From Schizochytrium sp. TIO01 (taxonomy: Eukaryota; Protista; Bigyra: Labyrinthulomycetes), in contig SMSO01000031.1 in NCBI GenBank assembly GCA_004764695.1, positions 968,436-1,032,435 on the forward strand: a stretch of DNA of 64,000 nucleotides, written 5' to 3'. The notes below the pieces were generated by a model. The model made no database searches. It saw nothing but the letters and a program-made list of their open reading frames with translations, and was not told the DNA's origin. Each line of letters opens with the position of its first letter. The stretch's first letter is position 1. A program made the position numbers and the translations under genes. Of the stretch, positions 1-64,000 are shown one piece after another.

Positions 1-1580
1 CTCTTGCAGCCGCTTACAAATACGGATCTAGTGTAAGCAACCTATGTTTGGTGAGAGTCATATTTCACATCTAACGAAAGCAAAGATGGCCAAGGTTGTG
101 AGCAGCATTCAAAGTTAGAAGAGACTCTGACAAGGAAACTCATCTACCGAGAGTGGGCTGAATACCACAGTGACACTCAGGTGTTCACGACATCATCGGA
201 ACTATAATCAAATCAACAACAATAGCAACTGTGCTCTGCCCGCCAGAGCTGTTAGGCATATACAGCAACCCAGTCCACAGACACATTTTCAACACCTTTA
301 CTTGCATGCATCATATTAAAATACACATGTATTGGTGTGATGGAACCTGAACTAGTAATAACACGAGTAGATGTAGAATAGAACTTCTCATGCGGGCAGC
401 GGATAGAATTTTTTTTTCGTCAGGTTCACCAGGCTCTTTGACTTGAGGATTGCACTATAATAAGCCACGGTTCGGGCTGTAATCGCATAAGTATATTTAT
501 CTAATCACAACCTATAGACTTGCTTCAGCTCGTATGAAATTCTCTACAACGTTTGAAGCGAGCACTGCCACCATATCTGGGCCACCCGCGATATAAACAC
601 CCCGTGGGCTTTTGCTTGCATTCAACCTTGAAAGGACGGTTTTTAAGCTTACCCTATAGGTCCTCGAAATTGCCGCAGAAAGGACGTTCATATGAGAGGA
701 TTAGATTTACAGCTGCAAAGGACAACAAATAGAACAAAGTAGAAACGAGATGAATAAGATAAGAAAGCCCAACTGTGTTTAACTGTATCCACATCAAACT
801 AAAATTACTTAGATGATAACAATGTCCCAGGAGAGCATTCTTTAGAGTTAAAATTCATAGTATTAGCCATATAACTGATTTATTTTTTTAAGCTGAACTT
901 TATGAGGTCCAGTAAAAAGTAATCAGTCCCTTTATTATTTGTGTGCTGAAAGACATAAATGCATGCTAGCTATTCAAACACATAAATTTGCTATGAAGAG
1001 TTGCCGCTCAAATAATAATTCGCAGTAATAGAAATTTAAACTACATCGCAATATACAAATGACTCATTGACATGGTGTAAGCCAACATTACTATTGAGTG
1101 TTTCATATTTATACACTATTTTGGAGAAAACTCCAAAACAAAAGTAGTGGGTATAGCTTGAGGAGAATGAGGGTGGCAGGTAGATAGATAGATACCGGTT
1201 GTACACAAGTTGAAATCTCATTTTTGAGAATCGCAAGTAGCTCAAATTTGGTCTTCAGGAAAAAGAAAGAAGGCTAATTAGCCATCCACTTCGCACGAGC
1301 AAGAAGTAGATTAAATATACAGAACAGAACAACACAGTGGAAGACAACTTGGGATATGTGGATAAAAGAGAAGAAAACTTGTAAACAATTTCTAGTGGAA
1401 CTCTGGGAGAACGGTAGTGCATCCACCGCCCTTAAAAGCGAACTAAGAATGAAAAGTCACACGAAGAGGATCAGGCACGAGAGAAAAATATCATTGCGAG
1501 TGAATAAGAAGAGGGATGCACTACCACACCCACCGCAAAAAAAGATATAATCTTCTTCATGCAGCCTAGTAGTGATCTCC

Positions 1581-2600
1581 TTACTCCGCCTTCTGCTCAA
1601 CAACACCTGCCGCGGCTGCTGAGGCAAAGCCCCGGAAGGACTTACCCTTGCGGTAGGTTTTGGCGAAACGGTCGAAAATCGTAAAAAAGTGACCAAAGTT
1701 ATAGTTGAATGCAGCATGGTGCACGTGGTGATCCTCCGGGACGTTCACGTAGAAATATTTGAGAATGTAGTCAAACGGATTTACATACTCTGAATGAATC
1801 AGCATAAAGTGCGAGCTGTACACGGTACCAAAAACAATGTAGTCCCAGTTGCTTACATGAAGAAGCTGAGCGGTGGTGAAAAGAGGAAAAAGGATGAGAG
1901 TGACAGTATCTGCAGTAGATCCATCAAAAGCATTGAACAAGTGAGGGTTCACAAAGCGATGATGCGGCTTGTGTGAAATTTTATAAAAGTCAGGCAGAGC
2001 GTGCTCCAGCACGTGAAATGTGTAGGTGAAAAGATCCACCATAAGAAGCTGAAAAAGTACGTTAGACCACTGCATCGGCTTATCATAATCGTAGTAGCTC
2101 TCCGGCATTAGGCGGAACATCCAAGTAATGCACAAGTAGGGCAGCATGAGCAAAAAGGCGCCCGGGTTGGACAGGTGGTGCTTCACATCAGCCCAGAAGG
2201 TACGCTCATACGGCGTCGGCTTAATCTGAATACGCGGGTTAAGCATAGACGGATCCTTAATGATCTCTCTGCGAACATACTGGTAAAACACCAGACAAAG
2301 CTGTGCGATCATTACAGAGCCAATGCCGCATCCGAGGCCAAAGGCATCAGGCCAGGGAGTGTTGCGGTAGCGCATTGTTCGCTCCACTACATGGTACAAG
2401 CAGTATGCAATAGACACAAGAGAAATGCCTACAGAGATACGCTTTACCTGCTCATTGGGTCCACGCTTGTCCATGCCAGCGAGACCTCCGAGGAAAAGGA
2501 GAGCGCTGCATCCTGCGAAAACCGCAATAGCCGGAGCCATTTCTGTGGAGGCGTATGCCTCAAGCAGCTGAGCGCCGCGCGTAAAATTGCTCTCGTTCAT
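1581..2600 (-). CDS. Fatty acid hydroxylase superfamily protein (sterol desaturase / C4-methyl oxidase-like)
   Basis: 339-aa ORF with several hydrophobic segments and the three His boxes of membrane di-iron enzymes: HVLEH, HKPHH, HHVHH, followed by NFGHFFTIFDRFAKTY. Exact substrate cannot be assigned. Confidence 0.85.
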   Translation of the reverse strand: MNESNFTRGAQLLEAYASTEMAPAIAVFAGCSALLFLGGLAGMDKRGPNEQVKRISVGISLVSIAYCLYHVVERTMRYRNTPWPDAFGLGCGIGSVMIAQLCLVFYQYVRREIIKDPSMLNPRIQIKPTPYERTFWADVKHHLSNPGAFLLMLPYLCITWMFRLMPESYYDYDKPMQWSNVLFQLLMVDLFTYTFHVLEHALPDFYKISHKPHHRFVNPHLFNAFDGSTADTVTLILFPLFTTAQLLHVSNWDYIVFGTVYSSHFMLIHSEYVNPFDYILKYFYVNVPEDHHVHHAAFNYNFGHFFTIFDRFAKTYRKGKSFRGFASAAAAGVVEQKAE

Positions 2601-3512
2601 GTTGTTAATGAGGTAGAGAAATTTATCAAAAGATCCCTGCTGTAGATTTGAGCACTCAGAGAACAGGCGCTAAAGTTTCAAGGTTGAACAAACAAGATGT
2701 CTCTAGGTCCACGGAAGAACTTTTATTAAAGAAGGTCTGCTTTGTGTGTGAATACACTACGATTGAATTTACACTCCGTCGAGATCCTCGGCAGAATTAA
2801 ATGATGAGCGAGCCGTCGGTTGATCGGTCTCGTTCTTGTGCAAGCAAAAACCACCTGAATGAATGAATGAATGAACCAGATCTCGAGATTGCTTTCTCAC
2901 CTCACAGCGTCACCGCCGATGTCCACCAGAGACTTTCTAGCCACGTGAGTAGCAGTGTTCGCGGCGCTGGGCCGTTTCTAGCGACTACGTTCAACACGCT
3001 ACGCTCGCACCTCAGCGAGCGAGCGAGCTGACGATCCCTCGAGCAATTATCGATATGGCGCACCGAGCGATTGTTTGCGTGTGTCGGTCGGGGCCTTCGT
3101 TCCTCCTTATTAGCACTACTCTTACTCATCATCATCGTCATTACTTCCCATCATCATTTTTTAATGAATTAGATTAAACTATATTATTATATAGTACCAC
3201 ACATGTTTTGTTATCACTTTTCCACTTTGTTTGTTTAAACTAAATTAAAAAGAAGAAGAAGAAGCCTTGCAAATTACATAACAGTAACTTTCAATCTATT
3301 CTCCTGCTTACCGCACATCCTCATCACATGAGCTTTAGTTTAGCCATTCTGGCGATAAACGATGACTGACTAAAACTGCTTTTGGAATCACTCCTCATGT
3401 ATAATACACATCTCATCTCTCTCTGCTGCTAGCACACCCTGCTATCCAGCCGTAGCTGCTTTCTCTCTTTCTCTCTTTCTCTCTCTTTCTTCATTCGGCA
3501 CTTAACGAAAAA

Positions 3513-3573
3513 TGTTTGTTTGTTTGTTTGTTTGTTTGTTTGTTTGTTTGTTTGTTTGTTTGTTTGTTTGTTT
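3513..3573. repeat. (TTTG)n microsatellite
   Basis: About 15 perfect TTTG units seen directly. Confidence 0.95.
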
Positions 3574-6445
3574 ACGAAGGGGACTAAACTTATGTGGATG
3601 AGCTGAGAAAGAGCGAAGAATGAGAAGGCAAGCAAGAGAGCAGGCCTAGGCGAAAGGGCCGCAGGCGATGGCCACATGGCAGCGACCCGTGCGTACGGAC
3701 TCCGTAGAGCTCTAGGCTTTGCAAGCCACTTCCTTCCTGAGCCTGAGTCCCTGACCACCTTCCTTCCTTATTTGCTCCTTCCTTCGTGATGGGTGCGATG
3801 AATTTATTTTAGTCAATTGTTCATCTCATTCCTCGCTGCAGCAGCATAATAAGAGTCGCTATGGGATGACTAGCCGTCGCACGGTGTTCTATGTCGATAC
3901 TTACTGCCATATTACCCAATACAGCAAAAATTTTAACTCGATTAAAGATTTGTGCTCTTCAGGCGTTGGTTTGCACATACAAGTTACGACCCATCGCGCT
4001 TCCACAACACTGACCGCTGGTGCCTCAGGCTATTCCTTGCAACTGCCATCGAAACGGCGATGCGTAATTGGGCGCCAAGATGCCGCTGCGAAGAGCTCAA
4101 GGCCCAGCGGACGAGCGGCAAACAACGAGGAAACAGACTATAATCAATGATGGGGATGCAATCGAAGAGGACCTCCAAATTCTTCAGATTGTGCAACGTT
4201 CCACATGTTCCGGCAAGCACTCTGGTCCTTAATAGGACAAAAACGAAAGAAACCATTCGCTGCCTCCACTCAGTCGAAGAACTGAGGTTACTGCAGACAC
4301 CCAAAGAGAACTCAGGAAGTCTTTGAGCTTGGAGAGAGGTCTGTGGTGAGAGGATGGGGCTTGGGTAATCTTAGTTCACCCGATGGCACGACGCTCGAGA
4401 CGCAGAACTCCAGGCTGGCGGAACCTGGGGGCCAGCGCAAGAGATGGATGACGCCAGAACGTCCAATATCATTTTCGAGGTCTAAGAACTTGGCTGCGGG
4501 CTGAAAAAAGCTAGCCAGCGCCACCAAAGTATGAAAGAAAGGCCCCCGGAGTAAGATTGAGTGTGCTTGCTGATATATAACTTGAGACTGTGCATGCACG
4601 CTTCCCTCTAGGCGGTCTCAGACACCCGATTCGGAGTGGAGCTGCTGCACGCAAATTCATATTTGTAGGAGGCAGTTCTTCTGGGTAAACTCGTATAGTA
4701 TCTATTAAAACACCAATCCGCACAATCTCGGTAAAGAACAGAACAAAATAGAACTTGTGGAATAAGTAGAACTTTAAGAACATATAGAAGTGAACGAAAC
4801 GATTCACAGAAATACGGAGGAATGAAAGAACGCGGAGAACTCGAGAATTAGGAGGAAAAACGTTTCTAAAAAGGGTAAAATTGTGGAGAGAGAATAACTT
4901 TTAAAATTAAAAAACAAATTAAGAGAAAAGGAGTTGCATGTGAATATGTGGATGGAAAAGGAGTTCGAGGGCTACGAGTATGTTGGAAGGAATGAATGAA
5001 TGATTGAATGAATGATGTTCTGAAACAATAACGATCGAGATCCGAAGAAGGGTGGTGCTGAGAGATACGGACAAGCCAGCTTTGACCTTACATACCTCAA
5101 GAAGATCGCGAAGTTCTCGTTGCTGTGCTCATCTTTACAAACTCCGAACTTGTGTAAATGCATATGGCAAAGCACTTTGATTTTAGTAGAAACAGTTAAA
5201 CATAACAGAAACATAAATTTTGACGAGAGCAAGTTGGACCAAAGTCAGAATGCGAAGATACGACATGTCATCCATTCTCGTGGTCAGAATCTGACACTGC
5301 TCTGGATTCAATCTATCGAATAGAAAACCACCTCAGATTATAGATTGTCAAGGAAAAGGAGGATTGATTGAGTGCACACTATTTTCATTTGTATCTAATA
5401 GTATGATCATATGGCAAACTAATATACTATAGCCTGCATAGATTTATTTTAATTAAAATTTTACAATATCGTTCTCGTCACTCATGATTCTCTTTTTATT
5501 CACCACGGACGCTCTTTCTCACCTTGGGCTTCCAGGAGCTTAGCCGAGCAATCCTTGCGGAAGAGTCCTCGCTCCCTCGGCCGCAACAAGCAGGACCTGA
5601 GCCACGGTCTATGCTCGCGATCGTGATGACTGGACGAGGGAGCAGATTTTTGCCAGCAAGATATAGTGGTTGACGAACGACGAGGTTCGACGATCAATGC
5701 TGCCAACTTGCAGAAGAAACAACAAACAAACGATCGAGGAGACAGCCTTAGCTAGCCTTTTGAGGATATCAGACCTCGTTTCGACAAGCCACAGACTGCT
5801 GTGAGCCAGGGCGAAATCTATGAAGCAAACCTGACGATACAGAAGATAACTCCTCAGAAATCACAGTAGCGTAGCTTCATGATCTTGGTACATAAGAGCT
5901 AGGCACAACGCTCTTGAAGACTATACATTCTAAAGTACTTTACTATAAATTCCAGTTCCCAATCGATTCCTTTCATAAATATAATACCAGTTTTGCCTGT
6001 AATTATGCTTGTACTAAAGGAGGACAGGAAGGCTTACGCGATGAACCTGAAGAAGAAAACCTTGGGGACTTTATTTGGATCTTTTCTTTTCTTTTCTTCT
6101 GCATGTAAAGTATTTCTTCCTGTTCATCTGGGTTCATGATATTTTCACGAAGAATCAGGCATCGCAATCAGTTGTCTGCATTTCAGGCAGTGTAGGAAGC
6201 ATATCACCATGAAGGTATTTTAGAGAACTGCAGTAGAAATGAAAACAATCGAAATTCCTACTTGAGCATTTGTTTCTGTGTTACTTACTCTAATGTGATT
6301 ATTGCTTTTTCATAAGCAACCGGCGGCCCTAGGATTTCAGAAATGGTACATAATTTCTCAAAACTCCAAGTGAACTAAAAGTGGTGATTGGTTCATGAAA
6401 AGGCCGCAAGCGACATCTGTATCGAAAATTTTCAACTGTATCATA

Positions 6446-7126
6446 TAGTCTAGAGTAGTTGGGCACAATCTGAATGATTGCGAATGCCAAGGGCGACGCA
6501 GATGAAAACTAGGCTCAAGACTAGTGTATACGACTTTGAACTACCTAACCGAACACGATGGCGTTATTTTGTTTGCTGTCACTAGTGCCAATACTTTCAT
6601 AGCTCAATTATACGACTATGCAGATATTGTAGAGGTTCAATTTCTATGATAGGCATCGTGACTTTTGAACTGGAAAAAATAGTGCAGCATAGGAAATCTA
6701 TCTACTTGGAATACACCAATCGCCATCCTGCCAATTATAACACGGACTGCGCATGCTTCACATTAGGTTACCTGAAGGCTGATATTTAGTCAAGAGTAGT
6801 TGGGCACAATCTGAATGATTGCGAATGCCAAGGGCGACGCAGATGAAAACTAGGCTCAAGACTAGTGTATACGACTTTGAACTACCTAACCGAACACGAT
6901 GGCGTTATTTTGTTTGCTGTCACTAGTGCCAATACTTTCATAGCTCAATTATACGACTATGCAGATATTGTAGAGGTTCAATTTCTATGATAGGCATCGT
7001 GACTTTTGAACTGGAAAAAATAGTGCAGCACAGGAAATCTATCTACTTGGAATACACCAATCGCCATCCTGCCAATTCTAACACGTACTGCGCATGCTTC
7101 ACATTAGGTTACCTGAAGGCTGATAT
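6446..7126. repeat. Tandem duplication, 2 x 341 bp
   Basis: 6446-6786 and 6787-7126 align at offset 341 (tagtc.agagtagttgggcac ... cctgaaggctgatat) with about 4 substitutions by eye. Confidence 0.93.
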
Positions 7127-7674
7127 GCAACAGGCTCGATCGATGACACATCTTCAAGCTCTCTGTTTCTGAAGCCAGCGATTTTTCACTTTAGATATTT
7201 TGTTGAAAGTTGAAGATAATTTTATTTAATATAATTATTACTCTTTAAAAATAAATTGTAAAATTACAAGAAGTTTTCCTTAGCCTTTCTCATAAATAAA
7301 TTATAAAATTGACCTAGTGGAGACACTGATACTACGTCCCACTGACTCCCAGCTGGTCCGACGAGGTAAGTCCTGATAGTAGTAACTCATAGCAAAACCC
7401 ATCGTTGAAAAGTGTGGAGCTACTAGTACGTATGCCTATCACTACTATTGACGGTAATGATGATGGCGCGAACACTGACGCACAATTCTTTCAGGCTCGA
7501 GGCAAGAACCCGAAGCACTCGATTCGCTGTCCAGGTTGGGAGCACTGCCTCGGTAGGTACCAAACTTCCACAGACCCAAGGCTTGGGGTCCCGGCTGTCT
7601 CTCGCTTTCCACCGCCAAGGCCTTTGTTTGTTTTCGTCTCAATCTTCGTTCTTCAGTTCTCATTTACATGTTGG

Positions 7675-8044
7675 TTAGGTTAGGTTAGGGTAGGTTAGGT
7701 TAGGTTAGGTTGGATGCTCGGCCTCAGTCTCTCCACCGGCTGTTCGCGAGACCAGCGACCTGACGCTGGCGCAAGCAGTAACGATCGCGACGGCTGGCGC
7801 TTCCTGCCATCCAGGAAGGCCCGACGATATCCAAATCCACGAAGGAAGCATTGAGCAGGCCCGCATGAGGCAGCCGATCCCAGGCCCGCCCCTTTGCGCC
7901 TGAGGCCACGATGGCGCTCGCATGCGCAACATCGGTGATGGAAGAGCGCACACGTAGGGACTATGTGAATAAGTCCCCGTACATAGGCCTCTTTCATTTA
8001 TTGATGGGCTGATAGACCACTATGTTAGGTTAGGTTAGGTTAGG
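7675..8044 (+). repeat. Two interstitial (TTAGG)n tracts flanking a ~315-bp GC-rich segment
   Basis: 7 units at 7675-7709 (one GTAGG variant) and 4 units at 8025-8044, same orientation. Confidence 0.85.
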
Positions 8045-8835
8045 TTTGATTGCGTGTGTTGGATGGCGCGATCGTGGGGGGCGCCAGATAATTTGATAAA
8101 CTCATTGAGGTTAATTTTTAGAGACTTCGAAGAATCATTGGCAAGAGAACTATGTATTGGGCAGGTTCTGGCTGGTTTGTTTGAGCCAGCGGTGGATGAC
8201 TGAAATGTTATGGAGCAGAGTTTAGCTGGCTGTCTTGGTCTAGAGGGTTTCGATAAGAGGACATGTTACGATTGATGGTGGTGTGCTGACCCACTTGGCC
8301 TTTTGAAAAGACCAAAATTTGCGTAAACATCGAGTGTTGGAAAAGAAAGTTTAGCAAGATTTTTGATAGATTAATTAATTGATTGTGGTGATCTGAAGAG
8401 AAGCGATGATCATAAATTGCAGGACAACGTACCACACTGCATAGCCTACTTCGTGACCGCAATAAGTAACCATTCCAGCTAGCGAGTGATATGTGTTAGG
8501 ATGAAAGCATTTTGCGGAAAAGTGATACCTACACAAAGGATTAGTTGAGGGTAAGTAAAAGAAAAGCAAAAGCACTAAATTTAGCGCTAAATCATCTGAG
8601 TTGGGTGCGTCAGCTCAGATCTCCTTTTGACGATTGATTGAGACAGCAAGTGCTCGATCGTGGAGAGCAAAACCGGATCATCCAGAGGCTTCTCGCGTGG
8701 AGGCGAAAGAAGCTTGGTCGGCTTGGGTCCTACTCGCTTGGTGCGAGAAAGAGGCCTTTGCACACTCACTTGGATAAGCTGATCTGATATCACAGTTGTG
8801 AGCGAGAGTTTAACCTCGATAAAGTGGCCGCCAAG

Positions 8836-11496
8836 ATGGATCAGATCTCCACAGCCTCGGTCCTCGCGACAGTAAACCGTCTCATTGCTGAAGCCAAAAA
8901 TGGTCAGCCTGGAGCCCGCAAGACTCTTCTCAGCGGTGCTGGAGCTTTTCTGCTCGTGCTCTGGATGGCGTTCTCAGTCTTCCAGCACCGCCGTCAGAAT
9001 ATTGCTGACAAGAAAGCGCGCGCAGAAACTCGTCGCAAAAACGAAGAGGCTCAGAAATCCATCAAAGAAAAGCTCAAGTTACCCGTGCGTCCAGGCAAAG
9101 GCGACTGGAAGTTTATGACTGGCAAGCCGAGCGTTGGTGAGCTCGAGATTTTGGGATGCGGTATTGGTCGTGCCACATGGCTCCCAACGGAGGAGGATTC
9201 CTCTAAAAGCTTTCCTTTTGATCGTGAAAAGAATGCAAACGCTAACGATCAGGTCTTTCGTGATCTCCAGCTTAGCAGAGACAACAGTGGCGGATCCACT
9301 GGCGTTCAGACCGCTGTTGAGGCTGAAGAGGGCAACTCTGAAGCCGAAAAGGCTGCCACCACCGCCGCTCGAGGATCTGTATTCTATTCTAGACTTCAAA
9401 CAGAAGAGGGATGGTGGGCTGGAGATTATGGAGGTCCCATGTTCCTTTTGCCTGGCCTTGTGATTGCATGCTACACAACTAACGTAGACCTCGGAGTCGC
9501 TCGTAAAGCTGCAATCTTACGGTACATAATGAACCATCAACAAGCAGTAGATGGAGGCTGGGGTATGCACATTGAGGGCCACAGCACTGTATTCGGCAGC
9601 GTTCTTAACTACACAGCAGCACGCCTCGTTGGTCTTAAGCGTGACGATCCTCGGGCGAAGCGTGCTGTAGAGTTTATCAAGTCTCATGGTGGGGCTGTTG
9701 CGGCTCCTCAATGGGGCAAGTTCTGGTTGGCCACCCTCGGAGCGTATGATTGGGCAGGTGTCAACCCAGTACCCCCAGAACTTTGGCTTTTGCCTTACTG
9801 GTTTCCATTCCACCCTGGCCGGATGTGGTGCCATTGCAGAATGGTGTATCTTCCCATGAGCGCTCTGTTTGGATCTCGCTGGGTTTACGAAAAAGCTGAA
9901 GACGACCCTATTGTGGCAGAACTCCGTGAAGAGCTCTACGCCACAAAGTACTCGGAAATCAACTGGGGGTCCTTTGGAGTGCGTGAGTGCATTGCCCCGA
10001 CTGATCTTTACAACCCACAGAGCTGGATCATGACCGCTGCAAACCATGTATTGCACAACACACTTGAGAACCCGATCGTGAGGGCCATTTTCCACTATCC
10101 CCTCAATGCTCTCCGTAAGCGTGGTGTCAAGTTTGCGTATGACTATGTGCATGCAGAGGATGTCCACACGAACTGGATTGACATTGGACCTGTGAACAAG
10201 GCGTTTCACATCACTGCCAACTACGCTGCTTTTGGCGCCGACTCCCCTAACTTCCTTCGCCACGTCGCACGTATTGATGACTACCTTTGGCTTGCCGAGG
10301 ACGGCCTCAAGATGCAAGGTTACAATGGATCCATGTTCTGGGACACCTGCTTTGCAACTCATGCTCTTGCGAACGCTGTCGTTGCATCTAAGCTTAAGAA
10401 CGACCAAACAGTGATTAGTGATGACGACCGTGAGCATATGTACCGCTGTCTGGTCAATGCCTCCAAGTTTGTGGATGACATGCAGGTTCGTGAGGACGTG
10501 TGGGAGCGCCACAATTACTTCCGTGACAAGTCTTGCGGTGGATGGCCTTTCAGCTCTCGTGACCACGGTTGGCCTATCTCTGACTGCACAGCTGAGGGTC
10601 TCCGCGCTGCACTCCTCCTGAGTACTTTTCCGGACTTCAAGGACGACAAAAACTTGCACCACATCCCCCAGGAGCGTATCGAGCAGGCTGCCACCATTAT
10701 TATCGAATTGCAAAACACTTCAACAGATCAGGGATGGGCTTCGTACGAGCTTAACCGTGGCTTTGACTGGTACGAACTCCTTAACCCGGCCCAAGTCTTT
10801 GGAGATATCATGATCGATTATTCCTATGTTGAGTGCAGTTCCGCTTCTGTCCAGGCCCTCTGCGAGTTTGCCAAGCGTTTTCCAGATTCCAAGTATGCCG
10901 AGGCTGCTCTAGAATCAGCCGCGAAGGGTGTTGATTTCATTATCAGCAAGCAGCGCCCCACCGGCGCCTGGTATGGATCCTGGGCTGTCTGCTTTACCTA
11001 TGGAGCCTGGTTTGGTGTCGAGGGCCTGGTTTGCGCTCTTGATACACTTGGTGACCGCCTTTCTGCAAAGACTCGCGACGCTGCTAAGAAGACTCTTGTC
11101 AAGGGCTGCGACTACTTGCTCTCTATGCAGGACCCGAATGATGGTGGTTGGGGCGAATCTGTCAAGGCATGTGCTGTAAAGGAATGGGTTCCTGCTGATT
11201 GCAGCCAGGTTGTTAACACTGCTTGGTCCCTTTTGGCTCTCCTTCGCGCCACTGAGTACCTCAGTAAGGTTGATGCAGACAGCACTGATTTTGTCGATAA
11301 GCTCAAGGTTGCGTCTGACCGTGCCAGCAAGTTCTTGCGCCAGCGTCAGCTTCCTGATGGTGACTGGGCCCAAGAGGGCATTTCTGGTGTGTTTAACAAG
11401 TCTTGTTCCATCACCTATACTGCGTACCGCAACGTTTTCCCCATTTGGGCACTCTCTCGCTACGCGATTGTGAACATTGAAGCACAGAAGAAGTAA
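8836..11496 (+). CDS. CAS1: 2,3-oxidosqualene cyclase, cycloartenol synthase type
   Basis: GDYGGPMFL, MWCHCRMVYLPM, catalytic SDCTAE and QW repeats (QQAVDGGW, QRPTGAW, QDPNDGGW, QLPDGDW). Product-determining residues match cycloartenol synthases: MQGYNGS (Tyr), DHGWPISDCTAE (His, Ile). First ATG is at 8836; the track starts at an upstream GTG. Confidence 0.93.
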   Translation: MDQISTASVLATVNRLIAEAKNGQPGARKTLLSGAGAFLLVLWMAFSVFQHRRQNIADKKARAETRRKNEEAQKSIKEKLKLPVRPGKGDWKFMTGKPSVGELEILGCGIGRATWLPTEEDSSKSFPFDREKNANANDQVFRDLQLSRDNSGGSTGVQTAVEAEEGNSEAEKAATTAARGSVFYSRLQTEEGWWAGDYGGPMFLLPGLVIACYTTNVDLGVARKAAILRYIMNHQQAVDGGWGMHIEGHSTVFGSVLNYTAARLVGLKRDDPRAKRAVEFIKSHGGAVAAPQWGKFWLATLGAYDWAGVNPVPPELWLLPYWFPFHPGRMWCHCRMVYLPMSALFGSRWVYEKAEDDPIVAELREELYATKYSEINWGSFGVRECIAPTDLYNPQSWIMTAANHVLHNTLENPIVRAIFHYPLNALRKRGVKFAYDYVHAEDVHTNWIDIGPVNKAFHITANYAAFGADSPNFLRHVARIDDYLWLAEDGLKMQGYNGSMFWDTCFATHALANAVVASKLKNDQTVISDDDREHMYRCLVNASKFVDDMQVREDVWERHNYFRDKSCGGWPFSSRDHGWPISDCTAEGLRAALLLSTFPDFKDDKNLHHIPQERIEQAATIIIELQNTSTDQGWASYELNRGFDWYELLNPAQVFGDIMIDYSYVECSSASVQALCEFAKRFPDSKYAEAALESAAKGVDFIISKQRPTGAWYGSWAVCFTYGAWFGVEGLVCALDTLGDRLSAKTRDAAKKTLVKGCDYLLSMQDPNDGGWGESVKACAVKEWVPADCSQVVNTAWSLLALLRATEYLSKVDADSTDFVDKLKVASDRASKFLRQRQLPDGDWAQEGISGVFNKSCSITYTAYRNVFPIWALSRYAIVNIEAQKK

Positions 11497-12484
11497 ACTT
11501 TACCATCACAGAGATTGGCAGTTATTGCTGCAGAAGACCACATGTTTTAAAGTCATTATAGCAAGTGCCTCAGTTGATTGTTCTGTAATTTCCCCTTGTC
11601 TACACACCAAAAAATGGGACTGATGAGACGTTCTAATTTTACTTTTTAAAATATATAGAAAATAAACTTTTCGTTTTCTAATAAGCATTCATCTTTCTCT
11701 ATAAAGCACAACCTCATGTACAGGATTATCAACGCAAAGACTCACTATGACTTGGTTAGTTATTCTTATGCTGAGGTAAAACTAGTTTTCTCCATGACGG
11801 AAGCTATCAAGAACTGAGCAAAATTCGTCAAATTGCAAAAGCAACAAAGAGCTCATTTTATTGTCTTACTTTTTGAAAGATATAATTATAATCTTTTGAT
11901 TTTGTATATCGACGCGCTACCTGGTAAGAGAAAGAAACGCATTTTGAAGGCAACGGCATTTGCAACAACATGTGTTAGCCTTAGGTGCATGTTTCTTGTA
12001 TATTTTTATTTCTTTTTAAATAGGTGATACTCGCTGCCAATCGAAGAGGGCGCGAGAGCACACTTAGATCGATGAAGAGCTTGACATTGTCTTAGGTGGT
12101 TGCAACTGTCGTTTGAGTGGGTATTTTGCCTGACAGGACTTTAATATCCTCCTTAGGTGGATGAGGGTACATGTTTCTAATATTATTTGATGCACAGACA
12201 TGTTGTAAGAGAGACCCCTCTTTTTTACTGGAGGCAAACCAACCGGCTTGTTTAAGGCAAGTAATATTCAATCTCCTTGCGACAAACTACGCAAGAAGAT
12301 AGTATCTGGGTAAAGGAGGAAACGGTGGGGTGGTAAATAGACATCTCATTCATCAAAGAGTTTTGACGATTCCTTTTTGTCTTTTCCGCAAGCGCTCAAA
12401 GGTGGAAAGAAGAATTTACAAATGCAAACAGAATCGTGCCCCCCACAGAGGGTTTCGCCAACGACTATTCGTGGCTCCTTAACG

Positions 12485-14233
12485 CTACAATCCTATATGC
12501 CGCATGACATCACGGAGTGGTGATAAACCATCCACAGAGCGAGAAGAGCTCATTTCAGTAGAAGCCAAACTTCCTCCTGATCTACCTCCGGCACCTGCTC
12601 CGGCCCCAGCCCCAGATCCTGAGGCAGAGATCGACTTAGGAGCTGATGGCGTACCAAACATTGTCGTTGGGCGAGGCGAGGGCGAAAGCGAATGTAAACT
12701 AAACGTTCGACCTCGCTCACCACCATAGTCCCGAGGAGTATACAGAATCTCAGAATTATCGTCCATCATGGAGACGTCTGAGCCATAAATCGAGGTTTCA
12801 TCGAGATCGCGACGGCCGTTCCGACTTGCAGCTCGTGAAGATGTCTCTAGGCTAAATTTACCGTGAAAACCGGAAGTAGACCTTGTTAGCTCATTCCCAA
12901 CGTTGCTTCCTAGGCTTCCTACACTGCTTGAGCTGCTCAAGCTGTTGCTGCGACCGGAGTCAAGCAGTGAGCTTCGCTTGATTTTGCGTGGCGAAAAGTA
13001 GTCTGCGACAAGCATGGGCATCGGCGAAGCTTCCCCTGTGCGCTTCGAGCCGATAAGCCCTGCCGGATGCGGAGAGCGGGTTAAAGATCTGGGCCGTGAC
13101 GGCCACATTGTAGTCGGACTTTGAATAGGCCTTATTGAGGTGCCTTGGGGGATTGCTAGCGTGAGCTGCCGCGCATCTGGCGACCTTGAGTTTTCTGCAA
13201 GCATTTGCGCCATCGGGTTCGATGGCCGCTCGGGAGAAGTCATGTATCGGTTTACCATAGCATGCAATGCCATCGGCTTATGCATACTGTGCTCTTGCTC
13301 TTGCTGTTCTTGCTCTTGCTGTTCTTGCTCTTGCTGTTCTTGCTGCTGTTGCCAATGTGCCGAGTGCAGGTGGTGATGCTGGTAGAACTGATGGGGTTGA
13401 TGTTCACCAAAGGCCATCGATAGCTCTTCATCTTCCTCGCAGCCGAGGTCATCAAAGTCAATGATCTGGATCATTTCCCGCTCTTCGCACGTCATCATAT
13501 CCAGGTCGTCATCCTCAACCTCGGCATCCTCTCCTTGCTCCATGTGTACATTGCTTTCATCTTCCATGCTGATGCTAGCTCCGCTCAAGTCTGCCGAATT
13601 GGCTCTCCTGAATGCTGGCATGAAGTTCAATCCCCGTAGCCTTTGCATTTGAACCTGTCGCACCTGATCTTTATCCCTGTCCATGTTCACCTCATATTCC
13701 AAATTCCGTTCGTCCCGCCATCCAAGTCCACCTGCATCCCCATCTTGACTCAAGTTCTGTGCTTTCCAAGCTGGCCCCGCCTCCCGCAGCGGTATAGCCC
13801 TAGGCCCATCCGAGCCATTTTTGGCACAATCTTGAGCAGATTCTTGCATGTTGCCACCTGCCCCATCTCTGCTATCAGCTTTAGCAACGCCAGTGGACCA
13901 CACCCCAGACCCGCTCGAGCGGAACTGGTTTTGCAGTCTGCCTCCAAGCCCAATTCCTAAGCCCTGGCTTTGATCTCTGATTCCTCTGATTCCTCTGAAC
14001 CCGAAAGCCCCTGCTTCCGCGTGATCCCCTGGGTTTCCCGTCGCTCCGCCCAAGGTGTTGCTTTGCCCTAGGCCCAAGCTCCCCTTTTCCACGGCGCTCA
14101 TGCCGAGGCCATGGCCGCCCTTGGGCAGCGGCACTGGCGCGAAGGCCCCGCGGTGGTCGGCGGGGGGCCGCGGGGCCGGGGAAGTGGCGCAGGACGGTCC
14201 CGGGGGCTCGCCAGAAGCGCCCTGCGAGCGCAT
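12485..14233 (-). CDS. Hypothetical low-complexity, probably disordered protein (acidic, Q/E-rich and Ser-rich tracts)
   Basis: 582-aa ATG-initiated ORF with a coding Q/E repeat and many SP motifs; no domain recognised. Confidence 0.7.
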   Translation of the reverse strand: MRSQGASGEPPGPSCATSPAPRPPADHRGAFAPVPLPKGGHGLGMSAVEKGSLGLGQSNTLGGATGNPGDHAEAGAFGFRGIRGIRDQSQGLGIGLGGRLQNQFRSSGSGVWSTGVAKADSRDGAGGNMQESAQDCAKNGSDGPRAIPLREAGPAWKAQNLSQDGDAGGLGWRDERNLEYEVNMDRDKDQVRQVQMQRLRGLNFMPAFRRANSADLSGASISMEDESNVHMEQGEDAEVEDDDLDMMTCEEREMIQIIDFDDLGCEEDEELSMAFGEHQPHQFYQHHHLHSAHWQQQQEQQEQEQQEQEQQEQEHSMHKPMALHAMVNRYMTSPERPSNPMAQMLAENSRSPDARQLTLAIPQGTSIRPIQSPTTMWPSRPRSLTRSPHPAGLIGSKRTGEASPMPMLVADYFSPRKIKRSSLLDSGRSNSLSSSSSVGSLGSNVGNELTRSTSGFHGKFSLETSSRAASRNGRRDLDETSIYGSDVSMMDDNSEILYTPRDYGGERGRTFSLHSLSPSPRPTTMFGTPSAPKSISASGSGAGAGAGAGGRSGGSLASTEMSSSRSVDGLSPLRDVMRHIGL

Positions 14234-15982
14234 GGTGCCGCCCGCCTGCGGACCACCTCGCTCGCCTCCCGCCGCAATGCGGGTCCGCTGCGAGGTCTGC
14301 TTTGATTGCTCTTCTTCTTCTTCTTCTCCATTTCCATTTCCATTTCCTCAATCACATATTCTCATTATTGTTCATACGAACATTACAAATAATGTGTTTA
14401 TTTATGCGCGATCGATCATTTCACTGTTTAAGGTACACATACATATAATACACATCACTTTCATTTACACGTGCATTGTGTATAAAGGCAATCGACGCTG
14501 CGATGCCTTCGAAGTCTTCACGGCCCTTTGGGGTTTCTGCAAAATGTGCAGATTAAACGGCGTGCGAGTTGAGGTCTGACACTGAGTCAGTCATCCATCA
14601 TCTGCGACAACCGCCGCAGGTTTAGAAGAGGTGCGTGCGCTGTGTAATTAATTAATTCATTCATTCATTCATTGCGTTTCTGTGTCGAATTTCTAGCGCG
14701 ATTGCGAGGAGATGATGGGGATAAGGGCGATGTGTTCGTGTGCATTGAAGCGCGTTTGTTTAGATGAAGCTCGACTTGCGCACGTACTTCGTTCTGTGAA
14801 GAGCAGAGCAGAGCTTTCTATTGTGCACGATGTGTATTTACTGTGTGGGTTTGAGGCAGGACGAAGAATTATGCAGCTGCGTAACTACGATGGGTCGAAT
14901 TGGATGTCTTCTCTGTCCGTGCTGAGAACGGTGTATTGAATGTGCGTGGAATGCGGAGAATGCGACGATTGTTGCAAAGATCACAGAACGCGATGATGCG
15001 GAAGGTGCGAAAAGGAGCGAGCAAAGTGGACAGCACGCGACCCAAACTCAAAGTGGGGAAGGCGCGCATGAAGGTGACTCTAGAGCAAAGCTGGACGAAT
15101 GAGCTTCAGAAGAGGATTGGCGACGCTGCAAGTAGAGATCATCTGTTCTTCACCATACCAAATGCTTCCCTGGGCTCTGCATCATGGGAATGGCATTCCA
15201 GTTTAGAAATTCTACGCACTGTTCAGTTTTTGTTGTGTGTAGGGAGGGACTGCTAGGCTACAGATAAGTAAGTACTAATTGGCAATAGGATGGAAGTGAA
15301 ATGGCCCTATCTATATGTATAGCTGTATATGCCTACTAGTGACGATTTGGGAGTGATTGAGAACAGACCGCTTTCGAGATGCAACCGGGTTGGATTGGAT
15401 TGGAGTGAGTCGAATTGGACGTTGCTAGGCACCTTGCACTTAGCTAGACTGTTGAAACTTGCCTTGACACCAACTATGGTAAAATGTTATCAATTTGATT
15501 TGTAATGGAATCAGCGGTTCGTAATGTGTACAGTGAGATTGTATAAATAGTAAAGAAGATGCTTTTGAACAGCAAAATTCAGGGCAAGCATGCACGGGCG
15601 TTGAGCCGATTCATAACGAGCTCGAAAAGAAGGGATAACAAAGCAAAAATATGCAGCCAGGTAACTGAATACCGTAGCGCCAAATATACTTTCTGGGCTA
15701 CCAACAATAATAAAAATGGTGCAAGATATACTTGGCATAGTATTCTTAAAATAAGGTTTCTGTTTTGGAAGTTGAAATGAGAGGTCCTATAAGTTTTCCC
15801 CACTGTTTCCCCAAAGATGATTTAATATAGAAGGAGATGAAACGATACCTAGCCCTTTATACACTGAAAAAAAAAATTCTTATGACATTCGAAAACTCAC
15901 CACGTGTCCTTTGAATAATATAATCTTATTTACTTGTTTACGAAATTCGAACATGTCAGCACAACCTTCATTAGCGAGGAAA

Positions 15983-18859
15983 CTAAGCAAGATCCATGCT
16001 AATGTTCTTGGTGAGAGGTGCAGGTGTAGATTCAACATCCTCAATAGACACCTCTGCTGCATCATCAGCCACAATCTCGTCCTCTAAATCGTCCTCGTCA
16101 TCGAATGTGACCACCCGGCTCTGAGAGGTACCATTGCGAGTAGTGGGGTTCGCCATCGTGCGAGTGTTGCGTGTGAGCATATGGTTATCCGAAGTGAGGT
16201 TTGAAGCTTCATTTGTGCGGGTACCACCCGTCTTTCGAGCAGTCGACGTAGGTTCAGGGTTCGATGTCTGCCTAGATCCACTACCCAATTTCTGTTTCAC
16301 CACACGTGAAACACTCTGCAGCTCAGGAACAGTAACATAGTATATCTTTGGGCCGATGACAAGCATAATTAGTACCAATGATGTGAATACAAGGGTGGCA
16401 GACACTAAAAACGTCTGTGACTTGATTTCCATAGGGACACCAGCCACCAAAATCATAGTAAGGACAATTATAGACGTTGCCACATAGCTTGCAAACATAA
16501 TGCTCCGACTTTCCATGTACTTTGCATCACTATCACGACCTTGATAAGAAAGAAATGTTGTAAAGAGCAAGATCACGATTACATATGACACAGCGAAAAC
16601 AGGAAAAACCACATAGCCATTATGTATTTCCACTACACCGCTAGCCTCAGCAGCACGCAAAATGTCCCCTGCTCCAAAGTAAACGCAAATATTGGCACTA
16701 AAATCAACCGAATAACCAGGAATTTGATACAAATGCTTGTCGTTGCCAACAAAAGCCGCTTCAACGGCCTTAGGAGCATCCACGGCATACCAGATAGTAA
16801 TGATGAGCACCATGCCAAACATGATTAACGCAAGAACCTTAAACATGTACTGAGCGGTAACAGAGATCCGCTTCATTGTAGAATTATTCCAAATCCTCCA
16901 AATACGGTACACCTTGACAGTGAGTGCGCCAACGAGAAGCGTAATACTCAACGCAAGATGAATTACCCGAGTTCTGCACTTATTTGTTCTGTTGGGACCT
17001 AGAAAAGACATCGCAGCAATGTTGCACCAAATACCCGCAAAACACATAACCACAAGAAATTCTCGTTGCCCTGCTTTTATTGCAACGTTTGAGTAATGTC
17101 TCAGAACAACAAAGAGGAATACATAGCAGACAATTCCTCCAATGCTTGTCAAGCTTATAATAACTTTGCCCGTAATTGAGTTGTATGGGACATACGGACA
17201 TTCTAATCTCGAAGTCGTGGGTAACTCCAGTTGTACTACCGAGTTATCACATCCACAAGGAATATCAGGATCCATGCATGCTCTACCTTCACGATCAGAC
17301 CAATAAAAGGTAACTCTTCGCCAGTCCCCATCGCACTCGTGTGCCCATCCTTGTACAAAATCGTCTATGGTGCAAGTTGTTAAGTCTTGACCGAAATTTG
17401 TATAGTTGACGAAGCTTCCAGTTTTCTCATCAAGAGGGTATAAGTTATGTAATGTCATGTCAGTCTCCTCAGAGTGGGTATGTGTTCTATCGTTATCCTC
17501 ATATTCTACGTGTGCTTGTACTAGAGTCATTTCATATTCAGCTTGACCATTTTCATCAAAACTGAGACTTCCTCCGGGCAAAATACGATCTGTAAAAGTG
17601 GTGGCTTGCATGTAACTCCGCACAGATTTTCTGGTTGTTACACTAGCACTTTGCATTGACTCTATAAGAACTCTTGCACTTTCGTAAGCCAAAGCTGCGT
17701 ACCACTCTGCATCAAGTTGTTCGCTGGGCATACTAAACATTGCTGTTGATGAAGCAGACGCCCCCGAGCTCGCCAAAGTTGTTGCAATGGCGTCATCAAT
17801 CACCTGCAAGGAGTCTGCCCAAGCATAGGCCTCGTATAGTCTCCAACGCTGCGCCCAATCTCGCGACACCTTTGAATTTTGTGTTATACTCCACCATTGC
17901 GCTGCAATGAGACCATTTACATACTCGGGATGATCAAGAGCATTTACGTCCTCAATCTCTACTCCCCTGGCTCCAAAGCTGGCAAAGTCGAAAGTCATTG
18001 CTGTAGATGCTAATGTGTCGAGAAAAACACGAAATTCATTTGAGTGAGCATCTACAAGTAAAGCGTGGCAAGTGTTATCCTGATGGTCTGAAGTCTTATT
18101 CCACACACGCTCTAAGTCTGTCTCAAGATGCTGAAGAATGTCTGGATCTGAGTCATCCAGCGGGTATGGGAAATCAGACGCATAGTAAATTTGAAAGTAG
18201 TTTGGTTTTCGTAACGCATACGAGGCTATCTCTTGGCGAAATGCCTCCCCCTCCGAGGAGTTTTCCCATAGCAAGGCAATATTGCAAGGCTTCTGCAAGT
18301 GCCCTTCATCCATTAGGCTTTGCATTAAGTTGAGAATGGAATCAGTCATGCGCTTTACAGACGACAAAAGACCGAATGCCCAACGTCCATCGTTTTTTCC
18401 TTCACCAGGATTCGCGCTGCTTGTCTTGTATATACCTGCAGTCGCACTTCCAGCATTGATGTACGGTACCTGATGCTTATTTGCAATTTCTATTAGAGCA
18501 GCAACCTCAGCGGTGTCATAGCCTCCAAGTATAAAAACGTCTGGGTCGGAGACTAAGAGTGTTGTCAATTCTGTATCAAGTCTTGCAGCCCCAATAGATG
18601 CGCGAGACTCACTATCGAGAAGAACTAAATTGCTTGAGCTCAGGGTAATTTGTGAGCTTCCCCAGCTTACTTTGTTCCCAATCTCATCAAAGTACATGCC
18701 ATAACCATGTAGATAGTATTCCCCAATTCGTGCATTTTCTCCAGTTAGTGGTAGCACTTGTACTATGTGCAGAGCTGATGCTGTGTTAAGCAAGGCCACT
18801 GTCACAGCTGATATAGCTAGAAAAGCTGAACGCGCTGTATTGCAGGGACAAGACTTCAT
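15983..18859 (-). CDS. Class C (GABA-B/metabotropic glutamate-like) G-protein-coupled receptor
   Basis: Signal peptide, periplasmic-binding-protein-like Venus flytrap region (VLPLTGENARIG, ILGGYDT, IANKHQVPYIN, GGSLSFDENG), Cys-containing linker, then seven hydrophobic helices with 7tm_3 motifs (IKAGQREFL, LTVKVYRIWRIW, KYMESRSI, IGPKIY) and an S/T-rich tail. First ATG at 18859. Confidence 0.9.
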   Translation of the reverse strand: MKSCPCNTARSAFLAISAVTVALLNTASALHIVQVLPLTGENARIGEYYLHGYGMYFDEIGNKVSWGSSQITLSSSNLVLLDSESRASIGAARLDTELTTLLVSDPDVFILGGYDTAEVAALIEIANKHQVPYINAGSATAGIYKTSSANPGEGKNDGRWAFGLLSSVKRMTDSILNLMQSLMDEGHLQKPCNIALLWENSSEGEAFRQEIASYALRKPNYFQIYYASDFPYPLDDSDPDILQHLETDLERVWNKTSDHQDNTCHALLVDAHSNEFRVFLDTLASTAMTFDFASFGARGVEIEDVNALDHPEYVNGLIAAQWWSITQNSKVSRDWAQRWRLYEAYAWADSLQVIDDAIATTLASSGASASSTAMFSMPSEQLDAEWYAALAYESARVLIESMQSASVTTRKSVRSYMQATTFTDRILPGGSLSFDENGQAEYEMTLVQAHVEYEDNDRTHTHSEETDMTLHNLYPLDEKTGSFVNYTNFGQDLTTCTIDDFVQGWAHECDGDWRRVTFYWSDREGRACMDPDIPCGCDNSVVQLELPTTSRLECPYVPYNSITGKVIISLTSIGGIVCYVFLFVVLRHYSNVAIKAGQREFLVVMCFAGIWCNIAAMSFLGPNRTNKCRTRVIHLALSITLLVGALTVKVYRIWRIWNNSTMKRISVTAQYMFKVLALIMFGMVLIITIWYAVDAPKAVEAAFVGNDKHLYQIPGYSVDFSANICVYFGAGDILRAAEASGVVEIHNGYVVFPVFAVSYVIVILLFTTFLSYQGRDSDAKYMESRSIMFASYVATSIIVLTMILVAGVPMEIKSQTFLVSATLVFTSLVLIMLVIGPKIYYVTVPELQSVSRVVKQKLGSGSRQTSNPEPTSTARKTGGTRTNEASNLTSDNHMLTRNTRTMANPTTRNGTSQSRVVTFDDEDDLEDEIVADDAAEVSIEDVESTPAPLTKNISMDLA

Positions 18860-20501
18860 TCTTTGGGAGGCTGAAGACACTGCAATCTCCTCGTCCTCTT
18901 CAAGTCGACGTCGTTGCTTTCCTTTTACGGATTTGCTTGCCCTCCCACGCTCCAGGCTTGTGTTTGAACCAGGGTTTATGATCTTTTAGGTTCTGTACAT
19001 GTACCAGCTAGCATAGATTGGGTCAAATTCTAATGCACCCCGCACTGTGCCAGCTCTTTATGAACATCACACGTGCTATCCAGACGCAGAATGGAGGCTG
19101 AATCAAAGTACCTTTTCTACATCCCCTTACCATGGGCTCTCTCACAAGATGGCCTCATGATCCTTCAAATGAACTGGATTAAATTGCCATTTTTGCCAAA
19201 CTGAGGGTGGCCAAATGCACCTGAAAGTGTAATCTTTTCGAATTGTATTCATACTATTGACTATAATAACGCAATCAATCATAAAAACATTAGGGGGTCT
19301 GGCCAGGCTATGCGTGTGTGCTCCAAACTCCTGCAGGCGGCACAATTCTGCGTATGAAACGCCTAGCTGCTTGCAAAGGAGTTTGTCTCGTCCTTTCTCT
19401 ATCGCTACATTTTAGATTAGTTAGGAGTAGCTGGACACTACTAATACTACCTAAGAACACTGCGCCATGTCCGTCTCCAGGAGTGGGCCATCGTCAACAA
19501 TATCGCATGCCAATCGACCCTCGTGCTCTGCAGTAATAATTCTGTCACACCATCAAAATGAGGGATCCGAGTCGTGACCTACAATATTTGTCGTTAAGTT
19601 CTTTAAATCGCTTAAGAGTTCCGACAGCATTATTTCGTTGAGAGCTAAGTCACTAACGACCTCCAAATTGAACCCATACTAAAAAGGGAGTTTTAGGAGG
19701 AACTTAAGCTCACGCAAACCTATTCCCACCAGAACCTCCGCCAAACTCTTCAGCAACCTCGAAAGACTTCGACTATCTCCGTGTAGTTACTGACTTATGA
19801 GGCCTTTCAGCACTCTTCAAGAGATAACCCTCTGTGCTCAACCCCAATTCAGTACAAACTTGAGAGCGATACTAGCAAGCTCAGTACACGAACAAAGACC
19901 AAAGCCAAATTGAAGCACATGACCTTGACCTGCTGAAACTCTTCTACATGTTCATTCTTTAAATGGGAATATATCGACTCTGAAGACTTTGGTGCGGCAC
20001 AGGAATCGCATCTCGGCTTTGTAAAATATATGAAGTCCTCCATTTTGTATTCTCTAACAGGACGACCATCCTATTAGTACCTGATTAGCAACTTGCTATG
20101 CACCAATCTACAAATTTTGGAACAGAACAGTGAGTTTGGGGGGTAGAGTAGACTTAAGGGGAAAAGACTTCATGCATAAAGAAAGAAACCATGGGAAAGA
20201 ATGAAGTTAAGCATGCCTCAAAGGTCGCAGTTGAGAGTTGCGTTGTGCGAGAGTAAGCAAAGTCAAGGACAAAGGCAATCTGTGCTGGCAAGGACGCAAC
20301 GAGGAATCCAGAGCATTTGAGACACGTGTGCAGAATCTATGCAAGGACCTGGTTTGAGGTTCAAGATCCCTGGGTGAGTTCGAGTCGTTTAGTTGAAGCA
20401 ACTGGCGCAAGTCGTCGAGAGCGCAACAACGAGAGCCACAAGGCTTGCAGGACCGTCAAGAAGCAAAGATTCGGCATTATAGAGTCTCGAACTTATAGAA
20501 A

Positions 20502-23228
20502 ATGGCAAGATCTCCAAGACCTGCACAGGCTCAGGCTGTGAGAGATGTAGAGACTGCAGACCTGAATCAAAATCACAGCAAGAACAGTGTTGGCGATGAC
20601 ATGTACACAGCTGGAGGTAATGAGACAGGTCTTCAACTTAAAGACAAGCAATTTTTGGAGGATGATGATCAAGAAGATGAGGAGTATGTAGATGACGATG
20701 AGGATGACGATGATGAAGACGACGACGATGATGAGGATGATGACGATGAGGACAACGATGACCATGACCATGACGATGTCGATAATCAAGACGACAACAG
20801 CAAGGAAAGAAGACGTTCGGCGCGATTGTCAAAGTCTCCCGGTAGAAAGCGAAAATCACGAGCACGGAGGTCTGTAGATCCAACTCGATCAGTACAAAGC
20901 CCAACACCGTCAGAAGGTTCTGACCTCATTTATAGACGAACTCGAGCAAATTTTTCGCTACAAGACAAAAACCTTGAGGACCTAGGTGTAAATGATGAGA
21001 TGATGGAGCAACTGCTAGAAGGTTTGATTGATGACACGCATGAAGATGCAGACCAAACACTGTATAATAAGTTTGTAAGGCAGACCCTTCGAGCCACCGA
21101 CCCTCGTGCACAAGATATTACCACACCAACCGCTTCTGCAGCTGGTACCACTGTTACTCTTGGCTCCACGCCTACACTGCGGAGCTCAAAATCGGGTCGC
21201 AAAGAAAACCCCACAGCTTCCCTCCACGATGTGCAAACGTCCATGAATAGCAACACAATATCCATGGACGATCTCTTCGATGATGACGATGAGGATGATG
21301 ACGAATATATACCAGACATTAAAGGAGCTCAGGCTGCCCCTAGAACACCTCGGGCTCCGGCACGAAGGCAAAGGGTCCCCGGGTCTACTATCGCTTCACG
21401 AACTCGAGCTCATTTATCTCTCGCTGATAAAGAACTCGAGGATATCGAGGCCGACGACCTAGTTTTACAAAAGCTTGAAGCAAGTCGGATTCTCGGAGAC
21501 GATGCCTTGATTACTCCAAAGCCAAAGAGTGTAATGGATGAAAGTAGAGCCTTGTATGTAGAGTTTCTTCGTGGAACACTAGCCCTCGACGATTCACTTA
21601 TTGCCCGTCCTTCATCTTCTTCTTCTTCTTCTTCTTCTTCTTCCTCCATCACCCAAAGGAATCCCCGAATGCATCCTGCCCAGGGGTCGCGTCACCAGGT
21701 AGAAAATACAACAAACCCACCAAACCCCCCTTCGTTAGATATTAGTTTTCCTGCATCACCAACCGGTGCTTTAAACGCATCGCAGTCTAGCAGCTCGATC
21801 TTAAATGTATCTGCGATGGAAGCTGCAACACGGCCACGTTTCGAAGCTCTTGATGAAATTCTCATTGGGACAAATGATTCAATGGATTCTATACTGAGTA
21901 ATGTATCCTTAGCGTCAATCGCTTCCCAACCTTCACACGTATATTCCTCCAGCCAGGGTGCAATGAATGCATCCTCTACATCGCTAAAGCCAAACACGAG
22001 TTTTACAGGTCCAATAAATAGTAGAACAAAGCAAGTGCAGGATTTTAGACCAAGAAATATTCAGCAGTCGACGACAGTCTCAGAAGAGTCTGGCCCTGTC
22101 ACTGTTGCCAAGAAGTCTCAATGTGAACAACAAAGTACGAATAAGACTATCGCGCATGCACCGGAAATGATCAAACGTGGGCCGTTTTCAGAAGACCTAT
22201 CCCTTCGAACTAATGACCTTTTGCAGGTACATAGGGCATTAGTTGCGAACCTTGGCTCAAAGCGGTTGCAGAATGGAGCGTCCTCTTTATGTAAGTACGT
22301 AGGACTTCGAGAGGATCATGTAGAAAATAACGAAGCAATTGAACAGGAACTTCAACGAGCCGAATTGAACGCTCCCCGCCTTTGGCAGACTCTCGGAGCC
22401 AATGAACTCTATAAAGCCCTGCAGCGACAAGGGAAACCGAATGGTTATACACGTGCTCGAAATGGACGTCTCCTATTCACGGCGGCTGAGGACGAACTTC
22501 TTGCAAGAGGCATGGCGCGTTTTGGTCGCAATGCATGGGAGCAGATTACTGAAGTATATTTACCCGGTAAAAAGAGCTTTCAGCTTGACCATCGCGTACA
22601 TAACCATCAAAAAAGGCAGCGTGTGCAAAAGAAGCAGCAGCAACAGCAGGAACAACGGAGCATGGATAAACAGGACTCATACGTTGAACCTACGAACAAG
22701 AGAAGAAAACTAGATGCAATGCCATCTAATTCTGCTTTCATTGCTCCCACCGATGTTGGTAGTGATGAGCATGATTCCGATGCAACTACATCATCAGCAT
22801 CTCATATCTGGCACCTAAAAATGAGCCGTAAGGAAGCCCCAGCTGCGGAATGGCTGACAAAAGGGGAGCTGGATCGTTTAGCTACTGGTCTTGCACTTGT
22901 GGGAGAACAGTTTGACGAACTCAGTGAAAAATATCTTCCTCATCGCGGACCTACACTTTTGGTTGATGTGTATCGAAGTATCGTTAAACAGTTACCTGAA
23001 ACTAAACAATTGATTCGGGCAATCGGTGCTGAGCCTACGAATTCGCAACGCTGGACCCCTGCAGATGATCGAGTGATTCTTTTACAGACCCACGAGCTTA
23101 GGCCAAAGCGTAGTGACCGCATTTGGAGTTGCATAAAGAAGCAGCTGACACAAGAACGTAGATTCCAGGAGATACAGGCGCGCTTCCGCATTCTTCGAGT
23201 CATTATGTATATTAAATCCAATGCTTGA
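20502..23228 (+). CDS. GON4L / DUO3-like nuclear protein with SANT/Myb-like domains
   Basis: Acidic N-terminus; two I-x-x-RTRA-x-x-SL-x-DK-x-LED motifs; SANT-like FTAAEDELLARGMARFGRNAWEQITEVYLPGK; C-terminal WTPADDRVILL...EIQARFRIL resembling the GON4L C-terminal SANT. Family recognised from memory of motifs. Confidence 0.75.
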   Translation: MARSPRPAQAQAVRDVETADLNQNHSKNSVGDDMYTAGGNETGLQLKDKQFLEDDDQEDEEYVDDDEDDDDEDDDDDEDDDDEDNDDHDHDDVDNQDDNSKERRRSARLSKSPGRKRKSRARRSVDPTRSVQSPTPSEGSDLIYRRTRANFSLQDKNLEDLGVNDEMMEQLLEGLIDDTHEDADQTLYNKFVRQTLRATDPRAQDITTPTASAAGTTVTLGSTPTLRSSKSGRKENPTASLHDVQTSMNSNTISMDDLFDDDDEDDDEYIPDIKGAQAAPRTPRAPARRQRVPGSTIASRTRAHLSLADKELEDIEADDLVLQKLEASRILGDDALITPKPKSVMDESRALYVEFLRGTLALDDSLIARPSSSSSSSSSSSSITQRNPRMHPAQGSRHQVENTTNPPNPPSLDISFPASPTGALNASQSSSSILNVSAMEAATRPRFEALDEILIGTNDSMDSILSNVSLASIASQPSHVYSSSQGAMNASSTSLKPNTSFTGPINSRTKQVQDFRPRNIQQSTTVSEESGPVTVAKKSQCEQQSTNKTIAHAPEMIKRGPFSEDLSLRTNDLLQVHRALVANLGSKRLQNGASSLCKYVGLREDHVENNEAIEQELQRAELNAPRLWQTLGANELYKALQRQGKPNGYTRARNGRLLFTAAEDELLARGMARFGRNAWEQITEVYLPGKKSFQLDHRVHNHQKRQRVQKKQQQQQEQRSMDKQDSYVEPTNKRRKLDAMPSNSAFIAPTDVGSDEHDSDATTSSASHIWHLKMSRKEAPAAEWLTKGELDRLATGLALVGEQFDELSEKYLPHRGPTLLVDVYRSIVKQLPETKQLIRAIGAEPTNSQRWTPADDRVILLQTHELRPKRSDRIWSCIKKQLTQERRFQEIQARFRILRVIMYIKSNA

Positions 23229-23713
23229 GGAGAAACTCAATTGGGTTATTAGAATTTATCAAGAAAAGGTTATGGAGGAGATGATTAGTATTTTTATTTT
23301 CAATATTTGGTTTTCAAAATGATCTTGAAATCTTTTACAGGGTTGTGCCCTTTTTGGGGGGGGCTTTCCATAGTCCATGTAGCTGCATCCCTTGCTTACT
23401 TACATACCATTAGACCATTCATATTATAATGTTTGTAGAACCCAAAAAATAAAGCATGGAGTAGTGGATTTGAATCAATTCTACTCAAAGGATCAACTTT
23501 CTTCGTTTATTGCAAAAAAAATAAACATATCTCCTTAGGTCTACAATTTGGAACAGTGTCGTACTTTGCAACACCAAATGGAATAAAATTTTCTCATCTT
23601 TAAGCTTTTTGAGTTTTCGTACAAGACACTTGAAATGCCGAGCCCGGAATAAGCCATGTGCGAAAAATGGCTACAAGGTACAAAGATTTGTGACGATTCA
23701 GTCTCCAACGAAC

Positions 23714-24271
23714 TTACGCTTCCTTGTTCTCGGCGAAGTAAGCCTTAAGCCCCTCGAGGGCCTTGAAGCGGTGCGAAATCTTGTTTTTCTCTGCCTTGTC
23801 CATCTCCGCATAAGTCTCTTCATAGCCATCAGGCTGAAAGACGGGGTCCCAGCCAAAGTCAGTAGGTCCACGGGCCGGCACGATCTTGCCGCTGGTGCGA
23901 CCCACAAAGGTCTTCACCTCGGCATTGGGACCAGCGCTGTATGCGAAAATACACTGCGCATAAGCAGACTTGTCTTCGTAGGCTGCAAGCAAATTGTTGA
24001 GACCCTCATGGCCAGTCTTTTCGAGAAACCACTTGATGTAGACGCCAGGAAGACCTCCAAGCGCATTGAAGCACAAGCTGGTGTCTTCAACGATCACAGG
24101 GCCTCCAATTTTGTCCTGGGCAAGCCTGCACTTCTCCTTCACCACGTCTTCAGGCTCGCCTTGCAACTCCGGCAAGTCCAGCTTCTCATTGCGCAGCTCC
24201 AGAGCAGTGCCTACGATGGCCTGCACCTCCTCAAGTTTCTTGGCATTTCCTGTCACAAATGTCACCACCAT
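23714..24271 (-). CDS. ITPA: Inosine triphosphate pyrophosphatase (Ham1 family)
   Basis: [58 protein letters not shown]. Likely start ATG at 24271 (alternative ATG at 24301). Confidence 0.96.
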
Positions 24272-25722
24272 CTTGCTAGATCTTCGAGCAGCGGCCTGCA
24301 TCCAAACCAAGTTGCGAACCTCGAGCCTGTTGCGGGATTTGCAGCCTTTTAGAGGTGAATGGAGACTTTCTGCTCAATCTTATCGTCGTCGTCGCCTTCT
24401 CAGCCACTGCATAGGAGTTCTTCAACAACTAGGTAACCATCACCTACAAGATACTATAGGAGCTGCGTAGGTACACCATCGTCATTGGTCATCTCATTTA
24501 ATTGACGATGCTGATGGCGGCTCTTGCATCGAAGACAGCTTGAAAGCAGCTGCTGCAGAAAAGCAAGGCAAGCAAAGACGCAGCCGAGGGTGCGGAACGA
24601 TCACAGACAGCGCTGCCAGAAATTGGGTGATGGAGTAGAGCGAAGAACGATCCTAGATCGTGCGCACAAAGCCTTCACTTAAGTTGGGGAGCGGGTGATG
24701 GCTGAGGCCATGGATGCCTGAGTTGCTGCTCTGTTGCTGACCTGAGACACGCATCGGCAAAGAATCAGGCACTCTTGGTGAGATTTATCCCAGTGATGCA
24801 CTCGCCATTGGCTGGTCCTTTGTGATTAGTGGCGTGGATTTGCCTGCGAGGATGACTGGGTCAAAGGTCACAACAGCCGAGCGTCTAAAATAATCGGAGA
24901 GCCAATTCCAATTAGCACTGTGTCCGCCACATCTCAAAACCTCGATCAAAAGGACTGTACCCTATTACAAAGAATGGGCTTTCGTTGCAAATTGCATTGA
25001 GCTTTTATTCGATGACGTAGAACAGAATACCCTTTGGAGCGCAGCACTTAATAGTCTCAGTCGTTCTTCAAGCGAAATGAACTCCAAGTCGGGACGTTCG
25101 CCAGTTCGGCACCGATCCGTCCATCTGAGAACATATTCTCGAGTTTATATTGAAGTAGTTGGTTGGTCAAAGCACCCTTTGAAGGATGTCTTCCCTTGAA
25201 AAACAAAAAAAGTTGCTGCCGTTACAACAATTGAATTCGCCGCTGGAAGCATCATTTTTGATTTTAAAATGTTTTTCATTAAACTTGAAATAACAATAGT
25301 AAAAATGAGTAGCGTAATAATCATAATGATATATTTTTTCGTTTTCATTTTCGTTTTAGTGAATGCATTAATTTAAAAACAAAATGATATTAAAAAAAAT
25401 TAAAAAATCTTTATACCTGGACCTAATATAATTAATTAATAATGTATTTGTATGCCTATCTATACATGGGTATATTATGTTCATGAAACTTTCTAATTGC
25501 AGCCGTTACACCTCGCGCTATGAGATTCAAGGGCACTGCTGGGAGACGCAACTAAAATAACCTGGGTTTCATAGCTCTCACGAAACCAAAACGGCCCAAA
25601 GGATTGAACAATTCATGCCATGCTGGGTAATCTTCTCGGATAGCGTCTCTATTATCGCAGGGTATAGATAGCTACGCAACTGATAGTAAGAAATATCTCT
25701 TTGCCAGCCAACGAAGATTTCA

Positions 25723-25778
25723 ATTTATATTTATTTATATTTATTTATATTTATTTATTTATTTATTTATTTATTTAT
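25723..25778. repeat. (TTTA/TTTATA)n microsatellite
   Basis: Seen directly upstream of the LRR gene. Confidence 0.85.
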
Positions 25779-26424
25779 TTTAAATGGGCTTATCCTTTTC
25801 TTTAATAGACTGGGTAATGTAATCAGGGTTTCTAAAGATCAGGGAGCGATCTTGGGAGATGAGCAATTCCTTCAGCTTGAGTATTTACCCTAGCTAAAGT
25901 ATTTTAAGGAGCAGTCTCTGACACCCTCTCACGAGTCACAAGTCAAAATGAGGTTGAATCTCTCAGCTCCAAGGTGTGTAAAGTTCAAAACAATCACTCA
26001 CTGTGTCTGAGAGTGCTTTTTATACCTCCTGTTCATGCGGATAGAATTGAACATCATGATTGATTTATTGATTGATTTACCTACTAGGTACTGGTAATAA
26101 CCTGTATAAAGAAATCAGGTAGCTGTACGGGTAATAGGGACCTACTACCATAGTAGTAAAATGCAATCTCCAATAACTGCAAAGCTGTATCTTCAGTCGA
26201 TCCACGCGCGATCAACGAAGTGAGGCGAAGACGGACGAAGGCTAGAGCACTGCCCTACGTACGAGCACTAGCGCGTTTTACAAGACCACTTGCGAGTCGC
26301 GCGGGGTTAGTACACGCCTCAGCTCCTGTCCAGCACAGCAAGCTCGCTCAACTTGAGAGCGGCGAAGCAGAGCACCGATATAGACTGTGAAAGCGAGCTT
26401 GCTTAAAGTAAGATCCGCAACAAA

Positions 26425-29400
26425 ATGGCCAAGGCTGAAAGTGTCGAGGCCATCAACAGCGACACTACGGACGTCGAGTAAGTTTGTAGCACCATATAGA
26501 GAACCCGGATCGAGGCATGCGTGCTTCATTATTTCCAAAGCAATTTTGTTAACTGAACTATTTCTTTCATGCGACAAGCACAGACTTTCGGGGAAGAATA
26601 TTAGTGACAAAGACGTTAAGGCAATTGCAAAAGCGCTCAAAGGCTGCAAGAGTCTAAGAAAAATCAAGTAAGTTTCATTGAAAAACAGCTGAAAGAAGAA
26701 AGAAGAAAGGACAGAGTTAGCGACAAAATAACTATTTAGAAGGAGAATTATCAAATATTTGATGCAAAATTAGAAAAACTTCCATACACGAAAACGATGT
26801 TATTTCCAATCATTCAGATAGATCATGTCAAGTCATGATCAATTGAACCAATGCCATTTCGTGGCATACGAGTGATCAACATGAACAGCAATTAACTGAC
26901 TTATGTCTAAACCACATACATAGTCTTTCGAGTAATGACATCGGTGATGAAGGCGTAATGGCCATCACCAGGAGCGTAAAGTGCTGCAAGAATCTTACCA
27001 GTTTACTGTACGTTTTACTGTGTACACGTGCACAGTTCTTGTATTGATAATTTTGTTGGGAAAAGAAGAAGTCGGAATTAAGTCCGCAAGATGTTATATT
27101 TTCCTCACCCAAATCTCGAACCACGCAATTACACAACATCAAAAATATCAGAATGATCGTTTTCAATGAAATTGATGCGAACAAATAACAAGGAACGATG
27201 CATGCAAAAGAACAGTTGTTTGAACACTATTCCCAGATTTTTATAAGCTTTCAACTACTGACATATATGTTGACAACGAATTTGGGCCATGCACACAGCC
27301 TTCAGAATAACAACATTGGTGATGAAGGTGCGGTGGCTCTCGCGAAGGCACTTGCGCAGAGTCCAAACCTGACCATATTGAGGTACGTTAGATGCATGCA
27401 AAAAGGCCACCGGTTAGCTTGCTGTGTTACACAATGACTGAATCAGAGCGGGAAGCAACTAGTTTTCCACTCTATTGAGCTCCGAACTTTGTGAAGGTCC
27501 AGAATATTTAGATCCATTCATAGGGAGTATATTATAATGAAACCGAATCACGATGTGAGGTGGAGTTGTGATATGGAGAGGCTCGCACACGTTCGCAATT
27601 GAGAAGAGTTGACTGACACACGTTTTTATATATTGACAACGGATTTGGGTCATTCACACAGTCTTCAGAATAACAACATTGGTGATGAAGGTGCGATGGC
27701 TCTCGCGAAGGCACTTGCGCAGTGTCCTAAACTGACCATTTTGGAGTACGTTAGATGCATGCAAAAATGCCACCGGTTAGCTTGCTGTGTTACACAATGA
27801 TTGAATTAGAGCGGGAAGCAACTTGTTTCCTGCTCTATTGAGCTCCGAACTTTGTGAAGGTGCAGAATATTTGGATCCATTCATAGGGAGTACATTATAA
27901 TGAAACCAAATCACGATGTGAGGTGGAATTGTGATATGGAGAGGCTCGCACACGTTCGCAATTGAGAAGAGTTGACTGACACACGTTTTTATATATTGAC
28001 AACGGATTTGGGTCATTCACACAGTCTTCAGAATAACAACATTGGTGATGAAGGTGCGATGGCTCTCGCGAAGGCACTTGAGCAGTGTCCTAAACTGACC
28101 ATTTTGGGGTACGTTAGATGCATGCAAAAAGACCACCGGTTAGCTTGCTGTGTTACACAATGATTGAATCAAAGCGGGAAGCAACTTGTCTCCTGCTCTA
28201 TTGAGCTCCGAATTTTGTGAAGGTGCAGAATATTTAGATCCATTCATAGGGAGTACATTATAATGAAACCAAATCACGATGTGAGGTGGAGTTGTGATAT
28301 GGAGAGGCTCACACACGTTCGCAATTGAGAAGAGTTGACTGACACACGTTTTTATATATTGACAACGGATTTGGACCATGCACACAGTCTTGCTAATAAC
28401 AAGATTGGTGATGAAGGTGCGGTGGCTCTCGCGAAGGCACTTGCGCAGTGTCCTAAACTGACCATTTTGGAGTACGTTAGATGCATGCAAAAATGCCACC
28501 GGTTAGCTTGCTGTGTTACACAATGATTGAATTAGAGCGGGAAGCAACTTGTTTCCTGCTCTATTGAGCTCCGAACTTTGTGAAGGTGCAGAATAATTGG
28601 ATCCATTCATAGGGAGTACATTATAATGAAACCGAATCACGATGTGAGGTGGAGTTGTGATATGGAGAGGCTCACACACATTGACTGACACACATTTTTA
28701 TATATTGACAACCAATTTGGACCATGCACGCAGTCTTGGTAATAACAAGATTGGTGATGAAGGTGCGATGGCTCTCGCGAAGGCACTTGCGCAGTGTCCA
28801 AACCTGACCATATTGAGGTACGTTAGATGCATGCAAAAATGCCACCGGTTAGCTTGCTGTGTTACACAATGACTGAATCAGAGCGGGAAGCAACTTGTTT
28901 CCTGTTCTATTGAGCTCCGAACTTTGTGAAGGTGCAGAATATTTGGATCTATTCATAGGGAGTACATTATAATGAAACCGAACCACGATGTGAGGTGGAG
29001 TTGTGATATGGAGAGGCTCACCCACGTTCGCAATTGAGAAGAGTTGACTGACACACGTTTTAATATATTCGTTGGGCCATGCACACAGTCTTGCTAATAA
29101 CAAGATTGGTGATGAAGGTGCGGTGGCTCTCGCGAAGGCACTTGAGCAGTGTACAAACCTGACCAATTTGTAGTACGTTTGATACAAGCGATAAGGCAAC
29201 CGGTTAGGTTGCTGTGTTATACAGTGATTGAATCACAGCGGGAACAACTAGTTTCCTGCTCTATTGAGCTCCGAATTTTGTGAAGGTGCAGAATATTTAG
29301 ATCCATTCATAGGGAGTACATTATAATGAAACCGAATCACGATGTGAGGTGGAGTTGTGATATGGAGAGGCTCACACACATTGACTGACACACATTTTTA

Positions 29401-32400
29401 TATATTGACAACCAATTTGGACCATGCACGCAGTCTTGGTAATAACAAGATTGGTGATGAAGGTGCGATGGCTCTCGCGAAGGCACTTGCGCAGTGTCCA
29501 AACCTGACCATATTGAGGTACGTTAGATGCATGCAAAAATGCCACCGGTTAGCTTGCTGTGTTACACAATGACTGAATCAGAGCGGGAAGCAACTTGTTT
29601 CCTGTTCTATTGAGCTCCGAACTTTGTGAAGGTGCAGAATATTTGGATCCATTCATAGGGAGTACATTATAATGAAACCGAACCACGATGTGAGGTGGAG
29701 TTGTGATATGGAGAGGCTCACCCACGTTCGCAATTGAGAAGAGTTGACTGACACACGTTTTAATATATTCGTTGGGCCATGCACACAGTCTTGCTAATAA
29801 CAAGATCGGTGATGAAGGTGCGGTGGCTCTCGCGAAGGCACTTGAGCAGTGTACAAACCTGACCAATTTGTAGTACGTTTGATACAAGCGATAAGGCAAC
29901 CGGTTAGGTTGCTGTGTTATACAGTGATTGAATCAAAGCGGGAACAACTAGTTTCCTGATCTATTCAGCTCCGAACTTTGTGAAGGTGCAGAATATTTGG
30001 ATCTATTCATAGGGAGTACATTATATATGAAACCGAACCACGATGTGAGGTGGAGTTGTGATATGGAGAGGCTCAGAACGTTCGCAATTGAGAAGAGTTG
30101 ACTGACACACGTTTTAATATATTTGTTGGGCCATGCACACAGTCTTGCTAATAACAAGATCGGTGATGAAGGTGCGATGGCTCTCGCGAAGGCACTTGCG
30201 CAGTGTACAAACCTGACCGATTTGTAGTACGTTTGATGCAAGCGAAAAGGCAACCGATTAACTTGCTGTGTTATAGAGCGATTGAACCAAAACGGGAAGC
30301 AACTAGTTTTCTACTGTATTGAGCTCCGAACTTTGTGAAGGTGCAGAATAATTGGATCCATTCATAGGGAGTACATTATAATGAAACCGAATCACGATGT
30401 GAGGCGGAGTAGTGATATTGAAAGGCTCACAAACGTTCACAATTGAGAAGAGTTGACTGACACAAACTTTTATATTTTGACAACGGATTTGGGCCATGCA
30501 CACAGTCTTGCTAATAACAACATTGATGATGAAGGTGCGATGGCTCTCGCGAAGGCACTTGCGCAGTGTCCTAACCTGACCATTTTGGGGTACGTTAGAT
30601 GCATGCAAAAATGCCACCGGTTAGCTTGCTGTGTTACACAATGATTGAATCAAAGCGGGAAGCAACTTGTTTCCTGCTCTATTGAGCTCCGAATTTTGTG
30701 AAGGTGCAGAATATTTGGATCCATTCATAGGGAGTACATTATAATGAAACCAAATCACGATGTGAGGTGGAGTTGTGATATGGAGAAGCTCACACACGTT
30801 CGCAATTGAGAAGAGTTGACTGACACACGTTTTTATATATTGACAACGGATTTGGACCATGCACACAGTCTTCAGGATAACCACATTGGTGATGAAGGTG
30901 CGATGGTTCTCGCGAAGGCACTTGCGCAGTGTCCAAACTTGACCATATTGAGGTACGTTAGATGCATGCAAAAATGCCACAGGTTAGCTTGCTGTGTTAC
31001 ACAATGATTGAATCAGAGCGGGAAGCAACTAGTTTTCTACTCTTTTGAGATCCGAACTTTGTGAAGGTGCAGAATATTTGGATCTATTCATAGGGAGTAC
31101 ATTATATATGAAACCGAACCACGATGTGAGGTGGAGTTGTGATATGGAGAGGCTCAGCACGTTCGCAATTGAGAAGAGTTGACTGACACACGTTTTAATA
31201 TATTTGTTGGGCCATGCACACAGTCTTGCTAATAACAAGATTGGTGATGAAGGTGCGGTGGCTCTCGCGAAGGCAATTGAGCAGTGTACAAACCTGACCG
31301 ATTTGTAGTACGTTTGATGCAAGCGAAAAGGCAACCGATGAACTTGCTGTGTTATAGAGCGATTGAACTAAAACGGGAAGCAACTAGTTTTCTACTGTAT
31401 TGAGCTCCGAACTTTGTGAAGGTGCAGAATATTTGGATCCATTCATAGGGAGTACATTATAATGAAACCGAACCACGATGTGAGGTGGAGTTGTGATGTG
31501 GAGAGGCTCAGCACGTTCACAATTGAGAAGAGTTGACTGACACACGTTTTTATATATACGTTGGGCCGCACACAGTCTTCAGAATAACAACACTGGTGAT
31601 GAAGGTGCGATGGATCTCGCGAAGGCACTTGCGCAGTGTCCTAACCTGACCATTTTGGGGTACGTTAGATGCATGCAAAAATGCCACCGGTTAGCTTGCT
31701 GTGTTACACAATGATTGAATCAAAGCGGGAAGCAACTGGTTTCCTGATCTATTGAGCTCCGGACTTTGTGAAGGTGCAGAATATTTGGATCCATTCATAG
31801 GGAGTACATTATAATGAAACCGAACCACGATGTGAGGTGGAGTTGTGATGTGGAGAGGCTCAGCACGTTCGCAATTGAGAAGAGTTGACTGACACACGTT
31901 TTAATATATTTGTTGGGCCATGCACACAGTCTTGCTAATAACAAGATCGGTGATGAAGGTGCGGTGGCTCTCGCGAAGGCACTTGAGCAGTGTACAAACC
32001 TGACCGATTTGTAGTACGTTTGATGCAGGCGAAAAAGCAACCGATTAACTTGCTGTGTTATAGAGCGATTGAACCAAAACGAGAAGCAACTATACTGTAT
32101 TGAGCTCCGAACTTTGTGAAGGTGCAGAATATTTGGATCCATTCATAGGGAGTACATTATAATGAAACCGAACCACAATGTGAGGTGGAGTTGTGATGTG
32201 GAGAGGCTCAGAACGTTCGCAATTGAGAAGAGTTGACTGACACAAACTTTTATATTTTGACAACGGATTTGGGCCATGCACACAGTCTTGCTAATAACAA
32301 CATTGGTGATGAAGGTGCGATGGCTCTCGCGAAGGCAATTGAGCAGTGTACAAACCTGACCGATTTGTAGTACGTTTGATGCAAGCGAAAAGGCAACCGA

Positions 32401-35400
32401 TTAACTTGCTGTGTTATAGAGCGATTGAACTTAAACGGGAAGCAACTAGTTTTCTACTGTATTGAGCTCCGAACTTTGTGAAGGTGCAGAATATTTGGAT
32501 CTATTCATAGGGAGTACATTATAATGAAACCGAACCACGATGTGAGGTGGAGTTGTGATGTGGAGAGGCTCAGCACGTTCGCAATTGAGAAGAGTTGACT
32601 GACACACGTTTTAATATATTCGTTGGGCCATGCACACAGTCTTGCTAATAACAAGATCGGTGATGAAGGTGCGGTGGCTCTCGCGAAGGCACTTGAGCAG
32701 TGTACAAACCTGACCGATTTGTAGTACGTTTGATGCAGGCGAAAAAGCAACCGATTAACTTGCTGTGTTATAGAGCGATTGAACCAAAACGAGAAGCAAC
32801 TATACTGTATTGAGCTCCGAACTTTGTGAAGGTACAGAATATTTGGATCCATTCATAGGGAGTACATTATAATGAAACCGAATCACGATGCGAGGCGGAG
32901 TTGTGATATGGAGAGGCTCACACACGTTCGCAATTGAGAAGAGTTGACTGACACACGTTTTTATATTTTGACAACGGATTTGGGCCATGCACACAGTCTT
33001 GCTAATAACAACATTGGTGATGAAGGTGCGATGGCTCTCGCGAAGGCACTTGCGCAGTGTCCAAACCTGACCATATTGAGGTACGTTAGATGCATGCAAA
33101 AATGCCACCGGTTAGCTTGCTGTGTTACACAATGATTGAATTAGAGCGGGAAGCAACTTGTTTCCTGCTCTATTGAGCTCCGAACTTTGTGAAGGTGCAG
33201 AATATTTTGACCCATTCGTAGGGAGTATATTATAATGAAACCGAACCACGATGTGAGGTGGAGTTGTGATATGGAGAGGCTCACAACGTTCGCAATTGAG
33301 AAGAGTTGACTGACACACGTTTTTATATATTGACAACGGATTTGGGCCATGCATACAGTCTTCAGAATAACCACATTGGTGATGAAGGCACTTTGTTACT
33401 TACGAAGGCGCTTCAGAGCTGCAAATGGCTTGCAAAATTGGAGTAAGTATTTTTGGTATAGTTGTGAGAATAATATTTGATTTCGTAGAACCAAAAGAAG
33501 AGAGGGCAAGGATAAAGACAAGTTCCTGTATCGAATGAACTTTGAATTGATCTCCCGAATGACCAGGTGCTCAAATGCCAAAAGGTGCTCATAGAGATTA
33601 AATCATGCGAATCAATTTGTATGGATTAGCGAAGAGAGATTATGCGATTGACGTAGATAGCAGGCGACTGACGTATATCTGGAGCATGAACGATCATTAA
33701 CTGACGAACTTGTGAACAATGAACGAGCGGTATGTGTACAGCCTTATGGGTAACAAGATTTGTGCTGAAGTCGCCATGAGTCTTGCGGAGAAGTTGCACA
33801 TATCATGCCCTTCCGTGCGAATCTCGTAAGTTCTATTTATTGTATTATCTCTATCGCTCTGTGCCTCGTCTCGCTATTGTCATGTTTGCCCTGTGAAACT
33901 CAGAGTCTCGAAGATTATTTAATAGACTATCAAACAATGGTTTCTAACAGATGATCTGATTATTGTATTGGTGTATTGTAGGTGTGACTTTGGTGAAAAT
34001 TTAATCCCCAAGGAGTTGATGGCGAAGGTGGACAGTCTTGAAGATAAACTGTATATTTCAGACAGTTCTTCCTGTGTCTCAAAACTGGAGAGGTCAGCTG
34101 CAACTTCTTTGGAGCCCAGGAACAAGAAAAGTGTAGTCAACGCTGTGCTAAAGCCTTGTGATCTAGGTGAAGGTGCTGTGTAAGTTCATTGTGTAGTTGG
34201 ATGAGGTTTAGGCGATTCAATCAACCATGTCTTATTTAATTGTTCTGAACATGGGTTCCTAACTTTCTCGTTTGCTGTTGCTGCCATCGGTCACTCCTGC
34301 AGAAAAAGACTGCTTGATACAACCAGCGTAACTTTTGCTAATGTTGCACAGCTTGCCAAGGAAGCCTCAGAGTTGCGGATGAAACTTTATAAGCCTGAAG
34401 AAGTCTTTCTGCGTGCTGAAATTGAGCTGCTTGAGGAGTTCTCAGCACATGGAATCCAAAAGTACGTTGGACAGGTGAAGCTACGGAGCACTTTCGGTGA
34501 CATTATAAGTCTCAAAGCACGTTTAGAGGACCTCCAAAGGAAAATTCGCGAAAGCCCTCCGAACAGTTACTATGATCCAACCAATGGTCGAATTACAGAG
34601 TTAGGGCCAATGAAATTGCGAAAAACTTCTGGGGATGTAAAGAGTGCAAAGGATTCTTTAGAGGCTATTCAAAGCAAGAATCACAACAGCTCTCAAAAGG
34701 GTTTACACTGTCTTGTTGAGGAGCGAGACAAAGTTAGGAATTCCTTGCGATCGCTCGTCCAACACCTGTACCCTTGGGTGCGTGAAGGCCTATATGAAAT
34801 TGATGAGGCTGTTGCCCACACATTTAAAGTGAAACTTGGTAACAGGTTAACTCATTTGGGCATAAATGATTCACCAGTCGTTCAGCACGAATGCACTGAT
34901 GATTTCCAGCAGTTTCAATTGCTTGCTACTCAGGCTGGCAAGTGTGTTGAAAGCTATAAATTGAGGCTGGATCAAGAGGTTCGACTTTCCGAACAGCGAA
35001 GCAAGCAAGCAGTTGAAAGAGTCAAGGAGCGGATAACTCAGTTGGGGCTTGGTGATGCATTTTCCGTTGCCTATTTTCAGCCTGAAAAGGCAGAAGAATT
35101 GAAACCTGAGTTGTTGGAACTTCAGAATGCTCTCAAAGAAGAAATACAGGTTTTAAGAGTAGATACATCGAATGAAGAAGTGCCAAAGATTCTGCAGGCT
35201 ATCAGCTCAGCTCTTCATCGTATAGAAAGCACGGTCGGAAACGCAACGTTTGATGAAACAACCTGTACAATTTCACCGAAAGAAATCGATGAGATACATG
35301 AGTACGTGCGTTTGGGCTCAAATCGACCGAATGTCTCAAGCATCAAGCAGATATACGAGAATCTTGAGAAATCGCGAAATGCAAAGGATGGTTTACGCAG

Positions 35401-37126
35401 AGCCAAAGAGAGTCTCAACGCGTCGTTTACAGAAAAGAAAAAAGCTTTCTACAAAGGTGAAATTGAAGATCACGAACGTATTCTTGCCGAAGGTGATCCT
35501 GTCGAGCTAAGTAAAGTTCTTCGTCATAAGCTTGCTGAATTTCTGCAACATGCCCAAGAACATTATCCAGAGTTACTTAAGGATAAAGTTTGTTTAGAAA
35601 ATCTTCGTTTAACTTCTGAAGGTCTTCTGGATGTGGCGCGCTCAGATCTCTTGTTGGCAAATATCAGCATTCAGGACTTTCAGCCTGTTGGAGAGCCACT
35701 TGCTTCCAGGGGAGGCAAGACAGTACAAATGGTGCTGGACAACGCTGCAAAAATTCTGGTCTTAAAGCAATTTCAGCTCGCTGATTCAAGTCAGTCCAAA
35801 ACGTTTTACAGACAAGTCGCTAATTTGGGAAACGTGGTGTCTCAACACGTGATCCATCTCATTGGTGCTTTTGTAGACTCATCGCATGGTTTATCACGTG
35901 GGTGTATTCTCATGCCTTTCTACGAGCAAGGCGACTTAGCCAAATGGATTAAGGATCACCCTCACCAAAATAAAGCCATGCGCGATCGTCTTGCCACAGG
36001 TTTACTTATTGGGGTTGCAGACTTGCATGCTCATGGTATCGTACACTGTGACATCAAGCCTGAGAACATCTTCCTTACAAGTAACGAAACACCATTGCTA
36101 GGTGATTTCGATGGTATCAAACAAGCGAATTGCACCGCAACCAACACGTCTCTTCAAGCCACACCTCGGTACATTGCCCCGGAGTTGCGGAGTGGACCTG
36201 TAAGGAAGTTCGAAACAGCAATGGATATGTTCTCTGTGGGTATAGTTTTAAAGGAGCTGTATCCTGAGCCAACTGATGCAATGCAGGCGCTTATTGATGC
36301 TCTAACATCACCAGACCCTGGTCAACGTCCAAGCGCTCGCGAAGTACTTCAGCATGAAGCCTTTGGAGTTCCTGATGTTCCTGTAGGGCAATGTCTTGTG
36401 TGCCGGGAGAGAAAGCCGCTTTCCGAAGGCACAAGCTGTGAGAGGGGGCACTTTATTTGCCGGGATTGTGTTGCAGATTCAGTAGAAGCGGCTGCAAAAC
36501 CACAAACTTATGTAACTGTGGACGCCGATGGAACGATGAAGTGTATGAATCGTGACTGTGATGGAAGAATCTCGGGCCAAGAGATTACTCGTGTTGCGCC
36601 AACTGCATTGAAGCACCTTTTGCAGATTGCACAAATGACAGCAGAAATAAAAGCAACATCCCAGAACAAAGAGAAGATTGAGAAGCTCACGTCAGAATTT
36701 CTAAAGAAAGGTGGACTGGACAGTGATGTAGAGAGGCATCTAAAACATATTCAAGAGAAAATCCTGAATACATGTTGTCCAAACTGTGGTGCCTGCTTTG
36801 ATGGATTTGATGGATGTTGTGCCTTATACTGTGAGAGGGCTGGATGCGGACATCGTTTTTGCGCTTGGTGTCTGGAGTATAGTTCAGAGGATAGTGATGC
36901 TTGTCATAGGCACGTGAGAACTTGCCCCAAAAAAGTTGGGGAAAACCCGTATTTTCCTGATACATATGAGAAAGTATGCGGGGCGTGGCAACTGCTGCGC
37001 GCGGAGCGTTTACGCAAGTACTGGAAAGAAAATATCCTCAACAGAGATCTTCCCGATGCTCTACGAAGGCAACTCAAACCTCTGCTAACACCTGATATTG
37101 TAGGCTCTAGGTTTAGATTCAGATAA
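26425..37126 (+). CDS. 24-exon LRR(21 x 28 aa)-helical region-protein kinase-RING1-Rcat-like protein, ~1612 aa
   Basis: Manual GT-AG splicing gives one continuous frame. Exon 1: 26425-26477. 84-nt exons start at 26584, 26924, 27299, 27662, 28025, 28388, 28734, 29089, 29434, 29789, 30143, 30506, 30869, 31224, 31576, 31930, 32286, 32640, 32997, 33359, 33742. Then 33982-34179 and 34303-37126. All introns are phase 2 with GTAAGT/GTACGT donors and YAG acceptors; the LRR introns mostly carry an ACTGAC branch motif. Sum 4839 nt = 1613 codons including stop. LRR consensus xLxNNxIGDEGAxALAKALxQCxNLTxL (RI/NLR-like). Kinase motifs VLK, HCDIKPEN, DFDG, YIAPE. C-terminal C3HC4 RING and CPNC..DGCCALYC..CGHRFCAWC..H..C. 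Confidence 0.88.
27255..33390 (+). repeat. Tandem array of ~17 near-identical exon+intron units (345-363 bp)
   Basis: Each unit is an 84-nt LRR exon plus a 261-279-nt intron. The introns are as similar to each other as the exons are (e.g. gagctccgaactttgtgaaggtgcagaata, gatgtgaggtggagttgtgat, gagttgactgacacac recur in essentially every unit). Confidence 0.97.
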
Positions 37127-38629
37127 TATAAAGAAAGATCTTGGAACCCATTTTTTAGAAGCTAGATATCTTAAAAAGAACAATTTTAAAGCTTGTCTCG
37201 TAAGAATTCTCTAGAAGAGTTCTTTATGGCGTGACCACAGAATGTGGGAGACGTGTTGTCTTCTTACACAGTCATTATGTGAAAAAGAAGAAGAGAAGAG
37301 GTAAACAGTAACAAGAGTATATCACCCAAAAGAATCGGGATCGATATGCATGCTTCCTGAAAATCAAACCTATTATCATTTTTGTTTAGCGAGTTCAGTG
37401 AGACCACCAATAAGATGATGTCTTGTTGAACCTTGAGAGTTATAAGTTTGCTATTTCTAATTTATTCGGGCTTAGTTAAAACTCATATGGATCAAGTCCC
37501 AGCTAGTTTAGTAATAACTCATTAAGATCTTGGGCTACTCTTGTCTACCGCATGTAACATTGCACACCATGATTAAAGTCACATTGGTTTGGCGACACTT
37601 TAGTAATGCTTTGCACAAGATACATTTTAACCCAAACGAAGTAGAATGCGCTATATGGGCAGAAAAGAGATAAATACTATGGTAGTGCTGGGGTCGCCAA
37701 CCAAAGAATTATGTGTACAAGACATTGTTTGAGTCCTTGGCACACTATAGTTGAAGTCCTGAAGCATTTGTAGGATAGAAAATAGACAGAATGAAGTGGT
37801 ACGAAAGTGCACTATTACTTATTTAAGTGAGTACACAAGCGCAAAACCTGGGTTAGTGGCTGAGGAAACAAGTCCCCCTAATCTTTTCAAGGGTGTGAAA
37901 TCCAGATCAAGTCCGGCTTATGATATCATGAATAAGTCTTAAAATCTGAGGACAACAGATTAGCTTACTCTACAAGTCGAAGTATACAATACCTTCCTAA
38001 GATTTTATGATTATTGTCTTGCCCCCACTTTCCAAGCCACCCTTTGGCTAATCAGGAATCAGGTATTATACACTTGAAGAGATGAAGCAAGCCAACCACT
38101 TTTTTGGAGTCTAGAAGACTAAATTTGTGCAGCACAGGTTGGATTGAAGAACTTAACTAAAATCTCGAAGCTGAGGAGCAGCTAAGGTTTTATTTTATTT
38201 AATAAAATAAATATTAATTAAGATATTATGAGAATATTTAAAATATTCATCAACATAAAGAAGAGAAAAAAGAAGCAGCGATGGTTAACTTCTCAAGAAA
38301 ACCAAAATAAAGGCAACCAAGCAAAGGAGGTCGCAGTCTTTCATCAGGTCTCACAACTGTAGCAGGCGGCGCGAAGTTGGTGTCAGGGCACAGTTACTTA
38401 GCGTGATATATATCTGTCGAGAGCTTATACCTTGCTGTGGCTTCGCACGTGGCTAACGAAAAAGTATACCTGTCAATCAGCTCCCCAAACGTTGAAGTTG
38501 AAGTGACAGAGAGAAGAACTCTGCTCAACTGAGCATCGTAACATTTCTACATTAGTTCTATCAATCTACATATAGGTCATTATTGTCAAAGCGGAAAGAG
38601 CACGCCACGAGTAGTGAATAGATTGCACA

Positions 38630-39720
38630 ATGCCAGTTTTCATAGTAGTAAGTCAACCAGAACCTGAAAGAATTCGTAAAACCCACGAACCAGAGCGGCA
38701 GTTCGTTCTTAAACTTGGCCATGCTAGACCCCAAGCAGTTCCGTCATTTTTATGACCCACGATCTACAAATGCCATACTGATAATCTTCAGTCTTGCTGG
38801 AGAGAATTGCATTGTTTACCTATCACGAGCTCTATGACCTCAATGGATCAAACTAGAGTTCTCACTGTCTCGACTTACCTATTGCTATCTTTATGTACAT
38901 TAAAGCACACATGATCGAGAGGCTTGGATTGATCTCTTCGTGCTGAAGAGTTTTATTCAAGTAGAAATTGACGAATACCTTTTGAAGACACTCAATCAAC
39001 TGACGTCTGCTCATTTCCAATATTTTGCAATATACACAGGTGCAATGCGGCACTTGCGAATCTTTTCAAGTGATCCAAGACCTCAAATCGCGCAAATTTG
39101 CTTGCAAAATGTGCAGAGAACGAAATAGCGTGCGCCGAGTTTACGGACGATCCGAGAAGGCAAAGGAAATGCGACTCGTGTGTCAAAGGCTTTCACGAAA
39201 ACGGTTTGAGATAGCCGAGGAGAAGGAGCAAGCTGCCAGAGAAGCACGAGTCCGAGAGGAGACTCTCGCATCAGCAAGCTACCGCCGAGATCATGAAGAT
39301 GAAGACTATGAACATTTCGATGGTGACTTCTACGAAAGTGGACCTTCCAATGGTCATTCCGTCTACCCCGGGTCCTCGTCGCGAGAAAGGCCTTGGTCGC
39401 AAATGCCCTCTTCTCGTGTGCACGAGGTTTCTTGCAGTAGGCCGACTAGCGATCTCCACGAGTATGTTGGCGACGACGGCCAAACGGCTGCTGAAAACGA
39501 TGACGAAAACGATGATGAAAATGATGGTGTAGGAAATGCAAGTGGGTCGATTTGGGATCAGTTCTTGGATCCTTCCTCATCCAATAACTATGACCTTGGC
39601 GATGGCGACGACAATGACGAGATTGTTTTATCGAATGGAAAACGTGCTCGTGTCGTGACCTCGCTTCCTGAAAAGGTATCTACCAAGCAACGCAATTCGC
39701 GGTCAAAGTCTTCTAGCTGA
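38630..39720 (+). CDS. MRNIP: MRN complex-interacting protein-like (MRNIP/UPF0544 zinc-ribbon), 2 exons
   Basis: Exon 1 38630-38647 (MPVFIV), GTAAGT donor, ACTGAC branch and CACAG acceptor, exon 2 39040-39720. Spliced product MPVFIVVQCGTCESFQVIQDLKSRKFACKMCRERNSVRRVYG...AKEMRLVCQRL matches the N-terminal CxxC..FQ..CxxC domain of the family. Confidence 0.8.
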
Positions 39721-41342
39721 CCTTTAGGTGCTAAGTATCCGAGATCCGCTCTCTGCTTTCACTGGGAACCCATTGTTCCTACTTGCTATCTGCATACACT
39801 TCCTACGATGCTTTTCTTTAAAAGCTTGTAGCACGGACAAGGGTCTGAGTGCCAGTGTCCCACCGTCAATTCATACCAAGAACCACCTTTCATGCTGTTT
39901 GTTTGTGTGCGCGAGTGACGTATTCGCTGCTACTACGAGCACAAGAATCAGTCGCCTTTTCTACGATCTCCTCAGGTGTCGCCTTATGTCTTTGGGGCCT
40001 TTGCTTGTTTCAAGCAATAATTTTGGGTTCATGGCCATCATCATGATCTTCACGAGGAGCAAGGGTACCTGCTGCTTGCTTGTCTTGTTCGACTAATTGA
40101 TGCATGCATCCAAGAGAACGAGATACCAACCCGTGAATTAAGACCCATCGAAAGACTCAAGCCCACGCACGAGGTTGGTTGCCAACTTTCATGAGGAGGT
40201 TAGCCCGTCGAATCGAGAAGATCTCCGAGGCTTGCTCAAAGCTGAGGAGGTGCCTCTGAAAGTCTCCGATCTGGGGGTTCTACCGCTGCAACTTTGGTCA
40301 CGTTGCCAGAGCCTAGGTAGGTAGCATCGTTCTCTGAAGAGTCAGAGGCTCGAAAGCGATGGCGTATTCCTCCAAATTTGTTTCGCAACCTAAACGGTCG
40401 AATGCGGCCCATGGGCCACCGCAGCTTGCCGCCGGAGCCATTCTTCCCGGATACTGCCCTCTGGCAATACAGACGCAGCTTCACGTTCTGCAAACGTGCA
40501 AGTCAATCCTTAGGCTGTTAACCTCGGGCTTTGAGAACAGATTTTCGTGGCCAAGCACGACAAAGACATTCGCTCAACTTTTGTGATTGTAACCGATTGA
40601 TAATCAAGGACAACACAGATCGTGGCCCCGGAAGATGGCCTGCGTCTTTGTTGGCTCTGGTGGAGATGCTTGCCTGTCTTGAAGCTTTTCGAGCAAAGTT
40701 ACGAGAGCATGCTCAATGAATGAAAGCAGCCATAGAAAACTGATTGAAAATAATATTGAAACAGAAGAACATCGAAAACTGCAGTCTCAGCGAGGAAACG
40801 ACAAGTGGAAGCGCCTTCATTCCAATCTATTCGCTAGACGGGGCTTTGTGGCAACTAGCTAGCAACCCTAAGGTTTTTGCGGGGAGTTTTGATGAAGAAT
40901 TTGTCACCTCCCTTATCATCAAAGTTTCAGAGACCCATCGTACTACCGCTGGGCTTGTTCCCTTTCAAGCCGCATCTAAAAAAGAAAAAAGAAAAAAGAG
41001 AACGAGAAACCCGCTAAAACTTCTACCAATACCTAGCTAGCTGGGTACCATATGTTGCGAGTACAATGTATTTCTTTTGGTAAGGAACGCATCTTTCGTA
41101 AGTTCAAGTTGTGCAGGGCTTATTAGGCCTATGCTTATTCAACCTTTCATTCCTATCGACTGCGTTGCACGTCAACTTTGTTATAATTTTTTATATTTTT
41201 TTGTTTTATTAAAATTTAAATGAAGCTTTTTTTTTGGGTGGACTTTTGCATTTACTTTTCAATTTGCTCGTACGAAGATTTATTTGGGTACCAGCAAAAC
41301 CAAATCAGTTGAGACTGTGTGCGAAGAAAACTTCTTGTCACA

Positions 41343-42299
41343 ATGCTTGCTCGCGGGGGAATTTTGGCGGGCCGCGAGGCCGTTTGGAGTGGTGCTGCGA
41401 AGCGTCTTTTGACAACAAGTCTCGAGCGTGAGCAAATGGCTAAGATTGCAGAGACACTCAGACCTCACGGAGACGATGGAAGCCGTGTAGAGCTCCACAA
41501 AGACAAGAGCGGACGTCAAGCATGGCTAACTTTGGTGAACCCTAGCAAGAAAAACGCCCTGTCAGGGAAAATGATGGCTGAGCTGCATGATGCCGTCAAG
41601 AAGCTCCGCGAAAGCCCTGAGTTCCAACCTACCACGACACTTTTCGTGCAAGGTGCTGAAAAGTACTTTTGCTCAGGCGCAGATCTCGGAGCTCTCACGG
41701 AATCCTTTTCTAGGCAAGACGGGCTTGATATGTCGTGGCTTATGCAGCGTACTTTGCACGATTTGAGGGCGCTCCCTCAAATCTCAGTATCGGTTGTTGA
41801 CGGAGGAGCTATGGGTGGTGGCACAGAATTTGCATTGTCCACAGACTTCCGCGTTTTCCAACATGATGCTACTTTTCGCATGGTGCATACCACACTGGGT
41901 TTGGTCACTGGCTGGGGTGGAGGCACTCGTCTCGTAAACTTGGTAGGCCGCACTAAGGCCCTCCAGGTGCTCTGTGGTGCCCAGAAGCTCAACGCCCACG
42001 AATTGTTGGACCTTGGCATCGCAAATTGCGTCTCGGATCCCAAGGAAACAGCTGAAGAGGCTGCATTGAGGTTCATGAAACCCTTTTATGAATGCAAGTA
42101 CCCAGAGGCGGTACGTGGCTCTAAGAGCTTGATTGGGTTTGCTCACGACCATGGCAATATCGAGGAAAGCCTTGAAAACGAACGTGAGGTGTTCTCAAGG
42201 GCTTGGCAAGGTGCAGAAAACAAGGATGCGCTTGCTGGAGTGGCTCGTGCTCGTGAAGCACGCCGTGCAAAGGCCCACCATGCTAAAAAGGCTATGTAA
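41343..42299 (+). CDS. ECHDC1: Crotonase-fold enzyme, ethylmalonyl-CoA decarboxylase (ECHDC1)-like
   Basis: NPSKKNALSGKMM, FCSGADL, GGAMGGGTEF, FRMVHTTLGLVTGWGGGTRL (His rather than the hydratase PE motif, as in ECHDC1). Basic N-terminus resembling a mitochondrial presequence. First ATG at 41343. Confidence 0.8.
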   Translation: MLARGGILAGREAVWSGAAKRLLTTSLEREQMAKIAETLRPHGDDGSRVELHKDKSGRQAWLTLVNPSKKNALSGKMMAELHDAVKKLRESPEFQPTTTLFVQGAEKYFCSGADLGALTESFSRQDGLDMSWLMQRTLHDLRALPQISVSVVDGGAMGGGTEFALSTDFRVFQHDATFRMVHTTLGLVTGWGGGTRLVNLVGRTKALQVLCGAQKLNAHELLDLGIANCVSDPKETAEEAALRFMKPFYECKYPEAVRGSKSLIGFAHDHGNIEESLENEREVFSRAWQGAENKDALAGVARAREARRAKAHHAKKAM

Positions 42300-42734
42300 G
42301 AACATAAACTAAACGTCAATGTTAACTAGGTCCGTGAGTCTGCAACAAACCATTTATTTGCAAACAAATCAGAACCAAATGAAAGGAAACATGTTGTTAA
42401 CGAAAGCAGACCTTCCATTCAATTCAAGTCATGTATAAGCAGCTCAGTTCCGTAGCGTCCTTCCCTCCCCTTCTTTTCTATCTTTATTCCCTCCACGTAA
42501 ATACATACATATATAGACCGATGTTTTATCCATATTTTTTTTTTGTAACCAAATCATAGCCACGCTCTATTAAAGCAGACTTCGTGCTGATTATAATATC
42601 ATATAACTGCTGTAGTGTGGTATTTATGTTTAAAAGACAATAGATAGCAAGCCTACAATTTTAGATCGAATAACAAGGAGATTCAAATCAAATAAATGCA
42701 AGTAGAGCACCTATACTAGGATGTCAAATCGACC

Positions 42735-44732
42735 CTATTGTCGTTCTGAGTTATCTTGGGCGTGCATGTCAAGCCGGAGTAGAAGGGAGTCCGCATGATC
42801 ACACTTGAAACTCACTCCGCCAAACACAAGCCACTCCGAAGATCCGTTGTTCTTACTCTGCCCGTTCGCTGGCAGTTTGCACATCGCGTGTGAAAAGCGT
42901 TCCGAAATTGCAGATTTTGACTTTAGGTCAGTCCACTTGCACGTGGCAGAATCGAACAAAGCGCCAGAGGCGAATACGTCAACACCTCCATCCCATCCAC
43001 CGTAGATGAAAAGCTGTTCGCTCGCATCACTTTGTGCGAGCGACATGGAATGGCCACATCTAGGAAGAGGTGTATCTTGCGTAGGTTGCAACCAACTACT
43101 AGTCTGCAAATGAAATAAGCAAAGGTCACGCAATACACCATCCGCACCGCGTCCTCCATGGATGCAGAAAAACGGACCTCGTAGATCTGATTGGCCATTC
43201 AAAAGCGTCAAAAGAGATTCCGACATCTGATTGGGCCTAATGTGGTCCCTGCATAATTCATGACTCATTCGCATCATACTTTCACGCTCCCTCTCAGATG
43301 AAGCTAGCTCTACGGCGCTCTGCAACGGTGCTTGGGCCTCTTCAAAACGACCAAGGGCCATTAATGATTGTGCTTCTCGAAGGTATGCTTTGCCCCAAGT
43401 CGGATTAAGCCTTACGGCAGCAAGAGCATCACAAAGTGCATTTTGTGCCTGCCCTATTTTTAAGTGACATACTGACCTGTTGCCATATAATAGGGCATCT
43501 CGAGGGTTGGCAAGTAGACCTTGCGAATAAAAACCAATAGCCTTCTCAAACTCTCCCGCCAAGAATTTGCGGTTTCCGTCTTCACGCAAGCTTGTTGCCT
43601 CGTCAATTTTGTCAGCAGCGATTCCTGGGGCATCCTCAAAATTAACTCTAGTTAATGATGCAAAATCTGATCCTGAGACAAGATGCTCTCCATAGTGCTC
43701 GAACACACGAAAGGCCTGCTCTGGTTCGTCATCATCTTGATTGTCCTTATTGTTGTTGTTCGAGCCTTCATTAAGATATCCGGCATGTAAAAGACAACAT
43801 GCAGCAAGTTCTCGGCCGGGTGGCGGTGTTCCGGTAGCTCGAACAGTAGACCACTTTGCCCGTCCTCCATCCTCAGAAATCGTCAACATATGCATGTCGC
43901 GAAGAACACCAGCTTCAGGAGACGAGCCTCCAAAAACTAGAACACGGTTTCCTACAGCGATTGCGCAATGCTCAGTTCTTCGCTGCGGGGCACTGCCATG
44001 CAATTTGGGTTGCAGCCAAGTCCATTGATCCTGGGACTCATCGTGTTTAAGAATATGAATATCATTATAGACCTTTTGCAAAGTAGCATTCAAGCCACCG
44101 AAGACGACCATACAATTATCGTTGATAACTGTTGCAGAATGGCCACTTCGAGCTTCAGGGCCGCGTCCTATGACATTCTTCGTAAGTTTTGTCCAGATCT
44201 GTTTTTTGGGCGAGGTTGAAGGGTTTTGAAGATCCTCTTTCAAAGCTATCCAGAGATCTGCGAAGTGCGAGCCGTCCCGAGACGCGCCCCCAAAGAGTAC
44301 GACCTTATTTTCACCAAATGTTGCCAATGTGGCTCCTCCTCGGGGCTTGGGGAGAGAAGCTTGGCTTGTACCTACAATAGGCTCAATGATTAATTCTTGG
44401 GATCTGCTAGTCTCTAACCATTGCGTAGCATTTCCAAGACTGCAAGACTCGAACTTGAGGTCCTGAAGAACCCCCCCTCCATCCATTGAGATTTTTTGCG
44501 TTGCTCCTTTATCAGGCAGTATCTGTGAATCATCTGATTTCTGCGAAACTTGGTTCCACGTCTGCTCCGTCTTGGAGGCAGTCTTGTCCTTCTTCTGTGA
44601 GTCGGCAGAAAGTTCTGCGGCGATTGCTTCCTCCTTAGTGTCAAACTCCTGCAAGCAAATGTCGTCTTCGCTATTCTGCTGGAGTTGATCCTCATCCCGA
44701 ACAGGGACCTCCTCAAAGTACAAGTTCATCAT
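42735..44732 (-). CDS. Kelch-repeat beta-propeller protein with inserted TPR domain
   Basis: Kelch blades (PRGGATL..VLFGG, ARSGHSA..VVFGG, RRTEHCA..LVFGG, GRELAAC..IHGG, PRCGHSM..IYGG, ERFSHAM..VFGG) and three TPRs (LREDGNRKF..AIGFYSQGL; LYGNRSVCHLK; WGKAYLREAQSL). Confidence 0.88.
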   Translation of the reverse strand: MMNLYFEEVPVRDEDQLQQNSEDDICLQEFDTKEEAIAAELSADSQKKDKTASKTEQTWNQVSQKSDDSQILPDKGATQKISMDGGGVLQDLKFESCSLGNATQWLETSRSQELIIEPIVGTSQASLPKPRGGATLATFGENKVVLFGGASRDGSHFADLWIALKEDLQNPSTSPKKQIWTKLTKNVIGRGPEARSGHSATVINDNCMVVFGGLNATLQKVYNDIHILKHDESQDQWTWLQPKLHGSAPQRRTEHCAIAVGNRVLVFGGSSPEAGVLRDMHMLTISEDGGRAKWSTVRATGTPPPGRELAACCLLHAGYLNEGSNNNNKDNQDDDEPEQAFRVFEHYGEHLVSGSDFASLTRVNFEDAPGIAADKIDEATSLREDGNRKFLAGEFEKAIGFYSQGLLANPRDALLYGNRSVCHLKIGQAQNALCDALAAVRLNPTWGKAYLREAQSLMALGRFEEAQAPLQSAVELASSERERESMMRMSHELCRDHIRPNQMSESLLTLLNGQSDLRGPFFCIHGGRGADGVLRDLCLFHLQTSSWLQPTQDTPLPRCGHSMSLAQSDASEQLFIYGGWDGGVDVFASGALFDSATCKWTDLKSKSAISERFSHAMCKLPANGQSKNNGSSEWLVFGGVSFKCDHADSLLLRLDMHAQDNSERQ

Positions 44733-45881
44733 GTTTGCTAAAAACCACGATAAGCGAGGGTACGTTCTCTACACACGACTTCAACAGCTCAATCAGATCA
44801 GAGTTGAGACACTGGCCAACACCTGCTATCTCTGCAGGGCTCTCTCTCAAGGTCAGGTCGAGGAGTGCCGTGATTTTACAGACTTTGGTAGAGCAAGCAA
44901 TCTGTCCCAATCCTCCTTCAGTACTCCAGCCCAACCCAGCTGAGCAGAGATTTGTTGTAGATATGCGTATTTAACGCATCAACGGTCGAATTGAGAGTGT
45001 GTACTAAGCGGCATTGGGAAATGGGTTGCGGTTATAATAAAAGAGGCATGGGCGTAATCATTCGGATCTTGCTCACATCAAGCTCGTTTTGATACTGTGA
45101 GATTTGTTGGCGAAGCTAATTGGGTAGAGCTGTAATGTGTTTAAGTTGTGTCTAGGCAACTCTTTCATCAATTTACCAATGGACTTTGAAGCCGATACTT
45201 TCCACTTATTATTGTGTGTTTGGTAGGGCCTATATTTGTATGGGCTAGTCCTATTCAAAGTTTAGAGTAATACATAAGTGGAGGTTAGTCCGAAAATGAC
45301 TAGTCTCCCGACCTTACTCGAAACATTAGGCCCCTGTGTATTAGCTTTGTATTATGGATTTCTTGGATCTGGTGCATATAGATATTAGTCACGTGCAGGG
45401 AGCTCTCGAGATCTGCCTTGCAATCGTGAGAGGGCAGGCATTCATTGTGACTCCCAGCGCACGAACTCTATTCTTCACGCCGTTGTCAATATCGCTAGTT
45501 GTTATGGAAGGAGCACGGGACCTCCTCTCACGATGGTATGGTTGTCTTGAGAGCGAGAGTGAGAGCAATAGGTGAGATCGTGCGCAACTTGAGAGCGGGA
45601 TTGTCAGAGCATTCCTGACTGTATACATTGATGTTACCCAAAATTATAGCGATAGTAGCAAGCCTCTGTTCCATTGCTAGTAATTGCTACATGGCAACAT
45701 AGTAGAGCACGATTGATGACAGGATTTGCATGCTCGAGCATAAATCGCCAATAACGCAAAACAAATCCCGAACCTTCATCGTCTCTTCAAAGGTCTCTTC
45801 TCTTCCTCTCCCTGTTTCTGTGTCATTCTTCGTCTGACTTTACGAAGTTGATCAACGAACACCTTTGTTGTCAGTGAAACG

Positions 45882-46742
45882 ATGGACCCGGAGGTCACGC
45901 TCGGAAATATCTTCGATTTCTGGTTCGACGCAGAGTACAATTTACTTTTATTCCTCGCGGAGCTCATTAAGGTGCACTTCCCGACCGTGGACCTGGTACC
46001 ATGGGCTTACACGATCAGCCAGGCGATCGCTCCACATGCTGTGATCTTATGGATGGTGTGTGTCATTTTGCTCCCGTGCATTGTTGCAAAGGCGGACTCC
46101 TACCGCTTCATTGGCGCGTTGCTGTTTCTGTTCAATGGTTTGAACAATCTTGTGAAGATGTACAGCTTTGAATTTTCGTCAACCCCCCCGGTGCGGTATT
46201 ACGTCAACCCCACTGATCCTCTTCCTAAGTTGCTGATTCACCTCTGCATTGGTCTTCTGCTGTACGTTTTTATGGTAATCAACTTCGATGAGAGGCAGCC
46301 ATTCAGGTACTGCGCGATGTGTTGCTTTGCTTTGGAAAGGGTATTTGCGAACATCGAGCATTTAATGGTTCCTCATTTTGGGTTTTCTTTGATCGTGCAG
46401 ACCTTCTTCGGCGTCATTTTCTCCATCTGCCTCACTTTGCTATTGTACTTTTTCTGCTACAATTTTAGCGAGTCTGCCAGAGTTCATGACAAGGTGAAAA
46501 AATTCGCTTTTAAGGTGTTCTTCATTGTAATGGTATTCCAACTTGGCGGCGGGGAGTCGATACCGAGTGCTTATTACATACTTTTTGTAGCGTTGTTCGT
46601 CTGCACGGTACTTTACCAGGACGTGTACATTCGTATTCGTTACTTGAGTACTCCAAAATTTAATGAAGCGGGAGGCGTTCATCGAATGGGATGCTCTATT
46701 GGAGATCCAGGTCTGTTTGCACCTTACGAAAAGGCCATATAG
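45882..46742 (+). CDS. Hypothetical polytopic membrane protein
   Basis: 286-aa ATG-initiated ORF with about 7-8 hydrophobic segments; only a faint resemblance to PAP2/G6Pase-type proteins. Confidence 0.7.
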   Translation: MDPEVTLGNIFDFWFDAEYNLLLFLAELIKVHFPTVDLVPWAYTISQAIAPHAVILWMVCVILLPCIVAKADSYRFIGALLFLFNGLNNLVKMYSFEFSSTPPVRYYVNPTDPLPKLLIHLCIGLLLYVFMVINFDERQPFRYCAMCCFALERVFANIEHLMVPHFGFSLIVQTFFGVIFSICLTLLLYFFCYNFSESARVHDKVKKFAFKVFFIVMVFQLGGGESIPSAYYILFVALFVCTVLYQDVYIRIRYLSTPKFNEAGGVHRMGCSIGDPGLFAPYEKAI

Positions 46743-48060
46743 CAAACAAGGGATTTAATGTAGTACCGCGTTGATTGTGCAACAAGGTGGCCGTTTATAG
46801 TGGAAGTTATCCCTCTGGATGGATTGTGCCATATTGGCTTTCAGGGGGGAGTGGAATAGGAAAATCGCCATCAAGGGTCAAAATAGCATAGTAATACTAA
46901 AAAAATCAAAGAAGGAGAAAATGACAGAGTGAGAGCAAAACAGATGACCAATTAAAAAATCGAACTTTTAAACGATAAACCAAATGTAAGTCTTATGATA
47001 TACAAGGCTTTGGAATAATATAGAAATATCTTCAATTTTTTTTTTAATGTTTTCAATTTTCGCCAACTGTAGCTTTGGGACCTTGAAATTCTACCGCTGA
47101 AGTCTGACCCAGTTCTCCACAATTTGTAACTGTGCGAACTTCACGTATTTATTCCGCATTCATTAATCAATATCAATGACTAAACCCTAAAACCCGTGGC
47201 AAATCATTGAAGTCTCCCAGCAAACTCCATCAGAAGTAATGAGTGATTGTTTTGGCTTGAGGTTTTTCCATCTTAAAGCTAAAGTATTTCAACTTGCTTA
47301 GCTATGACCAGTGGAAGTGAGAATGAGAGGTATGTTGAGACGCGTGGCCTAATAATGTCACTACTTGTGAGGATTGGAAAGTTTCCTGCCTCATAAACGA
47401 CACTCAGCAATTCACCAATCATGTCTCTGACGTCAATTACAACAACAAAACAGTCCTTCGACGCACATATCTTCTACCAATTCGCTCTTCAAAGTGATCC
47501 CTTTTAAATAATGAATTCTAAGCCTTAAGGCATTTAATAGGTGGTCTTAGCACCTAGATGCACACCTTATAGTGGGGGTGCCCGGGCATACTAATGGGGA
47601 CACCTTGCGTACACCTGCGCACGCTTCGGCAGTGTCTGCATCGACGGCAGCAAGACGAAATCGTGAACGCAAACCACGAACTCTGCTCGCAGGAGCGCAA
47701 ACGTGGCTGGTTTGGCGGGAATATCGAGGTGAGGTTGAAGCCCCTGGATCACCCAGGAGCACTGCTGAGTTTTTGGCGACGCCTGGACAGCTCTGGAAGC
47801 ACCCATCAGCGATTCGCGGAGATTTCGTGGGCGCGAACGCGAGGCGTCAAGCGCGATATAAGGGAGCTCAGTGCTATTTAGGCTAGATTGGCCCATCACT
47901 CTGACATTCTTCTATATACATCGTGGATCTGGAGACGTAAGAGGGGTCTGGGAAAAACTATCAGGTGGTTTAGATCATCAAAGCGAGACGTTGGAGCGAG
48001 TTCTGAAGAATATTGCTGTCGGCGAAAGGTTGAATTTGCCGGGTCGAGATCGTAGAAACC

Positions 48061-50100
48061 ATGACCGCAGAGGAAGAGCCGCTCCTGGTTGAACATGCCG
48101 ATGTTGGAGGTCACGATGAAAATGCCGTCGCGAAAAGCATCTCAGAACGTCGTGCTGAAGAAAAGGGTACTGAGGCCTCTAAGGAGCAGGGCCCAGCTGA
48201 GATTTTAGAGAATGAAGATGGAGCTTCAACAAGTAGATCTATTGTTGCTGCTGGTGATAATGCCGGAGAATTCTCTGGTAAACTATCTGAAAAAGCTAAC
48301 ACTATACAGGCTCGCTGGAGTATGCGTGAAGTTGCCAAATTGGCTCGTGAGAATGCTGCTGGTGACATGGTCTTTGCCATGGTTGCCTTGGTAGTGTCCA
48401 GCGGGACGAACCTCGCTCTCCCTAAGATCATGGGCCTCATGGTGGACTTGGTCTCTAAGCCTGCCGCAGATGCTGATGCTGGTCGCCTCAGTGTATCCAA
48501 AGCTGCATGGGCTGCAATGGGCGTTTTTGCGGCAGGTGCGATGGGCTCCATTGCTCGGGTCTTCTTTCTGAATTCTGCAGAGACCAAGATTTCTCAACGC
48601 CTTCGTGTTGATCTTTACCGCGCAGCTCTTCAGTTTGGACCCATGGAGCAGGACGCCAACGAGGTCATTACTTGCCTCACGCAGGATGCTGAAGACCTTT
48701 CCAAGTCTATTTGCAAGAACGTCGCATCGTTGTACCGTGGCTGCAACTCTGCCTTTGGCGGAATGGCAATGCTTTGCTATATTTCGCCTCAGCTGACCAT
48801 GGTTTCTTTGAGCTTGCTCCCGATGATAGGTTCAGGTGCATTTGCTTTTTCTAGATTCTCACGGCGAAAGGCCAAGGAAGTCAAGGAGGACACCCGGGTC
48901 GCTGTTGCACGTGCCGGTGAGCGCGTGCAGTACCTTGCGACTGTGCGCATGTTCAACAATGAAACTCGTGAGGTTAACAGATTTGCCTCGGCAATGAGCG
49001 ACCTTCGCAGTCGCTCGTCTAGTGCAGGACTTGCAGAGGGAATATTCATTGGAGGTCTCAGTTTTTCATTGAACGCATCGCTTCTGGCAGTTGTCTGCTA
49101 TGGAGGACGCTTGGTAGCGGCTGGAGCAATGTCTGGTGGCCAGCTTGCCTCATTTGCAATGTACAGCGGTCTGATGGGACTCGGTTTTGGCCAGCTAGGC
49201 AGCGCGTATAGTGATATCTCAAGATCCTTAGGTGCTTCACAGCGTCTCAAGGGATTCCTGAATGATATTCCTTTGGCCACTAAAGAAGAGCGGGCTCCTG
49301 ATTCTGGAGCCAGGTCATCGGAGGTTGCGGCTGTACAAGTCAGAGATCCTATATTGCGTTTCGAGAACGTTCACTTTGCATACAGCGCCACCCCAGACAA
49401 GGAAGTATTGCAAGGAATTAATTTGACTCTCGAACCTGGCAAGATCATTTGCATTGCAGGACGCTCTGGTGTAGGCAAGTCGACTTTGTCAAAGCTGATC
49501 ATGCGGGCCGAAGAGGATTGGCAAGGCAAGATCACTTTAGATAGTCGTGACATTCGCGACTTTTCTCTTAGGGAATACCGTACCTTGCTCTCGGTTGTCG
49601 ATCAACGGCCTGCTCTTTTCACGGACCTCACGATTGCGGAAAACATCGCGTTTTCCAGACCTGGTGCAAGTCAGGAAGAGATTCGAGAGGCGGCAAAGAT
49701 GGCCGAAGCGCTGGATTTCGTAGAGGCTTTACCAGATGGGTTTTTCACTAGAGTAGGGGCAGGTCCCAATAGTGTGCATCTTTCTGTTGGCCAAGCGCAG
49801 CGCATTGCACTCGCGCGAGCTTTCTTGCGCCGTGCACGTGTCTACTTGTTTGATGAGCACTCGTCGAGCCTCGATCAGCGTGCAGAGCAGGACATCCAAA
49901 AGTCAGTGCGCAGCCTAGCTGAACAAGGTTGCACGGTTATCATGATTGCCCACCGTGCCTCGATGCTGAAGTCTGCTGACAAGGTCGTGGTGCTGGAGGC
50001 TGGTGCTGTCGCCGAAGAGGGAACTTATGATACCCTTTTGGCTAAGCCTCAGGGTGCCTTCCGGGAGCTTTTGCACAACTTGGATGATATGCGTGCATGA
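48061..50100 (+). CDS. ABC transporter subfamily B half-transporter (ABCB10/MDL1-like)
   Basis: TMD followed by NBD with Walker A GRSGVGKST, Q-loop VDQRP, signature LSVGQAQR, Walker B YLFDE, D-loop SSSLD, H-loop IAHR. Confidence 0.92.
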   Translation: MTAEEEPLLVEHADVGGHDENAVAKSISERRAEEKGTEASKEQGPAEILENEDGASTSRSIVAAGDNAGEFSGKLSEKANTIQARWSMREVAKLARENAAGDMVFAMVALVVSSGTNLALPKIMGLMVDLVSKPAADADAGRLSVSKAAWAAMGVFAAGAMGSIARVFFLNSAETKISQRLRVDLYRAALQFGPMEQDANEVITCLTQDAEDLSKSICKNVASLYRGCNSAFGGMAMLCYISPQLTMVSLSLLPMIGSGAFAFSRFSRRKAKEVKEDTRVAVARAGERVQYLATVRMFNNETREVNRFASAMSDLRSRSSSAGLAEGIFIGGLSFSLNASLLAVVCYGGRLVAAGAMSGGQLASFAMYSGLMGLGFGQLGSAYSDISRSLGASQRLKGFLNDIPLATKEERAPDSGARSSEVAAVQVRDPILRFENVHFAYSATPDKEVLQGINLTLEPGKIICIAGRSGVGKSTLSKLIMRAEEDWQGKITLDSRDIRDFSLREYRTLLSVVDQRPALFTDLTIAENIAFSRPGASQEEIREAAKMAEALDFVEALPDGFFTRVGAGPNSVHLSVGQAQRIALARAFLRRARVYLFDEHSSSLDQRAEQDIQKSVRSLAEQGCTVIMIAHRASMLKSADKVVVLEAGAVAEEGTYDTLLAKPQGAFRELLHNLDDMRA

Positions 50101-50759
50101 TTTGCTCAAAACCTGCTGGGTTGGCAATGCTGATCCAAAGTGGTTATCGCAAATCACCCCGCTTCCTCTGAAGCAAATATATATTTTTATAGTCAAACCT
50201 CTTTAAGACACGCCAAATCATCCATTTGGGGGGGTTGCAGTGTCATCGTCGGTCCAAAGCATTGGATCTAGTCAAATAAGCTAGAAACATGCTTCAAGGT
50301 TTTCTATTCTTTGCGACTCACTCCGCATCTCCGTATCTCATAGGCCTTGAATATGCTAATCTACGGGTGAAATCTAATAACTCTAGTCTGCATAGCAGCA
50401 CAACGCCTATATTTAGACCTCTTGTTTTCATCAGAATTCAGAGGATTATCCAGAGCCGTTTCTTTCAGTGCGCGAATAATGTTCGTAGATAAGAACTAAA
50501 AACCCTCAATCAAAATAAATTACCAATAGATCACCTCACGTCCAAGCCACGTTCAAAATCGTTTGGGAATTGAGCACAAAGCGAAAGAAGAAACGTTGCA
50601 TCCTAACTCATGGAAAGCCCTCCATGAATAGTTAGTAGGGTCTGCACAAAACAATGAGAAGCCACAGGCTTTCTTAGAACCTAATGTAGAGTATTGAGTA
50701 AGCACGCAAAGAAGTAAATGATCAAAATTCAGAAAAGATTTTATGTTTATACTGTACAT

Positions 50760-53700
50760 TTACAGAATAGAGTCATCTATTTCAACGATGAACGGATTGC
50801 CTCGACGCGCAGTTGCAGGTGTGTATACAGCCTCGGCTGTCATTGGGGGAGGAGCCGAGGCTGCTGAGGCTGCAGGGGTGCTTGCAACGTGAGAAGTCAC
50901 ATGGTTTGCAGATGGTACAACACTTGCTGTTGGGACATTGTCCCAGTCTGGTTCAGAGTTCCTATCCACTGGTACGGGCGAGCTTTGGGCAAAACTACTG
51001 CTTCGCAGTTGTGATTGCGAGTCTTCATGAAGTCTAGATTGACGCCGAACACTACTTTCTACCACGGTAGGAACAGATCTAGCAGAAGATACTCCATTAC
51101 CTGGACTAGAAACTCTGCGCGCAGACGCTCCTAAAGAACTTGTTGGTGTCACTACCGCGGGTGGGCTTGTGACAGTAGGGACTTGAGGTGCAGTTGCAGG
51201 TGTAACAGGTGATACATAGAGCGGAGGAGCTGAAGGGGATGGCGTGGACTCTGTAGAAAGTGATGTAGCCGCCAGATGTCGCGTCTCGATCGAAATAACG
51301 CGAGTTGGCTGCGGGGAAGGGGCAGTTTCTCTCGCATTCGAGGTTGTAATAGGAACCGATGAAGAGGCAGCTGTGGAGTGTGACGAATTAGATGCTGTTC
51401 GTGAAGGCCGAGAGGACGTTGTTGTTGGGGTGTCAGACAGCTCGCTGGGAAGGGTACCGGAAAGGAGTTCGAGACGCCGAGATCTATCTCTACGTTCAGC
51501 TTCACAGGCATTGCAAAGGCCTCGGACATTTTGTTTGTTAGAGTAGTTGTCTTGACATTCGGGACATTTGGGGGGCGTGTGACTGGCAATCGGTCTTGAT
51601 TTACTCCAGAACCATCGACTGCCACAACTGCGGCAGCAGAAGCTGTAGTAGATCTTCTTCCAGGGCGCGTAGAAGTCGAGCTGGAACGCTGTCCTTGACT
51701 AGTACGTCCAGCGGCACCTCCAGCTGCTGACGCTCTCCTTATAGCGCCCTTTGCTGCTCGCTTTCTCAGTTCAGCATCTGAAGGCGACCCACAATACCGA
51801 CAGCATATGACGATAGCAATAATAAGACCTAGTACGAATGCTCCACAGCCGGCCCCAATGGCGATGAACTTATGTTCCCGCAAGGCTTCTAGTAATTTAT
51901 CAAAGGGAGATGTACTGTCACTGTTGTCATCAACAGTGGACGATAGAGAGGACGCGCAAACACCGGGACCAGAGGACGTAGGAGCGGATGTTGCAGCGGA
52001 TCCATTGTCATAGCAATTTTCTCCAGTCGAATTCCATGAGCAAGCGGACCAGTTGATACAGCTAACCTCCTTTGATTGCGAGTCACATCGGCCCTGTGCC
52101 AGCAGGATAAACACCTGTATTTTTACATTTGTCATAGTCTTCAAGGTAAATACATGCGGTGTATAAGTTGCATTCAGCGGAGTTGTTATCATAGCTTGAA
52201 CACTGATAACCCACAGGCGGTTCTGAGGCGCTTGTTGGGGCAGATGTAGGTGCCAAAGTACTATTTTTTTTGCAGTAAGTGGGCTGACTAGATGTTTCGA
52301 AGCAATCGTCATCAGAGATGCATATTTCTCCTGGGAGACACCCATTACAGGAGCCTCCGCAATCTACGTCTGTTTCATCTTCGTCAAGAACACCATTGTT
52401 GCACGTGATAGTCGCTGACGCCTTCAAGGTGGCGGCGCGTACACACGCGGAACTGCTACAGACAAGCCGGTCACCAGGATCCTCGTCTGTTTCAAGCAAT
52501 CCACCGCACGTGGTGCCTTCTTCGACATTCTGGCCACTGTCTCCGTCGACTTCGAAGCAAGTGGAGCTGCTCTCACTAGTTCGGCATTGGAGTACACCAC
52601 AGGAAGCATTGTAGTCATTATAGTCGGCTGATTCACACACAACATAGCCTTTGTTGTTGCATTGCTCCTCATGGGATTTACAGTCGCCCACAAAACAAGA
52701 TCCCTTGTCATCGGTACCACATGAGTTTCCATTTGGCATATGAGAGTCAACAGGGCATGTCGATACCTCCCCATTGCAAGTTTCAGCGATATCGCAATCC
52801 TCGTCTGCCGCATCACGGCAAACATAGCTTTCGTTTGCAAATCGGATTTTGCATGTAGATTCATTACAGCAGACGTCGTCTGCACTGCACTCTGCACCAT
52901 CAATGAGTTTACATTCAGAACCATCGCAACAAGGGTCAAGGTCACTGCAGTCATCTTCACCACAGTCACATTCTTCTCCACTCTCACGAACGCCGTTACC
53001 ACACACAGGTTCGAGCGTCCAGGTGATAGTAGCTGCATCCTCGGCACAGGCTGAGTTAACACGCTCGTAGTTTGGGCGGTAGGTGCAACTACTGGTGCAG
53101 CCTGATGGATAAGAAACACCACCAAATGCCATTTCAAGCCAACCTACAGTGCAAGTTGACCAGTCGTCCTGATCAACTCCGTCCGGGTCCATAATCCAAG
53201 CCCCAGCTGTGCATGGAGAAGAAACAGGGGTGTCTTCCAGATAGTATGTTGTGTGTTGTACACCAAGATTGTGTCCAAGCTCATGAGCCAAAATTGTTGC
53301 CACTGTAGAGAGCTGAGAATCAGTTGCTTGAACAACACCCGTGGCAGATGACTTACTGCATAGTACATTAACATGAGCCAGACCGACGGTGCTTGAACGA
53401 AAATTTAGACCTGAAAGAAGTTGCGCTGCGCCATGGTCCGGGAAGACTGTTATCCGTAGAAAGTAGCTGCGAACGCCAGCTAGTAAAGTCTGATAAGAGA
53501 GTTTCTTCATTTGCCTCCCCATCATCGTCAATTTCTGGAGTCCAATAGTCTCCGTGGGAGAATGTAATCATGCCAACGATCTGAAGTGAGAGTGTGATTG
53601 TGCTTGTTTGCTCATTGAGTTTGTTGTAGAGTTCTACTGTCTCTTGTAATAACTCGGCGCTATTCAAAAGTGTATCATCGCCATAGGCTACAAAACGAGC

Positions 53701-54453
53701 ATGGTCGTTCACGATGAGTAGTTTGATATATTTAGTTGTCTTGGTGAGTTTCCGGCCGGTCAGCGAGGAGAAAAGAGATTGCTGCGATGTTCTTGAGGTC
53801 TGGGTGCGCAGACCAGGGTTTTCAAGATCGCTAGGAAGAATAACCTCCGGTACTTCTTTGTGTTCGCAATGATAGGGTTTGTCGAGAATTGGGTCAATCC
53901 AATAAACCAGGCAACGGGCCGTCGACCCTTCAATTTTACCGACAGGAACGAGTGCAAGTCGTCCATCATCAGATTCAAAGGACCCGGAGAAGCGATTTGC
54001 GCAAGTTCGCGCGAGGCTGACGTGGCCGTTGGGGTCTTGAGACCTGTATAAACAATCAATAACGTGATGTTGTAGTTTCTTCGTAATACCGCGCTTATCT
54101 ACGTGCCGATGTTGAACTGCACCCCCTGGAAATATACTGTTATCCGGTTCGACAACGATATGGCGGGATGTGTTGAATGCAATAAAGTCCAGGGTTAGCG
54201 AAGACTGGCGGCCGTCGCCGTCATGCTGATAAAGCAGTTCCACATCCACAAACTCGTACGACATACCCACTTCTTCTAATCTTGCTACAGTCTGGCGCCA
54301 GTCCCACACTGCTCGCGATGGTGAAATCAATAGAGCTAGTGTCGCTACAACGAGAGCTATGGCAATTCTCGAGCTCACATTCCGCCTGCTGCTTTTACGT
54401 ATTGACGAAGTCCCCGTTGTTGTTTTGCACAATGACATCCCAGAAAACATCAT
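50760..54453 (-). pseudogene. ADAM-family metalloprotease-disintegrin interrupted by three 1-nt frameshifts (pseudogene or assembly errors)
   Basis: Signal peptide, prodomain, reprolysin domain (KYIKLLIVNDH, HELGHNLGVQH, Met-turn WIMDP), disintegrin (CGNGVRESGEECDCG, CDIAETCNG), Cys-rich region, TM helix and S/T/P-rich tail, spread over four frames. The frames join at ~53440, ~52093 and ~51572 with no intervening intron sequence. Confidence 0.85.
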
Positions 54454-57116
54454 CTTGTGTAATAAATGAGATGAGCTACCCGACTCAACTTCACTAGACA
54501 GGCAACGCTACTCGGCCAGCCAGTCCCTCGACGATGTTTTTCGTAGATTGGCGTATGAATGGGCTGAGCCACTTGAGTAGAATATGTGAATTAGCCCTGC
54601 TGCTTTGCTTGTTTACAAGTTAACCTATAAGTGAGAAGTTGTGAACCGGGAGTCTTGTGCAAGCAAGGCAAGTAAGGCAAGCACACCTTCGGGGAGCGAG
54701 CAGTCCTTGCTTCAAACAAACCGCACAAACAGCAAGGTCTCCGGAGCTGGCTGGTCCAAACAAGGCTTTCTGCGACAATGGCCGGTCCCGTGGCCTCTTG
54801 AACCAAGCGTGAAACTTCACTTAGCGATGGTCTCTTCGCCGCTGTTTCGGAGCCGGTAACAATAAAACGCAGAACAATATAAAAACAAAAAACAAAACAA
54901 AAAAACAGAATAATCAGGCGATCGCTACAGACTGCCTGATATAGGAAAACGCTGTGGCACGGGCTCCCACGGTGCCGCTCCAGGCCCAGGCGCCCCCGTC
55001 AGCCTGTCTGCGTGGAGAGGTTCTCCAGCCTCAGGCACAAGACCGCAAATCGGTCAACGCAGTTTGAGTTCAACCTGTTATTAAGTGTTTGAGTGACATT
55101 GGCCTCGCCAAGAGTGATGTTCTTCCAAACGATTTCATTCATCTCTTTTCTTTCAAATATTATTATTATTCTTTCTTTTAATTCTTTTAATTCTTTTCTT
55201 TCTTTTCTTTCTTGTTTCTGTTTTGGGACGTACCAAATAGACAACTTACATTCTCCTCGATGCTTCGGCAGATCGCCATTCCAGCCACCCACCAACAAAC
55301 AATCCGTTCTCATTCCTTCGAAGGTCGATCGATCGATCGAGAGAGCCCAAATCACTTTCGAGATTCTTTCAGGGCCCCGGCTCGCTACAATTTGGAGTCG
55401 CCATGCGAAGGAGACACGCTTTAGTTTTATTTCTTCCATTACCCTATCATGCTTTATATACCATGTTCTACACATACATATTTAGTTCATCAAGGTTCCT
55501 CATTCCCTCTTCATTAAAAGGCCTTTATCTTTATTCTTATTTCTTTCTCTCTTAAAATAAAATAAAAAATACAAATACAAATACAAATACAAATTAAATA
55601 AAATAGTCGGCTTGAACAGCACTTTAGTTATACTAATACAGCACAAACAATCAAAGAAACAATCAAAGAAACAAAGAAACAACAAAGAAACAAACAAAGA
55701 AACCCATTGAGCACGCGCCTTTCTTCATAGAGAGCTGAGCCGTAAGCACGTAAACTCAAGTCAAACAGAACGGAACGGAACAGAACAACAACAACATAGA
55801 ACAGAACAAAAAGAACGAACAAACAAACAGCATCTTGGACAAAGTCGCGACGTTTTCGATCGATCTCGTGCGTGGCAGAACTGCAAAACTCCGTGGCGGC
55901 GCAGCTTCTCCTCAATCTTCGGTTTGCAGAGCTCTCATGCCTACTCTCCAAGCGCGCGAGCGAGCGTCCACTGGCTTTGAAGCAGCCGGCCAATCAAAGA
56001 ACTGCGGCGATCCTACGAGCTCTTTTCCTAGTCCCTGAACGGGTCTGTCTATGAGGAGCCCCAAAACACAGACGACAGCACATCCAACGAACCGCTGCGA
56101 AGGAGCAGCGATCAGGTTTTTGAAGAGCCCCGCCTCGACGAGTTCACGTGGCTCTGCGATTGCTTCGCTCTCTTCGGTTCCCGCTTTTCGACAGCTCTTC
56201 GAGTTCTTCTCGTTCGAGATGACGGAGAACTCCTCCAAATCGCTCAACGCCAAAATCCGCTTCAACCGTTCTTTCGTTCTCTCTTTCGTTCTGTTCTTTC
56301 GTTCTCTCTTTCGTTCTTTCTTTCGTTCTTTCTGTGAACATTGTACCTATGTACCTACTCGCTTATTCTTCTTCTTACAACAAGTTTTATCGATGTACCT
56401 GTAAAGTATATTTTAGTATCTTTGCTTTTCTTTTTGCAAGACTGAAACTAAAGTTAGGAAAACTAAAATCGAAGTACGTTTCACTCCACTATCATGCTCT
56501 GGGTCGATGGCCTTTCTATAAACAGGCACTAGAGATGCCCCATTCAATCCACATGTTGATGGAATGCGGAATCAGACACAACAGCAAACAGCAAGTTAAC
56601 TTACAATACACAAAATCGTAAGAAGCGCGTTAAGTTCGTCTCAGAAATAAGAGTTGCGCAATGCTGTACTCTCAACCTCCCTAGCTATCAACTAAGGGGT
56701 CTTACCGTAGGGGAGCACATCACGGAAGTCCCCAATAATACAACAGAAAGAAATAGAAATAAATAGAAATAAATCGATGCCATGCCCAGACAGAAGCTTC
56801 TAACTCCAGCCGGCCAAAACGTACGTTATGGATGGGGGGACGGCTTCCCAGTGGCGGTGTGGTGCTCACCAAACCCGCTCAGAGGCGATCTCTCCGCGCC
56901 GACCACGGCATAAATAAACGGGGGTCTCAGCGAAAGGACCTCCTCGAGCCTCGAGCGAGAGAACGAGTGTTTTATTGGCTTCTTCTACACTTACTTCTCC
57001 ACGTCGTCTTCGCTTCACTGCTACCGTTAAGCCTAGGCGGCGCGCTACCGCGTACACACCTTCGCTGGCGCTTTTTTAGTTTTGCTGCCGTTTCTGCAGC
57101 AAAAGGACCTCAGACT

Positions 57117-57195
57117 GTCTCTCTCTCTCTCTCTCTCTCTCTGTGTCTCTGTCGTTCTCGTTCCCGTTCTCGTTCCCGTTCCCGTTCTCGTTCTC
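57117..57195. repeat. (CT)n followed by (CGTTCY)n simple repeats
   Basis: Seen directly. Confidence 0.85.
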
Positions 57196-59032
57196 CTTCC
57201 ATAGCGTTCCAAAGAATGGCCGACCTGAAAACCTGAGATCGCCGCTTCGTTGAAAGTCTGACTCATCTGTTGCTCTCTGCGAGGCTGCGTCAAGTTCGAA
57301 GGCGTGGCGGCCACCGCTAGAGAGAGGTTCGGTCTGCGGGTGCGCAGTCCACTGGGGTCCACGACTGAGAGGCCCTTGGTTGTTTATTGTGTCAAGCGGA
57401 GGCCGACTCGAAGAAAGAAAGGAACAGACCAAGAGAGAGAAGAAAGGAGCAAACAAACAGTGCCTACTTCTTTCTTTTAAAGCGCTCCTTCTTTTTAATT
57501 GAAAGGCCATAGAAACAAAGAAACAAAGAAACAAAGAAACAAAGAAACCAACTTGAAGAGACAAACCAACCAACCAGCCAGCCAGCGTGAGCCCCAAGAA
57601 AGCAAACTCGAGGGAGGAAACGCACAGAGGCGGGCGCAGAGGAGCATCAGCTTAGCTTTTTGCACATAGCCGTCAAAGCGATACTTGGTAATCATTCTTT
57701 CGAAAACTGCAAAAAAACATTAAAAAAAACAATTAAAAAAATAAAAAAAAAAAAAACTTACTCTGTCATACGTTTGTTTCCGCCTTGGTCAGTCAGAGGC
57801 CTCCCGCCGACTGCAAGATCTGCGAAAGCGGACCTTCGCTGGAGGACGTCGCGGTCTCGCACCAGCGAAGGGTGGGCCTATGGATTACCGGGTTAGAGAA
57901 AGAATGGCACTGATTGGTTGGTTTATCTGCCTTCGAGCTCGGTTCGCTCCGGGGCGCCATATTGGTTGCAAGTTACCGGTGGTTCAATTGAAAGAAGAAG
58001 AAGAAGGAAAAATTATTATGCGCCTCATTGTGTCAGCTTTTAAAGCTCTTAAAAGTGAAACATACACATACCATGAAAAAGAGGTAAATCCCAAAATTAA
58101 AAATGAACGATGAAAGAACGATTCTGCTCACCCCTCATAGAGAGCGCCTAAGCAGTCCTAAGGTTAAAGCGCGAGAAAGAGCGATGGAGGATGGAAATGT
58201 GCGAAGAAGCAGCGTTGAAGTTCTTTCTTTCGTCATGAATGGCCAAACTTGAAGATGCGCCAAAGGCCGCCGGGCGCTGCGAAGGCCCTCGCAAGCGCTC
58301 CGCTACCGCGGCACATGCCCAGGCAGTCGCTGCCGATACCGGGTAGAATGCGCCGCGGCCTTCATCGTCGAGAACACAGCTTCCTTCCTTGGCTTATTTT
58401 ACAATAAACAAATAAATAAACAAATAAATGAACAAATAAATGAACAAATAAATAAATAATGAAATAAATAAAGAAATAGATAACCAATAACCATTGCAAA
58501 AGCGCCTTTCGAAGTGAATTCGTCTCTCAACTAAGAAGAAGAAGAAGACACGTTATCGGTCTGTGGAGCATCGGTATAACGCGACGAGGCCGCCCAGGCA
58601 GACCCAGGATCCTGGGCGTTATGGCAGAGATCGGTTTGCGGTCGCGCTGGCGCTAGATCAACGGGAACCAGTGATCACGGCTGACGGACTTCGCGCCGAG
58701 GAGACAGACAGGTAGGTACGTCACTTGTACCCGGTCTGACTGTCTAAGTGTCTGTCTCTCTGTCTGTCTGTCTGTAAACGGGCAAATGCTGCTTTGATTT
58801 TCTACAGTCCTGTTCCTATTACAGTTCCTGGAAAGAGAAAGTTGAGAAGAAAAAGAAAGTGATCTGAAGTTTATATGTAACGAGGAAAACATTCCTTTAG
58901 GCACTTAGAGGTGTTGTTCTATTCTGTTCTGTTCTGTGTTGTTCTGTTCTGTTCTGTTCTCTGTTTGTTTCAAGGCCTTTTTCTGAGGGAAAGAGAAGAA
59001 GAACCCAAACGATGAGAACTCTGAAAGGGAAG

Positions 59033-59069
59033 TCAATCAATCAATCAATCAATCAATCAATTAAAAGGA

Positions 59070-59101
<32 letters not shown>

Positions 59102-59178
59102 ATGAATGAATGAATGAATGAAAGAATGAACGAATGAATGAAAGAATGAATGAAAGAATGAATGAATGAATGAATGAA
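59033..59178. repeat. Compound (CAAT)n-(GAAA)n-(GAAT)n microsatellite
   Basis: Seen directly. Nearby (AAAT/AAAC)n at ~58403-58480 and (TTCTG)n at ~58915-58960. Confidence 0.92.
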
Positions 59179-62100
59179 TACCTGCGATTGAAGGATCCTG
59201 AATGCGGATCGGAATCGCGAACCCATGAACCGCGAATGAGAGATCCTGCAAACTGGGGAAAGACCAGAGACCTTGCTCGAGCAAGCGTGACCAGAGCTAG
59301 TTCGCAGCTTGGAAGGCAGCAAGCAGGCGGCCTCGCAGGCATGTTCCATGCGGATGTAGCGCTTCCTGAAGACACAGACAGGCTTGTTTGATCAGACGTC
59401 GATGGAATTTGCGAGCGCCGCGGCGCCTGAAACCCGCCTCGATCAGCGCAGGGGCATTCAAACCGGGAGCAAACTCAGACCCATTGCGACGGACGTACAC
59501 CACAGCCTGCAACAGAGCCTGCAGCAGCGAGGTTTACACGGACAGAGGCCCATACTTTAGTTGCGCTCGGGCATCGGCACCGCATTCCGTATTCGGGAGC
59601 GCAATTTGCGAAAGGAATACACGCCAAATCCGCGCCTTCTGCGGCCAATTTGTGGAGCAGCCTCGCAAAGCTAGCCAGCTCTGCCTGACGGCGTGGACGC
59701 TGCCGCGGTGCGGACAATGCACGGCCACGATTAAGCTTCCTGTCCTCGAGGACGATTCAGAAGGGATGGAGCATCTCGAGAGCGTCGCGTCGCGTCTCGA
59801 AGCAAGCTCGGCGATTCCAAGAACGAGCTTCTCGCAGAGACGCTTCTTCTGAGATCTTTAGAAGAGGAGTCGCTGCGCTGCCTGGTGGACTCATTCGTTT
59901 GCGCTGTCTCGCATCAATTTATCCATCGATTTATCCATCGGTCCATCGATCCATCAAGAGGCACACGGTTCCCCGAATGGATGAACCTTGTGCTGCCAAG
60001 TACATTCGTAGAGATTGGTTTACAGGCATGAGAGCACGACAGAGACCATGAAGACAGTCCGCGTGTATTGTGCGTGACAAAGGCTGCCGAAGCCAATGCA
60101 TTCGTGGCACTGGCGGTATCTTGAAAGCTCGATCTTCAAGAGCAGCTCTGACGTTGTGGTGCTCTTGAAGATCGAGCAAGTCTGACTTGGCTGCGGAAGA
60201 GCGAAATGGAATCGAAGAATGACGACCCCCATCGCCTGCTTGAGTATTGGAAAAAAGGGCTCCAAAAGAAAAGCATTGGCGGAAGAGGAATCTCGGCGTG
60301 AAGAAAGGGATGTTTGGGGGAGATATGATGTGACTGGTAAGTTGAGGACTTATTGGAGAAGAAGAAAGGGAAAACACACGAAGTACGACCGAAGCTCTGT
60401 CGTCCAAAGTTTTGGGATAAATAATAACATAAAATAGAGCGAAGAGATTGAACTATTCCGGTACCATATCAAGGTATAATCATGTATTTAATAAGAATAA
60501 AAATAAAAAGAGGCTGCTCTCCCCCCTTTTTAAAATTGTAATTATTTTAATTAGTTAATTAAAATTAAAAAAAGAGAGAACTTGGAAAAATAAAAGAAAA
60601 ACATAAACATATGCAATTGCACGCCTAAAGTAAATGTGACCCGGCGGTCAAAGGCGTCACTTTCGAAGCTCGATGGTGTCGAGGTTCACGAGAAACAAGC
60701 CAAGAGAGAAGTGATAACTATAGGTCAGTTGAACACGCAGCTTCGGACGCACTTACCTCAGGCTGCGCGCAGTAATGAGTGGGTGCAACTGACCTTCGTA
60801 GTACCAGAGAAAGAAAGAACGAACTCACTCTTGAGGGAAGGGGTGGGTACTTCAGGACGCTGAAAAGACATCATCTTCGTTTTAGCAACGCCAAGACCTG
60901 GTAGGACAGTAGCTCTAGGTAGGTTTGACGGTTTAAAAGGTAAGTAGTTCATGAGGACGGAGAAGGAGTGACCAGCTCGCACTCGTGCGGGATTTGATGT
61001 CCTTTCAGCAGTTGCAGATGGCGCTGGAATTGTCTAATTGAAACGAACGAAAAGGATTGGTTTTTAAAGGGTTGGCCAAAATCTATCACATTCCTAATTA
61101 ACTCATCTGCTAACATGATGGTCAAAGGGGATATTGATCAGCTTCAGGGTTCTTCTACGAGGTTACTCATTACTACCCAGGAAACCAATCGACATTGGCG
61201 AGCGCTCGTCCATCAAGCGAATCACTTCCAAAGAAGATGAAATCGATGGTTTGCTTTTGTCTCCATTCCAAGCACAGTGTAACCCAAACATAGAGTCGGT
61301 TAGTAGCCAGTAAACCTGTCTTGCTCTTTGAGAATGGACATGCTAGGAGTCGTTCCTTGTGATACAACGTCCAACCTCTCTAAATCTACAAAGAAGCTAT
61401 ATATGTCAAACAAATTAGTCTTCGGGGGGCACCAGACACAGTACACTCCCTATTTTTTTCTTTATATCCCCAAACACACTAATATGTTAAATAAGTTACA
61501 CGTTAGAGTAAAACTCCCCTCCCAAATAATAGTGTCGCCAAAAATATTTCACCATGTTCTATTCTGAATCCAGGAAGCCCCTGCAAACTCATAGGAAAGT
61601 ACAGGTAAGGCCAGAATTTCCAAATATGATAAGCTTATTAGGGGCAATTTTCGAGACAAACCAATCATTGATGTGAACTCAATATGTTTTGAGGCAGCTT
61701 TGCAAATGTTGCACAGATGCACGTTTTCTTTAACTATCTTGTTTGGGAAAGGTGTGGCTTATCTAACTAAGTTCTCCTTACTTACAAAGCTGGCATTGAA
61801 TTTTCAAAGGTTTCTACAACAGTCAAAATGTAGAGAACATATCAGTCTTCTAGTGCGAATCAGGAAATATTATCCTCTCTATAAAATTAAGACTTACGCC
61901 CGGTCCAGTAGCTGAGACAGACTATAGTTCGGAGTGTTGAAACTGCGTTGCCGTGTGGGCACCAAATGAATTATACATACTAACAGTGCCCCAGTACTCT
62001 CGTACTCCACAAAGAGTGCATTTAAAGCAAGAGATAATCTCTAAGATGTAACACATGGGAATCCCCAATCCTTTTCTCCATTAGTTTAGTCGACCACGCC

Positions 62101-62696
62101 TCAAATTCCCTCACTAACCCTAAAATCATCATAAAACTCAACGTCCTGGTAAAAATAGACCGCATCTTCATTTTATTCATTACAGCGTTGTTTTGATTCC
62201 GCGGACCTCGGACCTTCATGGCATTCTAAATCAAGTCTACTCACTACCATAAACGTGCCATTTCATCAGCTACTACGATACCTTTTGCTGCATTTGCTTC
62301 ATGTAAGCATCAGACATGGTATTAGGTATAATAGTCATGGTGTCGCTCTTATTCATACTGCTAAAAACCTTCTAATCTGAACCAAACAATAGTGAGAACT
62401 ACTAGTGGTAGCATATATGGAGAGTGAAAGGTGTGTGCCAAAGTGGTCACCCTTTACTTTACTATAGGCCTATAATATTCGTGGCGATGCGGCCGTACAT
62501 AAAAGAATCTAATGGCGGGTGGCGGCAAGCGACAGGTCGTGGGTCCAGAAGCGGAGTCGAGGGCGCTTGCAGAGCGTGGCGCTTAGACTCTGAGCTCAGT
62601 GTACGTCAGAGAGGACTCGAGGGAGGTCCTTTCTTGTTCGTACAGGATTCTTCTTAGTTTTATTGGTTTACGAGCGAGTTCCGCAACGAGATCGGC

Positions 62697-64000
62697 ATGA
62701 AGTTCAAGGCTCTAAGCCGCTCCGAGGTGGAGCACACCAGGGACCGTCGTGATGATGTCCTCAAAATGCAGCGCAACGCAGACCCTTCCTTGCATCCGTT
62801 TGAGCGTGCACGAGAGTACACCCGTGCTTTGAATGCTGTCAAGCTGCAAAAGATGTTTGCAAAGCCTCTTGTGGGCCAGCTTGAGGGCCACATGGATGGC
62901 ATCTGGTGCATGGCCACAAGCCCTCGCAGCATGCGGGCATTTGTGACAGGAGCTGCTGATGGCGAGGTTCGTGTTTGGGATTTGACATATCACAGATGCA
63001 TGTGGTCTACGCCGGCGCATGCAGGAATTGTTCGAGGCATTAGCGTCTCGCACGACGGAGACTACTTTTACTCCTGTGGAGATGACAAGACCATCAAGCG
63101 CTACAAACTCACTTCAGATGGCGCTGCAGCCAACGACATCGACGAGCTTGCGAACCTTGGAAACGAAAACGACGAAGACGATGATGAATACGACGACGAT
63201 GAGGGTTATGCTGATGAAGACGGCACGGCAATCGGCAAAGGCGGTAAAGGTAAACGCCAATCCAGGAGACCACGCCCTGGAGTGCTTCTCACTAGCGAGG
63301 AGCCACACTCAAACGTCGTTGAACCTGTGGCAACGTACACGAGTTCGCATCCTCTCCAGGGCGTTGACTGCCACTGGGGCGACAACAGGTTTGCTTCGTG
63401 TGGTGAGCAGGTGGATATCTGGGATAGTATTCGTCTTGAGCCTGTGCAGACCTTCTCTTGGGGTGCGGATTCCATTCGCTCTGTGAGGTTCAACCCTGCA
63501 GAGCGCAACCTTCTTGGATCCACCGGTTCCGACCGTAGCATTTGCCTTTACGATGTGCGTCAGAGCACTCCGTTGCGAAAGGTTGTCTTGGAAATGAAGT
63601 CCAATGCACTGGCCTGGAACCCGATGGAGCCCTTGAATTTCACATGCGCCAACGAAGACGGAAACCTCTACACATTTGACATGCGTAACCTGAAGAAGGC
63701 ACTCATCGTTCACCGTGATCACGTCGCTGCTGTGCAGGATGTGAAGTATTCACCAACCGGTCGTGAGTTTGTTACCGCTGGATACGATCGCACAGTCCGT
63801 CTCTTCAAAACTCAGAGCGGTAGATCGCACCAAATGTACCACGCCAAACGAATGCAGCGTGTATATGCGGCAGAGTTCTCACGAGATGGACGCTTTGTGC
63901 TCAGTGGCAGTGGAGACGCCAACATCCGCATTTGGAAGGCTGATGCCAGCAAACCGCTGGGCAAGGCACTTTCCCGCGAGCAGCAAGCTCGGGACTACAA
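62697..64000 (+). CDS. DCAF13: DDB1- and CUL4-associated factor 13 / Sof1 (SSU processome WD40 protein), 3'-partial
   Basis: Absent from the ORF track because no stop occurs before the window end. Translates as MKFKALSRS...RNADPSLHPFERAREYTRALNAVKLQKMFAKPLVGQLEGHMDG..., FSWGADSIRSVRFNPAE, WNPMEPLNF, YHAKRMQRV, all hallmark Sof1/DCAF13 motifs. Confidence 0.95.
   Translation, partial: MKFKALSRSEVEHTRDRRDDVLKMQRNADPSLHPFERAREYTRALNAVKLQKMFAKPLVGQLEGHMDGIWCMATSPRSMRAFVTGAADGEVRVWDLTYHRCMWSTPAHAGIVRGISVSHDGDYFYSCGDDKTIKRYKLTSDGAAANDIDELANLGNENDEDDDEYDDDEGYADEDGTAIGKGGKGKRQSRRPRPGVLLTSEEPHSNVVEPVATYTSSHPLQGVDCHWGDNRFASCGEQVDIWDSIRLEPVQTFSWGADSIRSVRFNPAERNLLGSTGSDRSICLYDVRQSTPLRKVVLEMKSNALAWNPMEPLNFTCANEDGNLYTFDMRNLKKALIVHRDHVAAVQDVKYSPTGREFVTAGYDRTVRLFKTQSGRSHQMYHAKRMQRVYAAEFSRDGRFVLSGSGDANIRIWKADASKPLGKALSREQQARDY

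What the first reader, a model, noticed from the sequence alone, without database searches (positions are those of the whole stretch)
27383..33358. Introns are homogenised and units are mosaics of a few haplotype blocks (ongoing unequal crossing-over / gene conversion)
Seen: two intron 5' types (gtacgttagatgcatgcaaaa after AG/GA/GG-ending exons; gtacgtttgat(a/g)ca(a/g)gcga after TA-ending exons). At least three intron 3' types (long ..ttgacaacggatttgg..; short ..atatatt(c/t)gttgggcc..; and a form 17 nt shorter before exons 28734 and 29434). These assort in different combinations. Exons themselves look chimeric: 32286 has an AAC-ATT..ATG 5' half with an ATT-GAG..GAT-TTG-TA 3' half like 31224. 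Inference: recent, repeated recombination among units; direct-repeat introns give ~270 bp of homology for frame-preserving rearrangement, possibly even mitotically.
Basis: partly seen in the sequence, partly recalled or inferred. Interest (0 to 1): 0.78.

Follow-up and report, generated by a model that had tools for sequence, protein, structure and literature searches.

The report
Shuffled LRR exons in protist kinase
A gene of a likely thraustochytrid protist carries 17 near-identical exon-plus-intron copies, each coding one leucine-rich repeat, that are patchworks of one another and differ most at the predicted binding face, so it is likely a fast-evolving sensor of a kind already known from brown algae and fungi.

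Summary
27264-33388 is a tandem array of 17 units (84-nt phase-2 exon plus 261-279-nt intron). It sits inside a spliced 24-exon gene for a 1,612-aa protein: ribonuclease-inhibitor-type LRRs, helical region, kinase, RING and RING2-like zinc modules. The closest named relatives are from Hondaea (thraustochytrid). The units do not fit one tree: PHI p=5e-5, at least 12 crossovers per unit length, AU p<1e-5, 0 of 300 tree simulations match. It is not a local assembly chimera: contigs from other studies show 8 of the window's 10 unit-junction classes and none of the 10 absent ones. That same match gives no sign of exon skipping or of reshuffling in culture, so 'possibly mitotic' remains untested. 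Best reading: a candidate recognition receptor diversified by unequal crossover or conversion, likely with diversifying selection. It works like Ectocarpus ROCO LRR exons and Podospora HNWD repeats but belongs to neither family. Its function is inferred, not shown.

The parts
26425..37126 (+). 24-exon gene, 1,612 aa: about 21 LRR exons, helical region, protein kinase, RING and RING2-like zinc modules; all 23 introns phase 2
   Evidence: Reading frame open with 0 internal stops. Splice joints seen in contigs of other runs. The start codon is inferred.
26425..27007 (+). Exons 1-3 (26425-26477, 26584-26667, 26924-27007): leader and two unique 84-nt LRR exons
   Evidence: GT..AG joints in runs X4, X11 and X18
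27264..33388 (+). Tandem array of 17 exon+intron units (period about 345-363), mosaic
27299..33080 (+). 17 repeated 84-nt exons starting at 27299, 27662, 28025, 28388, 28734, 29089, 29434, 29789, 30143, 30506, 30869, 31224, 31576, 31930, 32286, 32640, 32997. Each codes one 28-aa RI-type LRR; the intron cuts the beta-strand codon x5.
   Evidence: ribonuclease inhibitor 1dfj_I E=9.2e-8 for one exon
28600..29935 (+). Very recent two-unit (700-bp) duplication: 28600-29235 vs 29300-29935, 636 bp with 2 mismatches
   Evidence: exact runs of 350, 156 and 128 bp
32286..32369 (+). Chimeric exon (unit 15): 5' part identical to unit 17, 3' part identical to unit 12
33359..34179 (+). Terminal LRR exons 33359-33442 (first 30 nt array-like) and 33742-33825, and linker exon 33982-34179
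   Evidence: One 3.2-kb contig in each of runs X9 and X11 splices these to the last exon with 0 differences in the laid parts
34303..37126 (+). Large last exon: helical region, kinase, RING and RING2-like modules
35714..36262 (+). Protein kinase domain (HCD..KPEN and DFD motifs present)
   Evidence: Pfam PF00069 E=3.4e-30; kinase fold Z about 25
36392..36930 (+). RING-like module, long helix, then a RING2/Rcat-like module (approximate bounds)
   Evidence: Conserved Cys/His columns. Weak matches to RNF4 RING (E=1.4e-6) and parkin chains 2lwr, 9c5e, 2m48 (E=0.005-0.03). IBR_2 E=0.13, below cutoff.

Best explanation
The array is the repeat-coding part of an expressed LRR-kinase-RING gene whose 17 exon-plus-intron units have repeatedly exchanged sequence, and it likely serves as the variable ligand-binding end of a cytosolic recognition receptor under diversifying selection. 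Shown: the units are mosaic, spliced in frame and joined to the kinase exon, and diversity peaks at strand positions x3, x5 and x7 of the LxxLxLxxN motif. Inferred: misaligned pairing between the ~92%-identical direct repeats gives unequal crossovers and conversion tracts. Every intron is phase 2 and cuts the beta-strand, so a crossover in an intron would re-pair the two halves of one binding strand, and a crossover in the conserved helix-coding mid-exon would re-order neighbouring strands, always in frame. Selection likely keeps alternative residues on the concave face while exchange erodes differences elsewhere. Ligand binding would switch on the kinase and the RING/RING2-like module (phosphorylation and possibly ubiquitin transfer); neither the ligand nor this output was tested.
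For: Mosaicism. Expression and gene model. Focus of diversity: nucleotide diversity is 0.301 at the 14 exon bases of the five concave x codons, 0.082 in introns and 0.054 at other exon bases, and no 14-nt intron window reaches it (max 0.203). Segregating sites are 9 of 14 vs 74 of 280 in introns (Fisher p=0.004) and 15 of 70 elsewhere in the exon (p=0.003). The excess remains within the 10 type-A units alone: 0.248 vs 0.051, best intron window 0.167. Intron diversity is highest next to the variable codons (0.12-0.13) and lowest mid-intron (0.04-0.06), as expected when exchange erodes differences except near selected sites (inference). 5 left and 6 right half-strands give 12 strand types among 17 junctions. 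Related LRR exons in runs X8, X18, X20 and X22 lay well mid-exon and diverge at the same strand positions (loose ends; these ends are divergent by selection of the table, so this is supporting only). The kinase-RING family is expanded in Hondaea with interchangeable repeat modules: LRR, ankyrin, TPR and a C-terminal TIR domain, plus WD40 in a protein labelled Durusdinium. Neighbouring repeats there are up to 82% (LRR, P0014) and 76% (ankyrin, P0003) identical.
Against: No ligand, infection response or phenotype was tested. Columns are linked by descent and recombination, so the p-values are optimistic. piN/piS at the concave codons (0.31/0.17) rests on 3.1 synonymous sites and is not a usable test. 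Helix-side codons show piN 0.053 vs piS 0.059, so little purifying selection is visible. Strand position x2 is invariant and x8 nearly so, while helix-side positions 12, 19 and 22 vary. Several concave alleles differ by 2-3 bases, which import from a diverged paralog would also give; paralogs exist (run X8 record 20, about 85% identical). The concave-face assignment rests on the established LRR motif; no model of the array was made. The RING2-like assignment is weak and the single-sequence model failed (pLDDT 39).
Confidence: 0.62

Rival explanations
1. Neutral repeat turnover. The array grew and recombines simply because tandem direct repeats do. The excess at the strand codons comes from a few conversion tracts imported from diverged paralogs, not from selection on binding specificity, and the protein has a fixed signalling or scaffolding role.
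For: Helix-side piN about equals piS. Paralogs share the type-B intron start (run X8 loose end). The absence of exon indels against about 8 intron indel events (my count by eye) is not significant (about 0.12 by length). An earlier AI note read a fungal LRR array this way (e1-9985374).
Against: The excess persists inside one haplotype class and exceeds every intron window. It falls on both sides of the intron, at the strand positions reported under positive selection in brown-algal LRR exons (PMC3341825, fig. 4 text). All 17 exons and splice sites are intact and spliced. A single burst of copying without later exchange is rejected.
Confidence: 0.22
2. High-frequency reshuffling within a clonal culture (mitotic unequal sister exchange, possibly stress-induced) gives each population a repertoire of receptors.
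For: The substrate is ideal: 17 direct repeats, exact tracts of 118-350 bp, always in frame. Podospora hnwd repeats rearrange during vegetative growth (PMC2873952 passages).
Against: Runs from at least four studies show only junctions present in the window: 8 of 10 present classes and 0 of 10 absent classes. Long contigs match particular units: the X4 contig has 10 of 10 differences of the unit-16 intron, and X18 contigs fit the unit-9 intron and the units 12-13-14 path within one letter. The tables were cut and such contigs drop rare variants, so low-frequency events are not excluded.
Confidence: 0.1
3. Alternative splicing (exon skipping, as proposed for brown-algal ROCO genes) is the main diversifier, and the genomic mosaic is incidental.
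For: All array exons are symmetric phase 2, so any skip keeps the frame. Proposed for Ectocarpus ROCO (PMC11378527 section 15).
Against: Exon 3 joins only unit 1 and the terminal LRR exon is preceded only by a unit-17-type end in the joints shown. No junction class absent from the genome order was seen. If all 20 classes were equally available, 8 of 8 resolved classes falling among the 10 genomic ones has probability about 4e-4 (my arithmetic).
Confidence: 0.04
4. The mosaic is an assembly chimera of similar units or of two haplotypes.
For: The array was not spanned by any single read here. The 700-bp near-exact duplication could be a collapse or expansion error, and the unit 6 to 7 junction was not among the rows shown.
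Against: Unit-specific junctions, private variants and a 323-bp contig across the mosaic unit-16 intron recur in independent runs. The 17-nt-deletion contig has depth 318 against about 190-220 for five other contigs in DNA run X8, a weak hint of two copies. The differences between units (8-10%) far exceed read error.
Confidence: 0.02

Closest known systems
Ectocarpus / brown-algal ROCO genes with one LRR per exon (Zambounis et al. 2012, PMC3341825; Teng et al. 2024, PMC11378527)
   Same: Stramenopile. One LRR per symmetric phase-2 exon, up to tens of repeats, intragenic recombination, diversity on the concave face, candidate immune receptor with no ligand known.
   Different: Here the exons are 84 nt and RI-type, not 72 nt. 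There is no Roc-COR match; the tail is kinase plus RING/RING2-like. The whole exon+intron unit is a tidy head-to-tail array with ~92%-identical introns, and I saw no inverted copies. Zambounis et al. report no shuffled or inactivated exons in Ectocarpus LRR-kinase loci (part 4), whereas this kinase locus is mosaic.
Podospora anserina HNWD/NWD NLRs (het-d, het-e, het-r) (Paoletti et al. 2007, PMC1805685; Chevanne et al. 2010, PMC2873952)
   Same: Repeats of high internal conservation exchanged within and probably between loci, unequal crossover and conversion, a few interface codons per repeat hypervariable.
   Different: WD40 repeats with a NACHT domain there; exon-encoded LRRs with co-homogenised introns and a kinase-RING output here. 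Rearrangement during vegetative growth is shown there and not here.
Ribonuclease-inhibitor-type LRR proteins (RI, NOD2, NLRP5, NLRX1)
   Same: 28-residue RI-type repeat; best named PDB matches include RI and NLR LRRs. One-repeat 84-nt exons in vertebrate NLR genes are recalled, not checked here.
   Different: No NACHT or NB-ARC match in the last exon. The repeats here are young and about 80% identical to their neighbours.
Hondaea fermentalgiana kinase-RING proteins (P0003, P0006-P0014, P0017, P0057; annotated only as 'protein kinase, putative' or by their repeats)
   Same: Same kinase, RING and RING2-like core (39-44% identity over the 565-aa core) with N-terminal repeat modules.
   Different: Their exon structure could not be read. 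This gene has the longest LRR array seen among the hits.

Membership tests
Brown-algal LRR-ROCO exon-shuffling genes | Roc GTPase plus COR domain | tested here: not met
   Pfam finds only kinase families in the 940-aa last exon; the rest of the gene is LRR exons and a 66-aa linker
Brown-algal LRR-ROCO exon-shuffling genes | One LRR per symmetric phase-2 exon | tested here: met
   (84 nt rather than 72 nt)
Brown-algal LRR-ROCO exon-shuffling genes | Recombination among repeat exons | tested here: met
Brown-algal LRR-ROCO exon-shuffling genes | Diversifying selection on concave-face residues | tested here: inconclusive
   3.7-fold excess over introns, but no recombination-aware omega test and too few synonymous sites
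Brown-algal LRR-ROCO exon-shuffling genes | Inverted or inactivated LRR exons inside introns | tested here: not met
   No inverted repeat pairs within the array; all 17 exons intact with canonical splice sites
NLR (STAND) receptors incl. fungal HNWD | NACHT or NB-ARC nucleotide-binding domain | tested here: not met
   No such Pfam match at E<=0.01 or in the 565-aa core at E<=1
NLR (STAND) receptors incl. fungal HNWD | Repeats with high internal conservation under concerted evolution | tested here: met
NLR (STAND) receptors incl. fungal HNWD | Repeat rearrangement during vegetative (mitotic) growth | not testable with these tools
   Only collapsed contigs were available
RI-type leucine-rich repeat | 28-29-residue repeat with LxxLxLxxN core, similar to ribonuclease inhibitor | tested here: met
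   (1dfj_I E=9.2e-8)
RBR E3 ligases (parkin, Ariadne) | RING1-IBR-RING2 triad | tested here: inconclusive
   Only two Cys/His clusters are visible. Weak parkin matches, IBR_2 below cutoff. Fold searches were filled by the kinase and the isolated model failed.
RBR E3 ligases (parkin, Ariadne) | Catalytic cysteine forming a ubiquitin thioester | not testable with these tools
   A GCC motif is conserved at the expected place (the position of parkin's catalytic Cys is recalled), activity untested
Thraustochytrid repeat-kinase-RING family (unnamed; Hondaea hits) | Kinase followed by RING-like and RING2-like modules, with an N-terminal repeat module | tested here: met

The most novel reading that the evidence does not exclude
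Thraustochytrids have an undescribed family of modular immune receptors (swappable LRR, ankyrin or TPR sensor, kinase, RING/RING2-like ligase). In this member the exon-intron array acts as a frame-safe recombination cassette that re-pairs half-strands of the binding face within growing clonal populations. That would give a unicellular eukaryote a heritable, VLR-like repertoire against its persistent giant viruses, in a culturable host where the idea that Zambounis et al. proposed for brown algae could be tested directly.
Probability: 0.1. Interest if true: 0.85.

Novelty: new variant of a known kind. Interest (0 to 1): 0.48.

Why it matters
Somatic or mitotic LRR exon shuffling was proposed for brown algae in 2012, and Teng et al. 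2024 say recombinant loci have not been reported (PMC11378527, section 15). This locus is a compact 6-kb array with identifiable unit haplotypes in an organism sequenced in at least nine studies, so one long-read amplicon experiment can measure the rearrangement rate. It also points to an apparently undescribed thraustochytrid kinase-RING family with interchangeable repeat modules, a candidate receptor class in a lineage where persistent virus infection is reported (PMC12606086 and 10.64898/2026.07.28.741200, search listings only). If only evolutionary-time recombination holds, it is a clean further example of a known process.

Tried and rejected
No whole genome is held, so paralogs could not be counted or their arrays read. 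No run is on record as RNA; spliced contigs nevertheless show that X4, X9, X11 and X18 hold processed transcripts. Reads were laid on two stretches holding one unit each, so unit order beyond 2-3 units and array length were not tested; the tables hid 10 and 3 loose ends and 163 and 60 pieces. Only L002 matched into the RING part, and its listed frames show no obvious LRR array. No full-length annotated copy of this protein was found among near or longer hits. The taxon therefore rests on best named hits: cycloartenol synthase 80% identical to Hondaea and the kinase family. The single-sequence model of the RING region failed (pLDDT 39). Both fold searches on the 565-aa model returned only kinases, which says nothing about the zinc modules. 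One search was in the wrong frame and one search's reading-frame check had a one-base slip, corrected. Similarity barely decays with distance along the array (Spearman 0.17, p=0.049), so a purely neighbour-to-neighbour duplication order is not supported. Only 4 of 136 pairs pass Bonferroni in the GENECONV-like run test (18 at p<0.01; 3,000 permutations). Literature searches listed no paper on a thraustochytrid LRR exon array or on this kinase family; the library lacks most subscription papers and I read no supplements. Earlier scan notes held nothing on this genome or sequence.
Full report
WHAT IS THERE. The stretch is a head-to-tail array of 17.2 copies at 27264-33388. Each unit is an 84-nt exon plus a 261-279-nt intron. 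Each exon codes one 28-residue leucine-rich repeat of the ribonuclease-inhibitor type (1dfj_I, E=9.2e-8). The array lies in a 24-exon gene at 26425-37126 that reads 1,612 aa with no internal stop and has only phase-2 introns. Contigs from public runs confirm the model. The first three joints occur in X4, X11 and X18. One 3.2-kb contig in each of X9 and X11 runs from the end of a unit-17-type exon through exons 33359, 33742 and 33982 into the last exon. The last exon holds a protein kinase (Pfam E=3.4e-30; kinase fold) followed by two Cys/His clusters with weak matches to RNF4 RING and to parkin chains. The best named relatives of this gene and of a neighbouring cycloartenol synthase (80%) are from Hondaea fermentalgiana, so the host is likely a thraustochytrid.

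THE OBSERVATION. Every stated detail checks out. There are two intron 5' types tied to the exon end and three 3' types, and all 6 of 6 combinations are present. Exon 32286 is identical to unit 17 in its first 40 nt and to unit 12 in its last 44 nt. Array introns are 91.7% identical, slightly more than the exons (89.8%), while the six outside introns are unrelated apart from the last 35 nt of intron 3.

The units do not fit a tree. 865 of 2278 informative pairs are incompatible, from 8.5% at <=10 nt to 50% at >200 nt, PHI p=5e-5. 568 of 1653 biallelic pairs show four gametes and Rm=12, with 4 intervals inside the exon and 8 in the intron or at its border. Trees of the two halves reject each other (AU 4.6e-6, 8.1e-7), and none of 300 simulations without recombination reproduces the distance trend. 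The run-length test is weaker: 18 of 136 pairs at p<0.01, 4 after Bonferroni.

IS IT REAL AND IS IT RECENT. The window has 10 of 20 possible junction classes between exon ends and exon starts. In the rows shown for runs X4, X9, X11 and X18 (four studies) I could resolve 8 classes. All are among the window's 10 and none is among the absent 10; two further rows were ambiguous, and the unit 6 to 7 class was not shown. A 323-bp contig in X4 carries 10 differences from unit 1, as unit 16 does, including its private ones. X18 contigs fit the unit-9 intron and the units 12-13-14 path within one letter. So the mosaic is not a local assembly artefact, though nothing here spans the array and the tables were cut.

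For timing, run X22, a related strain, differs by about 5% in unique flanking sequence (25 letters over 33742-34179; 14 over 33413-33697). Inside the array a two-unit block is duplicated with 2 mismatches in 636 bp, and non-adjacent units share exact tracts of 118-212 bp. Mean intron divergence (8%) is thus older than that strain split and some exchanges are much younger, so exchange has continued in evolutionary time (inference). X22 also shows a strand variant and an 85-nt intron deletion absent from the window. The same junction data argue against frequent exon skipping or frequent reshuffling in culture, but these contigs drop rare variants, so mitotic shuffling is untested rather than refuted.

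WHERE THE DIVERSITY SITS. In the LxxLxLxxN motif the exposed strand positions x2, x3, x5, x7 and x8 line the concave binding face (established LRR knowledge; I made no model of the array). Here x3 is I/D/N, x5 is Y/S/G/D and x7 is A/Q/G, while x2 is invariant and x8 nearly so. Diversity is 0.301 at those codons, 0.082 in introns and 0.054 elsewhere in the exon, and no 14-nt intron window reaches it. Segregating sites are 9 of 14 vs 74 of 280 (p=0.004). The excess holds inside the 10 type-A units (0.248 vs 0.051). Intron diversity is highest beside these codons and lowest mid-intron.

The intron cuts codon x5, so each strand is built from the 3' end of one exon and the 5' end of the next; 5 left and 6 right halves give 12 strand types among 17. 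Caveats: sites are linked, so the p-values are optimistic; synonymous sites are too few for dN/dS; helix-side piN (0.053) about equals piS (0.059); and multi-base alleles could be imports from paralogs, which exist (X8 record 20; other LRR exon types in X20).

HOW IT MOST LIKELY WORKS. Shown: mosaic units, in-frame splicing, link to the kinase exon, and a focus of diversity on the strand. Inferred: misaligned pairing of the direct repeats gives unequal crossovers and conversions (one haplotype cannot separate them) that change repeat number and re-pair half-strands without breaking the frame. Selection likely keeps alternative binding residues, and the LRR arc likely gates a kinase and possible ubiquitin-ligase output in recognition of non-self. 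The family context fits: the same kinase-RING core carries LRR, ankyrin, TPR or TIR modules in Hondaea and WD40 in a protein labelled Durusdinium, with neighbouring repeats up to 82% identical. I put recombination at about 0.95 and the whole receptor-under-selection reading at 0.62. The rivals are neutral turnover with paralog import (0.22), within-culture shuffling as the main process (0.10), alternative splicing (0.04) and assembly chimera (0.02).

COMPARISON. It works like the Ectocarpus ROCO genes (PMC3341825, parts 1, 3, 4 and 5 of 7 read; PMC11378527, abstract and section 15 read) and like Podospora HNWD repeats (PMC1805685, abstract; PMC2873952, passages). It is a member of neither, having no Roc-COR or NACHT match. 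It differs in the RI-type 84-nt exon, the co-homogenised introns in a regular array, and the kinase-RING output; Zambounis et al. found no shuffling at Ectocarpus LRR-kinase loci. Nine literature searches listed nothing on this locus or family; no supplements were read, and genome-paper supplements might list the family. Earlier AI notes describe similar arrays in a feather star, a fungus and a protist, which suggests this architecture recurs; I did not check them.

VERDICT. A real and well-supported mosaic repeat array, a new variant of a known kind. Interest 0.48. The boldest open reading, a recombination cassette active in clonal populations, has probability about 0.1 and can be tested with one long-read experiment.

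Noticed in passing
window 33443-33741, in run X22: One low-depth contig (4.5) leaves the window at 33697 into an acceptor-like site and an LRR-like exon start. Another (depth 31) enters at 33701 from unrelated sequence, and no 33442-33742 joint is listed. This hints that the related strain has one extra LRR exon here; a single low-depth contig may be an error.
   Followed up: no
window 33826-33981, in run X22: This intron is retained in the main contig (depth 68) while the next intron is spliced (depth 60); possible intron retention or an internal transcript start in that strain.
   Followed up: no
window 26346-27389, in run X8: A paralog about 85% identical over exons 1-3 and an LRR exon (3,306-bp contig); other contigs carry the type-B intron start after different strand codons. 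These are possible donors for inter-locus conversion.
   Followed up: partly
P0003, P0006, P0008, P0014, P0018, P0057, P0058, L002:1978-3324: The kinase-RING-RING2-like core occurs with ankyrin, LRR, TPR, WD40, TIR or RanBP1-type modules in Hondaea and in proteins labelled Durusdinium and Sphaeroforma, and in a metagenome contig; no paper on it was listed in my searches.
   Followed up: partly
window 6446-7126: Exact-like 341-bp tandem duplication (98% matches) in apparently non-coding DNA.
   Followed up: no
window 15983-18985 (-): Intronless class C (GABA-B-like) GPCR with a periplasmic-binding domain and 7tm_3.
   Followed up: no
window 8836-11496 (+) and 1581-2669 (-): Oxidosqualene cyclase (80% identical to Hondaea cycloartenol synthase) and a sterol-desaturase-like frame (my reading of its histidine motifs, not searched) lie within 7 kb of each other.
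   Followed up: partly
window 41343-42299 (+): The enoyl-CoA-hydratase-like gene's cluster partner P0072 and the 93%-identical kinase P0001 both list a longest contig of 22,266 bases, suggesting conserved gene order in a related strain.
   Followed up: partly
window 52083-54507 (-): ADAM/reprolysin-like metalloprotease with a disintegrin-like Cys-rich region, split over two frames (by eye).
   Followed up: no

Follow-up and report, generated by a model that had tools for sequence, protein, structure and literature searches.

The window analysed here, a 64-kb stretch of DNA, carries on its + strand a gene (26425-37126) that a splice-site scan with conceptual splicing divides into 24 exons and 23 GT-AG introns. 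Its spliced frame of 4839 nt comprises 1612 codons without an internal stop and encodes a protein of 1612 aa. The other long ORFs of the window are uninterrupted (286-965 aa), in keeping with the intron-poor background described in an earlier reading of the letters (the sequence-only reading). The surroundings are ordinary metabolic genes. Upstream, on the minus strand, is an ITPase-like gene (23714-24310), with no other coding ORF between it and the ATG of the gene described here. No rRNA gene or any Rfam match was found within the 64-kb window.

All further coordinates are on the + strand. Exon 1 (26425-26477), predicted from the gene model, holds the start codon and 17 2/3 codons and encodes a polar N-terminus. 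It is followed by 21 successive LRR exons, each exactly 84 nt long with an identical frame offset (phase 2-2). A scan for AG, 84 nt and GT with an open frame recovered all 21 at the starts given by the sequence-only reading: 26584, 26924, 27299, 27662, 28025, 28388, 28734, 29089, 29434, 29789, 30143, 30506, 30869, 31224, 31576, 31930, 32286, 32640, 32997, 33359 and 33742. The 28-residue period, the LxxLxLxxN motif and the 21 repeats of exactly 28 residues identify ribonuclease-inhibitor (RI)-type LRRs. Compared one by one with Pfam LRR_6, the exons match with E values of 1.7e-5 to 4.7e-4, single exons scoring 20.5-24.9 bits around a cut-off of 23.4 and each covering profile positions 10-24 only. 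Seventeen of these exons (starts 27299 to 32997) are near-identical, with introns of 261-279 nt between them. Tandem Repeats Finder reports exon and intron together as a 363-bp unit repeated 17.2 times (27264-33388, 88% matches). The cap exons on either side are divergent, as had been stated. At the N-terminal side they lie at 26584-26667 and 26924-27007 (84 nt each, phase 2); the second matches LRR_6 (E 6.7e-5) and the first does not. The C-terminal caps (33359-33442 and 33742-33825) were placed by the exon scan, the gene model and an RNA-like contig. Exon 23 (33982-34179; 198 nt, phase 2) is a linker for which the Pfam search gave no domain match, and exon 24 (34303-37126; 940 aa) encodes a helical region, a kinase, a RING1, a helical hairpin, an Rcat and C-terminal helices. 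Neither a signal peptide nor a TM segment is evident by hydropathy (best Kyte-Doolittle 19-residue mean 1.33, polar N-terminus), in agreement with the sequence-only reading. The plan of a plant-type LRR receptor-like kinase, with a signal peptide, extracellular LRRs and a single TM helix, is not seen.

Public transcript data support the 3' part of this model. A 3256-nt contig from run X1 matches the locus with 0 mismatches and joins exons 20-21-22-23-24 at the predicted GT..AG sites. It is made up of 24 nt of exon 20 followed by blocks 33357-33442, 33742-33825, 33982-34179 and 34303-37166. The joints 33442>33742 and 33825>33982 are therefore confirmed, exon 23 is spliced on both sides, and the contig continues 40 nt beyond the stop codon, to 37166. 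In the same run, depth is zero across the introns and the downstream intergenic DNA. Run X3 contains the same joint as X1 and one array exon-exon junction; in X19, a DNA-like run, no splice joints were seen. RNA support thus extends from exon 20 to the stop codon, with two internal array junctions as loose ends, and short-read contigs of this kind are unable to resolve unit number or isoforms. Because the X1 contig splices exons 20-24, the LRR exons are joined to the kinase exon in mRNA, a junction that had been chosen beforehand as one of the points on which the sequence-only reading could fail. The locus is an intact, transcribed and correctly spliced gene for a soluble protein.

The last exon opens with an all-helical region (34303-35668), its first 455 residues, modelled by AF2 as 17 helices (pLDDT 77). 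A fold search of the model gave no PDB match at E<=0.01; in Pfam even the best match (E 0.011) fell short of the cut-off, and there was no Atlas match. As this region has no recognisable fold, how the sensor might be coupled to the kinase is something we can only infer. A Ser/Thr protein kinase domain follows at 35669-36373 (Pkinase, PF00069; E 3.4e-30, 105.8 bits against a gathering threshold of 31.7). Residue-level alignment to PAK4 and 9gmp shows that it retains the beta3 Lys in VLKQF (35759-35773), the Asp of HCD and the Asn of KPEN (36044-36067), and the Asp of DFD (36101-36115); APE is at 36173-36187. Gln stands in for the alphaC Glu, Cys for the HRD Arg (making the kinase non-RD) and Asp for the DFG Gly. 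With Gln at the alphaC position and DFD for DFG, the domain may have low activity or a regulatory role.

Downstream of the kinase, profile and fold searches place a module that groups with the RBR ubiquitin ligases RNF216/TRIAD3, parkin and ARIH1/HHARI, minus their middle BRcat/IBR. No Pfam family scores above threshold for the RING1 and Rcat of this module. The module profile A1, searched against PDB sequences, finds RNF216 (E 1.8e-7) and parkin (1.5e-6), with matches that span RING1 and Rcat, and the top Foldseek matches of the module model are RBR ligases without exception. RNF216 is the closest, being the top match in both profile and fold searches. The RING1 zinc finger (36383-36595) adopts the fold typical of RBR ligases, with eight zinc ligands in a C3HC4 pattern. 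Its model superposes on RNF216 RING1 with a VIA-align Z of 10.3 (rmsd 2.4 A, 89 residues), and in alignment A1 (44 sequences) C32, C67 and C72 are invariant, H36, C39 and C42 are at least 90% conserved and C16 and C19 are below 90%. The Rcat (RING2)-like zinc finger (36770-36931), recognised by profile search, fold search and a ligand spacing shared with the RBR ligases (C-x2-C-x9-C-x4-C-x4-C-x4-C-x2-C), matches PDB sequences of parkin Rcat (i-E 0.0058, GC-ALkC aligned to GGCMHMIC) and ARIH1 Rcat (E 6.8e-4); RNF216 Rcat plus helix aligns to it at VIA-align Z 5.4-5.6. A Cys conserved in at least 90% of the alignment (codon 36815-36817) occupies the catalytic position of RBR ligases and is predicted to be catalytic. 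Unlike in the known enzymes, RING1 and Rcat are connected by a helical hairpin (36599-36766; AF2 pLDDT 91.8, helices 86-121 and 125-141) in the place of BRcat/IBR. No BRcat/IBR zinc finger was found there, as alignment A1 has no Cys/His cluster between module residues C72 and C145 and AF2 models the stretch as a pair of long helices. The AF2 model and the X1 contig place C-terminal helices and the stop codon at 36965-37126. The LRR, kinase and RING/Rcat architecture originally proposed is therefore borne out by LRR_6, by Pkinase, and by the PDB profile and fold matches to RNF216, parkin and ARIH1. RBR ligases are typically autoinhibited and activated by phosphorylation, examples being parkin with PINK1 and phospho-RNF216. 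PINK1 and parkin are two separate proteins, whereas here the ligase-like module shares one chain with a kinase and a repeat sensor.

A genome-wide search found at least 49 paralogs with the same plan, an 84-nt phase-2 LRR array and, after it, a single large helical-kinase-RING1-Rcat exon, and all 20 of the paralog upstream regions examined hold such arrays. The gene is accordingly not a conserved single-copy housekeeping gene. Over a full-length collinear alignment its last exon is 55-61% identical to those of ten paralogs, and it is a deep-branching member of this family of at least 49 genes. An ortholog, P0001, is 92-93% identical with an intact frame; the nearest named relatives are thraustochytrid proteins. 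Elsewhere the kinase and RBR-like cassette is fused to sensors of the LRR, ankyrin, WD40 or beta-propeller type. Most paralog arrays are found close to rRNA genes or contig ends, in contrast to the ordinary neighbours of this gene, and the 20 examined are hypervariable at the beta-strand face only. Entropy across the family is highest at LRR positions 2 (3.45 bits), 3 (3.12), 28 (3.00) and 26 (2.79), and scaffold positions do not exceed 0.94 bits except for positions 5, 8 and 25 (1.56-1.86 bits). Within paralog arrays the introns are 96-99% identical and the exons 84-88%, with omega of 1.1-2.8 at hypervariable codons versus 0.16-0.40 elsewhere. Synonymous sites of the scaffold codons have diverged 4-5x more than the adjoining introns. 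Simple neutral evolution does not account for this excess; it is compatible with a programmed diversification of the arrays.

The array of the gene described here differs from this pattern. In place of the family-wide homogenised cassette of ~420 bp with its hypervariable face, it has a 363-bp cassette that a genome search found at this locus only, with introns in which no similarity to family introns was found. As the cassette is private, no swapping of units with other genes is seen. Among the 17 units, identity is 0.898 for exons and 0.916 for introns (divergence 0.102 vs 0.083), and omega is 1.21 for the whole exon and 0.90 outside the beta-strand face. The five complete hypervariable-face codons have a dN of 0.317, ~3.8x the intron diversity. 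Within the unit, conservation peaks in the exon core (0.035-0.041), and the variability of the exon ends is matched by some stretches of intron. Sites with at least three different residues cluster on the face, the junction codon (position 28) among them. Face entropy is nevertheless 0.3-1.9 bits, compared with 2.8-3.5 bits in the family, and position 3 is nearly invariant (0.32 vs 3.12 bits). Four gametes are present at 42 of 91 site pairs; the units, mosaics built from a small number of haplotype blocks, fall into two subtypes and their recombinants. The array appears to have grown in place by tandem duplication, with one recent event probably duplicating two units jointly, and the mosaic is presumably maintained by unequal crossing-over or gene conversion among units. 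The low entropy at position 3, the off-face omega and the similar exon and intron divergence also match the expectation for a young, nearly neutrally evolving repeat. The gene is thus a family outlier, divergent, with ordinary neighbours, a private cassette and a far less diverse binding face. The proposal of a diversifying variable sensor is well supported for the family, whose face reaches 2.8-3.5 bits over a scaffold mostly at or below 0.94 and whose exons (84-88%) vary more than their introns (96-99%). For this gene it is weakly supported, given the haplotype-block mosaics, the near-invariant position 3, an omega of ~1.2 and the private cassette.

Taken as a whole, the data are best explained by a cytosolic LRR sensor with a kinase-to-RBR-like-ligase relay, belonging to a family that forms a recognition repertoire; we put the probability of this explanation at roughly 0.6. 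In such a protein, the LRR solenoid would bind a cytosolic ligand with its concave beta-strand face, and binding would relieve autoinhibition or drive oligomerisation via the helical region. The kinase would then phosphorylate in cis or in trans and so switch on the adjacent RBR-like ligase, which would load ubiquitin on the Rcat cysteine and transfer it to substrates. The ligand and the kinase and E3 activities of this protein are presumed from its architecture. The family as a whole seems to behave like a germline-encoded recognition repertoire used in defence or in self/non-self discrimination. For this member, the low-diversity periodic face and the ordinary-gene neighbourhood make recognition of a conserved or repetitive ligand more likely than a role as a fast-diversifying variant.

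The array could instead be a young and essentially neutral tandem amplification in a divergent family member, in which neither the number of LRRs nor the slight differences among units would be adaptive. The protein would then be no variable sensor but a conventional signalling kinase/ligase, its LRRs providing autoinhibition or contact with one fixed partner in the manner of the LRRK2 LRR. We regard this as a serious though rather unlikely account. It would fit the whole-exon and off-face omega values, the nearly equal exon and intron diversity, the intron stretches as variable as exon ends, and the two unit subtypes with recombinants of a cassette private to its locus. The metabolic neighbourhood, free of rRNA genes unlike that of most paralogs, and the conserved ortholog would also be expected. 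It does not account for the elevated dN at face codons alongside an exon core more conserved than the rest of the unit, for the concentration on the face, position 28 included, of positions with three or more residues, or for the very strong face-restricted hypervariability across the family. It is quite unlikely, in our view, that the family and this gene with it act in self/non-self or mating-type recognition among conspecific cells rather than in pathogen defence. Face-restricted hypervariability, a large family and positions near chromosome ends would suit that role, and similar features are described for fungal allorecognition NLR-like genes (PMC13449251). A protein with no signal peptide or TM, however, could not see another cell directly unless cytoplasm was shared.

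A structural origin of the repeat must also be weighed. The LORE-TEARS of Aurantiochytrium limacinum are chromosome-end spacers of 366-529 bp in 1.8-22.6 copies without database similarity, described in a preprint on a ~62-Mb thraustochytrid genome of ~45% GC in which LRR, leucine and kinase occur 0 times (10.1101/2023.06.15.545109). The array here (363 bp x17.2) falls next to or within these ranges, and the main arrays of its family likewise adjoin dispersed rRNA genes or contig ends. That it is a non-coding repeat of this type, with an incidental or mis-annotated reading frame, is nonetheless barely credible. Its unit comprises an exon and an intron from a gene that is expressed, and the array lies away from rDNA, with no rRNA gene or Rfam match in its window. 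Twenty-one exact 84-nt exons with canonical splice sites form one continuous 1612-codon frame, LRR_6 matches them exon by exon (first cap excepted), and the spliced contigs use exactly the predicted junctions. Tandem repeats of a kind held to be non-coding spacers in a probably related species (10.1101/2023.06.15.545109) may be re-read as coding. The private cassette, set against the rDNA-linked hypervariable core family, offers a natural contrast for studying the birth and diversification of arrays. A bolder version of the sensor explanation, that the cassette arrays including the private one are substrates of programmed diversification by templated gene conversion, targeted beta-strand codon change or regulated exon choice, strikes us as improbable, a shade more so than the conspecific-recognition role. 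If true, a unicellular stramenopile would have an anticipatory, lamprey-VLR-like repertoire of cytosolic receptors that signal via a built-in kinase-to-RBR relay, a PINK1/parkin-type switch in one chain.

To our knowledge, hardly any candidate receptors for immunity or recognition have been described from heterotrophic stramenopile protists. The NOD/NLRC-group NLRs have RI-type 28-residue LRRs, one per 84-nt exon. Animal and plant NLRs are similar to the predicted protein in their cytosolic location and their logic of repeat sensor plus effector. Their central module is a STAND NTPase, while here it is an uncharacterised helical region. Pfam searches that admitted matches up to E 10 found no NACHT or NB-ARC P-loop NTPase in exon 23 or in the last exon (940 aa); there was no Ras/ROC or COR match either, the LRR-kinase interval being all-helical without a PDB match, so the absence of NACHT, NB-ARC and ROC domains noted from the sequence alone stands. 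Beside the NTPase-based NLR and the GTPase-based ROCO designs, the family would add a third effector design, kinase and RBR-type ligase in one chain. It suggests that an RBR ligase can have its phospho-activation, familiar from PINK1/parkin, hard-wired in cis.

The LRR-ROCO and LRR-kinase candidate immune receptors of brown algae (Ectocarpus and others; PMC3341825, PMC11378527) are also stramenopile and cytosolic, with one LRR per exon, phase-2 introns, variable-length tandem exon arrays, diversifying selection at the beta-strand face and an attached signalling enzyme. Their exons are 72 nt (24-residue LRRs), compared with 84 nt (28-residue RI-type LRRs) here, and their effector part consists of a ROC-COR GTPase or of a kinase by itself rather than a kinase followed by an RBR-like ligase without ROC/COR. 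At the present locus, moreover, the cassette including its intron appears to have been amplified in place and not shuffled among loci. Tetrahymena has thousands of young genes near chromosome ends with LRR arrays of 90-bp exons, some fused to a protein kinase (PMC6564038). Those arrays likewise consist of tandem exons all of exactly equal length, with an extreme bias to phase 2 and a split 'junction' codon; they differ in exon length (90 vs 84 nt), in their ciliate lineage and in scale, and a ubiquitin-ligase module is not reported there. Two Hondaea fermentalgiana proteins, GBG34335.1 and GBG34857.1, have the same kinase and RBR-like cassette and are 38-39% identical over the C-terminal module (E 1e-50 to 1e-57). 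In these the cassette is preceded by LRR_6 plus ankyrin or by ankyrin repeats, so that the sensors, unlike the one described here, are short or ankyrin-type, and both proteins are annotated as protein kinases only.

The gene at 26425-37126 (+) is modeled as 24 exons separated by 23 GT-AG introns, with a coding sequence of 1612 codons (4839 nt) and no internal stops. Exon 1 lies at 26425-26477 (+), exon 23 at 33982-34179 (+; 198 nt), and the last exon, exon 24, which encodes 940 amino acids, at 34303-37126 (+). A scan for an AG, 84 nt of open frame and a GT recovered the same 21 LRR exons as the sequence-only reading, all with one frame offset, and each translates into an L-x-x-N-x-I-G-D-E-G-...-L-x-x-L repeat. 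Every internal exon is phase 2 at both borders. Seventeen inner LRR exons are near-identical and the four outer ones divergent; the only large array that Tandem Repeats Finder reported here consists of 17.2 copies of a 363-bp unit at 27264-33388 (88% matches). The exon array was thus borne out in full, divergent caps included. The joined model was used for frame and hydropathy alone, and the domain and fold searches were run exon by exon. In the joined protein a hydrophobic N-terminus is absent, with the top 19-residue hydropathy window reaching only 1.33.

To look for transcripts, we compared public sequence runs, as contigs, with positions 33100-37300. A 3256-nt contig from run X1 aligns without mismatch to 33357-33442, 33742-33825, 33982-34179 and 34303-37166, corresponding to exons 21, 22, 23 and 24 and a further 40 nt of 3' UTR, with its borders at the predicted GT..AG sites. 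The 24 nt ahead of exon 21 in this contig are identical to the 3' end of exon 20. X1 behaves as RNA, since its depth is zero in intron 21, in the intron preceding exon 21 and downstream of the gene. Because the contig joins LRR exons to the kinase exon (exons 20-24), the spliced transcripts on which the sequence-only reading depended do exist. In run X3, from a strain about 2.5% diverged, the joint 33442>33742 is also present, and a loose end reads as the end of one array exon fused to the start of another. No joints were found over this region in X19, a 64-Mb DNA-like run. The array is collapsed in all the runs, which consist of short-read contigs, and the RNA joints cover exon 20 to the stop codon plus the X3 array junction. 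Related strains or species carry the gene with nucleotide differences of about 2.5% (X3) and about 4.2% (X7) and with short indels that keep the frame (3 nt at 34810), and in X7 both spliced and intron-containing pieces are present.

Individual array exons match the Pfam LRR_6 profile, the ribonuclease-inhibitor/NLR-type repeat, with E-values from 1.7e-5 to 4.7e-4. As the beta-strand is split by the splice site, a single exon covers just the second half of the profile. The last exon contains a protein kinase domain (Pfam Pkinase, E 3.4e-30). Aligned with PAK4, it retains the Lys of beta3, the Asn and the catalytic Asp, the last within a non-RD HCD motif, while DFG is replaced by DFD and the alphaC Glu by Gln. 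From these residues the kinase is plausibly active though atypical. The 455 residues ahead of the kinase are predicted to form about 17 helices (pLDDT 77) and had no significant match in Pfam, the ESM Atlas or the PDB (Foldseek). A long-helix toxin or coiled coil was considered for this region and rejected, the matches being generic (E ≥ 0.017, TM ≤ 0.2).

For the last 260 residues Pfam gave matches below threshold (Sina_RING, E 0.038; zf-RING_2, E 0.4). An exhaustive search found this Cys-rich module in 1767 cluster representatives at E ≤ 1e-3, and aligning 44 sequences brought out two zinc-finger blocks in which ligands are invariant. When the profile of this alignment was searched against the sequences of solved structures, nearly all the significant matches were RBR ligases, including RNF216 (1.8e-7) and parkin (1.5e-6); the Rcat of ARIH1 matched at 6.8e-4. 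The parkin match covers separate stretches on RING1 and Rcat, with G-C-x-A-L-x-C opposite G-G-C-M-H-M-I-C in Rcat. The AlphaFold model of the module (pLDDT 91.8) gave a Foldseek list of RBR ligases throughout, with RNF216 best at 5.5e-5 and the phosphorylated RNF216 structure 7m4o among the matches. VIA-align superposed it on RNF216 RING1 with Z 10.3 (rmsd 2.4 Å over 89 residues) and on the RNF216 Rcat plus helix with Z 5.4-5.6. The RING/Rcat identity proposed from sequence alone therefore held, as did the overall architecture of LRR array, kinase and RING/Rcat. In the model, RING1 and Rcat are connected by a helical hairpin that lacks any Cys/His cluster; BRcat/IBR is therefore absent. Judged by sequence and model, the module is a predicted RBR-like ligase missing one defining RBR feature, BRcat.

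This RING1-hairpin-Rcat module without BRcat is widespread and covered by no Pfam family (for example in proteins P0038, P0046, P0048, P0074 and P0078). Nine of 34 long representatives have an SF1 helicase (AAA_11/AAA_12) ahead of it; in others it follows a DEAD-box helicase, ankyrin, WD40 or ubiquitin domains. The kinase-RBR-like cassette is preceded outside the source genome by LRR, ankyrin, WD40 or beta-propeller repeats, and there the RBR-like module by itself is also found behind SF1 helicases. The closest named relatives are proteins of the thraustochytrid Hondaea fermentalgiana annotated only as kinases.

We also surveyed the source genome for paralogs. A search of its 64 Mb (37 contigs) gave 378 first-look candidates for the helical-kinase-RBR-like exon and at least 49 full-length copies of it. 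We read the arrays in the 10 kb upstream of 20 paralogs. All 20 have 84-nt phase-2 LRR exons there, numbering between three and over 22 in 10 kb and mostly with a period of 419-430 bp. Computed over 145 paralog 84-nt exons, entropy per LRR position is highest at those x positions of LxxLxLxxN that are exposed to solvent: 3.45 bits at position 2, 3.12 at position 3, 3.00 at position 28 (the split junction codon), 2.79 at position 26, 1.86 at position 8, 1.67 at position 25 and 1.56 at position 5, with 0.94 bits or less at all the rest. Intron identity inside paralog arrays is 96-99%, compared with only 84-88% for the exons, and introns are about 93% identical even across contigs. Omega is 1.1-2.8 at codons of the face (the LRR beta-strand positions) versus 0.16-0.40 elsewhere. 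In the core family (arrays L016, L020, L021, L024, L026, L027, L030 and L032) scaffold-codon dS is 0.11-0.16, four to five times the adjoining-intron divergence of 1-4%. Such an excess is not expected under simple neutral evolution and suggests either that introns are homogenized while exon conversion is selected against, or that change is directed at the exons. L020 (C30:1.67 Mb) and L021 (C34:2.83 Mb), on different contigs, are nearly identical over their last four or five LRR exons and their kinase exons (L009/L010), as if a duplication between chromosomes had taken place very recently.

The window gene is an outlier in this family. Its last exon is 55-61% identical to those of the paralogs, versus 85-96% within the core clade, and an ortholog elsewhere (P0001) is 92-93% identical with an intact frame. 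All 17 copies of the 363-bp cassette are at the window locus, with one weak exon-only match elsewhere, and by blastn the window introns have nothing in common with the family introns. Its array units comprise two subtypes and their recombinants, with all four gametes at 42 of 91 informative site pairs inside the 84-nt exon; a pair of units appears to have been duplicated recently (units 7-8 and 9-10). Diversity per unit is highest at the exon ends (0.141 and 0.191) and lowest in the exon core (0.035-0.041), while the mean for introns is 0.083, some stretches reaching 0.15. An Rfam search of the gene and of the whole 64-kb window detected no RNA family, rRNA genes included, so the conserved intron stretches are without a known RNA explanation. 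Face entropy is far below that of the family, at 1.33, 0.32, 1.33 and 1.85 bits for positions 2, 3, 26 and 28. By the Nei-Gojobori method omega is 1.21 for the whole exon, 1.56 for the face codons and 0.90 for the remainder, suggesting a face-directed excess of change that is at most modest.

The private cassette, unit structure, diversity and omega figures argue that the array is young relative to the gene, and its units have the pattern of an array that grew in place and was reshuffled by recombination between units. Similar to the window gene, a deep-branching paralog (array L019, upstream of L008, G000:C5:932126-942125) has its own private low-diversity cassette with scaffold NIGTEGAISVAKALEKCVNLQ and introns 99.4% identical, so in-place amplification of private cassettes arose independently more than once. 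The sequence-only reading proposed a diversifying sensor. For the family this agrees with the hypervariable face and the omega values; for the window gene the low face entropy and private cassette make it tentative. The main rival is that the window array is a near-neutral amplification whose LRRs serve a fixed or intramolecular partner; low face entropy is consistent with it, and the conservation of the exon core leans the other way.

If the proteins are sensors, we infer a mechanism that goes beyond the anatomy, expression and family context observed here. A cytosolic ligand would dock on the concave side of the LRRs, and the helical region would transmit the signal or oligomerize. The kinase would then phosphorylate, and thereby switch on, the adjacent RBR-like ligase, which would transfer ubiquitin through its Rcat cysteine. 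The activation step is proposed because RBR ligases are autoinhibited and phospho-activated, as with PINK1 and parkin. Non-RD kinases are reportedly a class linked to pattern-recognition receptors, a link credited to Dardick and Ronald in 2006.

Arrays of one LRR per phase-2 exon are known from brown-algal ROCO and LRR-kinase genes with 72-nt exons (PMC3341825, PMC11378527), from Tetrahymena with 90-bp exons, some kinase-fused (PMC6564038), and, as cited in PMC11378527, from vertebrate gonadotropin receptors. In the literature searched we found no description of an expanded family in which RI-type LRR cassettes are combined with a kinase and an RBR-type ligase lacking BRcat, and no source for 84-nt LRR exons in NLRs. 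Aurantiochytrium limacinum (~62 Mb, 45% GC) has 366-529-bp tandem units at rDNA-bearing chromosome ends, called LORE-TEARS spacers in a preprint that does not mention genes (10.1101/2023.06.15.545109). The family arrays share their unit size, copy range and rDNA linkage, and the paralog clusters fit the subtelomeric rDNA and LORE-TEARS layout of that species. Of 48 paralogs, 21 are within 100 kb of a contig end, and further ones flank dispersed SSU rRNA genes (for example at C34 2.88 Mb, C33 1.96-1.99 Mb, C13 7.27 Mb). Clusters around SSU rRNA genes span C34 2.83-3.00, C33 1.95-2.01, C13 7.18-7.35 and C24 3.99-4.03 Mb, and many contig ends also carry clusters.

The window gene is an exception to this placement, as its array, unlike LORE-TEARS, is not rDNA-linked. 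It is found among ordinary genes for a fatty-acid hydroxylase, a squalene-cyclase-like protein, a class-C GPCR, an enoyl-CoA hydratase and an ABC transporter. An ITPase/HAM1-like gene lies upstream at 23714-24310 (-), and a (TATT)n microsatellite at 25723-25782 in the intergenic DNA ahead of the LRR gene. At 15983-18880 (-) an uninterrupted ORF of 965 amino acids combines periplasmic-binding-protein-like and class-C (7tm_3) GPCR domains.
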